Shown here: positions 1-64,000 of the stretch, one piece after another
Numbering within the stretch: position 1 is the first letter of the stretch
Layout: the number at the start of each line of letters is the position of its first letter
From: a virus
Taxonomy: Duplodnaviria > Caudoviricetes
Direction: 5' to 3' (one strand)
Length of the DNA stretch: 64,000 nucleotides
Virus record (IMG/VR): IMGVR_UViG_3300046733_000629
Notes under the pieces: generated by a model
What the model saw: the letters and a program-made list of their open reading frames with translations, nothing else
Told to the model about the DNA's origin: nothing
Database searches by the model: none
Made by a program: the position numbers and the translations under genes

Positions 1-2
1 CA

Positions 3-3000
3 CTAAGATTAACAAGTACAGATACTAAAAGAACATTAACAGTAAGTGGATCTGCTCAAGCATTACTAGGATTAAATGCAAACTATAATGCAAGCACAAC
101 ACAGACTTCAATAGACACAACGCACCAACAAGCGGCAGTGTTAATACAAAATTCATTAACAACAGCAGGTATCACAGATGTAGCTGTTAACTATGTTAGT
201 AACCAAATCGTAATAACGTCTGAAGCAGATAGTATTGATATGGGTACAGGAACATTTAACAACATAGCTGGATTTGATAGCGGTGTAACTAATGCTAGAG
301 AAGCTGGTGTTGTAAACGAATTTAATGCAGTAAAAAATGGAACACCACACTTTAGTGAATTAACTTCAGACAAAGATCCAGTAATGTTTAATATATTAAT
401 TTCAGATGATAGTGCATTAGAAGTTGAAACTAAGGGAAATATAGCAACTAAGTTCAATGGTTGGAATGTATTACAAGTACAACCTAAAGCAGGAACTCCA
501 TTGTTTAGTAAAAGTACAGACGGTTCTGATTGTGGAATATGTGCAGGTACATTAAGTAGAGATGGCAATGATGCAGAAGTAACAACCAACGAAGCACATG
601 GCTTTGAAGTTGGCGATTACGTAATGCTAGTGAATACAGATACTACTCCACCTATTGATGGTATACACAAAGTTACTAAACTAGGAACAGACAACAAAGT
701 CTTTTACATAGATGAATTTATTGAAAAATGTGGTAATGCAGTTTGTGTACTACCACTAGTTACAACAAGATTTGCAAACGAAAATATAAGCACAAATGCG
801 TTAGCTGATCCAACTTGGAATTTACCAGCTAACACATTGATATGGGAAAAGTTTAACAATGCAACATTGGGAACATGGGTATATTCAGTATCAGGATCAA
901 ACAAAACATTTGTAAGATCAACTACACATAGACCAACTCAGTATGATGTTGATAATATTATAATTTACAATCAAGCAGACAATACTACAAAAGTTCAGTT
1001 AGAAGCATACGATCCTATGAGAAAGGTTCTCCCAGGTGTTGCTATGCAAAACTTAGAATATATAGAAGTTGCAGATAATGCAATTTATAATACAAGTACT
1101 GATGATTCTACAGCAACTGATCAGAATAATGCATGGGGCACTGAGCAAGTAGGAACAAGATGGTGGGATACAAGCAAAGTACGTTACTATGATTATGATC
1201 AAGGTACTGTAAGTTATAGAACAGACATGTGGGGCAAACTATATCCTGGCAGCGAAATTGTTGTGTGGGAATGGATCCAATCTACAGTGGCACCAGATGA
1301 TTATGCAGACGCAGTTAAGTCTAGCAAAGAAATGTTTGGAGTTATAGCAACAGGTGAAGCATATTCAGTTGTTGATAACAAAACTAATGAAACCGATTAC
1401 TATTATACTATTGATAAAATTTGGAACAGCTCTACTAACGCATACGACAATGTTTACTACTTCTGGGTTAAGAATAAAACTACAATAAACAATCAAAGAT
1501 CTTTATCAGCATTTGATGTTGCATCAATGATTGAAAATCCAACACAGTCTGGTATTGCTTGGTATGCAGTATTAGATAGCAAAACATTTATTATCGATAA
1601 CATCAACTATTACGTAGAAGATAAAAATACAGTATTACAAATTAACAAAGCGCCAGACAAAGTTAACTCACATAATGAGTGGACACTTATTGCTAAAGAC
1701 AAAGATATCATTCCAGGATATTATGTTAGAGGTATGAAATATAATTTAGCAGGACAAGATCTTAATGCTTCTAAAATTCCATATCAAACTTTACATAGAT
1801 TTAGTAAGTATGGAGATAACTTCGATGAAGGGCAAACATGGTTTAATAATTTATACGAAGCTAGAAGAAATACAGCTACAGCTATAAATGGATTACTAAA
1901 AGATATTTGGATTAATGATCAATATCATAATACTTGGAACCGAACAGCATTCAACAAATCATTTCCAACATACTTATGGAACTGGATTGATTATAAATTA
2001 AAAACATACACAGGCACATTTAATCATACAAAGATTATTCCTGGTGCATATGATTTACTTAACGTAGATAGAACATATCACAATGTAGTTAAAGTTGTTA
2101 AACGAGGTGCAAATAATATTGACAGAAGTGAACTATATGCATATAATAATGTTACTAACGTTTGGGAATTAGTTCTTAAAAAGAATGTTACAATTGAACT
2201 TAATGTTGATGCATTATGTCCTACCAAAGGTTGGGATGCAGATGCATGGGATTCAGATAGATTTGATCAAGCAAACGTTGGCGAGTATTGGATTAAATTA
2301 ATAACAGCATTGCATGAAGACTTGTTCATTGCACACAACAAATATAAGATGAACGAGCTGTTCTTTATAATTGTTGATCATGTACTAAGTTCTTTACCAC
2401 AAACAAACTGGATAAGAAAAACAACGTATGTTAAATTAGAACTTACAAATTCATTAGATTCAACAACTAAAAAGTACACAAGAGATAAAACAAATAACAT
2501 AATTGGTTATGTTGAAGATGTAAAACCATATCATACTAAGATAAGTTCTACAAACATACGACATACAACAGATACAGAGGAAGTGAAGTTAACAGTATCT
2601 GATAGTAATCAAATATTATTATCAGAGAAAGCATACGATACATTAGAACTTTCTCCAACAGAATTATTAAACATTATAGTTCAAACAAATGCATCAGGAA
2701 ATACACATGCAACTGATTCATTAACATTTGCACATATACAAGATAATGCAGGCACAGTTAACGCATATGCATTAACAGAAGCATTAGAAACAACATTAAC
2801 AGCAGAACTTAATGCAACAGATACAACAATAACAGTAGCAGATACTACAGCATTTGCTAACACAGGTATGTTGTATGTAAATGGAGAACTAATTGAATAT
2901 AGCAAAACTAACGCAACAACGTTAGCGATAACAAATCGTGCAGTATTAAATACATTTGCTAGAAACACAGCAATAGGAGATTCAGTAACACAAGTTAATA

Positions 3001-3131
3001 CAACTCAACTTACATATGCTAATCCACAAACGGCACAAGCATATAACACAACAGGTGAGTCGATATTAGCTAGCTCTACCTCTACACAAGCACAAGAGTT
3101 GCAAGCAGCAGGAAAGGGTATTGAATTATAA
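3..3131 (+). CDS. C-terminal part of a very large baseplate wedge-type virion protein (partial; begins left of the window)
   Basis: Frame is open from base 3 (LRLTSTDTKR...) through the track ORF 138..3131. Trp/Tyr-rich motifs (WWDTSKVRYYDYDQG, WGKLYPGSEIVVWEW) resemble jumbo-phage baseplate proteins from memory; followed by other structural genes. Confidence 0.7.
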   Translation, partial: LRLTSTDTKRTLTVSGSAQALLGLNANYNASTTQTSIDTTHQQAAVLIQNSLTTAGITDVAVNYVSNQIVITSEADSIDMGTGTFNNIAGFDSGVTNAREAGVVNEFNAVKNGTPHFSELTSDKDPVMFNILISDDSALEVETKGNIATKFNGWNVLQVQPKAGTPLFSKSTDGSDCGICAGTLSRDGNDAEVTTNEAHGFEVGDYVMLVNTDTTPPIDGIHKVTKLGTDNKVFYIDEFIEKCGNAVCVLPLVTTRFANENISTNALADPTWNLPANTLIWEKFNNATLGTWVYSVSGSNKTFVRSTTHRPTQYDVDNIIIYNQADNTTKVQLEAYDPMRKVLPGVAMQNLEYIEVADNAIYNTSTDDSTATDQNNAWGTEQVGTRWWDTSKVRYYDYDQGTVSYRTDMWGKLYPGSEIVVWEWIQSTVAPDDYADAVKSSKEMFGVIATGEAYSVVDNKTNETDYYYTIDKIWNSSTNAYDNVYYFWVKNKTTINNQRSLSAFDVASMIENPTQSGIAWYAVLDSKTFIIDNINYYVEDKNTVLQINKAPDKVNSHNEWTLIAKDKDIIPGYYVRGMKYNLAGQDLNASKIPYQTLHRFSKYGDNFDEGQTWFNNLYEARRNTATAINGLLKDIWINDQYHNTWNRTAFNKSFPTYLWNWIDYKLKTYTGTFNHTKIIPGAYDLLNVDRTYHNVVKVVKRGANNIDRSELYAYNNVTNVWELVLKKNVTIELNVDALCPTKGWDADAWDSDRFDQANVGEYWIKLITALHEDLFIAHNKYKMNELFFIIVDHVLSSLPQTNWIRKTTYVKLELTNSLDSTTKKYTRDKTNNIIGYVEDVKPYHTKISSTNIRHTTDTEEVKLTVSDSNQILLSEKAYDTLELSPTELLNIIVQTNASGNTHATDSLTFAHIQDNAGTVNAYALTEALETTLTAELNATDTTITVADTTAFANTGMLYVNGELIEYSKTNATTLAITNRAVLNTFARNTAIGDSVTQVNTTQLTYANPQTAQAYNTTGESILASSTSTQAQELQAAGKGIEL

Positions 3132-3150
3132 CACTACTTTATCATAAGGC

Positions 3151-3157
3151 ATAAATA
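3151..3157 (+). promoter_or_regulatory. T4-like late promoter (ATAAATA)
   Basis: ATAAATA 20 nt upstream of the ATG at 3178, with AAGGA in between. Confidence 0.65.
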
Positions 3158-3177
3158 GTGTATAAGGAATAGGTATA

Positions 3178-3783
3178 ATGAAAACATTAAATGAAAAATC
3201 AAAAGTTGCAGTGGAAGGTCACGTTTTAATCAAAGATTTTGATACAGGTGAAGTACTACTCGACAAACACAACGCGATTAATTTCCAAAATTTTGCATTA
3301 GCAGTAGCTCATGCAATGGGTGGAGTGAATAATAGTGGTGGTAACAGTTATATTGTTAGCAAACTAGCGTTAGGTTATGGTGGTACATCGATTGACTCGG
3401 GTACAGGAGCTATAACTTATAATGCACCTCAAGTAACAGGTACTACAGGTGGATTATATACAGCTAGCCAAGACAACACAGACGCTAACAATCCAGTAGA
3501 CTTACAAGTCAATGTATCAAACTTTTACGTAACAGATACAGCAAATCAACCATATTCAGATCTAGTATGCAATACAGTATTAGATTATGGATTTCCAGCA
3601 GATGCTCAAACACTTGATAATGCAAGTGACTTTGATACAGCTGGCAATTTCGTATTTGACGAAATTGGTTTAGTTGACGGCACTGGTAACTTTTTAACAC
3701 ACTTAATTTTTCATCCTATCCAAAAAAGTAAAAATAGAAAATTAGAGATTATATATACTCTAAGAATTAGAGCAGGAGTTTAA
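3178..3783 (+). CDS. Virion structural protein, baseplate-associated
   Basis: 201 aa with motifs HNAINFQNF, FDEIGLV and IFHPIQKSKNR; lies between baseplate and fibre genes. Confidence 0.6.
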   Translation: MKTLNEKSKVAVEGHVLIKDFDTGEVLLDKHNAINFQNFALAVAHAMGGVNNSGGNSYIVSKLALGYGGTSIDSGTGAITYNAPQVTGTTGGLYTASQDNTDANNPVDLQVNVSNFYVTDTANQPYSDLVCNTVLDYGFPADAQTLDNASDFDTAGNFVFDEIGLVDGTGNFLTHLIFHPIQKSKNRKLEIIYTLRIRAGV

Positions 3784-3785
3784 AC

Positions 3786-4712
3786 ATGGCATATACAATT
3801 AACAAACACAATAACACAACAATTACAGTAGCCGATGATACCCTCAATGTGGAAACTAGCTTGCGTTTAGTAGGTAAAGACTATATCGGTTATGGTGAAG
3901 CTATAGCACAAAACTCTGTTAGCCTATTAGAAAATTTTGCAAGCGAGACAGCACCAACTAATCCAATTGAAGGTCAACATTGGTGGAAACCAAGCACAAC
4001 ACTATTAAACATTTATCACAACGGTTCGTGGTTAGGAATTGACGCAGGTACAGGTGTTGCTTCAATTTTAGATACAAACGGCATAGCTCATTCAGTTTAT
4101 GTAACACGTGCTAATGGTATTCCAGTAACTATAACAAGTTCAGATACAACAGCATGGGCAATAGCTCCAACTGAAACAGATTATCACCAATACTTTTTAG
4201 ATAATGGTGCTGGTAATACAGCAACTATCAACTCAGGTATCAATCTTAATACAGTAGTAGGATCTGCAATGAAGTTTCACGGAACAGCAACACATGCACA
4301 ATATGCTGACGTTGCAGAAATGTATACAGCAGACCAACAGTTTGAAGCAGGAACATTAATTATGTTTAGCGATGGTACTGGTGCAGAAGAAGTAACAGAA
4401 ACACAACATCAAAAAGATCCTAAAATATTAGGAGTTGTAACAACAGATCCAGCATTATTAATGAATTCAAAACTAACATCAACTGATAATAAATTTGCAG
4501 TAGGTGTAGCACTACTAGGAAGAGTTCCTTGTAAAGTTGTTGGAAAAGTTAACAAGGGTGATAGAATTTGCTCAAGTGATACAAAAGGACATGGAATGTC
4601 AGCGGATATAAATGTTGATGAGTATACATGGAAACATGTTATAGGCAGAGCATTAGAATCCAAGTCAAGCGAAGACGCAGGTACTATCGAAGTTATTGTT
4701 GGAGTAAAGTAA
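3786..4712 (+). CDS. Tail-fibre/baseplate connector with C-terminal intramolecular-chaperone (peptidase G2/S74-like) domain
   Basis: N-terminus MAYTINK...LVGKDYIGYGEAIAQNSVSLLENFA; C-terminus YADVAEMY...LGVVT...ALLGRVPCKV...KGD...IGRALE. Confidence 0.7.
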   Translation: MAYTINKHNNTTITVADDTLNVETSLRLVGKDYIGYGEAIAQNSVSLLENFASETAPTNPIEGQHWWKPSTTLLNIYHNGSWLGIDAGTGVASILDTNGIAHSVYVTRANGIPVTITSSDTTAWAIAPTETDYHQYFLDNGAGNTATINSGINLNTVVGSAMKFHGTATHAQYADVAEMYTADQQFEAGTLIMFSDGTGAEEVTETQHQKDPKILGVVTTDPALLMNSKLTSTDNKFAVGVALLGRVPCKVVGKVNKGDRICSSDTKGHGMSADINVDEYTWKHVIGRALESKSSEDAGTIEVIVGVK

Positions 4713-7439
4713 ATGCCCACTAAGCCGGCCAAAGTATTAACAGGCACCATTATTGATGCCACACACATGACAGATCTTATGAATTATTATAATGAGATTT
4801 GGGCTGGCGGATCGTATGCATACGATGCCAATCATAGTTCATCAACTGATGATAGAAGATTTGGTTGGGGACAGACTACAGCAACATTAATACCAACACC
4901 AATTACTGGTGAACTAATTACAGCTGATGTTTTTAACCAAGCAATAGCACAAGTAAATGCAGGGCAATATCATATAAGTGATTTACCAGGAAACTTATTA
5001 ATTAAACTTGGCGTAGGCGACAAGATATTAAATACACGAGGAGCAAGTCCAGCTAACGCACCTGCTCATTACAATAATATAATATCCAAAATTGAAAATT
5101 TACAAAACAATAAGTATGTAGTTGACTGGTCAGATTGGGATAAAGATAGACTTATATCTCTCAATACGCAACCATGGGACGAAGATTTATCAGTTGTACA
5201 CAAGTTTTCTTTTACAGATTATAACGAAGCTAGACACTTTTTTAACAGTGGCGGAGAGCTAACATTAGAATTAGAAATGGATCCGGGTGGACCTCCAGGT
5301 AATGATGTATGGAGACAAGTGTTTGATCAATTTGATAGTATTAGAATTGGTGCAGAAACTTGTAGAGTAGTTGCTGATAATGTATATGATATATTGTCTA
5401 CAAGCACAGTAAACCCAAAAGGATTCTACAATGGTATTGCATTTGGACAAGACTTTAGTACTATATTAGATGCAGGTGTATTTAAGTTTGCTGGAGCACA
5501 AGGCGAATACGAATATGCATATGTTTACGTGTATAGTGAATACAACAGTAGAAGAATTCAATTACAAATTAAAGCAGATGAAGTAGGTGGAACATTTAAC
5601 GTATATGTTAGAGTTAACCTAATAGAAGATGAAGATGATACATTTGCAATTTCTCAGCCTATCAAATTATATTCAGGTTGGGTTAATCCAACACAAGCAC
5701 CAGTAAGTGGTGATGGTAATGAAAGTTACATGACTGCTAATAGTGGAACTATATATAGATTTGATGAAAGAACAGCTCCTATCATTACAGAAGATACACC
5801 ATGGAATAAAGTAGACCTTGCATCAGGCATGCAATTAGATGCTAATGGAGGTAAGGATTGGGTTGGTACTACATTACGTAACATACCAGTAGCATACTTA
5901 ACAGTTGGCAAGCAATATGTAATTAAAACTATAGGCACCACAGACTGGACAACAGTAGGTGCATCAGACAGTAATTTAGAAACAGTATTTACAGCAACAC
6001 AAACGGGTGTTGGAACTGGTATAGCAGACGAAATACAAACAGCATCAACAGATCCAGGTATTAACTGGTACAACAAAGGTCGTTGGGGCTTCAGCACAAA
6101 ATTCCAACTTCCAGCAACTACTATAACACCTACAATAGGTAACACAACAGTATTTGTTGAACCTGTAAGTATCAATAGAGGACAATACTCACAAGACATT
6201 ATAGCAACATTAACAGATGTATCTGCAACAGCAAGTGCATCAAATGTAACAATAACATTCTATGATCAAGCTGGTGCGGCGTTAGCTTCACCAACAGTAA
6301 CTTATGCAAATAACAAAGCAACGGTTGCAGAAGCAGACTTACCTACAGTTTGGCACAGTGCAAAAGCAACTGATGTTGCAAGTGGATGGAGTACAGCAGG
6401 ATTAGCGTATGTAAATAATACAGCACCTGTTCAGCCCACACAACCTGCATCGTATCAACTTACAATGATTAAAGATGGTGTAGTGTCAACGGACAACGTT
6501 GCAGAAGATGGAACACAAATTAAAATTAAATTAAACACTACTAATGTTGCAGACGGAGTGTTTAGTTATGAAATTAGTGGAAACAATATCACAACAGCAG
6601 ATATTAATAATGCATCACTAACAGGATCATTTACAACGACAAATGGTGTTGGTGAAGTATTGATAAACATTTCAGCAGATTCACTGACTGAAGGAGTTGA
6701 AACATTAACATTTAGTATACTTAATACTAGTGCATCAATAAATGTTTTAATTAACGATACAAGCATTTCGCCTACAGTATACACAAACAATTATGACGGT
6801 GTTAGTGTTTTCCAACAAATGGAACAAACTGCAGCCAATAACTTAACACCTACATTAACAGGATGGGTTAAAGTTACTGATGGAAGCGGCATACTAATTT
6901 CTAATTCAGAAAGAGACAATGTAATTGCAGCTTTACAATCAGACAATGCAGTGGCAGACTTTGTAAATACATTTAGTAATGATGGATATACTACTAGTAA
7001 TACAAATGACTTATTAGCACTTGCAATTCAAGATACTGTAACAGAGTGGAACAATGCAGTTAATGCAGTAGGTTTGTCAAATATTAATGGATATTCAGCA
7101 ATATACAATTCTGGAACAATTTTAACACAAGGTATGTTAGGATCAACATATACTTCGCCAACGTCAGGTGCAGAGTACACTAGAACAGATCCAGCATCAC
7201 ATACTACAATAACTTATGCACCAAACCTTAATACAAATGATTATCTATCATTAACAAATGGTAACATAGCTGCTCTAGAAGATGCTATCAACGGTGCTAG
7301 AGGTGTTACAATGTCAGCTAGTGAACGTGCCGTTATTATTGCACTTGTAACAGCATTAGCAAATACTGTAATAGCTCTTGTTAATGCATTAACACTAGAC
7401 TTAGATATACACGATTACACACGTTCAAATAACAGCTAA
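4713..7439 (+). CDS. Tail fibre / receptor-binding virion protein (908 aa)
   Basis: N-terminal GWGQ...EARHFFNSGGEL module, GKQYVIKTIGTTDWTTVGA motif, Ig/Calx-beta-like segment, Thr/Asn/Ala-rich tail. Confidence 0.65.
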   Translation: MPTKPAKVLTGTIIDATHMTDLMNYYNEIWAGGSYAYDANHSSSTDDRRFGWGQTTATLIPTPITGELITADVFNQAIAQVNAGQYHISDLPGNLLIKLGVGDKILNTRGASPANAPAHYNNIISKIENLQNNKYVVDWSDWDKDRLISLNTQPWDEDLSVVHKFSFTDYNEARHFFNSGGELTLELEMDPGGPPGNDVWRQVFDQFDSIRIGAETCRVVADNVYDILSTSTVNPKGFYNGIAFGQDFSTILDAGVFKFAGAQGEYEYAYVYVYSEYNSRRIQLQIKADEVGGTFNVYVRVNLIEDEDDTFAISQPIKLYSGWVNPTQAPVSGDGNESYMTANSGTIYRFDERTAPIITEDTPWNKVDLASGMQLDANGGKDWVGTTLRNIPVAYLTVGKQYVIKTIGTTDWTTVGASDSNLETVFTATQTGVGTGIADEIQTASTDPGINWYNKGRWGFSTKFQLPATTITPTIGNTTVFVEPVSINRGQYSQDIIATLTDVSATASASNVTITFYDQAGAALASPTVTYANNKATVAEADLPTVWHSAKATDVASGWSTAGLAYVNNTAPVQPTQPASYQLTMIKDGVVSTDNVAEDGTQIKIKLNTTNVADGVFSYEISGNNITTADINNASLTGSFTTTNGVGEVLINISADSLTEGVETLTFSILNTSASINVLINDTSISPTVYTNNYDGVSVFQQMEQTAANNLTPTLTGWVKVTDGSGILISNSERDNVIAALQSDNAVADFVNTFSNDGYTTSNTNDLLALAIQDTVTEWNNAVNAVGLSNINGYSAIYNSGTILTQGMLGSTYTSPTSGAEYTRTDPASHTTITYAPNLNTNDYLSLTNGNIAALEDAINGARGVTMSASERAVIIALVTALANTVIALVNALTLDLDIHDYTRSNNS

Positions 7440-7446
7440 TTCACCA

Positions 7447-7475
7447 TTGACAAAAGCCGATAAATAGTTTATTAT
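7447..7475 (+). promoter_or_regulatory. Sigma70-type promoter with an embedded late motif
   Basis: TTGACA-17 nt-TATTAT; the spacer contains ATAAATA; GAAGGAG SD before the ATG at 7507. Confidence 0.65.
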
Positions 7476-7506
7476 ATACATATATAATTATATGAAGGAG
7501 TAGTCT

Positions 7507-7854
7507 ATGGACGAAAGACTTGAGAAGGCATTAGAGTTTAGTAATTATGCCTTAACAATTAATAACCAAAAACGTAACATTCGTAACAGAGTAGAGCAAT
7601 TACAAATTGTACACCACTTAGGCGGAGTGTTTAAAGCTGATCATGAAACTATTGGGTTTATTAAAACCTTAATTGATCTAGAACACAAACAGTTTATTGT
7701 AATTGATAGTAAACAAAATCCTATTACAGTTAGAAGTTTACAAGAATTATTTGATAAACTAGTAGATGCATATACGAGTGCTACTACTGAGTTTGAAATT
7801 GAAAACGAAAAGCTAAAGAAAGCACGTAACATTAAAAAAGTAATGGATTGGTAA
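7507..7854 (+). CDS. Conserved hypothetical protein, possibly a tail-fibre assembly factor
   Basis: 115 aa with a strong SD, directly after the fibre genes; function inferred from position only. Confidence 0.55.
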   Translation: MDERLEKALEFSNYALTINNQKRNIRNRVEQLQIVHHLGGVFKADHETIGFIKTLIDLEHKQFIVIDSKQNPITVRSLQELFDKLVDAYTSATTEFEIENEKLKKARNIKKVMDW

Positions 7855-8750
7855 TGACAGAATACTCAGCACCAAAAGGTGTTTGTTTCTATGCTTACAA
7901 TAATGATCAACTTGATTATGTAAGAATGGCATTGCTGGCTGGCAAGTATGTTAAGAAATACTTGAACTTACCAGTGTGCTTAATTACTGATGAAGGATCA
8001 GAAGCTTGGCTAGAACAAAGTAATCCTTCAGAAGTTGTTGACTCAGTGTTTGATTATATAATTGTAACTAACGATGAAATGAAATCAAATGCAAGACGAC
8101 ACTATGACAGTCCGTGGACTGAGTTTTCAGCACAATTTAATAACAGTAACAAACATAAAATTTATGAATACAGTCCTTTTGAAAAAACATTACTATTAGA
8201 TATTGACTATATTGTAAAGTCAGATAAACTATTAAAATACTTTGAAGGCGATCATAATGTATGCATGTATGATAATGCATTAACATTACGCAACGAACTA
8301 CCCGCTGACAGAGAGCGTTTCTTATATGACGCTGGTATTAAGATGTGGTGGAGTACAGTTGTGTACTTTGATAGAAGTGACTTTAGTAAAATGTTTTTTG
8401 ATACATGGGCTCATGTTGCAGACAATTATGAATTCTATCAATACCTATATAACTTTCCAAGTAAACTATTCCGTACTGATTATTGTGTTAGTATTGCAGT
8501 ACACATATTATCTGGTATGACAGGCGAACACGACTTGTTAGGAAACTTTGATAATACTTCTATGTATAACATGAGTCAAAAAGATGATTTAATAGAATCA
8601 GAAAATTTAACCGACTGGATATTTTTAGCACATAGTCCTAGAGAGCAATGGAAAAATATTTTAGTAAGATCAAAAAGTGATGTTCATGTTATGAACAAAA
8701 GAGCATTAGGTAGAGCCTTGCCAACCTTAATGGAGAAGTTTGATGTCTAA
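7848..8750 (+). CDS. GT-A nucleotide-diphospho-sugar transferase-like protein (GT8-like)
   Basis: SPFEKTLLLDIDY DxD motif, MWWSTVVYF and FRTDYCVSIA. Confidence 0.65.
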   Translation: MVMTEYSAPKGVCFYAYNNDQLDYVRMALLAGKYVKKYLNLPVCLITDEGSEAWLEQSNPSEVVDSVFDYIIVTNDEMKSNARRHYDSPWTEFSAQFNNSNKHKIYEYSPFEKTLLLDIDYIVKSDKLLKYFEGDHNVCMYDNALTLRNELPADRERFLYDAGIKMWWSTVVYFDRSDFSKMFFDTWAHVADNYEFYQYLYNFPSKLFRTDYCVSIAVHILSGMTGEHDLLGNFDNTSMYNMSQKDDLIESENLTDWIFLAHSPREQWKNILVRSKSDVHVMNKRALGRALPTLMEKFDV

Positions 8751-9612
8751 TGAACTGCTAGTTGAAAAAGAAGATAGAGGTTATTTAATTCTTGCAATGC
8801 AAGATTTTGAATATGAACAAGCCGCCGCTCTTGCATACAGTATTAAAATACATAACAAAGATGCTAGTGTAGCTATTGTAACAAATTACATGGACCGGAT
8901 ACCTCATCATCATCATGATATATTTGATTATATGATTGACCTTCCGTATGGTAGTAATGAAGTTACAGGAACTAATGAATGGCAACTGTATTGGTGTACA
9001 CCATATGTTCACAACATGGTAATCAATTGTGCTAGCTTAGTAAAAGAAAATCATAACAGTGCATGGGAATATTTAATTGACCATCACGAGATATGTTTCT
9101 TTTCTGATTCAACAGACTTTAAAGGTACACAGTTAGCTAATAAAAAATTAAATGTACTATGGGCTGAATATAGATTTAACACAGTACATAGTAATATGTA
9201 TTACTTTAAGCATGATACAGATGTATCGTTGGCATACTTTAAACTTGCTGATGTGTTTATGCAGAACTGGCGAGATGTATATTCTCATTACTTTAAAGAA
9301 CAACACAAACCAACACAATACAGCAACGATGTTATGCATAGCATTATTAACACAGTAGTATTACATGACGAAGTATTACAAAATAAAAATATAATTAACA
9401 CAGTAAACATGCCTATAACATTAACAGATGGAGTAATAGGTATATGGGACAAATGGACAGACAGATTAAATGTATGGTCTAGCAAAGGAGCTAAAGTTAA
9501 AATACAAAACTTTGCTATGTCTACTAATTTGTACTATGGGGAACAAGAGTTTCTAACACAAGAAATATTAGATGAGCACCGAGACACTTACAGAATTACA
9601 GCCAAGCGATAG
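8740..9612 (+). CDS. Degenerate paralogue of the preceding GT-A-like protein
   Basis: Same architecture (RGYLILA, LYWCTPY, MYYFK, SNDVMHSI) but no clean DxD motif. Confidence 0.55.
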   Translation: MMSNELLVEKEDRGYLILAMQDFEYEQAAALAYSIKIHNKDASVAIVTNYMDRIPHHHHDIFDYMIDLPYGSNEVTGTNEWQLYWCTPYVHNMVINCASLVKENHNSAWEYLIDHHEICFFSDSTDFKGTQLANKKLNVLWAEYRFNTVHSNMYYFKHDTDVSLAYFKLADVFMQNWRDVYSHYFKEQHKPTQYSNDVMHSIINTVVLHDEVLQNKNIINTVNMPITLTDGVIGIWDKWTDRLNVWSSKGAKVKIQNFAMSTNLYYGEQEFLTQEILDEHRDTYRITAKR

Positions 9613-10582
9613 TACTGAGAATTATAATAAAAGAAAATATTATATTCTCTTTGACCAAAAGACTGGCAAGATTAAAAAGATTAGTAACGCAGTACAACAA
9701 GTTCCCAATGGTTTAATGCAAACACAATCTTGGAATCCAGTATGTAAACATATTATCAAAGGTACTCAGAGCCTTAAGAAGTATGGAATGATATGGGACA
9801 TACAAGAAGAAAAATATGACATAGACTATCGTAGTACAACATTAATGATTGAATCAATTAATAATAAACTACAACCATTTAGTACAGAAGTTGATCCTAC
9901 AGTATCTGAAATGTTTGTAAAAGTATTATACGAAGACAATCAAGTACTAGTAGAAGTAAACAAAGATAATATTAAAAGTATTAAAAACCTAAGTGACATA
10001 ACAGAAATATCTACATCAGAAAATAAACTGTTAGATATTTTTATTACAAAAAAGCTAGACCCAGATTATCTAATTGATATTGTTGAAGTTGATCCACTTG
10101 TACTGTTTAAAACGGGCAAGCAACTAATAGAGTTAAACAGTGATATATCAGCTAAGGTTGACTGGAGTAACATAAGTTTATATTCAAAGTCAGTGTTTAA
10201 TAACTATGGTTGGACACTACAGTCTAGCTTAAATAAAAATCAACAGTTCTTAGGAACAAAAAGAGTTTTACAACACAATACCTACTCAGAAAGATCGAAC
10301 ATAAATATTAACGTAGTAGATAATATACTTCATATAGATAGCGATATATCTGACAAGGAGTTATATTATTTTGAAGGTAAGAACAAATTACGTTTTGTAG
10401 TATGCGATGGAAGCATTGATAAACTTGTTGGAGCATTTGAAGTAACAAGTGGACAACTACTACAAAAGAATTCAACACTAAGTATTGGATTTGATTGGCC
10501 TAGTAAGCCAATATTACTTTACAGAAACAATTACATAACAGTTAACACACACGGAGAGATTATAAATGACACAAATGACTAG
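9572..10582 (+). CDS. Hypothetical protein (336 aa)
   Basis: Long ORF overlapping both neighbours in operon fashion. Confidence 0.6.
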   Translation: MSTETLTELQPSDSTENYNKRKYYILFDQKTGKIKKISNAVQQVPNGLMQTQSWNPVCKHIIKGTQSLKKYGMIWDIQEEKYDIDYRSTTLMIESINNKLQPFSTEVDPTVSEMFVKVLYEDNQVLVEVNKDNIKSIKNLSDITEISTSENKLLDIFITKKLDPDYLIDIVEVDPLVLFKTGKQLIELNSDISAKVDWSNISLYSKSVFNNYGWTLQSSLNKNQQFLGTKRVLQHNTYSERSNININVVDNILHIDSDISDKELYYFEGKNKLRFVVCDGSIDKLVGAFEVTSGQLLQKNSTLSIGFDWPSKPILLYRNNYITVNTHGEIINDTND

Positions 10583-11552
10583 CATCAACGAATTTGATAT
10601 TGTTTTTATCAGCTACGATGAACCGAATGCAGATGAAAACTATAACGACTTAATTAACAAAGCACCATGGGCTAAACGTAGCCACGGAGTGTTTGGCAGT
10701 GATGCCGCACACAAAGCCGCAGCCGACTTAGCTGAAACAGATAGATTTATTACAATAGACGCAGACAATATTGTTAGAGAAGATTTCTTTGGCATTGAAG
10801 TAGACATGGGTCGTATTAGAGACACTGATGTAATCAGTTGGGCTGGTAAGAATACTATCAATGGGTTAGTATATGGTAATGGTGGAATTAAATGTTGGCC
10901 AAAGCCTGTTGTGTATGGAATGCAAACACATGAGAATGCACCAGCTGGAGATAAAAGAGCACAGGTAGACTTTTGTTGGAATATCAACTACGTACAAATG
11001 AATAATATATATTGTGATGTAATGAATAATGCTAGTCCATTACAAGCATGGCGTGCTGGTTTCCGTGAAGGTGTTAAGATGGGATTGGTTGATGGAGATG
11101 TTGTAGACCCTACACAACTAAAAGATAAAGTACACAATAAAAATTATAAACGTTTACTTACATGGATGAGTGTTGGAGATGATTGTGATAATGGACTATG
11201 GGCAATCTATGGTGCAAGACTTGGCTGTCATATGACTAACATCACTAGAGAAAATTGGGACTGGAAAAATGTTAGAGACTTTGATTGGCTAACAAAATTT
11301 TACAAAGAAGAAGTACTACCAAACTTTGAAACAGATAGTGATCAGCTTTGTCCACGTACAGGAATGAAATGGAACTATGCTAAACTACAAAGCGAAAGCG
11401 ATAGACTTGGATATGATATACGTAGCAAACTTGATCTAGAGATTGCAGACTTAGGCAAAGAAGGTTCACGTTTCTTTAAAGAAGTATACATTAACCCTAG
11501 TAGACTTGGAGCACAAGTCAAAGAAGAGAATGTTGAGGATACATTAGAATAA
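10566..11552 (+). CDS. Glycosyltransferase-like protein (GT-A, DxD)
   Basis: IVFISYDEP, FITIDADN, YGNGGIKCWPK, AWRAGFREGVK; paralogue of 38009..38713. Confidence 0.65.
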   Translation: MTQMTSINEFDIVFISYDEPNADENYNDLINKAPWAKRSHGVFGSDAAHKAAADLAETDRFITIDADNIVREDFFGIEVDMGRIRDTDVISWAGKNTINGLVYGNGGIKCWPKPVVYGMQTHENAPAGDKRAQVDFCWNINYVQMNNIYCDVMNNASPLQAWRAGFREGVKMGLVDGDVVDPTQLKDKVHNKNYKRLLTWMSVGDDCDNGLWAIYGARLGCHMTNITRENWDWKNVRDFDWLTKFYKEEVLPNFETDSDQLCPRTGMKWNYAKLQSESDRLGYDIRSKLDLEIADLGKEGSRFFKEVYINPSRLGAQVKEENVEDTLE

Positions 11553-11708
11553 ATGTTAACTGAAAAAGAAGTAAGAGATATATTTAGACAACACATAAAA
11601 GATGATTCAGTGTTTGCTGAATGCTGGCCAGATACCGACCGTAACTTTTACGAATGGTGTTCACAGTATTTAGATTACAAACATATTGAAAGCAACGAAG
11701 ATGGCTAG
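11553..11708 (+). CDS. 51-aa aromatic-rich small protein (below the track cut-off)
   Basis: MLTEKEVRDIFRQHIKDDSVFAECWPDTDRNFYEWCSQYLDYKHIESNEDG; abuts the upstream stop and overlaps the next ATG. Confidence 0.6.
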   Translation: MLTEKEVRDIFRQHIKDDSVFAECWPDTDRNFYEWCSQYLDYKHIESNEDG

Positions 11709-13329
11709 AAAATTAGAAGAAGTAGATTGGATCAGAGACGACCGAGGTGAAACATTACCCGGCGTAGCAAACAGAAACAAGATGCGTGACCTTCTCAATG
11801 AAACAGGTCCAGGATTCTGTTTGGCTAAATGGACACAAGTTACAATGCACTTAGGTAATGGACTAACACACAGTTGTCACCACCCAGGTGCACACAAGAT
11901 ACCATTAGAAGAATTAAAAGATAATCCTAGTGCATTACATAATACATTGTTTAAAAAAGAAAGACGCAAAGAAATGCTTAACGGCAAGCGTCCTGCAGAG
12001 TGTGACTTCTGTTGGCGAGTAGAAGACAATGGAGAGATAAGCGATCGTGTGCTTAAAAGTTTGCCTAGCTTCAGTAGTCCACATTATAATAAAATTAAAG
12101 ACTTAGATGGAGATGAAGATATATTTCCTACATATGTAGAAGTTAGCTTTGGTAACACTTGTAACTTTGCATGTGCTTATTGTGGGCCAGCGTTTAGTAG
12201 TAAATGGCAACAAGACATTGATCAAAACGGTGACTACAATATATTAAATCATCATTATAATCCAATTAAAGAATCAGAAGTACATATACCAAAGAGGGAA
12301 CATAATCCCTATATTGAAGCATTTTGGAAATGGTTTCCAGAAGCATATAAACATATGCATACGTTTCGTATTACAGGCGGCGAGCCTTTGTTACTTAAAG
12401 ATACATTTAAAGTTATTGACTTCTTAATGAAGAATCCAAATCCACAACTAGAGTTTAGTATTAATACTAATGCATGTCCACCAGGACACAAGTGGAAAGA
12501 GTTTGTAGAGAAAGTACAATACTTAACTGAGAATAATTGTGTTAAGAAATTTGATTTGTTTGTTAGTGCAGAAGCTACAGGCGACCGTTGTGATTACATA
12601 CGTGATGGTATGGACTGGAAGATGTTTAAAACAAATGTAGAATACTTTTTAGCTAACACAAAAGATACACGTGTTAACTTTATGGCTGCGTTTAATGTTT
12701 TAAGTTTAAGTACGTTTAAAGAATTATTAGAATGGGTATTAGAACTTAAACAAATGTATAGCTGGAATGGAATGGCAGCATGGTTTGAAGAAAAAGGTTT
12801 CTTAGGAACTGTACCAGGAAGTAAACCTTACAAAGAAAGAAAAGGTAAACAGCATAGTCGTGTTAGTATTGATACACCTTATGTTAGACATCCACCTTGG
12901 TTAGATCCTGCTATAGCTAGTAAAGAATTAATTAAAGAATATTTGATTCCTGCATTAGAGTTTATGTATGAGAATGTTGGTACACCTGACTTCTATGGTA
13001 CAAACAAGTTTGAAGATTGGGAATGTTTAAAACTAAAACGTAATACTATTGATTGTATTATAAAAGCAGATCAATTAGATGAAGATGGATTACATCAAGA
13101 CAAAGATTTAAAGTTAACAAGAAGTAAGTTTGGAAACTTTGTACAAGAATACGATAGACGAAGAGATAAAAAATTCTTAGAAGTGTTTCCAGAGTATACA
13201 GATTTTTATAATACTTGTATCAAAGAATATCAACAGATATGGGATGCACCAGAAACAGATGTAACATATGAAAAATACAAACAACAGTTAAAGGACGCAA
13301 AGAATGCCAAAAATATCCCTAGTAAGTAA
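11701..13329 (+). CDS. Radical SAM protein with N-terminal Twitch/SPASM-like Cys cluster
   Basis: CNFACAYC (CxxxCxxC), ITGGEP, and N-terminal CLAKW...SCHH...CDFCW. ATG 11701 preferred over the TTG at 11686. Confidence 0.85.
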   Translation: MARKLEEVDWIRDDRGETLPGVANRNKMRDLLNETGPGFCLAKWTQVTMHLGNGLTHSCHHPGAHKIPLEELKDNPSALHNTLFKKERRKEMLNGKRPAECDFCWRVEDNGEISDRVLKSLPSFSSPHYNKIKDLDGDEDIFPTYVEVSFGNTCNFACAYCGPAFSSKWQQDIDQNGDYNILNHHYNPIKESEVHIPKREHNPYIEAFWKWFPEAYKHMHTFRITGGEPLLLKDTFKVIDFLMKNPNPQLEFSINTNACPPGHKWKEFVEKVQYLTENNCVKKFDLFVSAEATGDRCDYIRDGMDWKMFKTNVEYFLANTKDTRVNFMAAFNVLSLSTFKELLEWVLELKQMYSWNGMAAWFEEKGFLGTVPGSKPYKERKGKQHSRVSIDTPYVRHPPWLDPAIASKELIKEYLIPALEFMYENVGTPDFYGTNKFEDWECLKLKRNTIDCIIKADQLDEDGLHQDKDLKLTRSKFGNFVQEYDRRRDKKFLEVFPEYTDFYNTCIKEYQQIWDAPETDVTYEKYKQQLKDAKNAKNIPSK

Positions 13330-14218
13330 TTCAGGTAAGAAGGCTAGTTTTACTTTTGTAGATAACATTGTTGGTGAAACAATGTTTAACCTAATTAAAA
13401 AACGTGAAAAGAATATTAGACCATCTCATGGTAGCTTTAATATGTTTGCAGATCCAAGTGCAATAGAAGCAAAACTAAAAAAGATAGTTAAAGAAGCAAG
13501 TGCATTGGGTGTGGCTATGCCTAAGATACCAAACAGGCTAGATAGAGATACATTAAATAGAATACACGAAGCATTTCACGTAGTAGAAGAAGTATACAAA
13601 GCTACTGACAGTGACTTTAATATTTTAGATGAAGACAGTAAAACTATAAGAAGATTACTTAAAGATGTTAATTTCCTAGTACACGAACTTGAGAATGCAT
13701 TGTTTGGTTCAAAACGAGCTGCGTTTACAGTATTTTATATAGGCGAGTACAACATAAGTGACAGAGTAATACTTAACTCTGAGCTACGTAAGATGTTTAT
13801 AAGTACATCAATGCCTAACAGAGTAACACTACACGTTGGCTATGCTACTATAGGAAAGAATCTATTACATGCAGTAGCAGACAACGATATAGAAATAGTT
13901 AAGAATGGAAACCTAAGGCCACAACTTAGTTTAAGTACAGAAACAATATGGCATTGGAATCCAGTTAACTTAGTTAACACAAGCAAAGCTGACAAAGACG
14001 AACGTGACAAAAAAATGAGAGCTGAATGGGAAACTAAAGTTAGAAACTTTGTAGTAAACAATAATTTACAAGACTATGTAGGTTGGAAAGATCCTATACA
14101 TTATAACAGTGTACAACCTTGTTATGCATATTCAGATGATAACATGTCGTTGGAAGAATGGTATCACATGATTGATACAGATGGATTAGCACAAGTAGAA
14201 CTATATGAAGATAATTGA
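13304..14218 (+). CDS. Hypothetical protein with His/Glu motifs
   Basis: LNRIHEAFH, NFLVHELE and GYATIGKNL...DND; overlaps the radical SAM gene. Confidence 0.6.
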   Translation: MPKISLVSNSGKKASFTFVDNIVGETMFNLIKKREKNIRPSHGSFNMFADPSAIEAKLKKIVKEASALGVAMPKIPNRLDRDTLNRIHEAFHVVEEVYKATDSDFNILDEDSKTIRRLLKDVNFLVHELENALFGSKRAAFTVFYIGEYNISDRVILNSELRKMFISTSMPNRVTLHVGYATIGKNLLHAVADNDIEIVKNGNLRPQLSLSTETIWHWNPVNLVNTSKADKDERDKKMRAEWETKVRNFVVNNNLQDYVGWKDPIHYNSVQPCYAYSDDNMSLEEWYHMIDTDGLAQVELYEDN

Positions 14219-15371
14219 TTTTAAATACAGAAAGGAATGGAGTTTCTTTGAGTATCGTTATAGACAAGAACGATTAAATAAAGATATTCTTTCTCCTAGT
14301 AACGATACAACATTAACCAAAGTAATAGTAGAAGACCCAGGTGAATACAGCTTACACGAGTTTGTTCCCTTTCCTGGTCAAAGTTGTATTGTTATGATTA
14401 CTAGTCCGTTTAAAAATACAAAGTGGACAATAGACAACAATGACTATAGAGCAAGGTGTTATACTAAAGTAGTATTTGATAGTCCACGTAACGTTATGTT
14501 TACAAAGTATTGCAACAACAAAGAAGAAATGTTTATTATACAAGGTAACTGGCATAACATAGAAACAGTAGAGCCTAGAGCATTTTATAAAAGTTGGACC
14601 ACAGAGAAACGTGTACAACAACTAATTAATAAACCAAAGCCAAGTTACATAAAAGAGTATGGTGGCTTCCACAGTATAGTAGACAACGATTCAGAAACTA
14701 CTATTGTTAACATGACAGATGCTGGTTGGTGGTTCCAAGATCAAAGTTATACTCCTTGGTACAATCCTTATGTACTAAGTTGGCGTAAAGCAAATATGAA
14801 TGTATTAAGTTGGAGAACACCTGTAACAGCAGGGTTTGCATTTGGCTTTGAACAAAGTCCAAAAGAAACTGCTAAAAAGCATGCTAAACTAATTAAAGAA
14901 CATTTCCCTAAGACAAAGAAAGTTGTATACTTTGGACAGTGCTTGGGCAGTAGTAAAGCTATCAGTACAGCAATAGAGTTTGGTGCTGATAAGTTATATA
15001 CTACAAGTACATTCTTTGATCCAATATATCATAGAAGCTATAACTTATTGAAGTTAAGTGGACACAAGAGTATAGATGCATTAACTACTATTGACAAAGC
15101 CAAACACTTACCAGACACTAAGCTATTGTACAAGAGCATGGATGCAGAAGAAACAAGTGAGTATGGAAGATTCCAATACAACGTAGGTCCCAAAGATGAA
15201 ATCAAACATCATGTTGTTAGATACTTGGATGTATGGGCGCCTGTGTTAAGCACAGAGTCTTATGGAATATTTCAATTCTTAGATAACGATAACAAGTTAC
15301 CTGACACTGAAGTAGATTTAAATTTTAAAGAAAGTAAAAGTCTTAGATACCGTATTGATACACACGGATAA
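14205..15371 (+). CDS. Hypothetical protein with a possible alpha/beta-hydrolase C-terminal domain
   Basis: VVYFGQCLGSS resembles a G-x-C-x-G nucleophile elbow. Confidence 0.45.
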   Translation: MKIIDFKYRKEWSFFEYRYRQERLNKDILSPSNDTTLTKVIVEDPGEYSLHEFVPFPGQSCIVMITSPFKNTKWTIDNNDYRARCYTKVVFDSPRNVMFTKYCNNKEEMFIIQGNWHNIETVEPRAFYKSWTTEKRVQQLINKPKPSYIKEYGGFHSIVDNDSETTIVNMTDAGWWFQDQSYTPWYNPYVLSWRKANMNVLSWRTPVTAGFAFGFEQSPKETAKKHAKLIKEHFPKTKKVVYFGQCLGSSKAISTAIEFGADKLYTTSTFFDPIYHRSYNLLKLSGHKSIDALTTIDKAKHLPDTKLLYKSMDAEETSEYGRFQYNVGPKDEIKHHVVRYLDVWAPVLSTESYGIFQFLDNDNKLPDTEVDLNFKESKSLRYRIDTHG

Positions 15372-15402
15372 AAAAATTGCTGATGCATTCCTACACCAGC
15401 AA
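15371..15402 (-). terminator. Rho-independent terminator for the minus-strand genes
   Basis: Minus strand reads TTGCTGGTGTA-GGAA-TGCATCAGCAA then T7: an 11-bp stem with a GNRA loop, between convergent genes. Confidence 0.8.
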
Positions 15403-15426
15403 CCTTAATTAAATTATTATAAATTA

Positions 15427-15741
15427 TTATGCAGTTTCTGTAATAGTAACTGTATAACCTGCGGCTTCCATTGCTGCTTTTACTGTAGCGGTGTTAGCTG
15501 AATGAGTTTGGTATTCTGTCCAACCTGCATCAGTCCATACACGTGCAATAGTAATTGTGTCTGCATCTTTGTCGTATGTACGAGTAACAGCAACATTTCC
15601 TGCTGTTTCTGCTGCGCCTACGAATTCAAATACTGCTTGTTCTTCTTGATTCATAACATTTAATACTTCAATCATTGGAAGATGAAAATGTGCTGCTGCG
15701 TATTTGCTTTTGATTCCTGAGATTACAATTGTTTGGTTCAT
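15427..15741 (-). CDS. Small Ala/Thr-rich late protein (104 aa)
   Basis: Has its own ATAAATA (15766-15772, minus), an AAGGAGA SD and a terminator. Confidence 0.75.
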   Translation of the reverse strand: MNQTIVISGIKSKYAAAHFHLPMIEVLNVMNQEEQAVFEFVGAAETAGNVAVTRTYDKDADTITIARVWTDAGWTEYQTHSANTATVKAAMEAAGYTVTITETA

Positions 15742-15754
15742 GATGTTGTCTCCT

Positions 15755-16336
15755 TTATATACTACTATTTATGTCAAAGCAACCTAAAATAGCATAACGA
15801 TCGTCTAAACTATCATTTATCACTCTGTGATACCAGTTGCTGTTTATATACCATATCTCACCTGGACCCATTTGTTGAGATACTATCTTACCCTTAACAT
15901 CAAATTGTACGTTATGTGATCCACGTACAACTATTATAAACCTATCACCTGTTGGTGGATCCATATGCCAATCCAATACTTCGCCTCCGTTGAGTTTAGC
16001 CCAACGCATACGATATGTATTACCTATTGTTGATTGAATATCATTTACCAACAATTGGTATTCGGGATATATTAAATTGTAGTCTGTGGTTTCCGGTTCG
16101 GGGTTTGTGGTGTACTGTATGTTACTATGGTTATAGGATTGTAGTTTGCTAACATCGTAATCTATTCCATTAGTGGTTCGTAGTTCCAATGTGTCTTGCA
16201 AACTCCAATTGTCGGCATGAACTATATAGTCCAAGCACTTGGCAGGGTCTACAGTTCCTAGAAACCTAACCAAAGGATTTTGTTTACGTAATTGTATAGT
16301 CTTTCTTTTTGTATAAATACTATTAGAATTGCTCAT
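15755..16336 (-). CDS. 2OG-Fe(II) oxygenase, aspartyl/asparaginyl beta-hydroxylase-like
   Basis: MRWAKL...WHMD (HxD)...GEIWYINSNWYHRVIN...RYAILG. ATG 16336 sits 5 nt after ATAAATA. Confidence 0.8.
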   Translation of the reverse strand: MSNSNSIYTKRKTIQLRKQNPLVRFLGTVDPAKCLDYIVHADNWSLQDTLELRTTNGIDYDVSKLQSYNHSNIQYTTNPEPETTDYNLIYPEYQLLVNDIQSTIGNTYRMRWAKLNGGEVLDWHMDPPTGDRFIIVVRGSHNVQFDVKGKIVSQQMGPGEIWYINSNWYHRVINDSLDDRYAILGCFDINSSI

Positions 16337-16365
16337 ACGAGTATTTATCAGGTAAAAAAACAAAT

Positions 16366-17283
16366 ATGAATTATTATGAACTAGAACCGGAAAACAATCA
16401 TTTCCATGATGTTATTATTGATGTAACACATCAGTGCAACATGAACTGCAAAAACTGCTACATACCCAACAGAGATATCCCAGATATGGACATAGACAAG
16501 ATGTTGGATGCTATTGCCAGGTTTCCTAAACGTTGTAACATACGTATTATAGGTGCAGAACCCACAGTGCGTAATGATTTACCAGAGATATGTCGTGCTA
16601 TCAAAGCTAGTGGACATAGACAAATACTATTGACAAATGGATTACGATTAGGTAACAACGCTTATGCACAAAAACTACGTGCTAGTGGATGTAATCATGT
16701 GTATCTAAGTTTAAATGGAGTTGATAATGATGACTGGTATGAGGAAATAGACGAGCTTCGTTGTGCTAAACGCAAGCTACAAGCACTAGATAACCTACAA
16801 AAGAATCGTTTTATTATACAAACAGGTACTATTATTGTACAAGGAGTAAACGAAACTGCTCCAGAAAGACTGTTACACACACTCAAACGCTATGATGTAA
16901 CCAATGCAGTGATACGAATCAAGAACGTAGGACAGCTAGGCCGTCATATGAATGGTGTAGAAGACAATATAAAGATGGAAGGACTCATGCAATTGTGCAG
17001 TGATCAAATGAATGTAAGCATGGATTACTTGCGAGAATGGCGAACCAAGCCAATTGTTGATACACTAGATCCAGAATTAAACAGTTTTATGTTTCCATTA
17101 GATCCTGCTAGTGCAGATAAACCTATTAATCGTAGTGGGTTATGGGTTAAAATAGCTAATTGGGATACTGAGAACGAAGAACAAATCCCTAGTCCAAACA
17201 GCGAAAGACGTGGTAGACTAACAGAAGACTTTAAAGTAGCTCCGTTTTTCGAACATGTTAAAATGAACGAAGGCGGATACTAA
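16366..17283 (+). CDS. Radical SAM protein, MoaA-like core without SPASM
   Basis: CNMNCKNC, IIGAEPT, LLTNGLRL. Confidence 0.85.
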   Translation: MNYYELEPENNHFHDVIIDVTHQCNMNCKNCYIPNRDIPDMDIDKMLDAIARFPKRCNIRIIGAEPTVRNDLPEICRAIKASGHRQILLTNGLRLGNNAYAQKLRASGCNHVYLSLNGVDNDDWYEEIDELRCAKRKLQALDNLQKNRFIIQTGTIIVQGVNETAPERLLHTLKRYDVTNAVIRIKNVGQLGRHMNGVEDNIKMEGLMQLCSDQMNVSMDYLREWRTKPIVDTLDPELNSFMFPLDPASADKPINRSGLWVKIANWDTENEEQIPSPNSERRGRLTEDFKVAPFFEHVKMNEGGY

Positions 17284-17310
17284 GTTAAAGCCTCCCTATA
17301 TAATCAATTA

Positions 17311-17601
17311 TTAGTCTGCTATATCAACAGTAACAGTGTTGTCACCGTCTGCTGGAAATCCGTCTGAATCTTTTTCATTGTTGTTGTATCTTGGTGCTCC
17401 TGCTGCCCAAGCATCATATGTTGCTTGATCTGCAAAAGTAATAGTTCTAGTCACTGAGCTCGGTGTTGCTAGAGCGTATACCCAAGTAACGCCATCAATG
17501 AATCCACTGGTTGGAGCATCATATGCTTCGCACCATGCTTCAGCTGAATCAAATGTTCTACCATCTGTTGCAGTCATTGTTTGTACTTTAGTTATAGCCA
17601 T
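17311..17601 (-). CDS. Small Ala/Thr/Asp-rich late protein (96 aa)
   Basis: Own ATAAATA (17641-17647, minus) and AAGGAGA SD. Confidence 0.75.
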   Translation of the reverse strand: MAITKVQTMTATDGRTFDSAEAWCEAYDAPTSGFIDGVTWVYALATPSSVTRTITFADQATYDAWAAGAPRYNNNEKDSDGFPADGDNTVTVDIAD

Positions 17602-17660
17602 CGTTGGTTCTCCTTAAGGCAACCTTATTGGTTGTGTATGTATTTATCCGACAGTAGTGG

Positions 17661-17718
17661 TTTTTTTGCTAGTGTAATAACCCTAGACTACAGCGAAGCT
17701 CTGCTTAAAAAATTTTTA
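17661..17718 (-). repeat. Left copy of a ~60-bp imperfect inverted element
   Basis: Minus strand: TAAAAATTTTTTAA-GCAGAGCTTCGCT-19 nt-CTAGCAAAAAAA; matches 21019-21078 on plus. Confidence 0.7.
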
Positions 17719-17839
17719 GACCCCTTATAGTACGCTTTACAGTACAAAGACCTACTGTGGGTGTGACAATGATTTATGGTAGCATATATAGTCTTGATAA
17801 TGCAGTAAATGGTTCTTAAATGACTAGTACTAGTATGTG

Positions 17840-18241
17840 TTACAGTGACAGTAGATAACGTTTGTATTCATCTAAACTCATTGATTCCTTAAACAGTCGC
17901 GGATACCAATCGCTTATGTAAGTCCAACTATCTCGCAGTCTATCTTCCGAAGGTATTGTATCCCAACTAAAGTCACGCATTAGTGACAGTGCAACCCTGT
18001 GATCTAAACCGCATAGTGGACTGTATACTACACGTTCTAACTGATATCCAAAGTCATCACAACATAACTGATAGTCTTGCGGCGCACTTACGCTAAAGTC
18101 ATGTACAGCATACACAGGTAATGAATCCAAAAGAACTCCTTTATACTGTACAAGTATATCGTCGTAACTTCCAGCATCAGTAGCAGACGACAACCCTAGT
18201 ATTAAGTTGTGTATGCAGTCATGTCCTAGTATGTGTATCAT
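17840..18241 (-). CDS. Hypothetical protein (133 aa), late
   Basis: Perfect TATAAATA (18248-18255, minus) 6 nt before the ATG. Confidence 0.6.
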   Translation of the reverse strand: MIHILGHDCIHNLILGLSSATDAGSYDDILVQYKGVLLDSLPVYAVHDFSVSAPQDYQLCCDDFGYQLERVVYSPLCGLDHRVALSLMRDFSWDTIPSEDRLRDSWTYISDWYPRLFKESMSLDEYKRYLLSL

Positions 18242-18575
18242 ATAGCGTATTTATAGTATAGAGGTGGTATATAGCAAACTTGGTAAAAAAATGCTAGCAA
18301 AAAAATTTACTATACAAACTGACGGTGAGACCCAAAGTTTTACACTGTACACGTATAGTATAGACTATAGTAGTAGTAACTGTAACTCAAGGTCTAAGCA
18401 TATCCCTTGTACGCACAGTGCAAGCACAATGCGTTGTGGTTTTCCCTAGTGGATATAATGAGAAATGGTTTGTAGCAGATCTGAGAAAAAATTGAGATTT
18501 TTGTTGGGCGCCACTCAAAATTTTCACCAGACCACAGCTGCACCATTAGACAACCGTGATCTAGCCAGTGAAAAA

Positions 18576-18743
18576 TTATTCTGATTTAATTAATTTTAAT
18601 GCACTTTTTGGTAGTCTATAAGTGCTACCTGGGCATTCAAACACAGTAACCCAGACACCTTCAACTCTGGTTACTGTTCCTGTTATGCTTCTACCTGCAG
18701 TGTTAGTGAACTGTACACTACTATGCTCTTTAATAGCGGCCAT
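18576..18743 (-). CDS. 55-aa small beta-barrel (SH3/KOW-like) protein, missed by the track
   Basis: MAAIKEHSSVQFTNTAGRSITGTVTRVEGVWVTVFECPGSTYRLPKSALKLIKSE with an AAGGAGA SD; resembles the C-terminal half of 18752..19024. Confidence 0.65.
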   Translation of the reverse strand: MAAIKEHSSVQFTNTAGRSITGTVTRVEGVWVTVFECPGSTYRLPKSALKLIKSE

Positions 18744-18751
18744 ACTTCTCC

Positions 18752-19024
18752 TTATACTATAGTTAACATATGTGCTGGCACCTTCCAGTTACCTATAGAG
18801 GTCTCTACAGTAACATTCTTGATAGCCTTCTTACGCACAGTACCTTGTACTACTGTACCATTACGTTGTGTGAACTCTACTACATCTCCTATAGCAATAG
18901 TACGCAATTGTGTACGGCTTACATAGCTTCTACGCAGTGCTACTTCTTCCATGATGTGTACTAGCTCATCCTGGTTCATAGTTCTGATGTGATTAACAGT
19001 ATCATTCATTGTGTTTACAGTCAT
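18752..19024 (-). CDS. 90-aa early protein with SH3/KOW-like C-terminus
   Basis: AAGGAG SD and consensus promoter upstream; IAIGDVVEF...GTV...VTVE...WKVPAHML. Confidence 0.7.
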   Translation of the reverse strand: MTVNTMNDTVNHIRTMNQDELVHIMEEVALRRSYVSRTQLRTIAIGDVVEFTQRNGTVVQGTVRKKAIKNVTVETSIGNWKVPAHMLTIV

Positions 19025-19056
19025 AGCGTGTACTCCTTTATTGTTTAATATACTAT

Positions 19057-19085
19057 ATTATAGCATAAGATGTCTTGGTTGTCAA
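19057..19085 (-). promoter_or_regulatory. Consensus sigma70 early promoter with a palindromic spacer
   Basis: TTGACA-ACCAAGACATCTTATGC (17 nt)-TATAAT. Confidence 0.85.
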
Positions 19086-19102
19086 CCCCTTATTCATAGG
19101 TA

Positions 19103-19134
19103 AGCCCCACAACACGGTTAAACATTGTGAGGCT
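19103..19134 (-). terminator. Hairpin, possibly a terminator
   Basis: AGCCTCACAA...TTGTGGGGCT 10-bp stem; no clear U-tract. Confidence 0.35.
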
Positions 19135-19223
19135 CGTATAGTTAGTTAAGGAGTCAACCCATAACACTTGGATTGCTAACCGTTAGTTGTACTGAGGCGA
19201 TCTAGCCAACCCCTCGATTGTAC

Positions 19224-19430
19224 TTATTTTGCGTCCTGATCTGGCAACGTAGGGGCTTTAACACGGCTGCGATTCCGTGTCCATTGGCCTTGAGGAATGT
19301 CCTCTGTACGTGCTCCAGGTTCGCATACGGTGATAACACCACCGCGGGCTAGATATTCTGCTACAGATTCACTAACATTTTCAATGCTTTGAATCTTTGT
19401 TTTTGATTTCTTTTTTGGTAATTGTTTCAT
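19224..19430 (-). CDS. Small hypothetical phage protein
   Basis: VAEYLARGGVITVC motif; abuts the upstream gene. Confidence 0.65.
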   Translation of the reverse strand: MKQLPKKKSKTKIQSIENVSESVAEYLARGGVITVCEPGARTEDIPQGQWTRNRSRVKAPTLPDQDAK

Positions 19431-19431
19431 A

Positions 19432-19755
19432 TTATGATCCTACTGTTAGGTCAAAGGTTTTTGATACTGGATCGAATTCTAATTGCTCTACATATACACC
19501 GTGATATCCACAACTATACATTAGGTGACCTGCGGCCGCTAGGGCCTCACTTGTGTTGATCTTACCGTCTACTACGCTAACAGGAAGGTCGCTTTCCCAA
19601 TTAAGGAATACATAATCTTGCTTGGGAGGCCATTCATTGTTGTCGGCCGCACGGTAATCAAACATGTCTGTTCGCATCTTATACACACCATCAGGCGCTG
19701 ACGTTGAATCTGATTCACAATCCCAAACCATATTCTCTACAATCTGTACACTCAT
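19432..19755 (-). CDS. Hypothetical early protein (107 aa)
   Basis: AGGAG SD and promoter at 19792-19820. Confidence 0.7.
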   Translation of the reverse strand: MSVQIVENMVWDCESDSTSAPDGVYKMRTDMFDYRAADNNEWPPKQDYVFLNWESDLPVSVVDGKINTSEALAAAGHLMYSCGYHGVYVEQLEFDPVSKTFDLTVGS

Positions 19756-19791
19756 AGACGTTCTCCTAAACTTTTTATTAACTATACACTT

Positions 19792-19820
19792 ACTATACTA
19801 TATCTATTTCGCTTTGTCAA
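19792..19820 (-). promoter_or_regulatory. Sigma70 early promoter with the -35 flanked by an 8-bp inverted repeat
   Basis: TTGACA-17 nt-TATAGT; CTATTTCG (19804-19811) and CGAAATAG (19822-19829). Confidence 0.8.
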
Positions 19821-19833
19821 CCGAAATAGTACA

Positions 19834-20025
19834 TTATTGTGCAGGATGACCCAGGAATAATTCGCTCCAAACCATATCAAGTGTTTCGAATATAGCGTCT
19901 TGATTGTGTACAAGCACATCCAAATTTTGATTGATACAGTATAACAAACTAACCATAGCTACCATCCACGATACCAGTGCGATCACCAATACAGTATAAG
20001 CAGTATTTGTTATGATATTATTCAT
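19834..20025 (-). CDS. Small membrane protein
   Basis: GGAG SD before ATG 20025; one long hydrophobic helix. Confidence 0.6.
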   Translation of the reverse strand: MNNIITNTAYTVLVIALVSWMVAMVSLLYCINQNLDVLVHNQDAIFETLDMVWSELFLGHPAQ

Positions 20026-20049
20026 CTTTTTCTCCAAATCGTCGGCCCT

Positions 20050-20112
20050 TTAGTTGACTATCCACCATAGAATAATCCATGCAATAAAGAACCAAATGAT
20101 CTTCTTTAACAT
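20050..20112 (-). CDS. Possible 20-aa leaderless hydrophobic peptide (MLKKIIWFFIAWIILWWIVN)
   Basis: ATG lies 7 nt downstream of the -10 of the 20119-20147 promoter. Confidence 0.35.
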   Translation of the reverse strand: MLKKIIWFFIAWIILWWIVN

Positions 20113-20118
20113 ATGTAT

Positions 20119-20147
20119 AATATAACACTATTCCACCCCTTTGTCAA
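20119..20147 (-). promoter_or_regulatory. Sigma70 early promoter preceded by CAAGATATTTCGG
   Basis: TTGACA-17 nt-TATATT. Confidence 0.75.
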
Positions 20148-20319
20148 CCGAAATATCTTGGTATTTGAATAACAAATGTTCAGGTATATCTAACCCATTA
20201 TACTGATAATAATAACGTAACACAGTATTACGGTTATGTGATATAATCAATACATTACCATCCTTGTATAGCGTATAGTAGTTACCACAATCTCTTATAG
20301 TATAGTGTGTATTATCCAT
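20128..20319 (-). CDS. Hypothetical Tyr-rich small protein
   Basis: TAAATA 5 nt before ATG 20319. Confidence 0.5.
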   Translation of the reverse strand: MDNTHYTIRDCGNYYTLYKDGNVLIISHNRNTVLRYYYQYNGLDIPEHLLFKYQDISVDKGVE

Positions 20320-20654
20320 ACTACTATTTAACAAAATACCGTGTATATAGGCTGTTTTAGACGTAGTAGGGAATAGGTATTCCCTTATAGTATACTTACA
20401 CTAAGAAGTTCATGAAACACCTTAGAAAACCACTGTAAGTCACTGATACTGTTGACTTATTTGAGCCATAACCATGCCTTTAGAACCGTATGACGCGATA
20501 TATGGGTGATTTCACCACCATTATCTTTTAATCGAGCCCTTCAATCACCACGGTTTTAGAAAAATTTACCACTATTCTGCACTATGCTAAAGGGAACCGG
20601 TATTCCCCCGAATCTGCGTATACGCAAGCTACTACGGTGTCGGCCGGCTACTAT

Positions 20655-20697
20655 GCTAGTACTACTAGGGTTATTGTTACACACGCTAGTACTACTA
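20655..20697 (+). repeat. 13-bp direct repeat GCTAGTACTACTA, two copies 30 nt apart, within a CTA/TAC-rich tract
   Basis: Copies at 20655-20667 and 20685-20697; partial ACGCTA(G/T) copies continue to about 20760 and at about 21000. Confidence 0.75.
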
Positions 20698-21018
20698 TAC
20701 GCTATACTACTATATGCATCTATACTACACGCTAGTTCAAGTTCACTACTGTATACGCTAATAATATAGGTTGACAGATCACTCAAGTATAGTAGTATGT
20801 ACGACTGGGCTGTAATAAAGGTTATAGTATCTATATCCGTAACAGTAGTAATGCGTAAGCAACACATGCCTAGATATATTTTATAAAGCGAGTAGAGGTA
20901 GGCTCGCACAACATAGGTACTGGTCTATGTACACTTTATTATCAGTATGTAACAACGCTCTGGGCTTACACGGAACGTTATTGAGGAAAGTTACTCCACA
21001 CGCTAGCAACAGAGGTTG

Positions 21019-21078
21019 TAAAAAAATTTGTTGCAGAGCTCCGCTAGGTATCTTGTTAGAGTAATAAACTAGCAAAAA
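21019..21078 (+). repeat. Right copy of the ~60-bp imperfect inverted element
   Basis: TAAAAAAATTTGTT-GCAGAGCTCCGCT-23 nt-CTAGCAAAAA. Confidence 0.7.
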
Positions 21079-21140
21079 TCACCTGTGAAAACAGTTAAGT
21101 TGTGGTTAATTAGTCTGGGTTTTATTGGGTTATTTAGAGG

Positions 21141-21169
21141 TTGACAAGCAAGACGTCTTATCGTATACT
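21141..21169 (+). promoter_or_regulatory. Consensus sigma70 early promoter with a perfect palindrome in the spacer
   Basis: TTGACA-AGCAAGACGTCTTATCG (17 nt)-TATACT; AGGAG SD downstream. Confidence 0.85.
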
Positions 21170-21203
21170 GTAAGTATAGTTAATAACAAATAGGAGATAC
21201 AAC

Positions 21204-21530
21204 ATGGATAAATTTATTAAAGAAGATTTCAATTACGATGGTATGTACTTAACCTATGGAACTGATAGAAAGTTTGTAGCTAGATTCAAATACATCAAGT
21301 TTTGTGCTAGTTTTAAGAGCTTTTTAATTAAAAACTTTACACAGAGTGAATACTTTTCAGCTTATGATTCAGGTACTAGTCCATTGGATATACTAGAAAG
21401 CAAGGGGTTTATGACTCCACAAGCCAAGAAGTTGTGTAAACAAAATGGTATGACAGCTACACAAGAAAACTATAAGATATGTTTACATGCACAGTTTAAA
21501 GCATGGGAAACTAGTAGGGAGGCGGCGTAA
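21204..21530 (+). CDS. Hypothetical early protein
   Basis: First gene after the consensus promoter; strong SD. Confidence 0.75.
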   Translation: MDKFIKEDFNYDGMYLTYGTDRKFVARFKYIKFCASFKSFLIKNFTQSEYFSAYDSGTSPLDILESKGFMTPQAKKLCKQNGMTATQENYKICLHAQFKAWETSREAA

Positions 21531-21531
21531 C

Positions 21532-21738
21532 ATGGGAATGTACAGTTTAATCGAAGATAATGTTGAGAAGTTCTACAGCATTGCAGAAGAATCAGTGGGT
21601 GAATGCGAACACCTTAATCAGTTTATAGCTAAGATGAAACCACACACCAATCTGCTACAAGGAAGCGGAGATGAAGATCATTTTGAAGATCTTTGCTATG
21701 AGATGTGGAACGAAAAGTGGAGCAAATACAATGCTTGA
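21532..21738 (+). CDS. Small acidic early protein (68 aa)
   Basis: GGGAGG SD before ATG 21532, shorter than the track ORF. Confidence 0.65.
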   Translation: MGMYSLIEDNVEKFYSIAEESVGECEHLNQFIAKMKPHTNLLQGSGDEDHFEDLCYEMWNEKWSKYNA

Positions 21739-21829
21739 TTTTATTGCAGAGATAGCACTAAGAGCGGCCGTTGCAGTAGCGATTCTATTTGCAATAGGTT
21801 TCGTTATTAGTTTATTCAGTGGATTCTAA
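21731..21829 (+). CDS. 32-aa single-TM peptide, missed by the track
   Basis: MLDFIAEIALRAAVAVAILFAIGFVISLFSGF; exactly fills the gap between two genes. Confidence 0.5.
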   Translation: MLDFIAEIALRAAVAVAILFAIGFVISLFSGF

Positions 21830-21832
21830 ACA

Positions 21833-22612
21833 TTGGAATACCTAACCAGTTCATTTGAAGACTTTAAAACGTTTGTACAAGAACAGTTTGTTCCTGCATG
21901 CGAATCACGAGGTTTACAACCACTATTAAAGGAACTAGACACTAACAAGCTAGCGGCAGTTCGCAGTCAAAACGGCGTTAAAACAGAAGTAAAATTAATA
22001 CGAGGCAACCTAAGTCTTATTGCTGGCTACGGTAATAGTCCTGAAGAACGTGATGTAATGCGAGAAGAATTAGCCAAACATGGACGTGAATGTATGCCTG
22101 GACGAGCATTGTTGCAGATGCCTTACAGAGATTTAGATGACTATTTCCTATTCCTAGAACAGTTGGAAGAAATAGATGCAATAGCTAAAGCAACACGTGC
22201 TAGTCAATACTTTACAAGAAGCTATGATCCATTAATGATTGCTAATAGGTATTTCTATGCAGTCCAAAACAAAGATCAAGATTTAATTAACATGAGCAGA
22301 ACTCTGTTGAGTGCAGATGGATACGACAGTGACATTGCTATTAACAAACCCAGTGAAACTAGAACCTACAGAGAACACGTGGTTCCTTGTATTAAGATAC
22401 ACACTGAGATTATGCGACGAGTTATGCTAACAGAAACCACACCCGAAGCTATAGCACAGTTTATCAAAGATAACCTAAAGATTGCTTATATAAGTGTAGC
22501 AGATAGACAACGCATTGACTTTGAATATAAATGGTTAACAGACATGCCCAAGGATTGGAATTGGGGTGACAACATAACCGCTAGACTAGACGAAACCAAT
22601 ACCAAATACTAG
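21833..22612 (+). CDS. Hypothetical protein with a REHVVP motif (possible degenerate HNH/His-Me nuclease fold)
   Basis: 259 aa, TTG start; YREHVVPC motif. Confidence 0.5.
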   Translation: MEYLTSSFEDFKTFVQEQFVPACESRGLQPLLKELDTNKLAAVRSQNGVKTEVKLIRGNLSLIAGYGNSPEERDVMREELAKHGRECMPGRALLQMPYRDLDDYFLFLEQLEEIDAIAKATRASQYFTRSYDPLMIANRYFYAVQNKDQDLINMSRTLLSADGYDSDIAINKPSETRTYREHVVPCIKIHTEIMRRVMLTETTPEAIAQFIKDNLKIAYISVADRQRIDFEYKWLTDMPKDWNWGDNITARLDETNTKY

Positions 22613-22627
22613 AAAGATCCAAACTAC

Positions 22628-22858
22628 ATGTATACAGTTGAATTTGAACATGATGAAGTCACAGTGACTATCTTAGATGATAATGGTGATTGTCCAGACT
22701 TGATTATAAATGCATTTGATGATGTTGTTTATATACGACAGTTTGAAGATGATAACCCAATGCCACAAGCAATTGCAGTTACACCTGCTATGTTTGAAGA
22801 TCTAATTAATTCACTAAACAGTCCAGAAGGTGCTTTTCGTACTATAACTAAGTCTTAA
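22628..22858 (+). CDS. Small acidic hypothetical protein
   Basis: 76-aa ORF in operon orientation. Confidence 0.65.
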   Translation: MYTVEFEHDEVTVTILDDNGDCPDLIINAFDDVVYIRQFEDDNPMPQAIAVTPAMFEDLINSLNSPEGAFRTITKS

Positions 22859-23189
22859 TAGGATGTAGGTTTTTGCTGGTAGGTTTACCACACATGCTTT
22901 TGCATATGCTAGGACAGCTGGTTGAACGACTTTGTAATTGACTCTTTAGGGTTTGCATTGTATCAGTTTTCATAACTCCTTCAATGCCTTTGGGATAGAA
23001 TACTAGATCCTTAGTGTCTAAATCGTTCGCACTCATCCAAACCAAAAACTCATCCCAATCTCTGGTATTGTTTACATAACAACAGGGTCTAAGATATCCA
23101 TCAGGACTAAGGAATACACTGTGACTGTCTTTGTGTTCTTCGTCCAAACATCTAGGATATATGTTTATTGGTTCGTCATTCGTTCCCAT
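22848..23189 (-). CDS. Stand-alone SPASM/Twitch-like Fe-S domain protein
   Basis: PRC...FLSPDGYLRPCCY...CPSICKSMCG; own GGAGG SD. Confidence 0.7.
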   Translation of the reverse strand: MGTNDEPINIYPRCLDEEHKDSHSVFLSPDGYLRPCCYVNNTRDWDEFLVWMSANDLDTKDLVFYPKGIEGVMKTDTMQTLKSQLQSRSTSCPSICKSMCGKPTSKNLHPIKT

Positions 23190-23830
23190 TTATCCCTCCA
23201 CATTTGTAATTGTTCTGGAAATAGGTATTGAGGCATATCATCTACATTATCAAATGAATATGGTTTCCATCTAGTACTACGTCTAACTTGGAACCTTTCA
23301 AATCCTATTTCTTTTGCTAGTTGTCTAGCAGTTTCTGTTTGATGCTGATTGTATGGAAATTCAATCCATTTCCACAGTGTTGTAGGTTTATGTTTCATAC
23401 TCAACACCTGACTCATAGCATATTCAATATCACTCCATTTGCTACGTTTACGATATATATGGTTTGTATCTTCTAATCCATCTACACTAAACGTAAACAG
23501 AACTTTATCGTTTAATTCTAATTCGTGTATCTTATCCCATAACTCTGGTTTAGTATTGCTGGCATTGGTTTCTATTGTAAAACGTTTGCCTTGTTCCACA
23601 AACAATTGCATTATTTCTACAATCTTTGGGTGGTATATGGGATCTCCATAACAACCTACAAATTGATATTGCCAGAAGTCTGTTTCATAAGCTAACCAAC
23701 GCACATAATCGTAATCCATATGTCCGGTATTCCATTGTGGCTTTAGATGCTTTTGATAGTTACGTGGACAACCAGGACAACCCAATGTACAGATAGTTGT
23801 TAATTCAATTTCTAAGTTATTATAATTCAT
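23165..23830 (-). CDS. Radical SAM protein lacking its SPASM domain
   Basis: IELTTICTLGCPGCPR, GCYGDPIYHP, FSVDGL; ATG 23830 lies 7 nt after ATAAATA. Confidence 0.85.
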   Translation of the reverse strand: MNYNNLEIELTTICTLGCPGCPRNYQKHLKPQWNTGHMDYDYVRWLAYETDFWQYQFVGCYGDPIYHPKIVEIMQLFVEQGKRFTIETNASNTKPELWDKIHELELNDKVLFTFSVDGLEDTNHIYRKRSKWSDIEYAMSQVLSMKHKPTTLWKWIEFPYNQHQTETARQLAKEIGFERFQVRRSTRWKPYSFDNVDDMPQYLFPEQLQMWRDKWERMTNQ

Positions 23831-23837
23831 TATGTAG

Positions 23838-23883
23838 TATTTATCATACAAAACATTAACATATGCTTTAATTCTGATAAATA
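23838..23883. promoter_or_regulatory. Back-to-back late promoters
   Basis: ATAAATA on minus (23838-23844) and on plus (23877-23883), between divergent genes. Confidence 0.6.
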
Positions 23884-23913
23884 CAGTTGTAATTAACACA
23901 ATTAGAGAAATCA

Positions 23914-25413
23914 ATGAAAACAATATGGGGAATCAATACTGGCACACACGATGCTAGTATAACAGTGTTCGAACAAAGTAGAACAGGTAGTCTTAACATA
24001 GAATTTGCCGCACACGCTGAACGTAGCAGTAGAATTAAGAATGATAAACATCTTAATCCAACAGTTATCGGGCAAGCACTAGAGTATGGCGAACCAGATG
24101 AAATTTATCACTATGAACATGGATTACTAAAACGTGCAAGACAAGTATGGGCTGGGCAATACGATATAGCATTTAATAGACCAAGTATATCTACACAGTT
24201 ACAAAAAGTATATCCAGGATTAAACAAACGAATCAAACACAGTAAACATCATCATTCACATGCGGCCGCAGGCTATTACACTTCGCCGTTCTCAGATGCT
24301 AATGTTTTAGTATTAGATAGTATTGGTGAGTTTGAAACAGTAAGTATCTGGCAAGGTAACGGTCAATCATTGGATAAGACTTGGAGTCAGGGTTATCCAC
24401 ACAGTATTGGTTTGTGGTACAGTGCAATGACTCAACGTATAGGACTTAAACCAAACGAAGATGAATACATATTAATGGGTTGGGCAGCAATTGGTGACCC
24501 AGATAGATTCAAAGAAAAAATATGGCACGACTTCTTCCATCCTATTAAACATTCAGAACCAGCAGTAAGACTAAGACATAATTTACACAGAGGTTGCAGT
24601 TGGTGGGCACCAGAGCTTAACACTGTACAAGACTTTGCAGACATTGCGGCAGGAACTCAAGCAGTGTACGAAAGAATATTTAGACACTATTGCAATTACA
24701 TTAGAACACATACACCTAGTGAGAACCTAGTTGTTATGGGTGGGTGTGCTTTGAATTGTGTTGCTAACAGTATAGCCAAAGAATATTTCAGGGAAGTATG
24801 GATAATGCCTAACCCAGGTGACGCAGGCAGTAGTTTAGGAACTGTATTGGCCGCTAAGAATAAGTTTGTACATTTTAATAATCCTTATTTGGGATACAAT
24901 ATATCTGGAGCATATCCAGTTCAAAGTGCATTAAAAGAATTACATTCAAAAAGAGTTGTAGGTGTTGCTAACGGTCGTGCAGAGTTTGGCCCTAGAGCTT
25001 TAGGTAATAGAAGTTTATTTGCTGACCCACGTGGAAACGATATCAAGCACTTGGTTAATCAAACAAAACGTAGACAAGAATTTAGACCATTTGCTCCTGT
25101 GATACTAGAAGAATATGCAAGCGAATACTTTAATGGACCAGTTGGACCATTTATGCAGTTCACTAGTGTATGTTTGAATCCAAAAGGATTTCCTGCTATT
25201 GCTCATTATGATAATACAAGCAGAGTTCAAACAGTAAACAAATATCAACATCCTAAGTTGCATGAACTATTAACACTTTGGCACGAAGATACTAATTGTC
25301 CAATGTTATTAAATACTAGTTTAAACATCAAAGGTGAACCAATGGTAGATACAGAAGAAGATGCACAAAGGTGGCACAAGCAATATGGAGTGAAAGTCTT
25401 TACACATGACTAA
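23914..25413 (+). CDS. O-carbamoyltransferase (NodU/CmcH family)
   Basis: HDAS, AERSSRIKND, HHHSHAA, GRAEFGPRALGNRS, RQEFRPFAP, LLNTSLN. Confidence 0.92.
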   Translation: MKTIWGINTGTHDASITVFEQSRTGSLNIEFAAHAERSSRIKNDKHLNPTVIGQALEYGEPDEIYHYEHGLLKRARQVWAGQYDIAFNRPSISTQLQKVYPGLNKRIKHSKHHHSHAAAGYYTSPFSDANVLVLDSIGEFETVSIWQGNGQSLDKTWSQGYPHSIGLWYSAMTQRIGLKPNEDEYILMGWAAIGDPDRFKEKIWHDFFHPIKHSEPAVRLRHNLHRGCSWWAPELNTVQDFADIAAGTQAVYERIFRHYCNYIRTHTPSENLVVMGGCALNCVANSIAKEYFREVWIMPNPGDAGSSLGTVLAAKNKFVHFNNPYLGYNISGAYPVQSALKELHSKRVVGVANGRAEFGPRALGNRSLFADPRGNDIKHLVNQTKRRQEFRPFAPVILEEYASEYFNGPVGPFMQFTSVCLNPKGFPAIAHYDNTSRVQTVNKYQHPKLHELLTLWHEDTNCPMLLNTSLNIKGEPMVDTEEDAQRWHKQYGVKVFTHD

Positions 25414-26248
25414 TAGATTTGATTCAGCAGGTTACACAGAAAAAGCAATGTCTGATAATTGTATTGCAGTAAAAAGAGATGTAGAAAGAGGACAACATCC
25501 ATTTCTAGTTGATGCACTCTCATCTGTAGATAATTTAACAAAGTCAAGACAACAACAATTAAGTTTATGTGAGCTTGGAATAGGTGGTGGCGGTGCTCAT
25601 GCATTGTTGTATCAATTTACCCAAGACACACATGTACTAGGTGTAGACTTGTTTCATAAAGATCATTTAGAACATTATAAGACTACAAGCAAAAGAGACT
25701 ATTTTTTAAAAAACCATAAACGATTGTCAGCTGATCAAGACTGTTCATTAAGATGTTGCTCCGAAGTTAAAAGACAAAAAGATCTAAAACCAAATAGAAA
25801 AGAATCATTGTTTCATGGAATGGATGCATATCAAATATCAACAGCAAAACATTTAGTAAAAGTAAATGGTGCTAAGTTAGATTATGTAAATGATGATGCA
25901 GCACCTTACTTGGGAGCATTAAATGGATTAATGGATGCTTATAAAGATTCAATAAGCGATCAAGGAATATTAATATCCACTGGACCATTTGGTAATGGAA
26001 CACCAGACTCATATGCTCGTTGGGAAAGTGGACAATACTTAGAAGACTGTCAAGAGCTTGCTAAACAGGGCTTTGTGATATTTGATATGACTGAATATAG
26101 ACATCATCGTAAAGCAGATGCTCAGCCAACAGGTTACATACTATCAATTGTTGCGGCATGGACTCCAAACTTTAATAACTATAATGATTTATTTGTTAAA
26201 TACGAACATAACATAACACACGGTAAGGATAATTGGAAAAATGATTAA
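25406..26248 (+). CDS. Probable class I SAM-dependent methyltransferase-like protein
   Basis: LCELGIGGGG glycine-rich loop followed by LGVDL. Confidence 0.5.
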   Translation: MTNRFDSAGYTEKAMSDNCIAVKRDVERGQHPFLVDALSSVDNLTKSRQQQLSLCELGIGGGGAHALLYQFTQDTHVLGVDLFHKDHLEHYKTTSKRDYFLKNHKRLSADQDCSLRCCSEVKRQKDLKPNRKESLFHGMDAYQISTAKHLVKVNGAKLDYVNDDAAPYLGALNGLMDAYKDSISDQGILISTGPFGNGTPDSYARWESGQYLEDCQELAKQGFVIFDMTEYRHHRKADAQPTGYILSIVAAWTPNFNNYNDLFVKYEHNITHGKDNWKND

Positions 26249-26345
26249 CTGGATAAGAACTAAAATAGCAGAGTGGAAATACAAACGTATGATGAAAAAG
26301 AAGCTGAAAGACATGGCTGATAAAGATCCATTCATATACGATTAA
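26241..26345 (+). CDS. 34-aa basic peptide, missed by the track
   Basis: MINWIRTKIAEWKYKRMMKKKLKDMADKDPFIYD; overlaps the upstream stop. Confidence 0.55.
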   Translation: MINWIRTKIAEWKYKRMMKKKLKDMADKDPFIYD

Positions 26346-26357
26346 AGGAAAATAACA

Positions 26358-26573
26358 ATGATAAGTTTATGCGTTTCACTATGCAGTAACATAGACGGCC
26401 AATGTACAGGTTGTGGCAGAACTATGAAAGAGAAGAAAGAATGGAAGCTCGCTGATGGTGACGAAGTAATACATAAACGTATTGCTGAATCTGCTAGTGC
26501 AAGGCTAACAGAACAACAATTAAAAACCTGGAACAAACTATATAACAAAAAAGTGGAGAGAATAAATGAGTAA
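26358..26573 (+). CDS. DUF1289-like Cys-rich protein
   Basis: CVSLC...CTGCGRT..E...W; AAGGA SD. Confidence 0.7.
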   Translation: MISLCVSLCSNIDGQCTGCGRTMKEKKEWKLADGDEVIHKRIAESASARLTEQQLKTWNKLYNKKVERINE

Positions 26574-26676
26574 GTTTATTAAGTCATGGACTGCCTTTAC
26601 TAAAGATAGTAAAGTAGGAAATGCTATTATGAAAAATATAGAGGAAAAATCTCAAAAGGAGAAAGACAATGATTAA
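26566..26676 (+). CDS. 36-aa hypothetical peptide
   Basis: GGAG SD; overlaps both neighbours. Confidence 0.4.
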   Translation: MSKFIKSWTAFTKDSKVGNAIMKNIEEKSQKEKDND

Positions 26677-26866
26677 AAACTTAAAAGATTTAATAATTGT
26701 AGCATTGGTAGTTGGAGTATTATCATTGCTAGGAGTTATTATTGTAGGCGACTACTATGTTGCATTACAAGAAAATAGACCAGTGGACGAGAGTGTTATT
26801 ACACTAATGAAGATGGCACTAACAGGATTAATTGGTATTATTGCTGGTTATATTGGTAGTAAGTAA
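26669..26866 (+). CDS. Two-TM small membrane protein (holin-like topology)
   Basis: Two hydrophobic helices; AAGGAG SD. Confidence 0.6.
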   Translation: MIKNLKDLIIVALVVGVLSLLGVIIVGDYYVALQENRPVDESVITLMKMALTGLIGIIAGYIGSK

Positions 26867-26886
26867 TAAAAAGCTACATGAATCGC

Positions 26887-26914
26887 TTGACATTTTATTA
26901 TAAAAGTGTATAAT
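26887..26914 (+). promoter_or_regulatory. Sigma70 promoter
   Basis: TTGACA-16 nt-TATAAT. Confidence 0.55.
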
Positions 26915-26936
26915 AAAGGTTAACAAAGGAAAAATA

Positions 26937-27071
26937 ATGGGATATTTTTTATTAGGAATACTTATTGGCTGGCTTGTGCCTAGACCGAAGATTATTGGTA
27001 AAGCAGAAGCGGCTATATGGAATCCAATCAAATCAAAGCTACCAAAGAGTGTTACTAAACACTTTGGCTAA
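26937..27071 (+). CDS. 44-aa membrane-anchored peptide, missed by the track
   Basis: MGYFLLGILIGWLVPRPKIIG...; AAGGA SD. Confidence 0.55.
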   Translation: MGYFLLGILIGWLVPRPKIIGKAEAAIWNPIKSKLPKSVTKHFG

Positions 27072-27085
27072 ACAAAAGGAATAAC

Positions 27086-27259
27086 ATGACACATCAAAAG
27101 ATAGTAGAAGCTTTCCAAGCATATACAGTAGAACATGAAGCATGGGAAGACAAGGGCGTTAAAGCGGCCGCGGCTAGAGCTAGAAAAGCACTAGGTGAGT
27201 TAGGTAAACTAACTAAAGAAAGACGTAAAGAAATACAAGAAAAAAAGAACGCAATGTAA
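27086..27259 (+). CDS. Histone H1-like Hc1-family nucleoid protein (57 aa), missed by the track
   Basis: EAW..KGVKAAAARARKALGELGKLTKERRKEIQ fits the Hc1 KGxKAAxxRARKA signature; AAGGA SD. Confidence 0.75.
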   Translation: MTHQKIVEAFQAYTVEHEAWEDKGVKAAAARARKALGELGKLTKERRKEIQEKKNAM

Positions 27260-27271
27260 CCACGGAGGGTT

Positions 27272-27466
27272 ATGGGAAGAAAGTTAACAATAGAACTAAC
27301 TGATGGTAAAGAATACAACGAAACCAAAGAAGGTTTAAGTTTAAAGAAAATACTAAAATCTGTTAGTTCAGCAGTACCAAAGGGTACTAAGGAAGTAAAA
27401 GTTCAGTACGTAAATAGAAAAGGTACTGAGATAGATAGATGGGTAAAGGTACCAACACAGTCTTAA
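27272..27466 (+). CDS. Small basic hypothetical protein
   Basis: GGAGG SD; 64 aa. Confidence 0.65.
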   Translation: MGRKLTIELTDGKEYNETKEGLSLKKILKSVSSAVPKGTKEVKVQYVNRKGTEIDRWVKVPTQS

Positions 27467-27609
27467 TAATAGCATTACTAATTATGCTTACAGGTTGTGG
27501 ACCTACATTGTTTAACGTAGGTGGGTTCGGAATTACCACAGGCGATATTGCTGGTAGTGTAGTTAAGAAAAAAGTATTATCAGCAAACAAGCCCAAAGAT
27601 GAAGAGTAA
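27439..27609 (+). CDS. 56-aa lipoprotein, missed by the track
   Basis: MGKGTNTVLIIALLIMLTGC: signal peptide II with LTGC lipobox. Confidence 0.6.
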   Translation: MGKGTNTVLIIALLIMLTGCGPTLFNVGGFGITTGDIAGSVVKKKVLSANKPKDEE

Positions 27610-27799
27610 GAAAAGAGTAATGCACAGAAAGTTATTAGATGGTACTGAAGTACCTGAGTTTGATATTCAAATTGAACTCAAAGTAAGCACAAAATGTCCA
27701 GGCAAATATAAGTTAGTTGATCTTGAAACTGGTCAAGAATATATTGGACAAGTTAGAACCAAGGAAGATCCTTATTATTGGAAGTTACTAAATGAATAA
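27599..27799 (+). CDS. Small hypothetical phage protein
   Basis: TKCPGKYKLVDLETGQEYIG motif; overlaps neighbours. Confidence 0.6.
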   Translation: MKSKKRVMHRKLLDGTEVPEFDIQIELKVSTKCPGKYKLVDLETGQEYIGQVRTKEDPYYWKLLNE

Positions 27800-28475
27800 A
27801 AAAATATTAGAACAATTAAGCATTATGTTTCAAGCAAGTCCTCAACTTATGCGAGACAATGAGTTACTATCTAAAGCAATTAGTGGTACATTTGGTGTAG
27901 AGCTGAATACAGAGTTCACTGACATAATTGCGTTAGCAGATAAAATACATCATGCAGTGCTAGAAAACTATTTTAGTAAAGTATGGCAACCACACACTAA
28001 GAAATACAAATACAGTGGACTATCAATTGTTGACGAAGTTAATGGATTAAATCCATTAAACGTATTAGACTTAGGTTGTGGTTATAACGAGTTCAAAGGA
28101 AAGATTAAAAACTTAGTTGGAGTTGATCCTTATAATAAAAAAGCAGACATTACATCAAACATATTAGATCATGTTGGAGAAAAACCATATGATGTTGTTA
28201 TTTGTCTTGGAAGTATTAACTTTGGAAGTGTTGATAAAATTTACAACGAACTTGAACATGCAGTTAAAATTACAAAGCCAAGTGGATTGCTTTACTTTAG
28301 AGCTAACCCAGGCAGACAACACGAAGCAATGGAAGCTAAGTGGATTGAATTTTTTAATTGGAACAGCGAATTTATAATTAACAGTGCAGGTCAGCTGAAC
28401 TGTTCTATTGTAGAGCTTAGACAAGAAATGGGTGAACGTGGTTCACGATATTACTTTGTCTTAAAAAAGAATTAA
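27792..28475 (+). CDS. Class I SAM-dependent methyltransferase
   Basis: VLDLGCG, VGVDPY, YDVVICLGSINF, KPSGLLYFR. Confidence 0.8.
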   Translation: MNKKILEQLSIMFQASPQLMRDNELLSKAISGTFGVELNTEFTDIIALADKIHHAVLENYFSKVWQPHTKKYKYSGLSIVDEVNGLNPLNVLDLGCGYNEFKGKIKNLVGVDPYNKKADITSNILDHVGEKPYDVVICLGSINFGSVDKIYNELEHAVKITKPSGLLYFRANPGRQHEAMEAKWIEFFNWNSEFIINSAGQLNCSIVELRQEMGERGSRYYFVLKKN

Positions 28476-28492
28476 CATAAATTGGAGAAGTA

Positions 28493-29944
28493 ATGTTTGA
28501 AATCATAGCCGCGATTTTAGCCGGCACATTTTACGGACTGATTGTTGGCATCATACCTAGTGCAGGTGCTACAACAGGCCTTGTTGCCTTATTTGGATTC
28601 ATAGGTTGGTTTACAGCCTTTGATCCTTACCTGGGTGTAATATTTGTAATGGCAGTTGTTGCTGCCAGTACTACCGGAGATAGCTTCAGTGGAGTCCTCT
28701 TAGGTATTCCAGGTGCCAATAGTGCAGCCGCAACAATGGTAGATGGATTTCCATTAGCATTACAAGGCAGAGCTACATATGCATTGACAGCCGCAATAAC
28801 AGTATCAACTGTTAATGGACTCTTATGGGGAACGTTAACGTTTGCATTGTTACCGTGGTATAGTAATTTAATTATGATATTTGGTATTCCAGAACTCTGG
28901 GCCTTTGTGTTATTAGCATTGGCCACTGTTGGTTTTGTCAGCACAAAGTTTTGGGTAAGAAGTATAGTTGCAATTGCTATTGGATTCTATGTAGGACTTA
29001 TTGGAATGGATCCAGAAACAGCCGCAGACAGATACACATTTGGTTGGGACTATCTAGCAGATAGTGTACAAATTATGCCATTTGTAGCAGGGCTGTTTGC
29101 AGTACCCGAAATACTTGATGGGTTATTTAAAAAAGGGAAAGTTGCAAGTATCAAAACTTCTCAAAAAGGCCAAACATGGGAAGGCATTCAAGCATCTTGG
29201 AAATACAAATGGGATGGATTGCGTGGTGGACTAATTGGTGCATTTATTGGCTTCCTTCCTGGATTAGGTGGAGCAATGAGTGATTGGATGGCATATGGTG
29301 CAACCACAGCCATGAATCAAAATGAAAAGATTCCTTTTGGTAAAGGAAATATTAAAGGTGTTATTGGACCGGAAGGCTCTAATAATGCACAGAAAGCAAC
29401 GTCAATGATTCCAACAGTATTGTTTGGAATTCCAGGTGCAAGTTTTGCGGCCATTGTTATGGCTCTATTCATGTACTTAGACTTTGAACTTGGTACACCC
29501 GACCTAGTTTATGACACAAAGTTCTTTGACAGTTTGTTTATTGGGTTTATGGGTGCTACAGTTGCAGTCTGTTTCTTTTGTTTAGTTTTTACTAGATGGA
29601 TTGCAATGATTACGTATGTTCCTTATTGGGTATACGGTCCACTTTTACTAGTTTTTGTTACGTGGGCTTGTGTTCAATATACAGGAGGATGGGAAGACTA
29701 TGTAGTATTACTCATATTCAGTGTCATTGGTATAGCTTGTAAGTACTTGAAGTTTAGTAGACCAGCTATGTTAATGGGTTTCATTCTTGCGGACAGGATT
29801 GAATCATTAACCTTACAAATGTTTGGTTTGTATACGCCAGATAAACTCTTAGATAGACCAATCTTTCTTGGATTAATGGTAGCAGTAATTGCTATGTTTA
29901 TCTATGGAGTTTTCATTAATAAACAAAGACTAGACTATTCGTAA
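28493..29944 (+). CDS. tctA: Tripartite tricarboxylate transporter large permease TctA
   Basis: About 12 TM helices; GIIPSAGA, LLGIPGANSAAATMVDGFP, FLPGLGGA, GVIGPEGSNNA, FGIPG. Confidence 0.88.
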   Translation: MFEIIAAILAGTFYGLIVGIIPSAGATTGLVALFGFIGWFTAFDPYLGVIFVMAVVAASTTGDSFSGVLLGIPGANSAAATMVDGFPLALQGRATYALTAAITVSTVNGLLWGTLTFALLPWYSNLIMIFGIPELWAFVLLALATVGFVSTKFWVRSIVAIAIGFYVGLIGMDPETAADRYTFGWDYLADSVQIMPFVAGLFAVPEILDGLFKKGKVASIKTSQKGQTWEGIQASWKYKWDGLRGGLIGAFIGFLPGLGGAMSDWMAYGATTAMNQNEKIPFGKGNIKGVIGPEGSNNAQKATSMIPTVLFGIPGASFAAIVMALFMYLDFELGTPDLVYDTKFFDSLFIGFMGATVAVCFFCLVFTRWIAMITYVPYWVYGPLLLVFVTWACVQYTGGWEDYVVLLIFSVIGIACKYLKFSRPAMLMGFILADRIESLTLQMFGLYTPDKLLDRPIFLGLMVAVIAMFIYGVFINKQRLDYS

Positions 29945-29973
29945 TCATAAAATATAAAAACAATAAGATTTGG

Positions 29974-30002
29974 TTGACAACTCTTTAAATGTACTATAAT
30001 AT
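29974..30002 (+). promoter_or_regulatory. Probable sigma70 promoter for tctC
   Basis: GGTTGACA followed 17 nt later by TAATAT; AAGGAG SD. Confidence 0.5.
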
Positions 30003-30034
30003 ATGCTTACTTTAACTTAAAGGAGAATACAATA

Positions 30035-31093
30035 ATGTTAAAAAGACTTTTAACGGTAGTGGCACTTGTGGCTACTATGACAACATCAGCATTTGCTGAT
30101 ATCACACTTGTTGTTCCTCAGAAACCTGGTTCTGGAACTACTGTTTGGACAGAAATTGTTGCCAAGCAATTAGAACCATTTCTAGGTGAGAAGATCAACA
30201 TTAAACTAATTCCGGGTGCTAGAGATATTCCTGGTGTTAACAAATGGCATAACGAAATGCGTGATATGGACGATCACTTTATGGTAACACATGGTGGTAA
30301 CGGCGTATCGTTTTTAGCAGATAAAGTTGACTATAACTATGCTGAATATGAGTCAATTGGACTTATGAACTTGAACATCATTGCGGCACACCGTACTGAT
30401 GCAGATAAGAATAAGCCAAGCTTCTCATCAGGCTCAGGCATGGTACCAGAAGCATTTGCAATGACTTTGCTTATTTGTGGTCCAGACAAAAGCATGGATG
30501 AATACATTGCTTGTTTCAAAGACAATGTAAATTGGGTAAAAGGAATGAAAGGTTCAGAAAGACGTTTAGCATTTAAACGTGGTGAACTTTCAGGAACAAG
30601 AGAAAACCCAGCGGCTTTCAAAAAGCATGCACAGCCAACAATCGATGCAGGTGATGCAGAACTTTGGTTCCATCATGGTATCCTTGATGCGGCAAACGCA
30701 AGACACAACGATGACCCTAACTATCCAGGTTATCAACTTGAAATCCTATTTGAACAAAAATGGGGTGTAGCACCTAGTGGTGAATTCTACAATGCATATG
30801 TACTTGTAAAATCATTCCGTGATGGTCTACAAAAAGCAATTTGGGCGGCAAAAGGAAATCCTAACGCAGAGAAACTAAGAGTAGCTCTTACTAAAATGTC
30901 ACAGGATCCAGATGCAACAGCGGCTATTGCTAAGAAAGTTGGAAACTACGAATGGTTAATTGGTGGCGCAGGCGACCAACAACGTGATACACTAATGACA
31001 TTCATTACTGAAGATGCGTTGAAAAACCTAGTACGTTTTAATGTAGAAGCTTTAGATCTAAAAGCAATCTACAAACCAAACTTACTTGACTAA
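30035..31093 (+). CDS. tctC: TctC/Bug-like periplasmic substrate-binding protein
   Basis: Signal peptide (SAFA-D), ITLVVPQKPGSGT...LEPFLG...IPGA; adjacent to tctA. Confidence 0.75.
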   Translation: MLKRLLTVVALVATMTTSAFADITLVVPQKPGSGTTVWTEIVAKQLEPFLGEKINIKLIPGARDIPGVNKWHNEMRDMDDHFMVTHGGNGVSFLADKVDYNYAEYESIGLMNLNIIAAHRTDADKNKPSFSSGSGMVPEAFAMTLLICGPDKSMDEYIACFKDNVNWVKGMKGSERRLAFKRGELSGTRENPAAFKKHAQPTIDAGDAELWFHHGILDAANARHNDDPNYPGYQLEILFEQKWGVAPSGEFYNAYVLVKSFRDGLQKAIWAAKGNPNAEKLRVALTKMSQDPDATAAIAKKVGNYEWLIGGAGDQQRDTLMTFITEDALKNLVRFNVEALDLKAIYKPNLLD

Positions 31094-31113
31094 TTTTAAA
31101 ATATAAGAAAGAG

Positions 31114-31138
31114 GGCGGCAGAGATGTCGCCTTTTTTT
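31114..31138 (+). terminator. Rho-independent terminator
   Basis: GGCGGCA-GAGA-TGTCGCC-T7. Confidence 0.85.
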
Positions 31139-31153
31139 GTGGCTAAATACAAC

Positions 31154-31363
31154 ATGGATAGCAAACTCAGAAGCCTTATCAAAACTATATCATGGAGACT
31201 AACAGGCACTCTCGCAACCTTTATAATAAGTTACATAATACTACGTGATCTTACAGTCAGTGGCTCAATTGCTATTATTCAATTAACAGCCAATTCGATA
31301 ATCTTTTATTTCCATGAACGTTTATGGAATGTGATTAGTTGGGGCAAAGACAAATCAAACTAA
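31154..31363 (+). CDS. DUF2061-family small membrane protein
   Basis: RSLIKTISWRLTGT...FYFHERLWN; TAAATA 4 nt before the ATG. Confidence 0.8.
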   Translation: MDSKLRSLIKTISWRLTGTLATFIISYIILRDLTVSGSIAIIQLTANSIIFYFHERLWNVISWGKDKSN

Positions 31364-31588
31364 ATCATACTTTTTAATTTTATGTATTAATAATGTTCTG
31401 CCAATACCTAATTCTTTGGCAGTCTTTGTTCTGTTGTTGTTTTGATTTAATAATGCAGATTCAATTCTTTGCTTTTCAATTTCTTCTAATTCTACATTCA
31501 ACGGCTTACTTGGACACCATCTTTCTTGCATAGAATCTAATTGGTCAAATATATAATCTTGTTCTTCAATATTATCTATATATTTCAT
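31355..31588 (-). CDS. Fis/NtrC-type HTH_8 DNA-binding protein
   Basis: LEEIEKQRIESAL...NRTKTAKELGIGRTLLIHKIKKY. Confidence 0.8.
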   Translation of the reverse strand: MKYIDNIEEQDYIFDQLDSMQERWCPSKPLNVELEEIEKQRIESALLNQNNNRTKTAKELGIGRTLLIHKIKKYDLV

Positions 31589-31638
31589 TTTATTTCCTTA
31601 TAATCATTAAGTATAGTGTAAATATTTTTACAGTATTT

Positions 31639-31646
31639 TATAAATA
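31639..31646 (+). promoter_or_regulatory. T4-consensus late promoter TATAAATA
   Basis: Exact consensus, followed by an AAGGAG SD and the ATG at 31675. Confidence 0.75.
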
Positions 31647-31674
31647 GTAGTAGTTAATTAAGGAGAAGCATACT

Positions 31675-32226
31675 ATGAAAGTATTTATTCGAGCGTTAAT
31701 CATTACTATATTTGTTGCAATATCTGGCTCAGTTGTATATGCCGATCCTATTGTTACTGAAAGTACTAGTACAAGTAACGTAACAACAAAAGGTGACACA
31801 AAAACTACTGTAAAAAGTCCACCTCCTAGTGCTATTAGTCCAAGTATGAATAACAGCAATAGTGATTTATGTACAGTAGGTATATCAGGTGCAGTGCAAA
31901 CACAGATACTTGGTATAAGTGGTGGAAGCACAGTTAGAGATATGAACTGTGAAAGACTCAAATTATCTAAAACAATCTACGACATGGGTATGAAGGTCGC
32001 GGCCGTAAGTATTATGTGTCAAGACGAAAGAGTTTTTAAAGCTATGGAAATGGCCGGCACTCCTTGTCCGTTTAAAGGTGAAATTGGTGAAGCAGCACAA
32101 AAGAAATGGGATGCTAATTCAGATCTAAAACCTGAGAACACACAAAAGGAGACAAAGAAAAATGATACCCTCAAAGGTGCTGCAATGGGCATTGGTGGTA
32201 GTTTGTTGCTTCTTCTACTTCTTTAG
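31675..32226 (+). CDS. Exported Cys-containing protein with a C-terminal membrane anchor
   Basis: Signal peptide (VYA-D), four Cys (DLC, MNCERL, IMCQD, TPCPF), hydrophobic C-terminus. Confidence 0.75.
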   Translation: MKVFIRALIITIFVAISGSVVYADPIVTESTSTSNVTTKGDTKTTVKSPPPSAISPSMNNSNSDLCTVGISGAVQTQILGISGGSTVRDMNCERLKLSKTIYDMGMKVAAVSIMCQDERVFKAMEMAGTPCPFKGEIGEAAQKKWDANSDLKPENTQKETKKNDTLKGAAMGIGGSLLLLLLL

Positions 32227-35200
32227 TAGTGTAGCATTAGCCACAGATACATCAGCTCCAGACAATCCAACAACTACATCTCCAAGCACATTAGATTTAA
32301 GTGATGGAACCATTACGAATCCACAATATGGATGTCCTAGTGGAACAACAGCCGCACAAGTTAATACTTCAAATTGGGGTACCGAAACAGTTCGCTTTGG
32401 CGAATGTGTCAACACGTTTGCTATAACATATGCAATCAATCAAGCACTACAAGGGTCAGGTGTTAGCATAGACAAAGTCCACTACAGTTGGCGTTATGTT
32501 ATGTGCTTTAATACACCAGGCGAGAGTTGTAATGATAACATCAGCAACAGAGTTAATACCACTACAGGTGAAGTTACAGATGACCAATACTTTGATGAAC
32601 TACAAGTTGTTATTGAAATAACAGATAGCAGTGGAAATGTAGTTGAAACTAAAACATGGAACATGGATACTTGGTATCAATGGAATGCCGCTAATAGTCA
32701 CAGTGATAATGAAATACAAGATGGTTCAGTTTATTGGCAGATACACGAAGACAATATAGAAGTATACAATCACATAGATAAAACAGGAACCATACGCACA
32801 CCAAATAGTGTAGGTGATGTGAGATTTAGAATTAGTGGATACGACAAAGGCAATTGGGATGGATACTACGGACCAGTTATAAACAGATTACAAACTTGGT
32901 TTACTTATAGAGCAAACCCATGTAATGATACAGCTCTATATGATCCTAGTTGTCCAGGTTACTCTGAAGCATATGCAACATGGCAATACGATCAAAATTG
33001 TGCCGCTGATGCACTTTATGATCCAGGGTGTCCTGGTTATTCCACTGCATATTACAATCAACAATGTAGTGCAGACCCACTTTATGATAGTGGCTGTGAC
33101 GGATATGCTACAGCATATTACAATCAACAATGTAGTGCGGATCCATTATACGATAGTGGATGTGATGGATACGATCAGGCTTACCTAACACAACAATGTA
33201 ACTTAGACTCACACTATAGTAGTTCATGCCCAAATTATAGTTGGGCCGTTGCTACTATGACTGGTGCCATAGAAAACAAAGCAGGAGAAGGCAGTGACTT
33301 TATTGAAATAGTTAAAGCCGATAACAGTAACATATGGAATGCATTATTTTACAACGAATCAGAATTAGACAATGGTGAGTGGTATGCATTATGTAACTCA
33401 CGTGATGATGGTTGCGAAGATGCAGTTATTAGTAGTGCTAGTTTTAATTATAATGGTAACCATTATGCATTCTTATACACAAAAGACGAAGATGGAAATT
33501 CCTATACGCCTGTTAATGGATCCAACTATCTATTTCTAACTGAAACAAGGTTAGATGCATACTGTGATCAAAATGCACTTACCAGTAAATTTTGTGACGG
33601 ATATGAGACTGCATATTATAATTCACAATGTGAATCTAATCCATTATATGACAGTGGTTGTCCTGGATATGCACAAGCATATGAAGACCAGCAATGTAGT
33701 ATTAATCCATTGCATAGCACAAATTGTAGTGGATATCAACAAGCATATTATAATCAACAGTGTAGTGCTGATCCACTTTATGATAGTGGTTGCCCAGGTT
33801 ATTCTACAGCATATTACAACCAACAGTGTAGTTTAGATGCAACATATGACAGTGGTTGTCCAGGTTATGCAGAGGCTTATTTTACACAACAATGTAATGC
33901 AGACCCATTGTATGATAGTGAATGTCCGGGTTACGAAAGTGCATACTTTACACAGCAATGTAATGCAGACCCACTTTACGATAGTGCATGTAGTGGCTAT
34001 GATGAAGCATACTTTACACAGCAATGCACAGCCAACCCACTTTATAACAGTGAATGTAGTGGATACGACACAGCATATTTTAATCAGCAATGTGGATTAA
34101 ATGCATTATACAACAGTGAGTGTAGTGGATATGATGAAGCATATCTAACTCAACAGTGTAGCATAAACACGTTATACGATAGCAGTTGCGATGGATACGA
34201 AGCGGCATATACACTAGCACAATGTAATGAGAATCCATTGTATGCTGAAAGTTGTGAAGGATATGAAGTATCATACTTTAATCAGCAATGTAGTTTTGAT
34301 CCACAGTATGATACACAATGTCCAGGTTATCAAGCACCAGTAGAAGATACTGTTGACCCAGTTGCAATTGACAATGGAATAAGCACGGGTGATAGTGTTG
34401 TTGATAGTATTCTTGCAACACCAGACTTACCAGTTGTTAATTTAATTCCAGACACACCAGAGCCAATTGAAGTACCTCAACCTGAAATAGTTATGCCAGA
34501 TATTCCAGAAGTAGAAGTTGTAGTTGAAGTACCTACTACAGTTGAGCAAATAGAATTAGAAGTAGAAGCACAGATAGAACAAGAATTAGAAATAGAAATA
34601 GAAATAGAAACACCAACAACTGAAGAACCAACAACAGAAGAAACAACAACTGAAGAACCAACAACTGAAGAAAGCACAACAGAAGAAAGTACTGAAGAAA
34701 GCACAACAGAAGAAAGTACTGAAGATGAGACAAGCAATGAGGAAACCACAGAAGAAAGTACTGAAGAAGAAAGTACTGAAGAAATCACAGAAGAAAGTAC
34801 TGAGGAAGAATCAACGGAGGAAGAATCAAGCAATGAGGAATCAACTGAAGAGGAAGCTACAGAAGAAACAACAGATACTGATGTAAAAGCAACACCTAAG
34901 AAGAAAATTAAAAAGTTATCTAAGAAACAAAAAGAAGATGCTAAACGTAAAAAGATGAAAGAAATTATTAAAAAGAAGTTAGCAAAGTTAGCAGATGATA
35001 TGGGTAAAGCAAAATCACTAGAAGCTCAACAAGCCTTACAACAAGTTATTGCCGCATTAATTAATTATGTTCCTGGGTTTAATGCTTATGGACAGTTTGC
35101 AATACCTGGAGTAGACTTTTACAATTCAGATGAGATTTACAAAGATAAAAAGATTCCAGAAAACCAACGTGGGTTAAGGAATGGATTAGCAAGTGAATTA

Positions 35201-35245
35201 TTACATAAGAAAATGGTTGATATGCAATACGAGGGAATGGAATAA
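32162..35245 (+). CDS. 1027-aa exported protein with 17 C-x9-C-x-(G/N)-Y repeats and a Glu/Thr stalk
   Basis: Hydrophobic N-terminus; 22-aa repeats; TTEE tract; basic C-terminus. Confidence 0.8.
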   Translation: MIPSKVLQWALVVVCCFFYFFSSVALATDTSAPDNPTTTSPSTLDLSDGTITNPQYGCPSGTTAAQVNTSNWGTETVRFGECVNTFAITYAINQALQGSGVSIDKVHYSWRYVMCFNTPGESCNDNISNRVNTTTGEVTDDQYFDELQVVIEITDSSGNVVETKTWNMDTWYQWNAANSHSDNEIQDGSVYWQIHEDNIEVYNHIDKTGTIRTPNSVGDVRFRISGYDKGNWDGYYGPVINRLQTWFTYRANPCNDTALYDPSCPGYSEAYATWQYDQNCAADALYDPGCPGYSTAYYNQQCSADPLYDSGCDGYATAYYNQQCSADPLYDSGCDGYDQAYLTQQCNLDSHYSSSCPNYSWAVATMTGAIENKAGEGSDFIEIVKADNSNIWNALFYNESELDNGEWYALCNSRDDGCEDAVISSASFNYNGNHYAFLYTKDEDGNSYTPVNGSNYLFLTETRLDAYCDQNALTSKFCDGYETAYYNSQCESNPLYDSGCPGYAQAYEDQQCSINPLHSTNCSGYQQAYYNQQCSADPLYDSGCPGYSTAYYNQQCSLDATYDSGCPGYAEAYFTQQCNADPLYDSECPGYESAYFTQQCNADPLYDSACSGYDEAYFTQQCTANPLYNSECSGYDTAYFNQQCGLNALYNSECSGYDEAYLTQQCSINTLYDSSCDGYEAAYTLAQCNENPLYAESCEGYEVSYFNQQCSFDPQYDTQCPGYQAPVEDTVDPVAIDNGISTGDSVVDSILATPDLPVVNLIPDTPEPIEVPQPEIVMPDIPEVEVVVEVPTTVEQIELEVEAQIEQELEIEIEIETPTTEEPTTEETTTEEPTTEESTTEESTEESTTEESTEDETSNEETTEESTEEESTEEITEESTEEESTEEESSNEESTEEEATEETTDTDVKATPKKKIKKLSKKQKEDAKRKKMKEIIKKKLAKLADDMGKAKSLEAQQALQQVIAALINYVPGFNAYGQFAIPGVDFYNSDEIYKDKKIPENQRGLRNGLASELLHKKMVDMQYEGME
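32921..34330 (+). repeat. 66-nt-period coding repeat array in two blocks (5 + 12 units)
   Basis: Blocks 32921-33238 and 33563-34330; in block 2 the first Cys codon recurs every 66 nt with no indels. Confidence 0.9.
34600..34880 (+). repeat. Low-complexity Glu/Thr/Ser coding tract
   Basis: PTTEE/STEE/TTEE iterations; boundaries approximate. Confidence 0.85.
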
Positions 35246-35565
35246 TGAGTTGTTTAGCAATTGGATTAGCATTAAGTATGCATTTAGGATTGGCAAATGA
35301 ATATAATCAAATACATCCATATGCTAAATGTGAAACATATAAAACAATAACAGGAATTTATTATAATAGTTTAGAAAATATTAGTTTATTTGGAGCAATG
35401 AAATATAAACTTACAGACGAATTATTATTAGATATAGGCATCGCAACAGGTTATGTATATGATGTCGTACCAATGGCAAGACTAAGATATAAGAATATTT
35501 TTATAATGCCTGCAATGGAAGAAGACGCTACTGGAGTAGTATTAGGAATTCAAGTAGATTTTTAA
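35245..35565 (+). CDS. Small outer-membrane beta-barrel-like protein (PagP-like pattern)
   Basis: GIYYNS...GIATGY...P motif, alternating strands, terminal Phe. Confidence 0.5.
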   Translation: MSCLAIGLALSMHLGLANEYNQIHPYAKCETYKTITGIYYNSLENISLFGAMKYKLTDELLLDIGIATGYVYDVVPMARLRYKNIFIMPAMEEDATGVVLGIQVDF

Positions 35566-35577
35566 AGGAGAATACAA

Positions 35578-36090
35578 ATGAGTAAAGAACAAACAACATT
35601 AGAAGTTGGCGGACTAAAGTTTACAGGCGGTAAACTATTCTTAGTCTTAACAATTTTAAGTACATTAGGTGGAGCCGCATGGGGAGGTTTTGAATTCTAT
35701 AATGATTATAGAAACATGAAAGCTAAGATAGAACGTTATGTAGCACCAGACCTAAGTGGAATAAAAGCAGAGCTTGCAATCATAGATCAAAAGTTAGACG
35801 ATAACAATGAATATTCTAAAGATATTAAAAACGGATTACGTGATGATATTGTTAGACTAGAACGTATTGTTGATGCAATTGAAGATGATGTAAACAAAAC
35901 AGAAGATAAAACACGTGAACTAATAACGCTAGCTGATCAACGTTTTGAAAACAAACGAGACCAGTTGCTAACAGACTATGAGCAAAAAGCAGATAGCTTA
36001 CGTACTAGTACTGATCTTAAACTAAAAGAACTAGAAAGCAGACTAAACAAAAGATTACAAAGAGCCTTAGATAATCCATTAGCTAACTAA
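35578..36090 (+). CDS. N-terminally anchored coiled-coil membrane protein
   Basis: One TM helix followed by a long heptad region; AAGGAG SD. Confidence 0.7.
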   Translation: MSKEQTTLEVGGLKFTGGKLFLVLTILSTLGGAAWGGFEFYNDYRNMKAKIERYVAPDLSGIKAELAIIDQKLDDNNEYSKDIKNGLRDDIVRLERIVDAIEDDVNKTEDKTRELITLADQRFENKRDQLLTDYEQKADSLRTSTDLKLKELESRLNKRLQRALDNPLAN

Positions 36091-37235
36091 TTTTTAGTCC
36101 TGGATATGCTACATTGTCTATGACATACCTGCATATTATCAAAGTTACTCATAATCTTCTTAAACGCAGCACCTTTAACAATATTGTTAAGGGTGTTGTT
36201 GTATATGCTTAATGATTGCTCATCTTCTTTAGTAATACCTGCCTCATCAAAATGTTGTTGTTGATCAACTCTCATAAAACAACAAGGTAAAAACAATCCT
36301 TCACTTGATACAAAGTTTGTATAGTTTTCTATGTTCATGCATTGTGGAAATATATGTTCTGTTTGATATGTTTCTTTTTTAACAACAGGAGCATTTTGAA
36401 ATCTACGTTTCTTATCAATATTTTTAGTAGTTACCTTTGTTTGTTTAACATCAACTATAGTTGCATCTTGTCCTTTTTGTTTTGATGAAGTAAACTTTTC
36501 TTGTACAGTTTCATTCTGGATTATCTCTTTGATCTTCATTGTACTTGATCTAGGTGTTACTCCTATTTTTAATCTAGGATGATTTATATTTAAATGATAT
36601 ACGTATTCTTCTAGTTTAGTTAAGTTCTCATCAAAGTCTGCTTTATTTGCTAACTGATCTTCTCTAGCTCTGTGTGTATGTATTATTACAAACTGTTTGA
36701 AGCCTAACTCTTTTGCAGTATCAAATGCAATTCTCATACTTTCAAAGTCTTGATTATATTTAAATACAATATACTTCCAACGCATGTTACAACCAGCATT
36801 AGATAATATTCTTGCACCTAATTCTATGCTTTTCCAGTCGCCGTTTATTCTATATTCTGTAAAGTTATCTGGAGTTCCGTCAATGCTATACTCAATTAAG
36901 TCTGTACTACCCATCAAATCTGCAATAGCTTGCCAATCTTCTGCTTGTCTATAACTTCCATTAGTATTAAATATAAACCTGCCACCCATTGCTTTGATAG
37001 CTCTAAGTGTTTTAACTAAGTGTGGATGATATAAAGCATCTCCATACGCACCTGTTAACCTAAAGTCATTTGCACCAGAATCTTTTAGAAACTCTATTAG
37101 TTTATCTTCATTGATATTACCATTGTCCCATAGATCCTTCTTGTGCTCTTGGAATGTTCTAGGACAATTTGGACATAGTAATGTACACTTTGATGTTAGT
37201 TCCAGTTCAAATTTGTTAGATATAGGGAATTGCAT
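36087..37235 (-). CDS. Radical SAM protein with fused C-terminal SPASM/Twitch
   Basis: CTLLCPNCPR, GAYGDALYHP, SIDG; C-terminal PQC...LFLPCCF...CHRQC. Confidence 0.85.
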   Translation of the reverse strand: MQFPISNKFELELTSKCTLLCPNCPRTFQEHKKDLWDNGNINEDKLIEFLKDSGANDFRLTGAYGDALYHPHLVKTLRAIKAMGGRFIFNTNGSYRQAEDWQAIADLMGSTDLIEYSIDGTPDNFTEYRINGDWKSIELGARILSNAGCNMRWKYIVFKYNQDFESMRIAFDTAKELGFKQFVIIHTHRAREDQLANKADFDENLTKLEEYVYHLNINHPRLKIGVTPRSSTMKIKEIIQNETVQEKFTSSKQKGQDATIVDVKQTKVTTKNIDKKRRFQNAPVVKKETYQTEHIFPQCMNIENYTNFVSSEGLFLPCCFMRVDQQQHFDEAGITKEDEQSLSIYNNTLNNIVKGAAFKKIMSNFDNMQVCHRQCSISRTKN

Positions 37236-37265
37236 ATATTATGTAAACCTTTAAGTTTAGTTTTA

Positions 37266-37279
37266 ATAAATATATTTAT
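37266..37279. promoter_or_regulatory. Palindromic bidirectional late promoter
   Basis: ATAAATATATTTAT is a perfect palindrome giving ATAAATA on both strands between divergent genes. Confidence 0.55.
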
Positions 37280-37302
37280 GTAAAACAAATCCAATGATTT
37301 GC

Positions 37303-37331
37303 TTGACATTTGAAGTATAATCATGTATTAT
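37303..37331 (+). promoter_or_regulatory. Sigma70 promoter
   Basis: TTGACA-17 nt-TATTAT. Confidence 0.65.
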
Positions 37332-37370
37332 ACACTAAAGCCTTATACATAAGAGCGGATTAATAACATT

Positions 37371-37994
37371 ATGGCAAGATTACTAATTATAACAGGTCCA
37401 CAAGGTAGTGGAAATCATGTTTTCAGTAAGTGTTTAGCAGTACACGAAGATGTGTATGGTTGGAAAAGTCTACTTAATACATATTGGGAAGGACATCACC
37501 ATGAGCCATTTGCAAAGTATTGGAATGATCCAGAACTATTACACGAGTTTGATTGGACACAAAAAGAACATTATGTAACTAGTATTAGTTGTCCATTTGT
37601 TAAGAATAAAGAACCTCATATACCAACGTATGAAAAGTTTATTGAGGTTGCTAGTAAATATTGTGAAGTATCGGTTGCTATTATTGGTAGAGATGTAAAC
37701 GTACTACAGTATCAACAACAGCGAGTAAGAAAGAAGCACACTACACCAATGGCACTAGATGCTTTTAAATGGTTACTCAATACAGAAAATTGTTCGTTTC
37801 TAAGTTTAGAACTATTGTATTTGTATAAGCAAAGTTACTTAGAACAGTTGAGTAATGAGTTAGATTGGCCAATAGCATTTTGGGATCCAGAAATAGATGC
37901 AATACTTTCTCATGATGCTAACGAGAAATATATTAAAGATGTACACGAATATTGGTTAGACTTTGAAGTCGACCGAGCTATAAAAGAAAGTTAA
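37371..37994 (+). CDS. P-loop sulfotransferase/kinase-like protein
   Basis: LLIITGPQGSGNH; later IIGRD. Confidence 0.55.
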   Translation: MARLLIITGPQGSGNHVFSKCLAVHEDVYGWKSLLNTYWEGHHHEPFAKYWNDPELLHEFDWTQKEHYVTSISCPFVKNKEPHIPTYEKFIEVASKYCEVSVAIIGRDVNVLQYQQQRVRKKHTTPMALDAFKWLLNTENCSFLSLELLYLYKQSYLEQLSNELDWPIAFWDPEIDAILSHDANEKYIKDVHEYWLDFEVDRAIKES

Positions 37995-38008
37995 TTAGAG
38001 AGAATTAT

Positions 38009-38713
38009 ATGTTAGATGTTTTTATGCTGTCGTTTGGTGAACCAGATGCAGATGATAATTTTAAAATCCTACAAGAGAAAGCACCACATGCAAAACGCAT
38101 TGATGGAATTGAAGGATTGTTAAACGCACACAAAGCATGTGCAGAAGAAAGTCGTACTAGTTATTTTTATGTATGTGATGCAGATGCAGTCATACAAGAA
38201 AACTTTGCATTTAAATTTGAACCAAGTGATAGACGAGAACCATACCCAGGTGTAAAAGAAACTGAATGTGTGTTTACATATCGTAGCCACAATCCTATTA
38301 ATGATCTCATATATGGATATGGTGGAGTAAAGTTATTTCCTAAGAAGAATTTATTAGAAGTAGAAGAATTTAAAGTAGACATGACTACGAGTATTGGTGC
38401 AAAATTTGTACCTAAGTTTGAAATAGCAAACACTACAGCATTTAATACTGATCCATTTAGTACATGGAAAAGTGCATTTCGAGAGTGTACTAAACTATCA
38501 AGTAATATTATTGATCATAACAAGCAAGTTGATGATGCATATAGATTAGAAGTATGGTGTACACGTGGAGAAAACAGACGATACGGAGACTATGCACTAA
38601 CTGGTGCAAAACAGGGTAGAGACTTTGGAACACATTACAAAGGCAATACAGATGCATTACGTAAAATTAATGACTGGAATTGGCTAAAGGAGAAATTTAA
38701 TGAAGCTATCTGA
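38009..38713 (+). CDS. Glycosyltransferase-like protein, paralogue of 10566..11552
   Basis: LSFGEPDAD, YVCDADA, YGYGGVKLFPK, TWKSAFREC. Confidence 0.65.
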   Translation: MLDVFMLSFGEPDADDNFKILQEKAPHAKRIDGIEGLLNAHKACAEESRTSYFYVCDADAVIQENFAFKFEPSDRREPYPGVKETECVFTYRSHNPINDLIYGYGGVKLFPKKNLLEVEEFKVDMTTSIGAKFVPKFEIANTTAFNTDPFSTWKSAFRECTKLSSNIIDHNKQVDDAYRLEVWCTRGENRRYGDYALTGAKQGRDFGTHYKGNTDALRKINDWNWLKEKFNEAI

Positions 38714-39947
38714 TTTCCAAGAACAATATCATTGGATGAATGGACTTAGCGAATACTTTAAGTTCAATGGACAAGAAGAACGTTGGGAATATATACATAA
38801 AGCATTATATCATGACAACTGGTATCGTAAACGTGATGTTATGATTGATTTAGCATCTATGCCTAACAGTAACCCTTCTCATGTAAGAGCTTGGATGAAT
38901 GTTCTATTACATGAAAAACTTGAAGATGTAGAACTAAAGCCACAGATGCTTGCAACACTATTTAGAAAGTATATGAGAGAAGATCCTTTTCTAGTAAACA
39001 TTTGTCAGTTTGTAAACTATTGGGCTAAAGGTGATCATGCCGCAGAGATGCCTGACATGAATGACTTTTTAAGTAGAGGACAAGTAAAATCAAAACTATG
39101 GTTAATAAGTGAATTAGTTAAAATTGTAGATGGTCCTATTGGTAACATTGCATTTTATGGAGGCTGGTATAATTTCTTAGCACACATGATGTTCCATCAA
39201 TTTGATGTAAACAAAATATATAGTATTGATTTAGATGATTCAGTAGTAGTACCAAGTAAACGTTTATATCCAGAAGAAGTAGCGGCTGATAGATTTATTC
39301 CTGTAACAACAGATGTAAGCAAGTTACAATGGCGTGATAAAGGTTTATGGTTTCAAGACCACGATAAACGCAGTGAGCAAATTGAAGAATGGATGACTAA
39401 GCAAGAAGAAGCATTAACTGAAAAGAGACAATCAATAATTGACCAATGGTTACAAAAACAAGAGAGTGCTTTAACTCTAAAGCGACAACCATTAATTGAT
39501 AAGTTTATAGATGAGAATCAAGAAAACATCAAACAAGGTATAGTAAACAAAGAAGAAGTAATTAATAAGATAAGTGAAGACTTACGTACTGAGATGTTTA
39601 AAGACAAAGAAGAAGTAATTAATAAGATAAGTGAAGACTTACGTACTGAGATGTTTAAAGACAAAGAAGCCGTGTTTGAAAACTATGGCTGGCGTACACT
39701 TGCTGAAGAAATTAATATGGTTATTAATACAAGTTGCGAACACATGGATAACACATGGTTTGAAAACTTACCAAGTGGAACATTTGTAGTATTACATCAA
39801 AACGATTACTTTGAAAACGAGCAACATAGTAATTGTTGTAAAGACTTAGAAGAAGTAAAAAGTAAATACCCAATGCAAAGTATCTTTTATGAAGGTGAAT
39901 TAGACACTCATCTATACAATAGGTTTATGCTGATTGGCATAAAATAA
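38700..39947 (+). CDS. Methyltransferase-like protein with a repeated coiled-coil insertion
   Basis: SRGQVKSKLWL, FYGGWY, YSIDLD, INTSCEHM, VVLHQND. Confidence 0.6.
   Translation: MKLSDFQEQYHWMNGLSEYFKFNGQEERWEYIHKALYHDNWYRKRDVMIDLASMPNSNPSHVRAWMNVLLHEKLEDVELKPQMLATLFRKYMREDPFLVNICQFVNYWAKGDHAAEMPDMNDFLSRGQVKSKLWLISELVKIVDGPIGNIAFYGGWYNFLAHMMFHQFDVNKIYSIDLDDSVVVPSKRLYPEEVAADRFIPVTTDVSKLQWRDKGLWFQDHDKRSEQIEEWMTKQEEALTEKRQSIIDQWLQKQESALTLKRQPLIDKFIDENQENIKQGIVNKEEVINKISEDLRTEMFKDKEEVINKISEDLRTEMFKDKEAVFENYGWRTLAEEINMVINTSCEHMDNTWFENLPSGTFVVLHQNDYFENEQHSNCCKDLEEVKSKYPMQSIFYEGELDTHLYNRFMLIGIK
39547..39669 (+). repeat. Exact 57-bp in-frame tandem duplication (two copies plus 9 nt)
   Basis: Encodes KEEVINKISEDLRTEMFKD twice; identical at DNA level. 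Confidence 0.95.
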
Positions 39948-40184
39948 ATGGCAAAGGGTGTAGTATACATAGACTTCATTATGGAAGAATTTACAGAACT
40001 AAGTGCAATAGACGCATGTTGTAAAATTACTTCAGAAATAGCATTGCAAGGCTTACAGTATGGAATTGACTTTTGGTTTCATGATTATGATCCAGATGAT
40101 GCAGTATTAAAATTTGGATTCAAAGATCAGCACGAAGCATATCTATTAAAATTAGCAGGTATAAATCAACCTAGCATACATTAA
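39948..40184 (+). CDS. Small hypothetical protein (tandem paralogue 1)
   Basis: GLQYGIDFW...LKFGFKD. Confidence 0.7.
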   Translation: MAKGVVYIDFIMEEFTELSAIDACCKITSEIALQGLQYGIDFWFHDYDPDDAVLKFGFKDQHEAYLLKLAGINQPSIH

Positions 40185-40424
40185 ATGGCTATTATAGAAT
40201 ACACAGTGAAAGAATATACTACAACAACAGATCAATTTGCTACATATGATGCCATTGCAAACGTATCAGCACAGTTAGCAGATCAGGGATTTGAATATTC
40301 AGTTGACTTTTGGCTACAAGAAGTATACTATGATGCAGATGGTAACCAACAATTAAAATTTCAATTTGCAGATGATAAGCAAGCTATGTTGATAAAGATA
40401 AAAGGAATTGACAACAATGGATAG
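40185..40424 (+). CDS. Small hypothetical protein (tandem paralogue 2)
   Basis: GFEYSVDFW...LKFQFAD. Confidence 0.7.
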   Translation: MAIIEYTVKEYTTTTDQFATYDAIANVSAQLADQGFEYSVDFWLQEVYYDADGNQQLKFQFADDKQAMLIKIKGIDNNG

Positions 40425-40674
40425 AGAATTATGGGATGCCATACTAGATAACTTTACATTGAGAGAGTTACAAAAAGAAGCGGCTAGAGCAATAACTACT
40501 ATGCCAGCAGATAATAACAGTATTCATAAGTTTAACAAAGAAGCACATCATAACAGCCAGTTATGGTACAAAGCAGTAATAATTTATTACTGTGAAGAAC
40601 ATGGAGGGTTTCCTAGCGAGATTGGTCCTGGTAAAGATGTAACATTTGTTTTAGACGAGGAAGATAATAAATAA
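40417..40674 (+). CDS. Hypothetical protein
   Basis: Operon-packed ORF; AAGGA SD favours ATG 40417. Confidence 0.6.
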   Translation: MDRELWDAILDNFTLRELQKEAARAITTMPADNNSIHKFNKEAHHNSQLWYKAVIIYYCEEHGGFPSEIGPGKDVTFVLDEEDNK

Positions 40675-40698
40675 ACAATCTTAAACAGGAGAAGGAGC

Positions 40699-41025
40699 AT
40701 GCTAGTAAATATAAATGACATAGGTGGAGAAGTTATTAAAGACAACAAAACCTATAAACTAAAAGATAATACACTCTTAAATAATTTAGTTGTCAGTTCT
40801 ACGGATTTAAAACCATACCAAAGTACAAATGGTCATAGACATCCAGGACAAGAAGAAGTATACTATTTTGTTAAAGGTGCTGGTACTATGTATTTAGATG
40901 AAATCCCTAGATTTGTACAAGCAGGAGATGTTGTACTAATTGAAGATGGAGTACATCACAGAGTTAGTTGTGGCCCACATGGCTTATATTTTGTATGCGT
41001 TTTCGACGGAAAGCGATCACATTAA
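40699..41025 (+). CDS. Cupin-2 domain protein
   Basis: HRHPGQEEVYYFVKG...AGDVVLI...HHRV. Confidence 0.85.
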   Translation: MLVNINDIGGEVIKDNKTYKLKDNTLLNNLVVSSTDLKPYQSTNGHRHPGQEEVYYFVKGAGTMYLDEIPRFVQAGDVVLIEDGVHHRVSCGPHGLYFVCVFDGKRSH

Positions 41026-41378
41026 TGGAATTATTAATAACGAACATAGTTTATGTTCTGTATAGATTATTAATTACTGCCCACATTGTAAAGTTCTTTA
41101 ATAAAATGATGCCGTATTCGTTTGCGGTACTAATTGCCGCTCAGGTAAGTTTTTTATATGATGGTGGATTATTTGCAGTGCTATTTCAAGCACAAGCATT
41201 ACCACCTATTATGGAAATAGTACAAGCGAACATAATGTACACACTACGAGTTGGTATGGCATGGGCATTTATTTATTGGCTGTGGCAACACAGAAACCTT
41301 AATTATTATTTGGCAGTATTTATTGGTGCAGAAGTTACATTTGCAATAGACTATTTTATATTTGACGGCATATTTTAG
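41025..41378 (+). CDS. Multi-TM membrane protein
   Basis: TAATG coupling to the cupin gene; four hydrophobic segments. Confidence 0.65.
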   Translation: MELLITNIVYVLYRLLITAHIVKFFNKMMPYSFAVLIAAQVSFLYDGGLFAVLFQAQALPPIMEIVQANIMYTLRVGMAWAFIYWLWQHRNLNYYLAVFIGAEVTFAIDYFIFDGIF

Positions 41379-41407
41379 AATAAATACTTAGTATTGGAAA
41401 GACTTGA

Positions 41408-42505
41408 ATGTATAATTATAAAGACATAACAGAGGTTCACCTTGAAGTTACACAACGTTGTAATGCCGCATGTCCTATGTGTGATAGGAATGAAAATGGT
41501 GGAGCAGTTAATCAACACATCAGAGGAAATGAACAAGAGCTAACGTTAGACGATTGCATTGATGTATTTCCTGCTGACTTTATATCACAATTAAATGTAA
41601 TGTATATGTGTGGTAATTTAGGAGACCCAATTAGTGCTAGAGATACATTAGAAATAATGGAATGGTTTCGTGATTGTAATCCTGATATGTGGTTAAGCAT
41701 GAATACTAATGCTGGTGCTAGAGATGTAGAATGGTGGGCACGACTTGCAAAGATAATAGGTCGTAAAGGTTGTGTTATTTTTAGTGTAGATGGATTAGAG
41801 AACACCAATCATTTATATAGACAGAATGTACGTTGGGAAATTGTAGAGCGTAACATGAAAGCATTTATTGCCGCAGGTGGTAGAGCTAGATGGGACTACT
41901 TGATATTTGAACACAGTGAATGTGATGTAGAACGTGCAGAACAACTTGCCAAAGAATGGGGTGTTGAAAAGTTTATGAAAAAGAAAACAGGACGTTTTAT
42001 AACACAATCAAGTAAAGCAAAACAATCTCATCAAGCAAAGAACCGTAAAGGTAAAGAAACTACTGAACTTAAGAAACCTAAGAAAGCAGAGTATCAAAAT
42101 ACAGCATTGTTAAAACAAAAAGAGATTGAGAAAACATATGGAAGTATGATGGACTATTATAACAAAGCACACATTAGTTGTAAGGTAGCCCAAAAAGAAA
42201 AGAATAAAAGTATGTTTGTAACAGCAGAGGGATTAATTATGCCTTGTTGTTGGACAGCCGGACGTATGTATAAATGGTGGCACGAAGATCCTAAAGTAGA
42301 ACAAGTATGGGATTTTATTGATCGTGCAGGAGGTAAAGATGGAATTAGTGCTAAAGTACATGGCATTGAAGGAGTATTTGCTAGCGGAATAATGAAAGAC
42401 ATACAACGAAGTTGGAGCTTAGATAGCATCAAGAATGGAAAATTAGGAGTTTGTGCTCAGAAGTGTGGCACAGAATTTGACCCGTATGCAGAACAATTCA
42501 AATAA
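41408..42505 (+). CDS. Radical SAM protein with C-terminal SPASM/Twitch
   Basis: CNAACPMCDR, CGNLGDP, FSVDGL, ISCK...IMPCCW...CAQKCG; ATAAATA at 41380-41386. Confidence 0.88.
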   Translation: MYNYKDITEVHLEVTQRCNAACPMCDRNENGGAVNQHIRGNEQELTLDDCIDVFPADFISQLNVMYMCGNLGDPISARDTLEIMEWFRDCNPDMWLSMNTNAGARDVEWWARLAKIIGRKGCVIFSVDGLENTNHLYRQNVRWEIVERNMKAFIAAGGRARWDYLIFEHSECDVERAEQLAKEWGVEKFMKKKTGRFITQSSKAKQSHQAKNRKGKETTELKKPKKAEYQNTALLKQKEIEKTYGSMMDYYNKAHISCKVAQKEKNKSMFVTAEGLIMPCCWTAGRMYKWWHEDPKVEQVWDFIDRAGGKDGISAKVHGIEGVFASGIMKDIQRSWSLDSIKNGKLGVCAQKCGTEFDPYAEQFK

Positions 42506-43670
42506 AAAACCAGCATGTTATGCACCTTGGATAACAACATATGAAAGTGCTTTAGGTAAGATTAACCCATGCTGTGATGCAAAGGGTTGGTTAATACCTA
42601 ACAAAGAGAAAAAAAGTCTTACATTTGAAGAACGATGGAATGACCCAGAAATGGTTAAGTTCAGAGAAACCTTAATGACTGGAGAACTTCCTGATAATTG
42701 TGGTAACTGTTTACATAATGAAAAGAATGGTGCTAGATCTTTAAGAGAAGAATATAATGACTTTGAAGAACATGTAGAATTAGATAAGTTTAAACTAGTA
42801 CATATGGATTATAGAGAAAGTAATATATGTAATATGAGTTGTAAAATGTGTGGACATGATTTAAGTAGTACACACGCATTGTCACAAGGTATGTATGGTA
42901 AGACTGGTATAATGAACAATCCAACAAATCCACAAATATATCTTGATAACTTAGAAAATTTAAGAAGTATTAATTTTGCAGGCGGTGAACCAGCATTAAT
43001 GGATTCATTTTATGATGTACTTAATGCTATTATTGATAGAGATTTACAAAAGAATATTGATGTAAGTCTTGTAACAAATGGTTCAGTTATTATGAAAAAT
43101 AATGATAATTGGATAGAAAAAATAACACAAGGTGGATTTAAGGCTGCAAACATTGCAGTGAGTGTTGATTGCATGGAAGATGCTCATAACTATTGGCGTC
43201 AGAAGAATACTTGGAAATCAGTACATAATACATTAGAATATATGATAAAATGTAGACAAGAAGGAATGTGTGATCCAGGTGTAAGATTATCTGTCAGAGC
43301 CGCAATAGGTTGGCCAAATGCTTATGCGGCTAAGGACGTGTTTGATACATATACTAACCAAGTAGATCATATTAGACATAATTTTGTTAACAACCCAAAC
43401 TGGTTATCAATTGATATGTTACCTATAAAACATATAAAAGCATTAATTGAACACTGGGCAGATTATCCTTTTATACAAAAAGCATTCAGTAAACTAAATG
43501 AACCATCTGTTGATCATACTAAAGAGATCGCAATGAAGAAGTGGAAAAGAAACAACGAACTGTTAGACAACTACAACAGAGATATGACCTTTGCTGATGC
43601 TTTTCCTGAATTTGCAGAATTCTATAATTCAATTATCGTTCCTAAAACAGGAAAATTACAAAGAGGTTGA
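42453..43670 (+). CDS. Radical SAM protein with N-terminal Twitch
   Basis: ACYAPW...PCC...CGNC; CNMSCKMC; FAGGEP. True start uncertain. Confidence 0.85.
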   Translation: MLRSVAQNLTRMQNNSNKKPACYAPWITTYESALGKINPCCDAKGWLIPNKEKKSLTFEERWNDPEMVKFRETLMTGELPDNCGNCLHNEKNGARSLREEYNDFEEHVELDKFKLVHMDYRESNICNMSCKMCGHDLSSTHALSQGMYGKTGIMNNPTNPQIYLDNLENLRSINFAGGEPALMDSFYDVLNAIIDRDLQKNIDVSLVTNGSVIMKNNDNWIEKITQGGFKAANIAVSVDCMEDAHNYWRQKNTWKSVHNTLEYMIKCRQEGMCDPGVRLSVRAAIGWPNAYAAKDVFDTYTNQVDHIRHNFVNNPNWLSIDMLPIKHIKALIEHWADYPFIQKAFSKLNEPSVDHTKEIAMKKWKRNNELLDNYNRDMTFADAFPEFAEFYNSIIVPKTGKLQRG

Positions 43671-43695
43671 CAAATACTCTATAATTTGTTATAAT
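43667..43695 (+). promoter_or_regulatory. Full-consensus sigma70 promoter
   Basis: TTGACA-17 nt-TATAAT with extended TGn. Confidence 0.85.
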
Positions 43696-43732
43696 ACGTA
43701 TATATTAACACAAAACTAAGGATAAATCAAAG

Positions 43733-44188
43733 GTGATTAACGACTTAGGACTACAAGACCAACTGTTGGTCGATGACTATGAACAATGGGATGCATATTA
43801 TAATCATATGCTCACTAAGTTCTATGTTGAAAAGTTAGCAAAGCAGTGCGTTCAATTTGGCAAAGAATTTCCACGCAATGTTGACTGGTCTTCATTACAC
43901 ACAGATAAATTTGTAATGACAAAAAACAAAACACCAGGAACAATGGGTGTTAACTTTAGTGCCACACACTTTGTAGAAGATACTTACTACAACATCTCAA
44001 AATACATATTTAATAATACAGTTTATGCTGACAAGCTACAAGACTATCTAGTGCAAAACAAAAGATCAAAGATAAAACCTTTTGCTATGCAATACCTTAT
44101 AGGAGCAATTGAAGCTGAAAATAAAACTACGTTCATTGCATGCTATGATAAAATTAAACAAATTGAATGGAAAGAGAGTAACTGGTAA
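43733..44188 (+). CDS. Hypothetical protein
   Basis: GTG start after a strong promoter. Confidence 0.6.
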   Translation: MINDLGLQDQLLVDDYEQWDAYYNHMLTKFYVEKLAKQCVQFGKEFPRNVDWSSLHTDKFVMTKNKTPGTMGVNFSATHFVEDTYYNISKYIFNNTVYADKLQDYLVQNKRSKIKPFAMQYLIGAIEAENKTTFIACYDKIKQIEWKESNW

Positions 44189-44445
44189 TGCCTAGACCTA
44201 CACAACGATTTCTTAAACCAACATCATTCAAGCCTAAAGGTTCTGTGTTTGAAGGACTGATATGGAAACAACCTAATTCAAAAGGTACTGATACATATGA
44301 TGTAGAATGTACTGAAAAAGGATTTACATGTGATTGTCCAGGATTTACTTTTCGAGGCAAATGTAAACATAGTTTAGAAGTTTTAACAAGAGTAGAGACA
44401 GCATTGGATGATAAACATCCTCAGTACCGTTGGGAGTTAACATGA
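44188..44445 (+). CDS. SWIM zinc-finger protein
   Basis: TCDCPGFTFRGKCKH (CxC...CxH). Confidence 0.8.
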   Translation: MPRPTQRFLKPTSFKPKGSVFEGLIWKQPNSKGTDTYDVECTEKGFTCDCPGFTFRGKCKHSLEVLTRVETALDDKHPQYRWELT

Positions 44446-44981
44446 CAACACATGCAATGATTGATTTAGAAACACTTGGTACTGGTCCAGATTGTGTAGT
44501 ACTAACTATTGGTGGTGTTAAATTTAATCCAAATTCTATAAGTGAACATTGGGATCCATTGTATTATAAATTTAATGTAGACGAGCAGTTAGACAAAGGC
44601 AGAACTACATTAGAAAGTACTCTTGAATGGTGGGGTAAGCAAGAAGAAAGTGTACGTGAAGAAGCATTAGGTGATGACAATCGTACACCTGTATTAGAAG
44701 TATTACAAGCATTGAATAAATGGTGCGTTGGTGCTGATACAATATGGTGCCAAGGACCAGCATTTGATATATGTATACTAGAAAACTTATTAAAACAATA
44801 CAATCATCATACACCTTGGCCATTTTGGAAGATACGTGATAGTAGAACATTATTTGGTATCATGCCAAAAGATCCACGCAAAGCAATAAAATTTAATGCA
44901 CACAATGCACTCGAAGATTGTAAAGTACAGGCATTATGTGTTCAACAAACAATAAAAGATTTGGGTTTAACTATACGGTAA
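44442..44981 (+). CDS. DEDDh 3'-5' exonuclease (Rv2179c/RNase AS-like)
   Basis: MIDLETLG, WCQGPAFD, RDSRTL, HNALED. Confidence 0.88.
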   Translation: MTTHAMIDLETLGTGPDCVVLTIGGVKFNPNSISEHWDPLYYKFNVDEQLDKGRTTLESTLEWWGKQEESVREEALGDDNRTPVLEVLQALNKWCVGADTIWCQGPAFDICILENLLKQYNHHTPWPFWKIRDSRTLFGIMPKDPRKAIKFNAHNALEDCKVQALCVQQTIKDLGLTIR

Positions 44982-45001
44982 CCCAATAGTAAGAAGTCAT
45001 G

Positions 45002-45076
45002 GTATTAGAAAAAGTCAATTTTAAACTCATTATATGTAAGTTTTTGTTGACTTTTTCTAAATACTATTATACAATA
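45002..45076 (+). promoter_or_regulatory. Sigma70 promoter whose -35 lies in a 17-bp inverted repeat
   Basis: GTATTAGAAAAAGTCAA (45002-45018) versus TTGACTTTTTCTAAATAC (45048-45065); TTGACT-17 nt-TACAAT. Confidence 0.7.
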
Positions 45077-45112
45077 ATAAACATTAATAGATTCTAAATA
45101 GGAGAATAAAAT

Positions 45113-45862
45113 ATGAGTACTCGAGATATTGTGCAAGACATTGTCAAGCACACAGCCGGACTAGGCTTTATTACATCAGTAAAAGTCACAGGAACTAATG
45201 AAGAAACAACACTTGATGCAATGGATGCAGATCGTACAGTGATTCTACAAGCAAAATTACACAATGCAGTTGATGATTTCAATGGTGAGTTTGGTCTAGG
45301 TAACTTAGGTTTCTTAGCAGGCATTACTTCATTAGGAAATTATCAAACAGATGATTCTACAGTAGAAGTAGTAACACGTGAACGTAATGGAGTAACAGTT
45401 CCAGATCATTTGATGTTTAAAGATGTAGAAGGTAATACAGATCAGTATCGCTTTATGTCAAAAGAAATCATTGAACAAACATTACAAACTGTAAAGTTTA
45501 AAGGTGTTGAATGGGATGTAACATTTGAACCAACAAAAGCAAAAGTAAATGAGCTACAACAAGTAGCAGGTATTTACGGAGGCATCGAACCTAACTTTAC
45601 TGTCAAGACAGTAGATGGTAATTTAGTTATTACTGTAGGCGCACAAGATGGTAGCTTCACAGGTAAACGTACATTCGCACAAAATGTAAATGGTGAGATT
45701 ACAGAAGGCTATGCATGGCCACTTAACCAAGTACTAGCAATCCTAAAACTAGGAATGTCAGGTGCATGTGTAATGCAAATTAGTAAAAAAGGTGCATTGC
45801 TTATTTCAGTTGATTCAGGCATTGGCAAATACGATTATATTTTACCAGCACTAACAGTATAG
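45113..45862 (+). CDS. DNA sliding clamp (gp45/beta-clamp-like)
   Basis: 249 aa with alternating beta/alpha pattern, ending GKYDYILPA; follows an exonuclease. Assignment from recalled jumbo-phage homologues. Confidence 0.6.
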   Translation: MSTRDIVQDIVKHTAGLGFITSVKVTGTNEETTLDAMDADRTVILQAKLHNAVDDFNGEFGLGNLGFLAGITSLGNYQTDDSTVEVVTRERNGVTVPDHLMFKDVEGNTDQYRFMSKEIIEQTLQTVKFKGVEWDVTFEPTKAKVNELQQVAGIYGGIEPNFTVKTVDGNLVITVGAQDGSFTGKRTFAQNVNGEITEGYAWPLNQVLAILKLGMSGACVMQISKKGALLISVDSGIGKYDYILPALTV

Positions 45863-45872
45863 AGAATAGAAT

Positions 45873-47372
45873 ATGGCAGATAGAAAAGACTTAACAACTA
45901 GTAATAAAGACTACAGTGTATTCTTACCGAGTATCAGTAGCTTTTATTCTAAGTTTATAGCACAAGCACAAATGCGTCCAGACTTTGTTAAGCCTGAACG
46001 TATGCCTGCAGGCTTTGAATATGGTATTGATGGCTTTGACTTTTTAAAGCCTAAAGACAATTACTATAATTACAAATGGGGTCTTTACTCTGCCGGGCAT
46101 GCTACTCGAGATACTGCTAAGAGTGATGTACAGGAACCAATGATTCAAAAGCGAGACAGGGAGAATAGTTTTATCCTTGGCGACAGTGGTGGGTTCCAGA
46201 TTGCTACAGGTGTAATCAAATGTGATTGGCCTAACTTTAAAACAGATGATGATCTGCGTAAGACAATTCTTAACTGGTTGGAACATACAGCAGATTATAG
46301 TATGGTATTAGATATTCCTACATTGGCTGCGGCACCACCGCTTAATGCTAAGACAGGATTAACTAATTGGGTTGATTGTTTAGAATATACAATGTTCAAT
46401 AATGATTACTTTGTTCGTAACAGACAAGGTAAAACTAAGTTCTTAAATGTATTACAAGGTAACAACGAGCAACAAGCAGATGATTGGTATGGTGCAGTTA
46501 AGCATTATCCATTTGAAGGTTGGGCTATGGCTGGTTACAATATGAAGCAATTACATCTTGCATTACGTAGACTTATTGTAATGCGTGATGAGAAGATGCT
46601 TGACCCAGGTAGAGATCTAATACACTACTTAGGTACAAGTAAATTAAATTGGTCGTGTATCTTTACTGCAATACAACGTAACATTAGAGAAACTATTAAT
46701 CCTAATATGATGGTAACATATGATGCCGCTAGTCCGTTTATTACAACGGCTAAAGGTCAAGCATATACACAACATGTACATAGGAACAATAAGTTTAGTT
46801 ATGTTATGGAACAGGCAGTAGATGATAAACGTTTCCAACACAGTGACATTCCTTTCCCATTTAATAGTCCAATTGGTGAACGTATGAATATGGGAGACTT
46901 ATGTTACATGGGTCCAGGTATGTTAAACAAACTTGGAAAAGAAGGCAAGACTAGTTGGGATAGTTTCTCATACTTCTTGTTAATGGCACACAATGTTTAT
47001 CAACACATTGAAGCATGTCAACGTGCTAATACACTTGCTGACATTGCAACAACCAGGTACAAGCCAAGTCACTTAGAATGGAATAAAGTGAAACCTGGAC
47101 AAAGTGAATTTGATTTATGGGTTCCACGTGATGTAATTTATGTTACAGAATTTATAAATCAATTATTTAAAAGTGAAACACCTATGCAAATGCTAGAAGA
47201 AGGTGAAGCAATGCTAACACACTTCAGTGGTATGAAAACTATTAAAACAACACAAGGTGCTTTTGATAGTTTATTTGACTCAGGTGATAATGCTCAAGAA
47301 GAAAGCGATGGCGAATTTACAGCTGAACAGGCTGAAGCGGCAGAAGATTTCTTAGAGCACCTAGAACAGTAA
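45873..47372 (+). CDS. dpdA: TGT-fold base-exchange enzyme, DpdA-like
   Basis: ILGDSGGFQ, MVLDIP, LNVLQG, GWAMAG, HYLGTS and YDAASP align in order with the TGT catalytic motifs; sits among folE/queD genes. Confidence 0.75.
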   Translation: MADRKDLTTSNKDYSVFLPSISSFYSKFIAQAQMRPDFVKPERMPAGFEYGIDGFDFLKPKDNYYNYKWGLYSAGHATRDTAKSDVQEPMIQKRDRENSFILGDSGGFQIATGVIKCDWPNFKTDDDLRKTILNWLEHTADYSMVLDIPTLAAAPPLNAKTGLTNWVDCLEYTMFNNDYFVRNRQGKTKFLNVLQGNNEQQADDWYGAVKHYPFEGWAMAGYNMKQLHLALRRLIVMRDEKMLDPGRDLIHYLGTSKLNWSCIFTAIQRNIRETINPNMMVTYDAASPFITTAKGQAYTQHVHRNNKFSYVMEQAVDDKRFQHSDIPFPFNSPIGERMNMGDLCYMGPGMLNKLGKEGKTSWDSFSYFLLMAHNVYQHIEACQRANTLADIATTRYKPSHLEWNKVKPGQSEFDLWVPRDVIYVTEFINQLFKSETPMQMLEEGEAMLTHFSGMKTIKTTQGAFDSLFDSGDNAQEESDGEFTAEQAEAAEDFLEHLEQ

Positions 47373-47385
47373 ATGGAGGAACGTT

Positions 47386-47589
47386 ATGGGAACAGGTACA
47401 ATTAATAGTAAAAAAAGATATCTAAATAACTTAACAACCAAACATAGAATGCTTGACAAAGAAATAAATGTGTTATATAATAATCACAGTAGCGATGATA
47501 TTGTTAAAGCAAAGAAACAAGAAAAGTTACAATTGAAAGAAGCAATTGTTGCTATGGAAAATGAACTAAATCAAATAAGTAAACACTAA
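47386..47589 (+). CDS. DUF465/YdcH-like coiled-coil protein
   Basis: L..KHRMLDKEI...KQEKLQLKEAI. Confidence 0.7.
   Translation: MGTGTINSKKRYLNNLTTKHRMLDKEINVLYNNHSSDDIVKAKKQEKLQLKEAIVAMENELNQISKH
47453..47481 (+). promoter_or_regulatory. Internal sigma70 promoter
   Basis: TTGACA-17 nt-TATAAT inside the DUF465 gene. Confidence 0.65.
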
Positions 47590-47604
47590 CTAGGTAATAT
47601 AGTA

Positions 47605-48135
47605 ATGAAAAGAGATTATACATCAAGCAATGACGTAACTGGCGTAACGTTCTTTGTCGGAACAGAAATTGAACATACTCCTACTTTTGGTATGAAAACA
47701 CTATTTGTAGTTGGTATGCAAGATATAGATGAAGTTAAAGAAATGGCAGAACGTAATGAAGTTGATGCTATCTATTTAGGTGCTAATCAAAGTTTTGAGA
47801 TTACTGGAGAACATGGAACTGATGCTGAACAAGAAGGTTGGGATGCATTAGTTAAGGGTTTGGTTACAGACTATTATGTAACATTAGACTTTGATTTAGA
47901 AGATGTTGATTGGATCCAAGAAAGTGGATACACTGAATATAATAATTTTATCCCAATGGTATCTGTTAAGGTTCCATACATTGAACAGTTGGGATATAAT
48001 ACTTGTATTAAATTTGATGATATTGATTTTAATGCAACAAATAAAGGAGTATGGACACACCGTCTACATTCTTTAATGGACCCTAAGAAGTTCACAAATT
48101 GGAACCAATACAAACAAGACGAAATAATTGAATAG
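47605..48135 (+). CDS. Hypothetical protein inside the deazaguanine operon (176 aa)
   Basis: FFVGTEIEHTP...TLFVVG...IYLGANQSF...KFDDIDF...GVWTH. Confidence 0.7.
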   Translation: MKRDYTSSNDVTGVTFFVGTEIEHTPTFGMKTLFVVGMQDIDEVKEMAERNEVDAIYLGANQSFEITGEHGTDAEQEGWDALVKGLVTDYYVTLDFDLEDVDWIQESGYTEYNNFIPMVSVKVPYIEQLGYNTCIKFDDIDFNATNKGVWTHRLHSLMDPKKFTNWNQYKQDEIIE

Positions 48136-48146
48136 GAGAATATACA

Positions 48147-48341
48147 ATGCCAAAGAAAATTCGTTTAATGGATGATGCAACAGCAACAGCAACGGCTGAA
48201 GCACCAGCAACTACAACAGAAGCAGGTGCAGGCTCTGTTGATAAACAAACAGTTGATGCACTAATGAAGTATCTTGAAGCTATTGATTGGAAGCTATGGG
48301 AAATGCTTAAAATCATGAAAGCCGATCAAGAAAGTAAGTAA
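48147..48341 (+). CDS. Small hypothetical protein
   Basis: AGGAG SD; LEAIDWKLWEM. Confidence 0.65.
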   Translation: MPKKIRLMDDATATATAEAPATTTEAGAGSVDKQTVDALMKYLEAIDWKLWEMLKIMKADQESK

Positions 48342-48342
48342 C

Positions 48343-48735
48343 ATGATTAATGTAACACAACGGCAAATCTGGGTAACATTTAGTAAGGAAGGTGTACACT
48401 TGTATCCTGCCGCTATTGATGATCCAGCACTAGCCACAGGTAAGTGGGATGACGTGTCATTCTTAGGATATGCACACAGACATATCTTTCACTTTAAAGT
48501 AGCAATTGATGTGTTCCATGATGACAGAGATATTGAATTTATTCAATTCAAACGTTGGTTGGAATCACTATATGCTAACAGCACATTAGAACTAAATCAT
48601 CGTAGTTGTGAGATGATAGCAGAGGAATTAGCACAGGAAATACACAACAAGTATCCTAATCGTTCAATTACAATTTCAGTCGCAGAGGATAATGAGAACG
48701 GTGCGACAATGACATTTAACCCAACAGAAGGATAA
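48343..48735 (+). CDS. queD: QueD-like T-fold protein (6-carboxy-tetrahydropterin synthase-like)
   Basis: HRHIFH metal-binding motif, DRDIEF, SCEMIA; 130 aa; near folE. Confidence 0.7.
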   Translation: MINVTQRQIWVTFSKEGVHLYPAAIDDPALATGKWDDVSFLGYAHRHIFHFKVAIDVFHDDRDIEFIQFKRWLESLYANSTLELNHRSCEMIAEELAQEIHNKYPNRSITISVAEDNENGATMTFNPTEG

Positions 48736-48739
48736 CGTA

Positions 48740-49099
48740 ATGTCTACAATTAAAAACGACAATAGCGTTTCAGTAAATTATTTTAAACTGGCTGGCTATT
48801 ATAACATCAATGATATTAAGTATGACCTACTTAAAATTATTGCTCCATATGATGGATACATGTATAATGAGAAAGAAACAGACAAACTCATTAGTGTATT
48901 TAACTCTTACTTGGGAGACCTTAAAAAGAGTTATAAAATCTTTAGTTATGATATTCAGACTACTGAAAAAGAAAATGCATTTACTTTTGATATTCAAATC
49001 AAAATGCAAAAAGACCGTAGCCCTAAGAAGCTAAAAATCCACGTAGGTAAACTTTGGTACGAAGTTAACAAAGCCAAAGAAGCGAGTGAGAATGCGTAA
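48740..49099 (+). CDS. Hypothetical protein
   Basis: Operon-packed 119-aa ORF. Confidence 0.6.
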   Translation: MSTIKNDNSVSVNYFKLAGYYNINDIKYDLLKIIAPYDGYMYNEKETDKLISVFNSYLGDLKKSYKIFSYDIQTTEKENAFTFDIQIKMQKDRSPKKLKIHVGKLWYEVNKAKEASENA

Positions 49100-50309
49100 G
49101 CTATTCTACATGGGCTTAGAACCTTATGAAGGTCGTTACACACTACAGTTACAAGACTGGAGTGAAGCGGCTTTTAAAAAACGTGGCATCGAATATGTAG
49201 TTGTTCCAGGCACTACAATCGATAATACTAAATCAATTAGTGTAGGGCAAGTACTAGATGCACATGGTAGATCATACTTTGGTATGAGTCAACTTATGAA
49301 CTTAGTACAAATGATGCGTAATGGTGAATGTAGCGGAGAAGATGTAGTATTCTTTGAAGATATGTTCCAACCTGGTATTGAAAGTTTACCATACATTATG
49401 TGTCAAGTTCCAGAAGAACAACGACCAAAGATTTATTTACGTTGTTTAGCACAAGCAGTAGACCCAGATGACTTTGTTCATGTATGGGGTATGAGCAAGT
49501 GGATGTCTTTATACGAACAAATGTGTAATGAGATTCCTAATGTACATATTCTTGCAACTAATGAAGAAATGGTTGCACATATGCGTATTGCTAATTGGAA
49601 TGCACCAATCTACAACATATCTGGTTTGAGCTTTGGCAAAGAAGAAGTTCAAAGTCGTGTTGATAATAAAATTAAGCCATGGGAAGAACGTAGCAACAGA
49701 GTAGTATTTGCGGCACGTTTTGATCAAGAGAAGCAACCAGACTTCTTTATGGATGTTATCGAAATGGTACACGAAAGAACTAAATCTTTTGATAGAGATG
49801 ACTTAACAGATAAAATTTATCCTGTAGAGTTTGCAGTACTAAGTGGAGGACCTTTACGTAGTAATAATCAAAAGTATTTAGATAGAGCTTTACAAATGGA
49901 AGCAGAAGGTAAACTTACAATTCTAAAAGATTTACAGAAGAATGATTACTATAATGTAGTTAATGATTCTAAAGTAATGTTTAATTGTGCATTGCAAGAC
50001 TGGGTATCTAATACAGTAAGTGAAGCAGATGCATTAGGTTGTAACGTAGTTTATCCTGCATACAGAAGTTTTCCAGAAACGTTTGCAAACGATCATACTA
50101 GACTTTACATGCCATGGAGTAAAGAAGATGCAGTAAGTAAAATCTTAGCAGGACTTGAAGCACCTTCTAACAACATGGGTAAGATTAGTGATTGGACAAA
50201 CGGAACTATCGATCGTATGATTGATATTATGGAAGGCAGTTATAAACATAACCAATGGTTACGTAGTGGTAACAGATATCGTGATCACGTAGCTAAGGAG
50301 AAATATTAA
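49092..50309 (+). CDS. GT-B glycosyltransferase (GT4-like)
   Basis: VVFAARFDQEKQPDFF and SNTVSEADALGCNVVYP. Confidence 0.75.
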   Translation: MRKLFYMGLEPYEGRYTLQLQDWSEAAFKKRGIEYVVVPGTTIDNTKSISVGQVLDAHGRSYFGMSQLMNLVQMMRNGECSGEDVVFFEDMFQPGIESLPYIMCQVPEEQRPKIYLRCLAQAVDPDDFVHVWGMSKWMSLYEQMCNEIPNVHILATNEEMVAHMRIANWNAPIYNISGLSFGKEEVQSRVDNKIKPWEERSNRVVFAARFDQEKQPDFFMDVIEMVHERTKSFDRDDLTDKIYPVEFAVLSGGPLRSNNQKYLDRALQMEAEGKLTILKDLQKNDYYNVVNDSKVMFNCALQDWVSNTVSEADALGCNVVYPAYRSFPETFANDHTRLYMPWSKEDAVSKILAGLEAPSNNMGKISDWTNGTIDRMIDIMEGSYKHNQWLRSGNRYRDHVAKEKY

Positions 50310-50310
50310 T

Positions 50311-51273
50311 ATGAAAGTACTAGTAACAGGAGCAGGTGGATATATTGGTTCACAAACATGTAAGACATTATATAACAAAGGATATCATGTCGTAGGTGTT
50401 GATAGAAACAGGATTAAACATAGCTATTGTAAAACTGTTTATTCAGGAAATTACAGTGACTACGCCGTGCAAGCGTTACTACTTGATATTGATTGCGTAG
50501 TTCATATTGGAGCAACCAGTTTAGTTGGACCTAGTGTTTTAGACCCTAGTAAGTACTATAACAACAATGTTGCAAGTACACTTGAACTACTTGATGCATG
50601 TAAAAATCAAGGCGTTAATCGTTTTGTTTTTGCAAGCAGTGCGGCAACTTATGGTGAGCCAGAGGAAGATGTATGTAATGAAAAAGAAATACATGAACCT
50701 GTAAACCCATATGGTTGGAGCAAACGTATGACTGAGATTATGTTAAAAGATTATGCAACTGCATATGGAATTAACAGTGTCAGTTTACGTTTCTTTAACG
50801 TAGCTGGTGCAGACTTAGATGGTGAGTTTGGACAAGAAAAAGCGGCTACACATATTATTGCTAAACTTATGGAAATGACTATGGCTGGCAAAGACTTTAC
50901 ATTAAATGGAGATAGTTTTAATACACCAGACGGAACTTGTGTTAGAGATTATGTACATGTAGATGATGTAGCACGTGGTATAGCTATGGCAGTAGACTTC
51001 ACACAATTTAAAAATGATGCTTATGTATTTAACTTAGGCAACGGTGAAGGATACAGTAACATGGATATTGTAAAAGCAGTTGAAGATCATACACCATTAA
51101 AACCTGTTATTCATACAGGACCTGCTAGAGCAGGAGATCCTGCAAAGCTAGTAGCAGATAGTGAACTAGCAAATAAACTATTGCAATGGAAGCCAAACTA
51201 TGGACTTGACACAATAGTTAAGACAGCATACAATTATTATTTAAAAACAAATAAAACGACATCCTCGTCGTAA
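50311..51273 (+). CDS. galE: UDP-glucose 4-epimerase
   Basis: TGAGGYIG, SSAATYG, YGWSK (YxxxK), LRFFNVAGA, DGTCVRDYVHV. Confidence 0.9.
   Translation: MKVLVTGAGGYIGSQTCKTLYNKGYHVVGVDRNRIKHSYCKTVYSGNYSDYAVQALLLDIDCVVHIGATSLVGPSVLDPSKYYNNNVASTLELLDACKNQGVNRFVFASSAATYGEPEEDVCNEKEIHEPVNPYGWSKRMTEIMLKDYATAYGINSVSLRFFNVAGADLDGEFGQEKAATHIIAKLMEMTMAGKDFTLNGDSFNTPDGTCVRDYVHVDDVARGIAMAVDFTQFKNDAYVFNLGNGEGYSNMDIVKAVEDHTPLKPVIHTGPARAGDPAKLVADSELANKLLQWKPNYGLDTIVKTAYNYYLKTNKTTSSS
51206..51234 (+). promoter_or_regulatory. Internal sigma70 promoter upstream of folE
   Basis: TTGACA-17 nt-TACAAT. Confidence 0.55.
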
Positions 51274-51287
51274 ACTCGGAGAACAAA

Positions 51288-51977
51288 ATGAGTAAAAGTA
51301 AAGAAATTAAGGCCCGTTTGCAGGACGCAAACATTCGTCATTGGGCAGGCGACAACATTTCAGAAGTCTTACAACAAGGCGACAAAGAAGCACTAATTGA
51401 AGATGCCACAGTAGCATTTGAAAACGTTCTTGATACATTATTAATTGACAGACATAACGATCCTAATTCAATGGGTACAGCAAGGCGCCTAGCTAAAATG
51501 TACTACAATGAAATTATGGCAGGACGTTATGATCCTGCTCCTGGTGCAACAGCATTTCCTAATGACAGCGATGATCGATATGAAGGTATGCTAGTAGTAC
51601 GTAGTGAACTTAAAAGCATGTGTTCGCATCACCATCAGCCAGTAGCAGGTATTGCATACATTGGTATTATTGCCGCAGACAAACTAATTGGTTTAAGCAA
51701 GTACACACGTATTGCACAATGGTGTTCTAGACGTGGTACACTACAAGAAGAACTTGCTAACGACATTGTACGTGAAATTCAAAAAGCAACAGATGCAAAA
51801 CACTTAGGTGTATATATTCAAGCAACACATGGTTGTTGTGAGAACAGAGGTATTATGGCAACTAGCAGTCTTACACAGACAACTGTACTAAAAGGTGCAT
51901 TCAAAGATGATCCTGGTACAAAGAAAGAGTTTATGGATAACATTAAACTACAACAATCATATGCGAGTGGAAAATAA
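51288..51977 (+). CDS. folE: GTP cyclohydrolase I
   Basis: TARRLAKMY, SMCSHHHQP, IGLSKYTRIAQW..RRGTLQE, HGCCENRG. Confidence 0.95.
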   Translation: MSKSKEIKARLQDANIRHWAGDNISEVLQQGDKEALIEDATVAFENVLDTLLIDRHNDPNSMGTARRLAKMYYNEIMAGRYDPAPGATAFPNDSDDRYEGMLVVRSELKSMCSHHHQPVAGIAYIGIIAADKLIGLSKYTRIAQWCSRRGTLQEELANDIVREIQKATDAKHLGVYIQATHGCCENRGIMATSSLTQTTVLKGAFKDDPGTKKEFMDNIKLQQSYASGK

Positions 51978-51978
51978 A

Positions 51979-52482
51979 ATGGTGAACAAAGTATATTATA
52001 CATGGAAAGATATTGAACATATGGTTAACACTGTTAACAATCTTATGTTTGCAGACAATTGGCGTCCTGACTACATTGTAGGAATGACACGTGGTGGATT
52101 AGTACCAGCAGTCATTATGTCTAACATTACAGGAATTAAAATGCATGCGTTAGATGTGCGTTTCCGTGATGGAGACTCTCAAGAATCAAATTCTTGGATG
52201 GCTGAAGATGCACATTCAGGTAAAAACATTCTTGTGTTTGATGACATTAATGATAGTGGTAAAACTATGCAATGGGTTAAAGATGATTGGCCATCGGGTT
52301 GTTATCCAGGTAGTGCTTGGGATAATGTTTGGGGTAATAATGTTAGGTTTGCCTCATTACTTGACAACCAAGCAAGTGACTTTGGCGAAGTAGATTACAC
52401 AGCTATGGAAATTAATAAAATGGAAAAGGATGTATGGGTAGTATTTCCTTGGGAAGGTGAGCGAGATTATGGAAACTTCTGA
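51979..52482 (+). CDS. Type I phosphoribosyltransferase (Gpt/Hpt-like)
   Basis: IVGMTRGGLVPA, ILVFDDINDSGKT, WVVFPWE. Confidence 0.88.
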   Translation: MVNKVYYTWKDIEHMVNTVNNLMFADNWRPDYIVGMTRGGLVPAVIMSNITGIKMHALDVRFRDGDSQESNSWMAEDAHSGKNILVFDDINDSGKTMQWVKDDWPSGCYPGSAWDNVWGNNVRFASLLDNQASDFGEVDYTAMEINKMEKDVWVVFPWEGERDYGNF

Positions 52483-52777
52483 TGATACTATAACTATAAC
52501 ATCTGCTCCAGACTATTCTCATTCATATTATACTGTAGCTCCATCTAGTATTACAATAGATATAGATGAACCTGAGATTGTAATTGGAGATATGACTGCT
52601 ACAGAACTTTGTAAAACAATTAAAAATCAACGGTTAGAGATTGAAGCCCTTACTGATATATTAAATGAAATAGTTGATTCAGGTAACTTAAATATTCCTA
52701 TGAATATAAAAGAAAGAGTATCTCAAAAACAATTCCTTGAGATACTATCAGGAGACTCAAACAATGAAGACATTTAA
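52457..52777 (+). CDS. Hypothetical protein
   Basis: Overlaps both neighbours; start uncertain. Confidence 0.55.
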   Translation: MSEIMETSDDTITITSAPDYSHSYYTVAPSSITIDIDEPEIVIGDMTATELCKTIKNQRLEIEALTDILNEIVDSGNLNIPMNIKERVSQKQFLEILSGDSNNEDI

Positions 52778-53333
52778 AATTGAAATGTATGGATATGGTG
52801 GTGAGATAGTACTAGGTACTATTACCAAAGAAGCATACGAACATTGGGCAGACAGAGACGAAGAAGATGAAGGAAGACATCATCATTTATTTTGGGACCC
52901 ATATGAAGAACAAGAGGGCAATGATGTTATTGATGATGACGATCCACGTTTTTTAGGCATGTGGCATGAGATAGATGATATTACACATACACATGGTGCA
53001 TTTTATGATCGTTGTACAGTTGAAGTAATTGATGAAGATGATAAAACAATCTGGCAAACTGAAGATCCTGAAATAGAATCTACTACAATTGAAGATCCAG
53101 ATGATCAGCCAGCAGGATATTATTTTAAAGGTTGGAGCTCTGAAAAGGGGCATTTCTTTAGTGCAGAGTTTGATGCAGAGGAATTTGACCCTAAAAAGCT
53201 GAAGTTTTTTGCTACAAATGTTGATTGTGATGTAGTAATTGATAGTGTAGAATATGACGGAAATACGCTAGATAATGACGGTGGAGACACCATAGGTAAG
53301 TCCTTAGGCCAGGAATTTTACGAAAATCTATAA
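52737..53333 (+). CDS. Highly acidic hypothetical protein
   Basis: AGGAG SD favours a start near 52764 (MKTFKIEMYGYGGE). Confidence 0.65.
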   Translation: MRYYQETQTMKTFKIEMYGYGGEIVLGTITKEAYEHWADRDEEDEGRHHHLFWDPYEEQEGNDVIDDDDPRFLGMWHEIDDITHTHGAFYDRCTVEVIDEDDKTIWQTEDPEIESTTIEDPDDQPAGYYFKGWSSEKGHFFSAEFDAEEFDPKKLKFFATNVDCDVVIDSVEYDGNTLDNDGGDTIGKSLGQEFYENL

Positions 53334-53336
53334 AAA

Positions 53337-53379
53337 CCAAGACATTTCGGTTGACAAATCATAGTATTCTTGTTATTAT
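53337..53379 (+). promoter_or_regulatory. Sigma70 promoter preceded by CCAAGACATTTCGG
   Basis: TTGACA (53351-53356)-17 nt-TATTAT with extended TGn. Confidence 0.8.
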
Positions 53380-53419
53380 ATACAAGTAAGTTAAATTAAT
53401 AACAAGTCAGGAGACTATA

Positions 53420-56110
53420 ATGAAGAAACTATTAGCAACATTTATTATTGCTATATCACTTTCAACAAGTGCATATGCTGGCAATTTTAAAAGCTATTAT
53501 GATTATGCAAGTAATCTAAATAGCGGGCTACAAATTAGCTTTTCTACGTCAATGATTAATAATTATACACGTAGTAACAAAATGTACAAAAACTTGATTG
53601 ACAAGTACGATCATATGTTTTCAAAGTACGGCTGGTTTCAAACTATGAAAGAACGTTATGCGTTCCAACTATCCGAGATCAATAAATTTCAACAATTAAT
53701 TAACGTTAAAGAAGCACAAGTAACTCTTGTAAACACAACTTATAAGGTTACAACTGGTGTTGTTGTAAGGCGTGGTGCAACTACTCTTACAAACGAATCT
53801 ACAAAAGTTGTTGAAGAAACATCTGGCAATATAGTTAAAGAGTTTGCAGTAGTTACTAAAGTTTATAGTACTCCTATTAGAAAAGATTATTGGGAAAATA
53901 CTAATACTATTACTCATTACAGTGATGGTACTACAGGTAGTTCTAATAGTAACAAAATTACAAAAACTACGAACGAAGTTGAAACTGATTCTAAAGTTGA
54001 AAGAGAACTTATCAGAGAATATGCTTTAGTCATACCAGAAGAAGATAACAAGGTAGTTGACAATGCAGACATTAAAATTCTAACTGAGGCAGAATACTTA
54101 GCTAGAAATGATGTTACTCTGTTTGAAACAGAAACATATAATGAAGCAGTTTGGAATATGAACAGTAGAATTAATGAATGGTATACTGTTAATATTTTAT
54201 CTAAAAATTATGCTAACCACTTAGAACAAATTGGTGCACCAGCCGCTTGGGCTAGAGGATACACAGGTAAAGGTAGTACAATTGCTATACTTGATACTGG
54301 TATAGACATGGACCATACTGAGTTTGAAGGCAAGATTAAAGGTGCAGAATGTTTTACAGGACTATGTAAAAATGGACATGAAACAATACATGACGCAAAT
54401 AGATTCTCACACGGAACACATGTTGCAAGTATTGCGGCAGGTAACTTAGACGGCAACGGTACAACAGGTGTTGCACCAGATGCAGACTTGTTAATTGCTA
54501 AGACAGCATGGAACTTTGGATCGTTTGATTTTAGTGTAGCAGATGAAGCAATTGCTTGGGCCGTAAACAACGGAGCAGATGTAATTAACATCAGTGCTAA
54601 CTATATGTTTGATAGAACATACATCAATAGTATAGAAGAGATTTCTCCGGGTATGTATAAGTCAACAGATACAAGAGGACGTAATGGTAAAACATATGAC
54701 AAGTTTGGATATGCGGCACTAGCAGACAGCGATCTTTATTACAAAGATATTGTTGAATCAATGAAAGGTCACGAAGCGGTACTAGTATTGTCAGCAGGTA
54801 ACCAAGGAACAGATGTTGCAGGTCAGCCTAGTTTTATTGCACTAGACGAAGAAGTTGGTGATAGGGTTTTGATTGTTGGTAACTATGATGCACGTCAAGG
54901 TGACATATATAGGCTTTCTAATAAAGCAGGTACTATGTGTTTTGAGGTTAATGTAGATGGTAGTTGTGCAACAAACAAACGAATCAGTGATAGCTTTATA
55001 CTTGCACCAGGTAGGTATGTAGCAGGTGCTGATGCAAATGGTGAGTATAGAACTAACAGTGGAACGTCACAGTCGGCTCCTATGGTATCAGGTGCAGTTG
55101 CAATTGTACATCAAATGTGGCCACATATGACAGGTGCTAACTTAACTAAACTATTGTTAAATACTGCTAATAAGGATCTTCCTAACTATGATGAGAATGT
55201 ACATGGTCAAGGATTGTTAGACTTAGATGCGGCAACACTTCCACAAGGTGCTATTGGTCTTCCTACTACAGGTAGAGCAGAAGGTGGTACTATAAATATT
55301 GGAAGCAGTGGTACTATTGCAATGTCAGGTAATGCTACAATTTCAGCATTGTCACAAACAATGGTAATTGATGATTACGATAGGGATTATTACTTTGATG
55401 CTAACACTATGGTACAAATTAATGACACAAGAACTGCAAGTGCTACATCGTCAGCATTGTATGGATTTACTCCAGACTACTATATTGGGTACAATGGTGG
55501 TACTATTATCCCAATGACAAATGGTGGTACACATATTGCACTTAATGAAGATAACAATAATGTAAGTATTGTACAAAAGTATGAAGGGTTTACATTGGGT
55601 CTTGTTAATGAACAAGGTAGCTTCTTAGGTAACATTGCTGATAGTGAACTTATGAAAGTTACCGGAGCAGAAACTGCATACTTAGGTTACAGTTTTGATA
55701 ACGGTAATGTGTTTGGTAGTGCAACACTAGGAGCAACTAAACTAGATGTAGACAGTAGTTCAATGCTTAAGAGTGCAGACATTATGATGTCTAACAGTGC
55801 AACACTAGGTATTAAGCAAACTGTAGACAGTAGCACATTTGGATTTGTAGCAAGTGTACCAGTTAGTATTACTAGCGGTGATGCACACTTTGATGTTCCA
55901 TCAAGTATAAGTAGTGATGGAAATATTAACAATTCAGAAATGAGTAGTTCGATGAAAGCTGATAAAAGAGAAGTTGACTTTGGAATGTTTTATAACTTCA
56001 ATCCAACAGATACAACTGCATTTACGGCTAACGTAGAACTTAGAACTAATTACGCAGGTACAAGCGAAGATACAGTAAGTGCAGGCGTTACATATAGGAT
56101 AATGTTTTAA
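53420..56110 (+). CDS. Exported S8 subtilisin-like protease with a beta-rich C-terminus (autotransporter-like)
   Basis: Signal peptide; ILDTG, HGTHVAS, SAGN, GTSQSAP; terminal Phe. Confidence 0.85.
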   Translation: MKKLLATFIIAISLSTSAYAGNFKSYYDYASNLNSGLQISFSTSMINNYTRSNKMYKNLIDKYDHMFSKYGWFQTMKERYAFQLSEINKFQQLINVKEAQVTLVNTTYKVTTGVVVRRGATTLTNESTKVVEETSGNIVKEFAVVTKVYSTPIRKDYWENTNTITHYSDGTTGSSNSNKITKTTNEVETDSKVERELIREYALVIPEEDNKVVDNADIKILTEAEYLARNDVTLFETETYNEAVWNMNSRINEWYTVNILSKNYANHLEQIGAPAAWARGYTGKGSTIAILDTGIDMDHTEFEGKIKGAECFTGLCKNGHETIHDANRFSHGTHVASIAAGNLDGNGTTGVAPDADLLIAKTAWNFGSFDFSVADEAIAWAVNNGADVINISANYMFDRTYINSIEEISPGMYKSTDTRGRNGKTYDKFGYAALADSDLYYKDIVESMKGHEAVLVLSAGNQGTDVAGQPSFIALDEEVGDRVLIVGNYDARQGDIYRLSNKAGTMCFEVNVDGSCATNKRISDSFILAPGRYVAGADANGEYRTNSGTSQSAPMVSGAVAIVHQMWPHMTGANLTKLLLNTANKDLPNYDENVHGQGLLDLDAATLPQGAIGLPTTGRAEGGTINIGSSGTIAMSGNATISALSQTMVIDDYDRDYYFDANTMVQINDTRTASATSSALYGFTPDYYIGYNGGTIIPMTNGGTHIALNEDNNNVSIVQKYEGFTLGLVNEQGSFLGNIADSELMKVTGAETAYLGYSFDNGNVFGSATLGATKLDVDSSSMLKSADIMMSNSATLGIKQTVDSSTFGFVASVPVSITSGDAHFDVPSSISSDGNINNSEMSSSMKADKREVDFGMFYNFNPTDTTAFTANVELRTNYAGTSEDTVSAGVTYRIMF

Positions 56111-56694
56111 TGGCAGGAAACAAATACAAAACATATACAAGGGGCAAGCTAGAAGTAATAGCTGGCCCTATGTTTGCAGGAAAGAGCAGTGAGCTTTTAA
56201 AAAGGCTCCTGTTCATTGAACATGGTGGGCATAAAGTATTAGTACTTAAACCTATTATTGATGATCGTTATGAGAGTAATTTTATCGTAACACACAATCA
56301 ATTAAAACACCCGGCTGTGGCTGTAATAGATTTAGAATTAGTAAAAGATAATTACACAATTAAACCTTATAACTTTCACACAGTATTCATTGACGAAGTA
56401 CAGTTTTTTGATAATAAAGAAACTATGTGGTTTATTGAAGAAGGATTAAGAGAAGGTGTTAATTTTGTTGTAGCAGGTTTAGATCAAGATAGTAGAGGTG
56501 TTCCATTTGAAACTACATCGAGGTGTTTAGCACTAGCAGATGAAGTTATAAAGATTAGAGCATTCTGTACAATATGTGGAATGGATGCAGGTAAGACACA
56601 ACGTCTGCGAGCAACTAAACATTCTGATAGAGTAAAGGTAGGTGGTAGTGAAACATACGAACCACGTTGCCATGAACATTGGGAGAGCAAGTAA
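56110..56694 (+). CDS. tdk: Thymidine kinase
   Basis: GPMFAGKS, IDEVQF, AGLDQD, CTICG, GGSETYEPRC. Confidence 0.95.
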   Translation: MAGNKYKTYTRGKLEVIAGPMFAGKSSELLKRLLFIEHGGHKVLVLKPIIDDRYESNFIVTHNQLKHPAVAVIDLELVKDNYTIKPYNFHTVFIDEVQFFDNKETMWFIEEGLREGVNFVVAGLDQDSRGVPFETTSRCLALADEVIKIRAFCTICGMDAGKTQRLRATKHSDRVKVGGSETYEPRCHEHWESK

Positions 56695-57002
56695 TGAAAA
56701 AAGTATTAATGGTTGATCCACCAAGTGGATGGAAATACGGATTTCCAAAACCTTTACCGGAGAGAGCTACAATACATTATGGTGGAACTGATTATGGAGT
56801 ATCCAAGGGCTTTAATGTAATTGAATGGTTGCTTAATAATGGTTATCCACAGTCAGAAATTAATTTACATGGTGAAGTTTTTCCATGTAAGTATTTTACA
56901 CAATCATTAGACCTTGTTGACGAAACATTACTAGGTGAAGATATGAACGAACAAGTAGGTAAATTAATCTACTCAGGCAGACTATTCAGCAAAGGAGAAT
57001 AA
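56679..57002 (+). CDS. Hypothetical protein
   Basis: DPPSGWKYGFPK motif. Confidence 0.65.
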   Translation: MGEQVMKKVLMVDPPSGWKYGFPKPLPERATIHYGGTDYGVSKGFNVIEWLLNNGYPQSEINLHGEVFPCKYFTQSLDLVDETLLGEDMNEQVGKLIYSGRLFSKGE

Positions 57003-57003
57003 A

Positions 57004-57453
57004 ATGAAAGTCTACGTTGGACCTTATCCAAGTCATTCTAAATGGCATAACATAATTGGTTATCAGCCAGAACAAAAGATATCAGTAAAAATTGATAGTT
57101 GGGATACATGGAGCATGGATGAAACACTTGCTCATATTGTATTACCTATGCTAGAACAATTAAAAGAAAAAACACATGGTTATCCAAACGGCTTAACTGA
57201 AAAGAAGTGGGATGCAATATTAGATGAAATGATTTTTGCATTTAGATCAAAAACATTTGATTGGCAAGATGAATTTATATCCGGTGAATGGGATGTTTAT
57301 CTTAAAGAAGTAACTGGTAGTGATAATATGGAAATGAATTATGGAGACAAACATACATACAAAATAGATAAAGAAAGTATGGACAAAGTTCAGAAACGTA
57401 TTACCAAAGGATTTAAATTGTTTGGGCAATATTATGAAAATTTATGGGATTAA
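57004..57453 (+). CDS. Conserved hypothetical phage protein
   Basis: DTWSMDETLAHIVLPML...W..ILDEMIFAF...GFKLFGQYYENLWD. Confidence 0.7.
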   Translation: MKVYVGPYPSHSKWHNIIGYQPEQKISVKIDSWDTWSMDETLAHIVLPMLEQLKEKTHGYPNGLTEKKWDAILDEMIFAFRSKTFDWQDEFISGEWDVYLKEVTGSDNMEMNYGDKHTYKIDKESMDKVQKRITKGFKLFGQYYENLWD

Positions 57454-57457
57454 TTAA

Positions 57458-57667
57458 ATGAAGTATAAACAAACTGGTACTAACAGTTGGACTGTTGAAG
57501 TACAAGAAAATGGCAAAACAAAAGAATTGTTTATTGAGTTCCCACAAGATTGTATTGATCAAGTTGGATGGGCGGAAGGCGACGACTTAGAATGGATGCC
57601 TAATGAAGATGGTATTTCTTGGACTATAAGAAAGAAAAAAGATGAAACTGATCGAAAAAGAACCTAA
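57458..57667 (+). CDS. AbrB/MazE-like small DNA-binding protein
   Basis: LFIEFP...VGWAEGDDLEW. Confidence 0.6.
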   Translation: MKYKQTGTNSWTVEVQENGKTKELFIEFPQDCIDQVGWAEGDDLEWMPNEDGISWTIRKKKDETDRKRT

Positions 57668-57794
57668 ACGTTATTATGATTGGATGCTATGGAAAATGCG
57701 ACAAGTAGATAACGAAGAAAGTATGAGTAAGAAGATAGGACTAGATATTGATAAGAAACTAGCTGAAACAAATAAGGTAAAAGTAGAAAACTAA
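57642..57794 (+). CDS. 50-aa hypothetical protein, missed by the track
   Basis: MKLIEKEPKRYYDWMLWKMRQ...; fills the gap. Confidence 0.45.
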   Translation: MKLIEKEPKRYYDWMLWKMRQVDNEESMSKKIGLDIDKKLAETNKVKVEN

Positions 57795-57802
57795 ATACAT
57801 AC

Positions 57803-58480
57803 ATGTTGCCAACTAACTCTCTTGAAATTGAACTTACTACAAAATGTACACTAGGTTGTCCATCATGTCCACGTAATAATCCATATGATAGCCGTAAGCT
57901 ATGGGATGTAGGACACATTGACACTGACCTTGTTCTAAGATTAGCAGATGAAGTAGAACAAGATAATACTAGAGTATTGTTTGTAGGTTGTTACGGAGAT
58001 CCAATATATCATCCAGACTTTATAAATATTATGAAGGTGTATGCAGAAAAGAAAATAAGTGTATTAGTGCATACCAATGCATCATTTAAAACTGATAAAT
58101 GGTGGAAAGAACTTGTTTGGACAATACCGTGGAATAATAAAATTGAATTCGAGTTTAGTGTAGATGGCTTAGAAGATACAAATCATTTATATAGAATAAA
58201 CTCAAAGTGGAAAAGTATCCAAACTGGAATGCAAGAGCTTTCTAAATATATTAAACAACAAAATGATCCTGCTAAAATACCACAAGTAAGTTGGAAGTTC
58301 TTAGTATTTCCATACAACGAACATCAAGTTAACGAAGCACAAGAACTATGTAATGACTATGGTTTTAAATTTTATGCGGCAAAGAGCGAAAGAACAATAG
58401 CAAGTTATAGAGTAGAAAACAATTACATATATGATTGGAAAGGTAAAGGAGATTTATCGTGGAAAATAAAAGAGAACTAA
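57803..58480 (+). CDS. Radical SAM protein lacking its SPASM domain
   Basis: IELTTKCTLGCPSCPR, GCYGDPIYHP, FSVDGL; paralogue of 23165..23830. Confidence 0.87.
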   Translation: MLPTNSLEIELTTKCTLGCPSCPRNNPYDSRKLWDVGHIDTDLVLRLADEVEQDNTRVLFVGCYGDPIYHPDFINIMKVYAEKKISVLVHTNASFKTDKWWKELVWTIPWNNKIEFEFSVDGLEDTNHLYRINSKWKSIQTGMQELSKYIKQQNDPAKIPQVSWKFLVFPYNEHQVNEAQELCNDYGFKFYAAKSERTIASYRVENNYIYDWKGKGDLSWKIKEN

Positions 58481-58809
58481 AACCTAGATGTACACTGTAC
58501 AAAAATCCTATGTTCTTATCTGCTGATAAAAAACTAAAACCTTGTTGCTTTCTAAATCCACATGCTGAATGGAAAATATTTAAAGAGTGGGGAGAAGAAA
58601 GAGGACTTGACATTTCAGAAGATTTGGATATAATGAAATATAGTAGAAAAGAAATATTTGAAAGTGCAACCTGGAAAGGGTTGTTAGAAAGTTTTAAGAC
58701 AGATGATGCTCCATATACATGCTATAAAGAATGTGGACATGATTCTTATACAAGTGATACAATGACAGCAAAGCATTCAAAATACAAACAAGATAACAAT
58801 AAGGAATAA
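58459..58809 (+). CDS. Stand-alone SPASM/Twitch-like domain protein
   Basis: PRC...FLSADKKLKPCCF...TCYKECG; GTG start with AAGGAG SD. Confidence 0.72.
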   Translation: MENKRELKPRCTLYKNPMFLSADKKLKPCCFLNPHAEWKIFKEWGEERGLDISEDLDIMKYSRKEIFESATWKGLLESFKTDDAPYTCYKECGHDSYTSDTMTAKHSKYKQDNNKE

Positions 58810-58811
58810 AA

Positions 58812-60194
58812 ATGACAAAAGCAATAGTCGTGCTTGCAGACTCAAAACAAGCAAAGAAACTTGGTGCACCAGTTAAACGTGCATCAGCAAACTTAGAAAA
58901 AAGTGTAGACATATCGTTTGCACATGAAGAATATGATTACATTACTGTAATTGAAACTAAACCTAAAACAGCAAACGATGCTCGTGAACTAGGTGGAGAT
59001 ATGTTTAGCAAGTATAAAAAAATAGCTACTACATTAGAACTTGATGATGCATTAGGTTTTAGTAATGACATTCTCGAAGGAATTGACTTAGCAGGATACA
59101 CATTTAATAAGTACAAAACAGATTCAAAAGATATTAAATTAGATTCTGTAACTATTAATAGCAAAAGCATTGATGAAGTTAAACAAAGTATTTCAGGTAG
59201 TATCAATTTTGCACGTGACTTAGTATCAGAACCAGGTAACGTATTATATCCACAAACATATGCGGCACGTATTCAACGTAACTTATCACCAACTGGTATA
59301 ACAGTAAAACTATATCATGAATCACAACTAAAAGAAATGGGACTTAACTTATTATTAAGTGTAGGACAAGGTAGTGAGAAAGATAGTTATGTAGTTGTTA
59401 TGGAACACATGAACGGCAAAGAAGGCGAACAGCCAATTGCATTAGTAGGTAAAGGTGTTACATTTGATACAGGTGGTATTAGTTTGAAACCAGGACGCAA
59501 CATGGGCGATATGAAATACGACATGGGCGGTAGTGCCGCAGTAGTAGGTGCTATGCATGCAATTGGTACACAAAAGATTAAACGTAACGTAGTAGGTATT
59601 GTAGGCTTAGTAGAGAACATGCCAGACGGTAAAGCAATTAAGCCAGGTGATGTAGTTACTTCACTTAGTGGACAGACTGTAGAAAATTTAAATACAGATG
59701 CAGAAGGTAGACTTGTACTTGCAGATATATTAACATATGTACAAAAAGAATATAACCCATATGTGATAGTTGATCTAGCAACACTAACAGGTGCAATTGT
59801 AGCGGCTCTTGGTCATGAAATGGCAGGACTATTTACTAACTCAAGTGATTTAGAATTTGCAATTGATGATGCAGGTAAAGTATCTGGAGAAGGATTCTAT
59901 CGTATGCCAATGGGTTCTAACTATGCAAAAATGATTAAATCTCCAATTGCAGATATGCAAAACATTGGCGGACCATATGCAGGATCAACAACAGCCGCAG
60001 AGTTTTTATACAAATTTGTAGATAACAAAACAGCATGGGCTCACTTAGATATTGCAGGTATGGCTTGGGAAGAAAAAGGTAAACCAGTTACTCCTAAAGG
60101 TGCGGCAGGATTTGGTGTACGTACATTATTTAATCTTGTTAACAGTGTACCTAATAAACAATCGCTTGAAATTGATAAGGATATGGATTACTAA
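58812..60194 (+). CDS. pepA: Leucyl aminopeptidase (M17)
   Basis: VGKGVTFDTGG, MKYDMGG, NTDAEGRLVLAD, WAHLDIAG. Confidence 0.93.
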   Translation: MTKAIVVLADSKQAKKLGAPVKRASANLEKSVDISFAHEEYDYITVIETKPKTANDARELGGDMFSKYKKIATTLELDDALGFSNDILEGIDLAGYTFNKYKTDSKDIKLDSVTINSKSIDEVKQSISGSINFARDLVSEPGNVLYPQTYAARIQRNLSPTGITVKLYHESQLKEMGLNLLLSVGQGSEKDSYVVVMEHMNGKEGEQPIALVGKGVTFDTGGISLKPGRNMGDMKYDMGGSAAVVGAMHAIGTQKIKRNVVGIVGLVENMPDGKAIKPGDVVTSLSGQTVENLNTDAEGRLVLADILTYVQKEYNPYVIVDLATLTGAIVAALGHEMAGLFTNSSDLEFAIDDAGKVSGEGFYRMPMGSNYAKMIKSPIADMQNIGGPYAGSTTAAEFLYKFVDNKTAWAHLDIAGMAWEEKGKPVTPKGAAGFGVRTLFNLVNSVPNKQSLEIDKDMDY

Positions 60195-60955
60195 TGGCAA
60201 ACACAATAGCAGTATTTGGTTGTGGCTTCGTTGGTGGAACTGTAGCAAATTACTTAGAAGAACATGGAACTAAGGTTATAAGAGTAGATCCAAAACTATA
60301 TCCATTTCAAGATCCATATGATGCAGTTTTTGATTCAGATGGTATAGTAATTGCAGTACCAACTCCAAGTAAAGATGATGGTACATGTGATGATAGTATG
60401 ATTACAAAAGTATTATCTTACTGTGATGCTCGTTCAAAGGTATTGATTAAAAGCACAGTAACACCAGACTTGCTACAGAATTATGATGTAAATGTAGTAT
60501 ACAACCCTGAGTTCTTAAGAGAAGCACATGCAAAAGAAGACTTTGAAAATCAACATACATTTGTATTAGGACATCATAAGCATAATGAACCAGATGCAAA
60601 ATGGTGGGCAGAAGTATTTCAAATTGATGCATCAAAGTGTATATTTACAAATAGACGTACTGCAAGCATGATCAAATACACACATAATTCGTGGTTAGCA
60701 ACAAAAGTTGCATGGTTTCATGAGCTATATGATAATCTACCACCAGAAGTTGACTATGACGCTATTACTAGTGCCTTGGGTAGATTTCCTACAGTAGGAT
60801 CGACACATATGCAAGCGCCAAACTCAGAGGGCGGCCTAGGATATAGTGGTGCTTGTTTTCCTAAAGATGTAAAAGCCTTGACAAATGTCGTAAATCATAG
60901 TATACTTAGTAAAGTTAAAGAAACAAATAATAAACTAAACTCTAAAGGAGAATAA
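60194..60955 (+). CDS. ugd: UDP-glucose/GDP-mannose dehydrogenase family protein lacking the C-terminal domain
   Basis: GCGFVG, AVPTP, KSTV, NPEFLRE, GYSGACFPKD. Confidence 0.8.
   Translation: MANTIAVFGCGFVGGTVANYLEEHGTKVIRVDPKLYPFQDPYDAVFDSDGIVIAVPTPSKDDGTCDDSMITKVLSYCDARSKVLIKSTVTPDLLQNYDVNVVYNPEFLREAHAKEDFENQHTFVLGHHKHNEPDAKWWAEVFQIDASKCIFTNRRTASMIKYTHNSWLATKVAWFHELYDNLPPEVDYDAITSALGRFPTVGSTHMQAPNSEGGLGYSGACFPKDVKALTNVVNHSILSKVKETNNKLNSKGE
60878..60906 (+). promoter_or_regulatory. Internal sigma70 promoter
   Basis: TTGACA-17 nt-TATACT. Confidence 0.65.
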
Positions 60956-61453
60956 ATGATGAATGTAAAAGAACTATTAATTATTGCGTTAGGTTGTTTA
61001 ATATTTTTAGTAGCTACAAGTCCGGTAAGAGCAGACGAAGTAGAAAAACAAAAAGTAGATGGATATGTAAAACACTACTACAAAACTGTTCAAGTGCAAA
61101 ATAGGCAGAATAACAGAGTATGTAGAGATGTTGATGTTCCAATTTACGGTAACAGTAATCAAGGTTTATCAGGAGAACAAGTTATAGGTGCTATTATTGG
61201 TGGCGTAATTGGTTCTAAAATTGGTAAAGGTGATGGGAATAAGATTGCAACAGGCGTTGGTGCAGTAATTGGTTCTCAAGTAGGTAAAAACAAAACACAA
61301 CAAAACATTGTTGGATACAAAAGAACAACAGTGTGTGAAGACAATCCTACTTATACAACAGAATATAAAAGAGTATACAGTCACAGTGTTGTTAGGTTTA
61401 CTGACAATGAAAACAGAGTATATGATATTAAATTCCAGAAGTATCAAAACTAG
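60956..61453 (+). CDS. Exported glycine-zipper 2TM protein
   Basis: Signal peptide; GAIIGGVIGSKIGKG...ATGVGAVIGSQVG. Confidence 0.8.
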   Translation: MMNVKELLIIALGCLIFLVATSPVRADEVEKQKVDGYVKHYYKTVQVQNRQNNRVCRDVDVPIYGNSNQGLSGEQVIGAIIGGVIGSKIGKGDGNKIATGVGAVIGSQVGKNKTQQNIVGYKRTTVCEDNPTYTTEYKRVYSHSVVRFTDNENRVYDIKFQKYQN

Positions 61454-61468
61454 TAACAGGAGAAAACA

Positions 61469-62365
61469 TTGGATAAGCTAAGGTATAGTGAAGCTTTCTA
61501 TTCGGTACAAGGTGAAGGTAAATTTGTAGGAGTGCCTAGTGTATTCCTACGTACATTTGGTTGTAACTTTCGTTGCATGAACTTTGGAGTAGATACAAAG
61601 AAAGATCGTTGGGAACAACATGCAGAAGGTAACAGGTATAATGCAGAAGTAAAAGGTTTGCTTGATGCAGGTGTACATAAACAAGAAATTGAATTTGAAC
61701 AGTTACCTATTGTACATACAGGTTGTGATACTTATGCAAGTATCTATCCTGAATTTAAACATTTTAATAAACAAGCTACAATTGATGAAGTTGTAGAACA
61801 TCTTCTATCGTTAACACCTAATGGTAAGTGGGTACAAGACAATGGGCAAGATGTACATCTTATTTTAACAGGCGGCGAACCATTGCTTGCTTGGCAAAGA
61901 TTATATATTGATCTTTTTAACCACCCACGTATGAAGGATTTAAAAAATGTTACATTTGAAACAAACACTACACAAAAATTACATGCAGATTTTGCAGAGT
62001 ATCTCAACAATCAAGACAGAATCAAAGTCACTTGGAGTTGTTCCCCAAAACTTAGTGTTAGCGGAGAACGTTGGGAAGATGCTATTAAACCTAGTGTGGC
62101 TAATGAATATATTAGTGTTAACGATAGTGACATGTATCTTAAGTTTGTTGTCGCTAGTGAAGATGATTTTAACGAAGTCAAAAAAGCTGTTAGTGCTTAT
62201 CAGAGTTCCGGGGTACAATGTCCAGTATATCTTATGCCGCTTGGCGGACGTAGTGAAGAATACTCCCTTAACGTTAAAGACGTGGCTGAAGCGTGTATGG
62301 CAGAAGGTTGGAGGTTCACACCAAGACTCCACATCAGTCTCTTCGGAAACGCCTGGGGAACATAA
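61469..62365 (+). CDS. queE: 7-carboxy-7-deazaguanine synthase (radical SAM)
   Basis: FYSVQGEG, FLRTFGCNFRC...GCDT, LTGGEP, FETN, SPKL, RLHISLFGN. Confidence 0.92.
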   Translation: MDKLRYSEAFYSVQGEGKFVGVPSVFLRTFGCNFRCMNFGVDTKKDRWEQHAEGNRYNAEVKGLLDAGVHKQEIEFEQLPIVHTGCDTYASIYPEFKHFNKQATIDEVVEHLLSLTPNGKWVQDNGQDVHLILTGGEPLLAWQRLYIDLFNHPRMKDLKNVTFETNTTQKLHADFAEYLNNQDRIKVTWSCSPKLSVSGERWEDAIKPSVANEYISVNDSDMYLKFVVASEDDFNEVKKAVSAYQSSGVQCPVYLMPLGGRSEEYSLNVKDVAEACMAEGWRFTPRLHISLFGNAWGT

Positions 62366-62402
62366 ACTTAATGAAGGCTTAGAGTTTGACACAGGTGAAG
62401 AT

Positions 62403-62513
62403 ATGCTTCTAAGTTTACGAGACAAGTATATAGAAAAAAATAAAGAGTATAACAAAAAAGTCAATAAGAATAAAGAAGTTGACGAAGATGCAATTAGAAA
62501 AGCAGGATGGTAA
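62403..62513 (+). CDS. 36-aa basic peptide
   Basis: MLLSLRDKY...DAIRKAGW; weak SD. Confidence 0.4.
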   Translation: MLLSLRDKYIEKNKEYNKKVNKNKEVDEDAIRKAGW

Positions 62514-62516
62514 ATT

Positions 62517-62720
62517 ATGCAAGATCCAAAAATTAAAAAACTAGTAACTACATTTGAATCTGATTTAGATAAAATTAATAAATCATGGAATGCATTGCAA
62601 AAGTCAGGTGTGTATGTACGTATGGAAATACGAGGCAATCATACATACGATGATCCAAAATGGCTTGAAGCAAATCAAATTACAGAAGAAGTGAGTTACA
62701 AGAAAAGTATTAAAGAATGA
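62517..62720 (+). CDS. Small hypothetical protein
   Basis: ATGA overlap with sufE. Confidence 0.6.
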   Translation: MQDPKIKKLVTTFESDLDKINKSWNALQKSGVYVRMEIRGNHTYDDPKWLEANQITEEVSYKKSIKE

Positions 62721-63109
62721 AAATAAACAAATGGTCAGAAGATCTAGGTTTATTAGAAGGTCAAGAAAGACTAATGTATCTGGTTGACTTGGCAAGAAAT
62801 GCAACAACATTACCTAAAGAACTACGTACAGACGACAGACTAATAGGCGGGTGTATGAGTAAGATATGGGTAGATGTTGGCGTAAAAGAAAATATAGTGC
62901 ATGTATATTATGATAGTGACGCTATGATTACAAAAGGAATTACAAGCATAGTTTGTGATTGCTTTTCAGACATGCCAGTTGAAGATGCAAAAAAGATAAA
63001 GTCCGAGGACTTCGAAGGATTAGGTATACAGCAGTTACTGACTCCTCAAAGGCGAAATGGCCTAGGAAGTTTAATTGGAACAATTATAGATAAGGTAAGC
63101 AGAATATGA
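62717..63109 (+). CDS. sufE: SufE-family sulfur acceptor
   Basis: IGGCMSKIW, DSDAMITKG, LLTPQRRNGL. Confidence 0.88.
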   Translation: MKINKWSEDLGLLEGQERLMYLVDLARNATTLPKELRTDDRLIGGCMSKIWVDVGVKENIVHVYYDSDAMITKGITSIVCDCFSDMPVEDAKKIKSEDFEGLGIQQLLTPQRRNGLGSLIGTIIDKVSRI

Positions 63110-64000
63110 AGCAAGGCAATTATATTTTTACAAGCGAAAGTGTAAGTAGAGGGCACCCAGATAAGGTGTCAGATCAAATTAGTGATGCACTAGTTGATGC
63201 AGGACTAAAAAACGGCGACGAGACAACTCGTGTAGCAGTTGAAACACTTGTAACCACTAACCATGTAACGGTAGCGGGTGAGGTAAAAAACTTTAACGTA
63301 AGCAATGATGAGGTAAAACAAATCATTCGTGATAAAGTTAAAGAGATTGGATATGAACAAGATGGATTCCATTGGGATAATTTAAACATCTATAACGAAA
63401 TTCATTCCCAATCAGGAGATATTGGATTAGGAACAGACAACTTTGGTGCAGGTGACCAAGGTATTATGTTTGGTTATGCATGCACAGATAACGATGCAAT
63501 GCTACCAGCACCTATTCATTACTCACATGAAATTCTAAAACGTTTAGATGCAATGAGAGCAGAAGGATATGAATTTTTATTACCAGATGCTAAGTCACAA
63601 GTAAGTGTTCAATACGATGGCGGTAAGGTAAAACGTATTGATCAAATTGTTGTGTCACATCAACACAAAGAAGGATTTCAACATAGCATTAAGGCACCTA
63701 TTAAAGATGCCGCAGAAGAAGTATTAGGAGATTTAATTGATAAAGAAACTGTATGGCATATCAATCCTACTGGTAATTTTGTTATTGGTGGACCCGATGG
63801 AGACACAGGTCTCACAGGCAGAAAGATTATTGTTGATACTTATGGTGGTTTTGCTCCCCATGGCGGCGGCGCATTTAGTGGAAAAGATCCTACCAAAGTA
63901 GACCGTTCAGCGGCATATATGGCACGTTGGTTAGCAAAGAATGTAGTAGCAGATAACATGGCTGATTGGTGTAGTATTCAACTTAGCTATGCAATTGGTG
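63106..64000 (+). CDS. metK: S-adenosylmethionine synthetase (partial; not in the ORF track)
   Basis: Translated by hand: FTSESVSRGHPDKVSDQISDA, GAGDQG, DAKSQV, GGPDGDTGLTGRKIIVDTYGG, GKDPTKVDRS. Confidence 0.97.
   Translation, partial: MKQGNYIFTSESVSRGHPDKVSDQISDALVDAGLKNGDETTRVAVETLVTTNHVTVAGEVKNFNVSNDEVKQIIRDKVKEIGYEQDGFHWDNLNIYNEIHSQSGDIGLGTDNFGAGDQGIMFGYACTDNDAMLPAPIHYSHEILKRLDAMRAEGYEFLLPDAKSQVSVQYDGGKVKRIDQIVVSHQHKEGFQHSIKAPIKDAAEEVLGDLIDKETVWHINPTGNFVIGGPDGDTGLTGRKIIVDTYGGFAPHGGGAFSGKDPTKVDRSAAYMARWLAKNVVADNMADWCSIQLSYAIG

Follow-up and report, generated by a model that had tools for sequence, protein, structure and literature searches.

A conserved inverted pair of intergenic elements, candidate boundary sites, brackets a block of small early genes in an uncultured marine T4-like phage

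The window analysed here, a stretch of 64,000 nucleotides from an uncultured marine T4-like phage that is lytic, carries a real, non-random pair of intergenic elements that occurs as two copies, keeps its orientation, contains a dyad core and shows no promoter, terminator or RNA-fold signal. The two elements, A (21019..21078, plus strand) and B (17661..17718, minus strand), lie ~3.3 kb apart in inverted orientation, at the ends of a block of small early genes. As a candidate function, to which we assign a probability of roughly 0.3, A and B may be paired protein-binding boundary sites that act on DNA. We know of no described two-copy, strongly conserved element, lacking both promoter and terminator, that frames an early block in a T4-like phage, nor of any described sequence-specific domain boundary of the loop-insulator kind in these phages. 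If the elements bind a protein that limits early transcription or loops the block, they would represent a new control point in T4-type regulation, and the protein-bound pair would help in understanding how hyperplastic regions remain compatible with the DNA around them.

An inverted element pair and its conservation

Read outward, A and B display the same order of blocks. Element A (21019 to 21078 on the plus strand) starts with an A7T3 tract, followed by the dyad core GCAGAGCTCCGCT (21033..21045), a 23-nt spacer and the CTAG...CTAGC part, CTAGCAAAAA; element B (17718 to 17661 on the minus strand) comprises an A5T6 tract, the core GCAGAGCTTCGCT (17692..17704), a 19-nt spacer and its own CTAG...CTAGC part, CTAGCAAAAAAA. 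A re-reading agreed with the sequence-only reading of this DNA on both elements and on their block order. Together with the base that precedes it, the 13-nt core of B forms a 14-bp imperfect dyad, AGCnnAG|CTnnGCT, that is also found in the core of A, and the feature common to the two elements is the dyad (A/T)GCnnAGCTnnGCT adjoining an A-tract/T-tract. The cores are identical at 12 of 13 positions, the blocks are offset by indels (core and third block are 5-6 bp further apart in one than in the other), and neither element is especially AT-rich beyond its 10-11-nt tract. The inverted match, proposed from the letters alone, exceeds a composition-matched background: the gapped local alignment of A with B scores 42, and the best inverted matches in 200 dinucleotide shuffles of the halves of 17000-22000 averaged 27.2 (sd 2.4, maximum 36), with 0/200 reaching the observed score. 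On sequence grounds, A and B represent one element of ~58 bp in two copies that have diverged.

Within the 64 kb the 13-nt core occurs in two places only, A and B, and scanning the window with both elements gave no third copy. A profile search of the window plus 51 loci recovered copies of A and B at orthologous places only, pattern scans of IMG/VR and a search of GenBank phages produced no match, and among 241 million metagenome records the sole matches were two orthologous contigs and one chance match in a coding region. The element is thus neither mobile nor widespread.

When the pair was sought in relatives, three related phage lineages from independent metagenomes were found to carry A and B with location and orientation unchanged. 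In L024, the most distant lineage, element A is identical to that of the window at 58/60 positions and its flanks at 9/60 and 28/60; for element B the values are 52/58 and, for the inner flank, 30/60. Across lineages the flanks share at most 50% identity and the edges of conservation are sharp, a pattern that shows purifying selection on sharply bounded sites. Since they are nearly unchanged in relatives while the adjacent DNA diverges, A and B are real cis-acting sites, which bears out, in its general form, the earlier idea of a cis-acting landmark. Within each orthologue group all 58 nt are conserved, spacers included. The differences between A and B cores are confined to the four non-symmetric (nn) positions of the dyad, and the junction within the A/T tract moves at fixed total length (A7T3/A6T4 in A, A5T6/A6T5 in B). 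The least conserved part among relatives is the terminal CTAGCAAAAA block, which reads CTAGTCAAAA or CTAGTGAAAA in some copies of A. A core change in the L024 copy of B was not carried over into A, and the two elements evolve independently. Seawater and virome runs of 18 studies repeatedly contain this phage lineage, and the element is for this reason open to synthesis and reporter assays without culture.

The early-gene block and its transcription units

The segment between the elements has the lowest coding density in the window, as had been noted from the sequence: its ORF cover is 0.70-0.73, by a permissive greedy cover, vs 0.95 overall. However, counting only the seven ORFs that are also called in relatives, ~0.52 of it is coding, and it is gene-poor only in a relative sense. 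Its GC content is 0.39-0.40 vs ~0.34. The seven small genes (133, 55, 90, 68, 107, 67 and 68 aa; 17840..20334, minus strand) form a leftward block with strong sigma-70-type, early-type promoters at 20119-20147, 19792-19820 and 19057-19085 and a late-type promoter at 18247-18254. Leftward promoters at 20147, 19820 and 19085, together with rightward ones at 20771 and 21141, bear out the divergence of early-type transcription here. The divergence coincides with a conserved non-coding island, Y (20440..20655), that contains the palindromes GGGAACCGGTATTCCC, TGCGTATACGCA and CGGCCG and whose consensus RNA fold is not significant (z -0.4 and -0.8).

To the right of the divergence lies a non-coding unit, X (20771..21018, plus strand), in which a sigma-70-type promoter (20771-20798) would give rise to a transcript of ~215 nt ending at A. 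Its predicted structure is conserved, with 9 pairs showing compensatory changes, and the RNA is probably structured. In the L024 lineage unit X lies, in inverted orientation, beyond A instead of before it and points toward A there too, and a 200-aa gene replaces it at the place it occupies in window-type genomes; the distance from the X promoter to A is 215-270 nt. Although X reads A in opposite senses in the two arrangements, the sequence of A and its orientation toward the neighbouring 108-aa gene are kept. The ACACGCTAG boxes beside A are replaced by a gene in this one lineage, which retains A.

Both elements face outward to a promoter, in agreement with the sequence-only reading, and each occupies the gap that separates the end of a transcription unit from the following promoter of the same direction. 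A is directly 3' of unit X and ahead of an early promoter cassette and the 108-aa gene (21141..21530, plus strand); the cassette consists of a sigma-70-type promoter, TTGACA-N17-TATACT (21141-21169, ~60 nt beyond A), with AAGACGTCTT in its spacer, and a GTATAGTTAATAA leader, and this cassette recurs both within the segment and beyond it. Distant relatives have, where A lies here, an ordinary hairpin/T-run terminator immediately upstream of the 108-aa homologue's promoter. An RNA-library contig (21007-21198, depth 2.9, DNA carry-over possible) crosses A into the next unit and, if it represents a transcript, implies some read-through at A. B comes after the last leftward gene, and its end is 18-20 nt upstream of GATAAATAC (at 17647), the late-type promoter of a separately promoted late gene of 96 aa, which has a strong Shine-Dalgarno sequence (17311..17647, minus strand). 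The end of an RNA contig maps downstream of B, at 17624, and the abundant transcript of the 96-aa gene seems to start downstream of the element.

Candidate boundary function and action at the RNA level

Neither a consensus scan nor a search for TTGACA-N17-TATAMT revealed a promoter inside A or B, and no terminator-like site was found at either; examined as an intrinsic (Rho-independent) terminator, the best arrangement places the T-run of the A/T tract 6-7 nt from a stem of 3-4 bp. On both strands the folding energy of A and B was no better than that of shuffled sequences (z -1.5 to +0.9), and Rfam returned no match for the pair, to an RNA family or a tRNA, even at E<=1.

We propose that A and B act as duplex DNA bound by a sequence-specific protein, most likely a dimer, that would read the dyad, while the adjoining A-tract/T-tract of fixed total length would be expected to bend the DNA. 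Each site would sit at an outer limit of the region that early-type transcription leaves in both directions, and the bound protein may serve as an orientation-independent boundary, a roadblock or insulator that stops transcription leaving the block from entering the next unit. Indications of action at the DNA level are the restriction of core differences to the non-symmetric positions of the dyad, the maintained tract length, the lack of a fold and of an Rfam match, and the persistence of A when X reads it in either sense. Two occupied sites may additionally be bridged into a 3.3-kb loop; that A and B anchor such a protein-bridged loop, insulating the fast-evolving block of early genes and non-coding RNA from the surrounding late units, we consider quite doubtful.

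Several observations count against a boundary. The small proteins of the block have no recognisable DNA-binding domain, and the binding protein is a postulate. The conservation of the whole 58 nt is more than a simple operator needs, and the difference of 5-6 bp between A and B in the distance from core to third block is awkward if one complex touches both sub-sites. In L045 the outer end of B has lost 12 nt of the terminal block, and the RNA-library contig runs across A.

Known DNA sites resemble the pair in part. Like lambda OL/OR, which form a long-range loop through CI, A and B are inverted regions a few kb apart that bracket genes, face outward and, we infer, bind protein; unlike the lambda operators, which overlap promoters and have repeated 17-bp sub-sites, they lie outside promoters with a single dyad each, and their looping is putative. 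Tus-Ter and mitochondrial mTERF sites are DNA sites that stop a polymerase via a bound protein and can occur as opposed pairs around a region; the resemblance of A and B to them is limited to the layout and the proposed mechanism.

The elements could instead work as RNA in the outward transcripts, either in antitermination of the lambda nutL/nutR or HK022 putL/putR type or as processing or stability sites, with an A/U tract left single-stranded, a conserved box and a hairpin that has GCURG/CUAGC as its closing stem; we regard this as rather unlikely. As in nut and put, A and B form a similar multi-part pair, inverted about the divergence of early transcription and each downstream of outward promoters. 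Moreover, the GCTAG/CTAGC arms are paired in all 9 distinct copies, and the only two arm substitutions (A>G and C>T) keep a G-U on the outward strand and leave C-A mismatches on the other, a result that fits an RNA reading as well as a boundary and counts against the latter. A further pairing, between the flank GCAACAG and TTTGTTGC of A, is found in window-type genomes and is preserved by three transitions. However, nut and put function as folded RNA and are always read in the same sense, whereas the outward strands of A and B fold no better than shuffles (z -0.64 and +0.92, respectively), the 9 copies contain no both-sided compensatory changes in the arms (a comparison for which the shuffle control was uninformative), and A is nearly unchanged in the L024 lineage even though the one promoter observed to point at it there reads it in the opposite sense. 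The apparent start of the abundant 96-aa gene transcript downstream of B and the empty Rfam search speak against RNA-level action as well, and to our knowledge no N-like factor exists for this lytic T4-like phage.

Exchange, replication, inversion and packaging

T4-like phages shuffle small early genes via repeated promoter-terminator cassettes. A and B might be homology anchors, conserved edges at which co-infecting phages swap the variable early block through homologous recombination; recombination, and no molecular function of their own, would then account for their conservation, and the finding would be ordinary. We consider this unlikely. The region does behave as a hyperplastic one: a gene of 72/73 aa, absent from the window, lies between two copies of the promoter cassette in L023, L024, L035 and L041-L048, one DNA contig has 1170 extra bases between repeated promoter copies, the 200-aa gene stands in place of unit X in L024, and assembly breaks accumulate just inside both elements. 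This agrees with published PeSL-mediated shuffling in T4-type phages, where PeSL and PmSL cassettes were described (Arbiol et al. 2010, PMC2839356; Comeau et al. 2014, PMC4122927), PeSL being a sigma-70 promoter with a stem-loop terminator present in many copies. Like these cassettes, A and B are short conserved intergenic motifs in a hyperplastic region of small genes, beside genes that vary between close relatives. Unlike PeSL, however, they have neither a sigma-70-type promoter nor a hairpin/T-run terminator, and they exist as two inverted copies only (in the 64 kb, with the 51 loci adding orthologous places only); the PeSL-like feature here is the early promoter cassette, between repeats of which genes are lost and gained. 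Every rearrangement joint observed is at a promoter cassette, never at A or B. In addition, 58 nt gives little length for efficient homologous exchange, recombination tracts would leave edges of conservation far less sharp than those observed, and the mutual likeness of A and B in inverted orientation is left unexplained.

An association with replication is quite unlikely. Structured RNA from unit X could run into A at an R-loop origin of the T4 oriF/oriG or ColE1 type, or A and B could be single-strand initiation signals, one on each strand, comparable to ssiA/ssiB of RSF1010. Consistent with this, X adjoins A and is directed toward it in either genome arrangement, its predicted structure is conserved, the pair is inverted on opposite strands, and A/T tracts and palindromes cluster in the region (6 of the 14 A(5+)T(2+) tracts of the window fall within 17707-21030, in line with the further tract motifs noted from the sequence). 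In T4 oriF/oriG the unwinding element is directly downstream of the promoter, whereas the distance from the X promoter to A exceeds 200 nt; A and B are not especially AT-rich outside their tracts, they are 3.3 kb apart, B has no X-like unit, and the ACACGCTAG boxes are dispensable in L024. The bidirectional origin suggested earlier found no support either: cumulative GC skew, weak evidence in T4-like phages, follows the gene strand with no inflection here.

The earlier proposal of an invertible early-gene block, with A and B as crossover sites of a site-specific recombinase, is largely refuted and its probability very low. An inverted pair with a 12/13-identical core around ~3.3 kb recalls Mu gix, P1 cix and Salmonella hix, but these are 26-bp sites with an adjacent recombinase gene and both orientations in populations, neither of which was seen for A and B: seven full-span assemblies (the window, L024, L025, L035, L041, L045 and L046) and ~20 further junction-spanning contigs from independent samples, which could miss rare variants, show one orientation, the DNA contigs of two runs contain no inverted joint, the gene tables for ~7-10 kb on either side of the segment list no recombinase family, and the blocks of A and B are offset by indels, with the B core change in L024 absent from A. 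Equally improbable is a packaging or terminal region, another earlier suggestion, or a pair of terminal inverted repeats of an inserted mobile element: the pair does sit at the ends of a compositionally distinct segment and several contigs end 100-600 nt from the elements, but these ends are scattered through the variable DNA just inside the elements instead of falling at a fixed base, the DNA contigs give no end signal, many contigs run straight through, the genes and promoters are of the phage's own type with the promoter cassette both within and beyond the segment, no transposase and, by eye, no target duplication or flanking direct repeat is present, the element occurs at this locus only in the viral and metagenome collections searched, and relic repeats are not expected to be conserved above their flanks.

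A further motif in the segment was considered as a third copy of the element and rejected: the invariant 41-nt island C (18285..18325, plus strand; A7-T-GCTAGC-A7T3) has no core and has only GCTAGCAAAAA and an A/T tract in common with A and B. The third CTAGCAAAAAAATTT reported from the sequence at 18294-18308 does exist and falls within this island, which lies ~30-70 nt upstream of the leftward late promoter at 18254.

Reality and conservation of the A/B pair

Element A (21019-21078, +) and element B (17661-17718, -) frame the early-gene block as diverged inverted copies, and the sequences first reported for them were borne out when the window was re-read. When B is reverse-complemented and aligned locally with A, gaps allowed, the score is 42. 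Chance scores lower: with the two halves of the 5-kb region dinucleotide-shuffled, the top inverted match between them had a mean of 27.2 and did not exceed 36 in 200 trials. A search of the window located the 13-nt core only twice, in A and in B, and no third match to either element was present within the 64 kb. The low coding density ascribed to the segment, the lowest in the window, also held: open reading frames cover 0.70-0.73 of it under permissive calling versus 0.95 overall, and 0.52 when restricted to frames also carried by relatives. In addition, 6 of the 14 A(5+)T(2+) tracts fall at this segment, in 5% of the window.

The relatives in IMG/VR are all distant and lack A and B, and searches there with the 259-aa and 96-aa proteins returned none. 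Loci fetched through the radical SAM protein (L001-L008) or the 108-aa protein (L009-L020 and L049-L051) were set aside as too distant, their neighbourhoods being different and devoid of the elements; likewise, A/B-like inverted pairs did not exceed background in four distant relatives. GenBank phages gave no near match to 17000-22000; queried at greater distance with 20300-21200 or with A by itself, they returned nothing or chance 20-nt matches (E>=2). A pattern scan of the metagenome collection yielded two orthologous contigs and one chance match (L021), rejected as a carrier because the match falls inside a coding region. Exact-protein look-ups added 23 further contigs (ENA, JGI and Logan assemblies), and the three lineages sampled are ~93% (L029-L034), ~82% (L023, L035, L036 and L041-L048) and ~75% (L022/L024, L025 and L040) identical to the window.

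Both elements are kept in these relatives: in every contig that reaches them, the 96-aa gene has B on its upstream side and the 72/108-aa genes have A on theirs, and the relative orientation of the two elements is constant. Between the window and L024, 58 of 60 positions agree in A versus 9/60 and 28/60 in its flanks, and 52 of 58 agree in B versus 30/60 in its inner flank (the outer flank of B consists of the 96-aa gene's promoter and leader, themselves conserved). Conservation has sharp edges, from TAAAAA to ACTAG, with constraint weakest at the outer CTAGCAAAAA. A combined profile of A and B, run over the window and 51 loci, recovered orthologous copies only. In L024 the core of B is changed (GCTGAGC) and that of A is not; on sequence evidence, A and B evolve independently. 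Separately, a 12-nt deletion in L045 (2988-3034) takes ACTAGCACAAA off the outer end of B, and may be an assembly error or a sign that this end is dispensable. By sequence comparison, A and B are a real, conserved and lineage-specific pair of cis-elements whose function is unproven.

Anatomy of the elements and competing interpretations

Together with the preceding base, the core forms a 14-bp imperfect dyad, (A/T)GCnnAGCTnnGCT, and the differences among all copies of A and B are confined to its nn positions, a restriction seen at two variable positions and only suggestive. In the A/T tract the junction shifts and the tract length stays fixed, at 10 nt (A) and 11 nt (B). Pairing between the arms GCT(A/G)G and CTAG(C/T) is possible in 9/9 distinct copies, with one-sided wobble changes only and uninformative controls. 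Neither element contains a sigma-70-like promoter or a hairpin/T-run terminator. Each element is placed where one transcription unit has ended and the next co-directional promoter is still to come: the 133-aa gene's unit ends before B, and unit X, a non-coding transcription unit (20771-21018, +), ends before A. In distant relatives A's place, immediately ahead of the 108-aa homologue's promoter, is occupied by an ordinary hairpin/T-run terminator.

Three readings of the elements were discarded. B, the conserved island C (18285-18325) and the A of L024 lie upstream of an ATAAATA box, and the A of the window has no adjoining late box; a role as shared upstream elements of late promoters was rejected because the 17 other ATAAATA sites in the window lack similar upstream sequence. 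By eye, TTTTTGCTAG has no conserved -10 element at the right distance for a MotA-box-like reading, and a mini-ORF across A is at odds with its non-synonymous substitutions and with the missing start codon in B.

The L024 lineage offers the most informative comparison: in it, unit X (L024:8085-8348, +) is inverted and lies across A from its window-type side. The X promoter is again directed at A, now reading the opposite strand, and the sequence of A and its orientation toward the 108-aa gene are unchanged despite this inversion. That A is kept whichever strand unit X transcribes points to a function as duplex DNA. Given this strand-independence, together with the conservation, anatomy and position of the elements, we tentatively favour, with a probability of about 0.3, a reading in which A and B would be paired protein-binding boundary sites. 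Once bound, they would act as a roadblock or insulator at the edges of the block, and might be bridged into a loop. One assembled contig from an RNA library (depth 2.9) covers 21007-21198 and crosses A; a second run search found no run containing half of 20800-21100.

It is rather doubtful that the elements act at the RNA level, as nut/put-like or processing signals. Neither strand of A or B folds better than shuffles (z -1.5 to +0.9), neither element has an Rfam match even at E<=1, and the likeness to the lambda nut and OL/OR pairs is in layout only. It is unlikely that A and B are homology anchors for cassette exchange. For the promoter-early stem-loop cassettes (PeSLs) of T4-type phages, recombination between cassettes has been described as a route by which genes come and go (PMC2839356, PMC4122927); A and B show 0/3 of the defining PeSL features tested (sigma-70 promoter, terminator stem-loop, many copies).

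An origin-associated role is quite improbable. Three exact copies of the 9-mer ACACGCTAG lie on one strand in a 330-nt stretch to the left of A (20681-21006, +), and the window has no others. These boxes are kept in L023 and L035; they are missing from L024, where their DNA is replaced by a 200-aa gene that carries its own TATAAATA and adjoins A. Cumulative GC skew tracks gene strand with no inflection, and the bidirectional origin once suggested here gained no support. Use of the elements as inversion sites is highly improbable: all seven full-span assemblies are collinear with the window, as are DNA contigs of two runs on 17300-21400 (their sole joint being an insertion between repeated promoter copies), and the gene tables list no recombinase families within about 7-10 kb on either side. 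Genome termini or transposon ends are just as improbable, the ends of assembled contigs scattering through the variable DNA inside A and B. The specific interpretations of the sequence-only reading are thus not supported, while the observation itself is confirmed.

Promoter cassettes and unit X

The window has a G+C content of ~35%, without tRNA genes or Rfam matches, and its large open reading frames match a phage virion structural protein, several radical SAM enzymes, a carbamoyltransferase and a TctA transporter. Strong TTGACA-N17-TATAAT promoters are frequent (14 versus 2.8 expected), and (G/T)ATAAATAC boxes precede genes in the same arrangement as T4-type late promoters; both features would fit a T4-like phage. 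An early-promoter cassette, consisting of GGTTGACAAGC, the spacer palindrome AAGAnnTCTT, TATAMT and then a leader GTATAGTTAATAA before AGGAG, recurs at 21141-21203, 19024-19085 (-) and 19756-19820 (-), with spacer and leader common to the copies. Further copies stand upstream of the 108-aa and 72-aa genes in L009-L012, L015, L017, L018 and L023/L024/L035; the palindrome is kept in the distant L009-L011, and L012, L015, L017 and L018 share promoter and leader only. The palindrome resembles an operator embedded in the promoter. AAGACGTCTT holds one perfect 8-bp MetJ-box-like word; since its centre varies, the palindrome is probably not a MetJ site.

The window lacks the 72/73-aa gene at 21100-21140, and all other lineages carry it between two cassette copies (L023:4470-4790, L024:7787-8085 and L035:1990-2310). 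Likewise, a DNA contig of run X1 holds 1170 extra bases between repeated copies (joint 21178->21138). As read from these arrangements, the gene is gained and lost through recombination between cassettes, and in this the region's cassettes, with their common spacer and leader and a gene that comes and goes between two copies, are like the published PeSLs (PMC2839356, PMC4122927).

Unit X is promoter-driven, its start ACGACTGGGCTGTAATAAAGG is invariant and, in its predicted structure, nine pairs are kept through changes on both sides. With no match in Rfam, it is a candidate new phage small RNA.

Contents of the segment between A and B

The segment is not empty, and holds small genes, promoters and conserved non-coding stretches. 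Gene calls in all related contigs include the same seven small leftward genes (133, 55, 90, 68, 107, 67 and 68 aa); two of the seven fall in large clusters of viral hypothetical proteins, and Atlas, Pfam and PHROG searches gave no DNA-binding candidate among the small proteins. The 68-aa early protein encoded at 19224-19430 (-) matches the SutA RNA-polymerase-binding domain faintly and below threshold (PF20661; E 4.7e-4, 19.9 bits versus a cut-off of 29.3), and may be a host-polymerase-binding takeover protein. Promoter searches placed near-consensus promoters at 20147, 19820 and 19085 (leftward) and at 20771 and 21141 (rightward).

At the 96-aa gene, to the left of B, GATAAATAC is accompanied by a strong Shine-Dalgarno sequence. 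The 133-aa gene carries TATAAATA six bases 5' of its ATG; this box, 5-6 nt before ATG and without a Shine-Dalgarno sequence, is found at two late-type genes, the 133-aa gene (18241-18254, -) and the 200-aa gene of L024 (8409-8439, +), whose mRNAs would be leaderless or nearly so. Island C (GGTAAAAAAATGCTAGCAAAAAAATTTAC...), which precedes the 133-aa gene's late promoter, is present in every contig reaching its place and is invariant across lineages, with both flanks variable.

On the leftward strand, consensus folds fall well below column shuffles at 18380-18575 (z -3.6, five sequences) and 19090-19225 (z -8.0, three sequences); both stretches are conserved, non-coding and located between early units, and probably represent stem-loops or small RNAs within the leftward transcripts. 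Island Y (20440-20655), strongly conserved and non-coding at the point of diverging transcription, shows no consensus fold as RNA, which leaves it a candidate control region for protein binding; it contains the palindromes GGGAACCGGTATTCCC (also at 20368), TGCGTATACGCA and CGGCCG. In virome run X6, contig depth is 118-208 to the left of ~20099-20128 versus 18.5 for the 10-kb contig on the right, a break that coincides with the promoter cassette at 20119-20147. Since depth here is a per-contig word figure, the step was set aside as a genome end and probably reflects co-occurring mosaic strains.

Follow-up and report, generated by a model that had tools for sequence, protein, structure and literature searches.

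A conserved glycosyltransferase in a phage 7-deazaguanine operon may add a sugar to the modified base

We propose that the window (the 64,000-nt stretch of phage DNA that we analyzed) contains a 7-deazaguanine operon, and that an integral glycosyltransferase most likely decorates its deazaguanine product with a sugar. This is our best explanation of the data, and we give it a probability of roughly 0.45. The evidence supports the core as a known gene set, a DpdA-type DNA-modification operon that swaps guanine in phage DNA for 7-deazaguanine. What is new is the glycosyltransferase, which is locked, with a UDP-sugar epimerase, into the gene set of many unrelated phages. A glycosyltransferase and an epimerase within a deazaguanine gene set predict a sugar-bearing purine in DNA, and this could be tested in phages that are already cultured. 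Our literature search found no paper on this glycosyltransferase or on a sugar-bearing deazaguanine in DNA, and no published nucleoside analysis for the phages PA5oct, ACP17, Phosso, BUCT-ZZ01, or Xanthomonas X1. The window derives from an abundant uncultured marine jumbo phage.

Genes of the deazaguanine pathway

The co-oriented run of genes in the original prediction is real: every listed open reading frame is present on the + strand (as are all genes described below), with spacings of 1-15 nt or slight overlaps. Profiles or folds upheld the assignments of FolE, GalE, a GT-B glycosyltransferase, a purine phosphoribosyltransferase (PRT), a divergent QueE, and a TGT-fold DpdA-like enzyme.

The gene that was first read as QueD-like is a different enzyme. 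This 130-aa protein (48343..48735) contains L41-x3-H45-R-H47-x-F49, which is the LxxxHRHxF signature of DpdL (PMC10516641). By BLASTP, it is 33% identical to CGPG_00067 from phage phiST (E = 3e-15) and 53% identical to DpdL from ACP17. The signature and these similarities identify it as DpdL, not QueD. (Atlas clusters that are related to this protein carry PF01242.) Cui et al. (2023) proposed that DpdL, a T-fold protein derived from QueD, is a decarboxylase of 7-carboxy-7-deazaguanine (CDG) that yields 7-deazaguanine, or dDG (PMC10516641). Because this gene is dpdL, the core is a known kind of system and not a pathway that ends at CDG. The presence of DpdL points to the decarboxylated base, dDG, which has already been described, so the original proposal that the base is CDG is not supported. 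The other part of that reading, a DpdA-type deazaguanine operon with the glycosyltransferase as a conserved member, stands.

The model of the 499-aa protein (45873..47372) confirms it as a DpdA-like DNA-guanine transglycosylase, of a large (~500 aa) clade with the TGT fold. It has no Pfam match, but its AF2 model (mc9f39ed4345e, pLDDT 84) is similar to the tRNA-guanine transglycosylases of Z. mobilis and human (Foldseek probability 1.00, E = 5e-8). GDSGGFQ and Asp284 are both invariant, with the aspartate in the context YDAASP instead of the FDC of TGT. This protein is 38% identical to gp168 of PA5oct, and its homolog in Vibrio phage 2.275.O adjoins QueC, QueF, and FolE. With hhalign, it matched ACP17 DpdA (E = 6e-5) but not DpdA3 of phiST.

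FolE (GTP cyclohydrolase I, the first step from GTP; 51288..51977) matches PF01227 (E = 1e-37) and phrog_2197. Next to it is a xanthine/guanine-type PRT (51979..52482; PF00156), whose best NCBIfam match is the xanthine-PRT model NF006613, below cut-off. Judging from the sequence, its true start is probably the ATG at 51979 and not the GTG at 51895. The divergent radical SAM enzyme QueE (7-carboxy-7-deazaguanine synthase; 61469..62365) is below cut-off as well, but its five best NCBIfam matches are all QueE models. It is 40% identical to the annotated QueE of BUCT-ZZ01 and 30% identical to that of PA5oct. As originally noted, the window lacks queC and queF: BLAST against phage QueC and QueF found no homolog in it. 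An HMM that we built from 25 phage QueDs found no canonical QueD in the window.

Two genes may supply nucleotide sugars. GalE (50311..51273) is a UDP-glucose (or UDP-GlcNAc) 4-epimerase (TIGR01179, 295.6 bits versus a cut-off of 262.3). A Ugd-like nucleotide-sugar dehydrogenase (60194..60955; PF03721 and PF00984) is a short form of 253 aa without the C-terminal domain; it aligns to positions 72-295 of the 413 in TIGR03026, and the same 250-aa short form is kept in relatives.

The run begins with a 249-aa protein (45113..45862), which precedes the DpdA-like gene and, in related phages, comes after DNA polymerase. Homologs hold the same position in PA5oct (annotated as a virion protein), Phosso (annotated as a clamp), and Vibrio phage 2.275.O. 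It had been called a sliding clamp, but we found only a PHROG of unknown function (phrog_12062), with no match in a PDB profile search and no hhalign match to the T4-type clamp. We consider it a clamp-like candidate.

We propose that FolE would open GTP, that CPH4 would be made by a QueD encoded by the host or by the phage genome outside the window, and that QueE would then make CDG. DpdL would remove or alter the carboxyl group of CDG, and the large DpdA-like enzyme would swap the product for guanine in DNA. The freed guanine would most simply be sent back to the GMP/GTP pool by the PRT, which would both supply FolE and draw the base exchange forward. GalE may provide a 4-epimerized UDP-sugar to the glycosyltransferase, which most likely would put a hexose or N-acetylhexosamine on the deazaguanine product, within DNA or shortly before insertion. 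The outcome would be a sugar-bearing purine. Of these steps, we put forward the acceptor of the glycosyltransferase the most cautiously.

The glycosyltransferase is linked to dpdL

The original prediction would have been undermined if the linkage between the glycosyltransferase and dpdA were not conserved, but it is conserved. Among 80 IMG/VR loci with this glycosyltransferase, a DpdA-like protein is present in 73, DpdL in 74, FolE in 69, and the PRT in 60, and GalE follows the glycosyltransferase in 76. QueC and QueF were found in none of the 80. (In the ACP17-type clade of the glycosyltransferase, 16 of the 24 loci have DpdL, and another 4 are truncated by a contig edge.) The acidic 176-aa protein u176 (47605..48135) is a frequent member of the module (67/80 loci). 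It has no Pfam or PDB match, is 31% identical to gp122 of ACP17, and belongs to a family with 835 representatives at 50% clustering. Between the genes for DpdL and the glycosyltransferase lies that of a 119-aa basic protein (48740..49099; no family match), which is present in 37/80 loci. The 67-aa DUF465 protein (47386..47589; PF04325, E = 9e-7) and a 64-aa protein with no family match (48147..48341) occur in close relatives only and are each present in 13/80 loci.

The reverse comparison gave a similar picture. Of 57 well-flanked metagenomic DpdL loci, about three quarters (43) contain the glycosyltransferase, at a median gap of 461 bp. Large DpdA is found in 38 of these 43 loci and DpdA3 in none, while the 14 loci without the glycosyltransferase include just 1 with large DpdA and 3 with DpdA3. 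The glycosyltransferase also adjoins dpdL in five cultured phage lineages with different hosts (PA5oct, ACP17, Phosso, BUCT-ZZ01, and Xanthomonas X1). The linkage to the dpd genes is far beyond chance, which supports the view that the glycosyltransferase was not inserted by accident but belongs to the operon as a conserved member (in the marine clade, together with GalE).

What might the glycosyltransferase act on?

The glycosyltransferase (49092..50309) is a GT4-type retaining GT-B enzyme: it scores slightly over the gathering threshold for PF00534 (26.7 bits), and its AF2 model (m7194829200c2, pLDDT 81.5) is similar to retaining GT4 enzymes (Z about 25). It is acidic (pI 5.3), has a conserved N-terminal motif (LEPxExRYT), and is 70% identical to its homolog in BUCT-ZZ01. 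Other homologs are gp124 of ACP17, gp167 of PA5oct, the Phosso glycosyltransferase, and a protein in Xanthomonas X1. Bacterial QTMAN-like clusters were among its neighbors in a language-model feature search (score 0.97), which we treat as a lead only. The QTMAN N-domain family (PF12038) was not detected in it, and there was no QTMAN entry among its 30 best Swiss-Prot structure matches.

Its top structural neighbors act on small molecules: BshA, MshA, sucrose-phosphate synthase, and the pterin glucosyltransferase BGluT (Z = 22.5, tied with other top matches). An alternative is that the DNA has plain 7-deazaguanine only, as in phiST, and that the enzyme modifies a small molecule of the pathway. 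This could be a pterin by-product or intermediate (as for the cyanobacterial pteridine glucosyltransferases), or free guanine or deazaguanine could be capped so that the exchange is driven to its end or the base escapes host salvage. FolE, a PTPS-like T-fold protein, and a GT4 enzyme together have the gene logic of pterin glycosides; the PRT already hints at management of the free-base pool; and dDG has no handle to which a sugar could attach. However, no solved pteridine glycosyltransferase resembles this glycosyltransferase in sequence. The latter goes with DpdL and large DpdA and not with FolE in general, and it was never seen in QueC/QueF clusters, although those use FolE too. The cluster of BUCT-ZZ01 has a second, GT1-like gene, which better suits a glycan on a stable acceptor than a metabolic sink. 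We consider this alternative unlikely.

The chemistry bears on our preferred reading as well. With neither a hydroxyl nor a carboxyl at C7, dDG has no obvious site for a sugar. The glycosylated DNA base is therefore a hypothesis, a little more tentative than the overall explanation, and its chemistry is less straightforward than originally supposed. We know of no retaining GT4 enzyme that N- or C-glycosylates a base. We also counted the acidity of the glycosyltransferase and its lack of a PF12038 match against our preferred reading. PA5oct DNA is resistant to restriction enzymes whose sites contain G (PMC12191111), which we counted in favor of our explanation.

It is quite unlikely that the glycosyltransferase and GalE have no more in common with the dpd genes than an early or replication operon and act on another target, such as hydroxymethylated DNA pyrimidines, a phage or host protein, or a host surface polysaccharide. 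GT4 and GalE genes that serve to glycosylate surfaces or proteins are common in phages. A NodU/CmcH-type carbamoyltransferase is encoded in the window as well, and this class reportedly serves in one cytosine hypermodification (PMC8670742). And a scan for sigma-70-like promoters gave no more than chance would, which leaves the operon structure putative. But no pyrimidine hydroxymethylase was found among the window's scanned open reading frames. The glycosyltransferase stays next to dpdL in marine uncultured lineages and in phages that infect Pseudomonas, Acidovorax, Sinorhizobium, Xanthomonas, and Synechococcus, while every other neighbor varies. Also, two clades of the glycosyltransferase that are only ~21% identical overall share motifs along the whole length of the N-domain, which is the acceptor side.

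TubE/ToyH-type enzymes join a base to PRPP in the biosynthesis of tubercidin and toyocamycin. Similarly, the PRT, which adjoins FolE in 60/80 loci and is present in BUCT-ZZ01 and PA5oct, might join CDG or DG to PRPP, with decarboxylation of the base or nucleotide by DpdL, reduction, and polymerization, and the TGT-fold protein would have a secondary or different role. This would fit the reported complete replacement of G in dDG phages, but it is very unlikely: nearly every locus keeps a TGT-fold protein whose catalytic Asp motifs are intact, the PRT scores only as a generic xanthine/guanine type and is absent from the phiST region that we compared, and Cui et al. report that all deazaguanine phages have a DpdA and argue that the base is inserted after replication (PMC10516641). 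ACP17 DpdL and DpdA gave no dDG in E. coli, and the same authors suggested that further enzymes are needed (PMC10516641). That failure would fit modification before replication; we also counted it in favor of our preferred explanation.

Comparison with known systems

Plain dDG was measured in the DNA of Cellulophaga phage phiST (Cui, Hutinet et al., NAR 2023, PMC10516641). The phiST DpdL/DpdA3 system shares FolE, QueE, DpdL with LxxxHRHxF, and a TGT-fold transglycosylase with the window; both lack QueC and QueF, and both lie beside replication genes. Unlike in phiST, the transglycosylase in the window is ~500 aa, with no detectable similarity to DpdA3, and there is no MazG. The glycosyltransferase, GalE, PRT, and u176 are additions that are absent from the phiST region. 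As phiST has DpdL and plain dDG without this glycosyltransferase, the sugar is not needed for the core chemistry.

The closest clusters are in PA5oct (gp162-gp170), ACP17 (gp119-gp126), Phosso, BUCT-ZZ01, and Xanthomonas X1, which have homologous glycosyltransferase, DpdL, DpdA-like, and QueE genes. Those of PA5oct and BUCT-ZZ01 also include the PRT, and those of PA5oct and Phosso begin with the clamp-like gene adjoining DNA polymerase. The records of these phages list DpdL and the glycosyltransferase as hypothetical proteins; the Phosso record alone names a glycosyltransferase. Full-length GalE is confined to the marine clade, and the large DpdA of ACP17, BUCT-ZZ01, and X1 is of another type than the window's.

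The alpha- and beta-glucosyltransferases of T-even phages, which act on 5-hydroxymethylcytosine, are likewise phage-encoded GT-B enzymes, and given GalE, the enzyme in the window probably also uses a UDP-sugar. The proposed roles are alike: decoration of a non-canonical base after replication, against host nucleases. But the T-even enzymes have no sequence relation to this one, no DNA glucosyltransferase is among its 50 best structural matches, and 5-hydroxymethylcytosine has a hydroxyl group whereas dDG does not.

In vertebrate tRNA, the GT4-type enzyme QTMAN/GTDC1 glycosylates queuosine, so a derivative of 7-deazaguanine receives its sugar within a nucleic acid. There, the sugar is attached to the cyclopentenediol group of queuosine, in RNA, and the enzyme has the PF12038 domain that we did not detect here. 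Finally, the cyanobacterial pteridine glycosyltransferase BGluT (PDB 5ZE7, Synechococcus PCC 7942) has the GT4 fold, with an alignment over 305 residues, and its pathway also includes FolE and a PTPS-type T-fold enzyme. It has no sequence match to our enzyme, and its structural score is no better than those of unrelated GT4 enzymes. Unlike the BGluT pathway, the module in the window also has QueE and a DNA transglycosylase.

The gene run and its deazaguanine genes

As originally predicted, the genes at 45113-52482 form one co-oriented run: the ORFs on the + strand are unbroken and are 1-15 nt apart or overlap slightly. The window is about 34% G+C. Its close relatives are on contigs of about 330 kb, so it comes from an uncultured marine jumbo phage.

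Profile searches agree with the original prediction for GalE (50311-51273, +), which scores 295.6 bits against TIGR01179 and so exceeds the equivalog cut-off of 262.3; for FolE (51288-51977, +), which matches PF01227 (E = 1e-37); and for the phosphoribosyltransferase (PRT; 51979-52482, +), which is of the purine type, with xanthine phosphoribosyltransferase as its best family. The PRT most likely starts at the ATG at 51979, two bases past the folE stop, rather than at an upstream GTG. The glycosyltransferase (GT; 49092-50309, +) matches the group-1 family PF00534 at 26.7 bits, against a gathering cut-off of 26.4. A perfect TTGACA-17-TATAAT lies at 47453-47481, within a DUF465 gene, and an 11/12 promoter match lies at 51206-51234, at the 3' end of galE and just ahead of folE; promoter-like sites are no more frequent in this region than in shuffled sequence.

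QueE and a nucleotide-sugar dehydrogenase-like gene were indeed found further on, with QueE divergent and the dehydrogenase-like gene short. QueE models take the top five places among the NCBIfam matches of the putative QueE (61469-62365, +), with E-values from 3e-14 to 8e-8 but far under their cut-offs, and the protein is 40% identical to the annotated QueE of Synechococcus phage BUCT-ZZ01. Its homology to annotated QueE proteins of phages supports this assignment. Another radical SAM gene, at 57803-58480, was rejected as QueE, as it matches only generic radical SAM maturases. The dehydrogenase-like gene (60194-60955, +) was identified by profile search. It resembles UDP-glucose dehydrogenase, and like its counterpart in a related locus (L003:20133-20885) it encodes a short form of 250-253 amino acids, without the C-terminal domain and with an incomplete N-domain. 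Since relatives keep the short form, the shortening is not recent. The deazaguanine gene set is in two parts, between which lie a large subtilase (896 amino acids; 53420-56110), a thymidine kinase (56110-56694), and an M17 leucyl aminopeptidase (58812-60194).

No QueC or QueF homologue was detected in the window, as had been claimed, and an HMM of 25 phage QueDs found no canonical QueD there. Some relatives do have a canonical QueD after the thymidine kinase gene (the QueD-like genes of loci L011, L013, and L018); the window's gene at that place differs from these and was rejected as QueD.

The gene at 45113-45862 had been called a sliding clamp, which we could not confirm: it has no Pfam or NCBIfam match, a profile search of PDB returned nothing relevant, and hhalign gave a probability of 0.1% against the T4-type clamp. 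The acidic protein u176 (176 amino acids; 47605-48135, +) has no PDB or Pfam match and does not match CGPG_00066 of phage phiST or the other small neighbours. Its GT-A-like Atlas scores are below 0.9 and are just a lead. Longer members of the u176 family were ruled out as DpdL fusions.

DpdL and the DpdA-like transglycosylase

FolE, QueD, and QueE make 7-carboxy-7-deazaguanine (CDG), and DpdA enzymes swap deazaguanines for guanine in DNA (PMC10516641). DpdL is a QueD-derived protein that is proposed to decarboxylate CDG to 7-deazaguanine, and its signature LxxxHRHxF replaces the CxxxHGH of QueD (Cui et al., PMC10516641). Phage phiST uses this pathway to replace all of its dG with the 7-deazaguanine nucleoside dDG (PMC10516641).

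The 130-amino-acid protein at 48343-48735 (+), originally predicted to be QueD-like, is instead DpdL. It has the exact signature (L41-GYA-H45-R46-H47-I-F49), and six homologues all conserve His45, His47, and Phe49. It is also homologous to the founder of the family, CGPG_00067 of phiST (33% identity, E = 3e-15), and to DpdL of Acidovorax phage ACP17 (53% identity, E = 3e-46), with further hits by tblastn. The window has the gene context of DpdL, with FolE, QueE, and DpdA but no QueC. A search of PDB with the family profile found no match; hints of the T-fold expected of DpdL come from Atlas, which leads to clusters with PF01242, and from hhalign, which matches weakly at the C-terminal SCE motif. 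In Vibrio phage Bakedbeans, DpdL is the C-terminal part of a 383-amino-acid protein (gp176, L171:7212-8363) with an N-terminal domain of about 260 amino acids. As the 130-amino-acid protein is DpdL, the core of the module is the DpdL-type pathway, which was already described.

The 499-amino-acid protein at 45873-47372 (+) has no sequence match in Pfam, NCBIfam, or PDB, and searching PDB with its family profile also found nothing; only the fold search worked. In that search, tRNA-guanine transglycosylases (TGT) from bacteria and humans match its AF2 model (pLDDT 84; Foldseek probability 1.00, E = 5e-8), which shows the (beta/alpha)8 fold of TGT, with a target-normalised TM of 0.55 to the Z. mobilis enzyme. 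Across 21 sequences (55-92% identity), D104 (in GDSGGFQI) and the D284-A-A-S-P motif do not vary; their correspondence to the catalytic aspartates of TGT was assigned by motif, not from superposition. The fold and these motifs bear out the original call of a DpdA-like enzyme.

A distant relationship links this protein to the ACP17 DpdA (hhalign E = 6e-5). It shows no detectable relation to DpdA3, the subfamily associated with complete replacement of G: hhalign of its family profile against CGPG_00065 of phiST gave a probability of 0.4%. We read it as a predicted DNA-guanine transglycosylase from a separate, large clade of DpdA. In Vibrio phage 2.275.O, a homologue (L007:8917-10707) adjoins QueF, a YhhQ-type transporter, QueC, and FolE, with neither DpdL nor GT, so this clade is not tied to a single deazaguanine product.

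The glycosyltransferase is linked to DpdL and the large DpdA

Our main result is that GT is linked to the DpdL/DpdA module. Homologues of GT adjoin dpdL in five cultured lineages with very different hosts: BUCT-ZZ01 (70% identity), ACP17 (gp124), PA5oct (gp167), Phosso, and Xanthomonas phage X1. These fall into two clades that are only about 21% identical, yet they align end-to-end and share motifs in the N-domain such as LEPxExRYT.

We then asked which genes lie within 10 kb of GT in 80 loci from IMG/VR with the window's type of GT. These have GalE (76/80), DpdL (74/80), the DpdA-like protein (73/80), FolE (69/80), u176 (67/80), PRT (60/80), and QueE (41/80), so the proposed co-occurrence of GT, galE, dpdA, and folE holds up. 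(No phylogenetic correction was applied to these counts, and loci were sampled in order of their similarity to the queries.) The gene order is nearly constant: clamp-like, dpdA, u176, dpdL, GT, galE, folE, PRT. QueC and QueF were found in none of the 80 and are absent from all 240 related loci. A locus extends 8-10 kb per side, so a gene that is missing may sit elsewhere; in Phosso, DpdA is about 170 kb from dpdL. Among the ACP17-type clade of GT, DpdL is adjacent in 16 of 24 loci, and four more loci stop at GT.

We also ran the reverse test. Of the 80 DpdL loci in IMG/VR that are most similar to that of phiST, 57 are flanked by 3 kb or more on each side, and 43 of these (75%) contain GT, at a median distance of 461 bp. 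The large DpdA is present in 38 of the 43 loci with GT and in 1 of the 14 without it, while DpdA3 is present in 0/43 and 3/14, respectively (Fisher p = 4e-8, ignoring shared ancestry). No GT was found in the regions fetched around DpdL of phiST, Aeromonas phage Ahp1, Rhizobium phage RHph_I1_18, or Bakedbeans. In other words, GT almost never occurs without DpdL, but DpdL at times occurs without GT, which is the pattern that an add-on step downstream of DpdL would produce.

We also looked at 34 loci in which DpdA shares less than 60% identity with that of the window; median identity there is 73% for GT, 62% for DpdL, 45% for DpdA, and 42% for GalE. Because these loci were chosen by GT similarity, the values no more than hint at strong constraint. 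Database searches with GT, DpdL, and the DpdA-like protein each gave at least 8000 candidates: whatever its nature, this modification is common in marine viromes.

Fold and family of the glycosyltransferase

The AF2 model of GT (pLDDT 81.5) is that of a GT4-type retaining GT-B enzyme and, along with the PF00534 match, confirms the predicted GT-B glycosyltransferase. The model matches sucrose-phosphate synthase, BshA, MshA, and TarM (Z = 24-25). VIA-align superposes it on the first three at an rmsd of 3.6-4.2 Å across 326-344 residues, with both Rossmann domains of a GT-B enzyme and a C-domain of the GT4 type. Candidates for the donor-side residues of GT4 enzymes (two basic residues and the Glu of EX7E) are R209, K214, and E311, which are invariant across both GT clades. 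From these matches, the fold suggests an active GT4 enzyme and says nothing firm about the acceptor.

More specific readings of GT were rejected. It has no PDB sequence match to the T4-type DNA glucosyltransferases (GT63, GT72), which are also absent from its 50 best Foldseek or VIA-align rows, so we rejected an N-terminus like that of T4 alpha-GT. An Atlas lead to QTMAN, a queuosine mannosyltransferase, was not supported either: the QTMAN N-terminal domain (PF12038) was undetected even at E up to 10, and there is no QTMAN entry among the 30 best Swiss-Prot structure matches.

BUCT-ZZ01 encodes a second, unrelated GT1-like glycosyltransferase (447 amino acids, L002:3011-4354) between folE and dpdA, with a homologue in locus L100. 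A Rv2179c-like 3'-5' exoribonuclease is just upstream of the module in the window (44430-44981), and its homologue in BUCT-ZZ01 (L002:7169-7693, 28% identity) is directly downstream of GT.

Other possible modification genes

Radical SAM proteins are unusually numerous in the window: besides QueE, it encodes six (11686-13329, 16366-17283, 36087-37235 on the - strand, 41408-42505, 42453-43670, and 57803-58480), two of which exceed the cut-off of the "twitch domain" subfamily. It also encodes a SufE-like Fe-S helper (62717-63109) and SAM synthetase (MetK, 63106-63999). As a set, these resemble a kit by which the phage supports radical SAM chemistry. The gene at 23914-25413 encodes a carbamoyltransferase of the NodU/CmcH type, which matches both Pfam domains (E = 1e-39 to 1e-49). 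Since such enzymes carbamoylate sugars or hydroxymethyl groups, further modification of nucleic acids or glycans is possible. In X1, a PAPS-reductase-type PP-loop protein (L173:3843-4376) lies within the cluster of folE, GT, dpdA, dpdL, and queE; this protein could be an enzyme like QueC, with an amidating or activating role.

Where the sugar may go

We propose that DpdL acts on CDG and that the large DpdA would insert the product into DNA. PRT could return the released guanine to GMP, which would feed FolE and pull the base exchange forward, and GalE would provide a 4-epimerised UDP-sugar to GT. At a little short of even odds, the acceptor of GT is the deazaguanine product, either in DNA or just before insertion. 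Three observations favour this acceptor: the linkage of GT is specific to DpdL with the large DpdA; BUCT-ZZ01 has a second glycosyltransferase; and dDG was not obtained when DpdL and DpdA of ACP17 were expressed in E. coli (Cui et al., PMC10516641).

The chief difficulty with this reading is one of chemistry: at C7, dDG bears no substituent that could be glycosylated. Either the sugar is at another atom, or DpdL does not perform a plain decarboxylation here, or the acceptor is something other than a DNA base. If the DNA base is glycosylated, GT would need a functional group, and the product of DpdL in these phages may be something other than plain C7-H. Overall, we give a probability of roughly 40% that phages with DpdL, the large DpdA, and the GT4 enzyme (this very abundant marine lineage, PA5oct, ACP17, BUCT-ZZ01, Phosso, and X1) have a glycosylated 7-deazaguanine in their DNA.

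A less likely alternative is that GT acts on a small molecule, for example a pterin or a free base. The model of GT does match the pterin glucosyltransferase BGluT (Z = 22.5), but this is tied within the GT4 group, and GT has no sequence match to the solved pteridine glycosyltransferases, so we rejected a pterin-glycoside enzyme as the best reading. That GT has an unrelated target is improbable given its specific linkage. As for the route into DNA, a PRT-based, tubercidin-like pre-replicative pathway is improbable.

Comparison to known systems

The deazaguanine core, of the DpdL type, is already known, and GT is what differs: it does not occur in Cui et al. 2023 (PMC10516641). According to a preprint, PA5oct resists restriction enzymes whose sites contain G and has genes resembling those for QueE and PTPS (PMC12191111). 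The absence of GT or u176 could account for the failed reconstitution of dDG in E. coli. The sugar hypothesis is directly testable, as the module is present in at least five cultured phages, and DNA from jumbo phages relevant to therapy, PA5oct among them, would have to be re-examined for its properties. Deazaguanine DNA is a major shield of phages against restriction enzymes and is targeted by newly found defence glycosylases and nucleases. Our full-text literature searches found no description of this GT or of a sugar-bearing deazaguanine in DNA. To our knowledge, a glycosylated 7-deazaguanine would be the first sugar-bearing purine in any DNA, and if most DpdL-type systems add a sugar, then the natural DNA bases would gain a new chemical class, the glycosylated purine.
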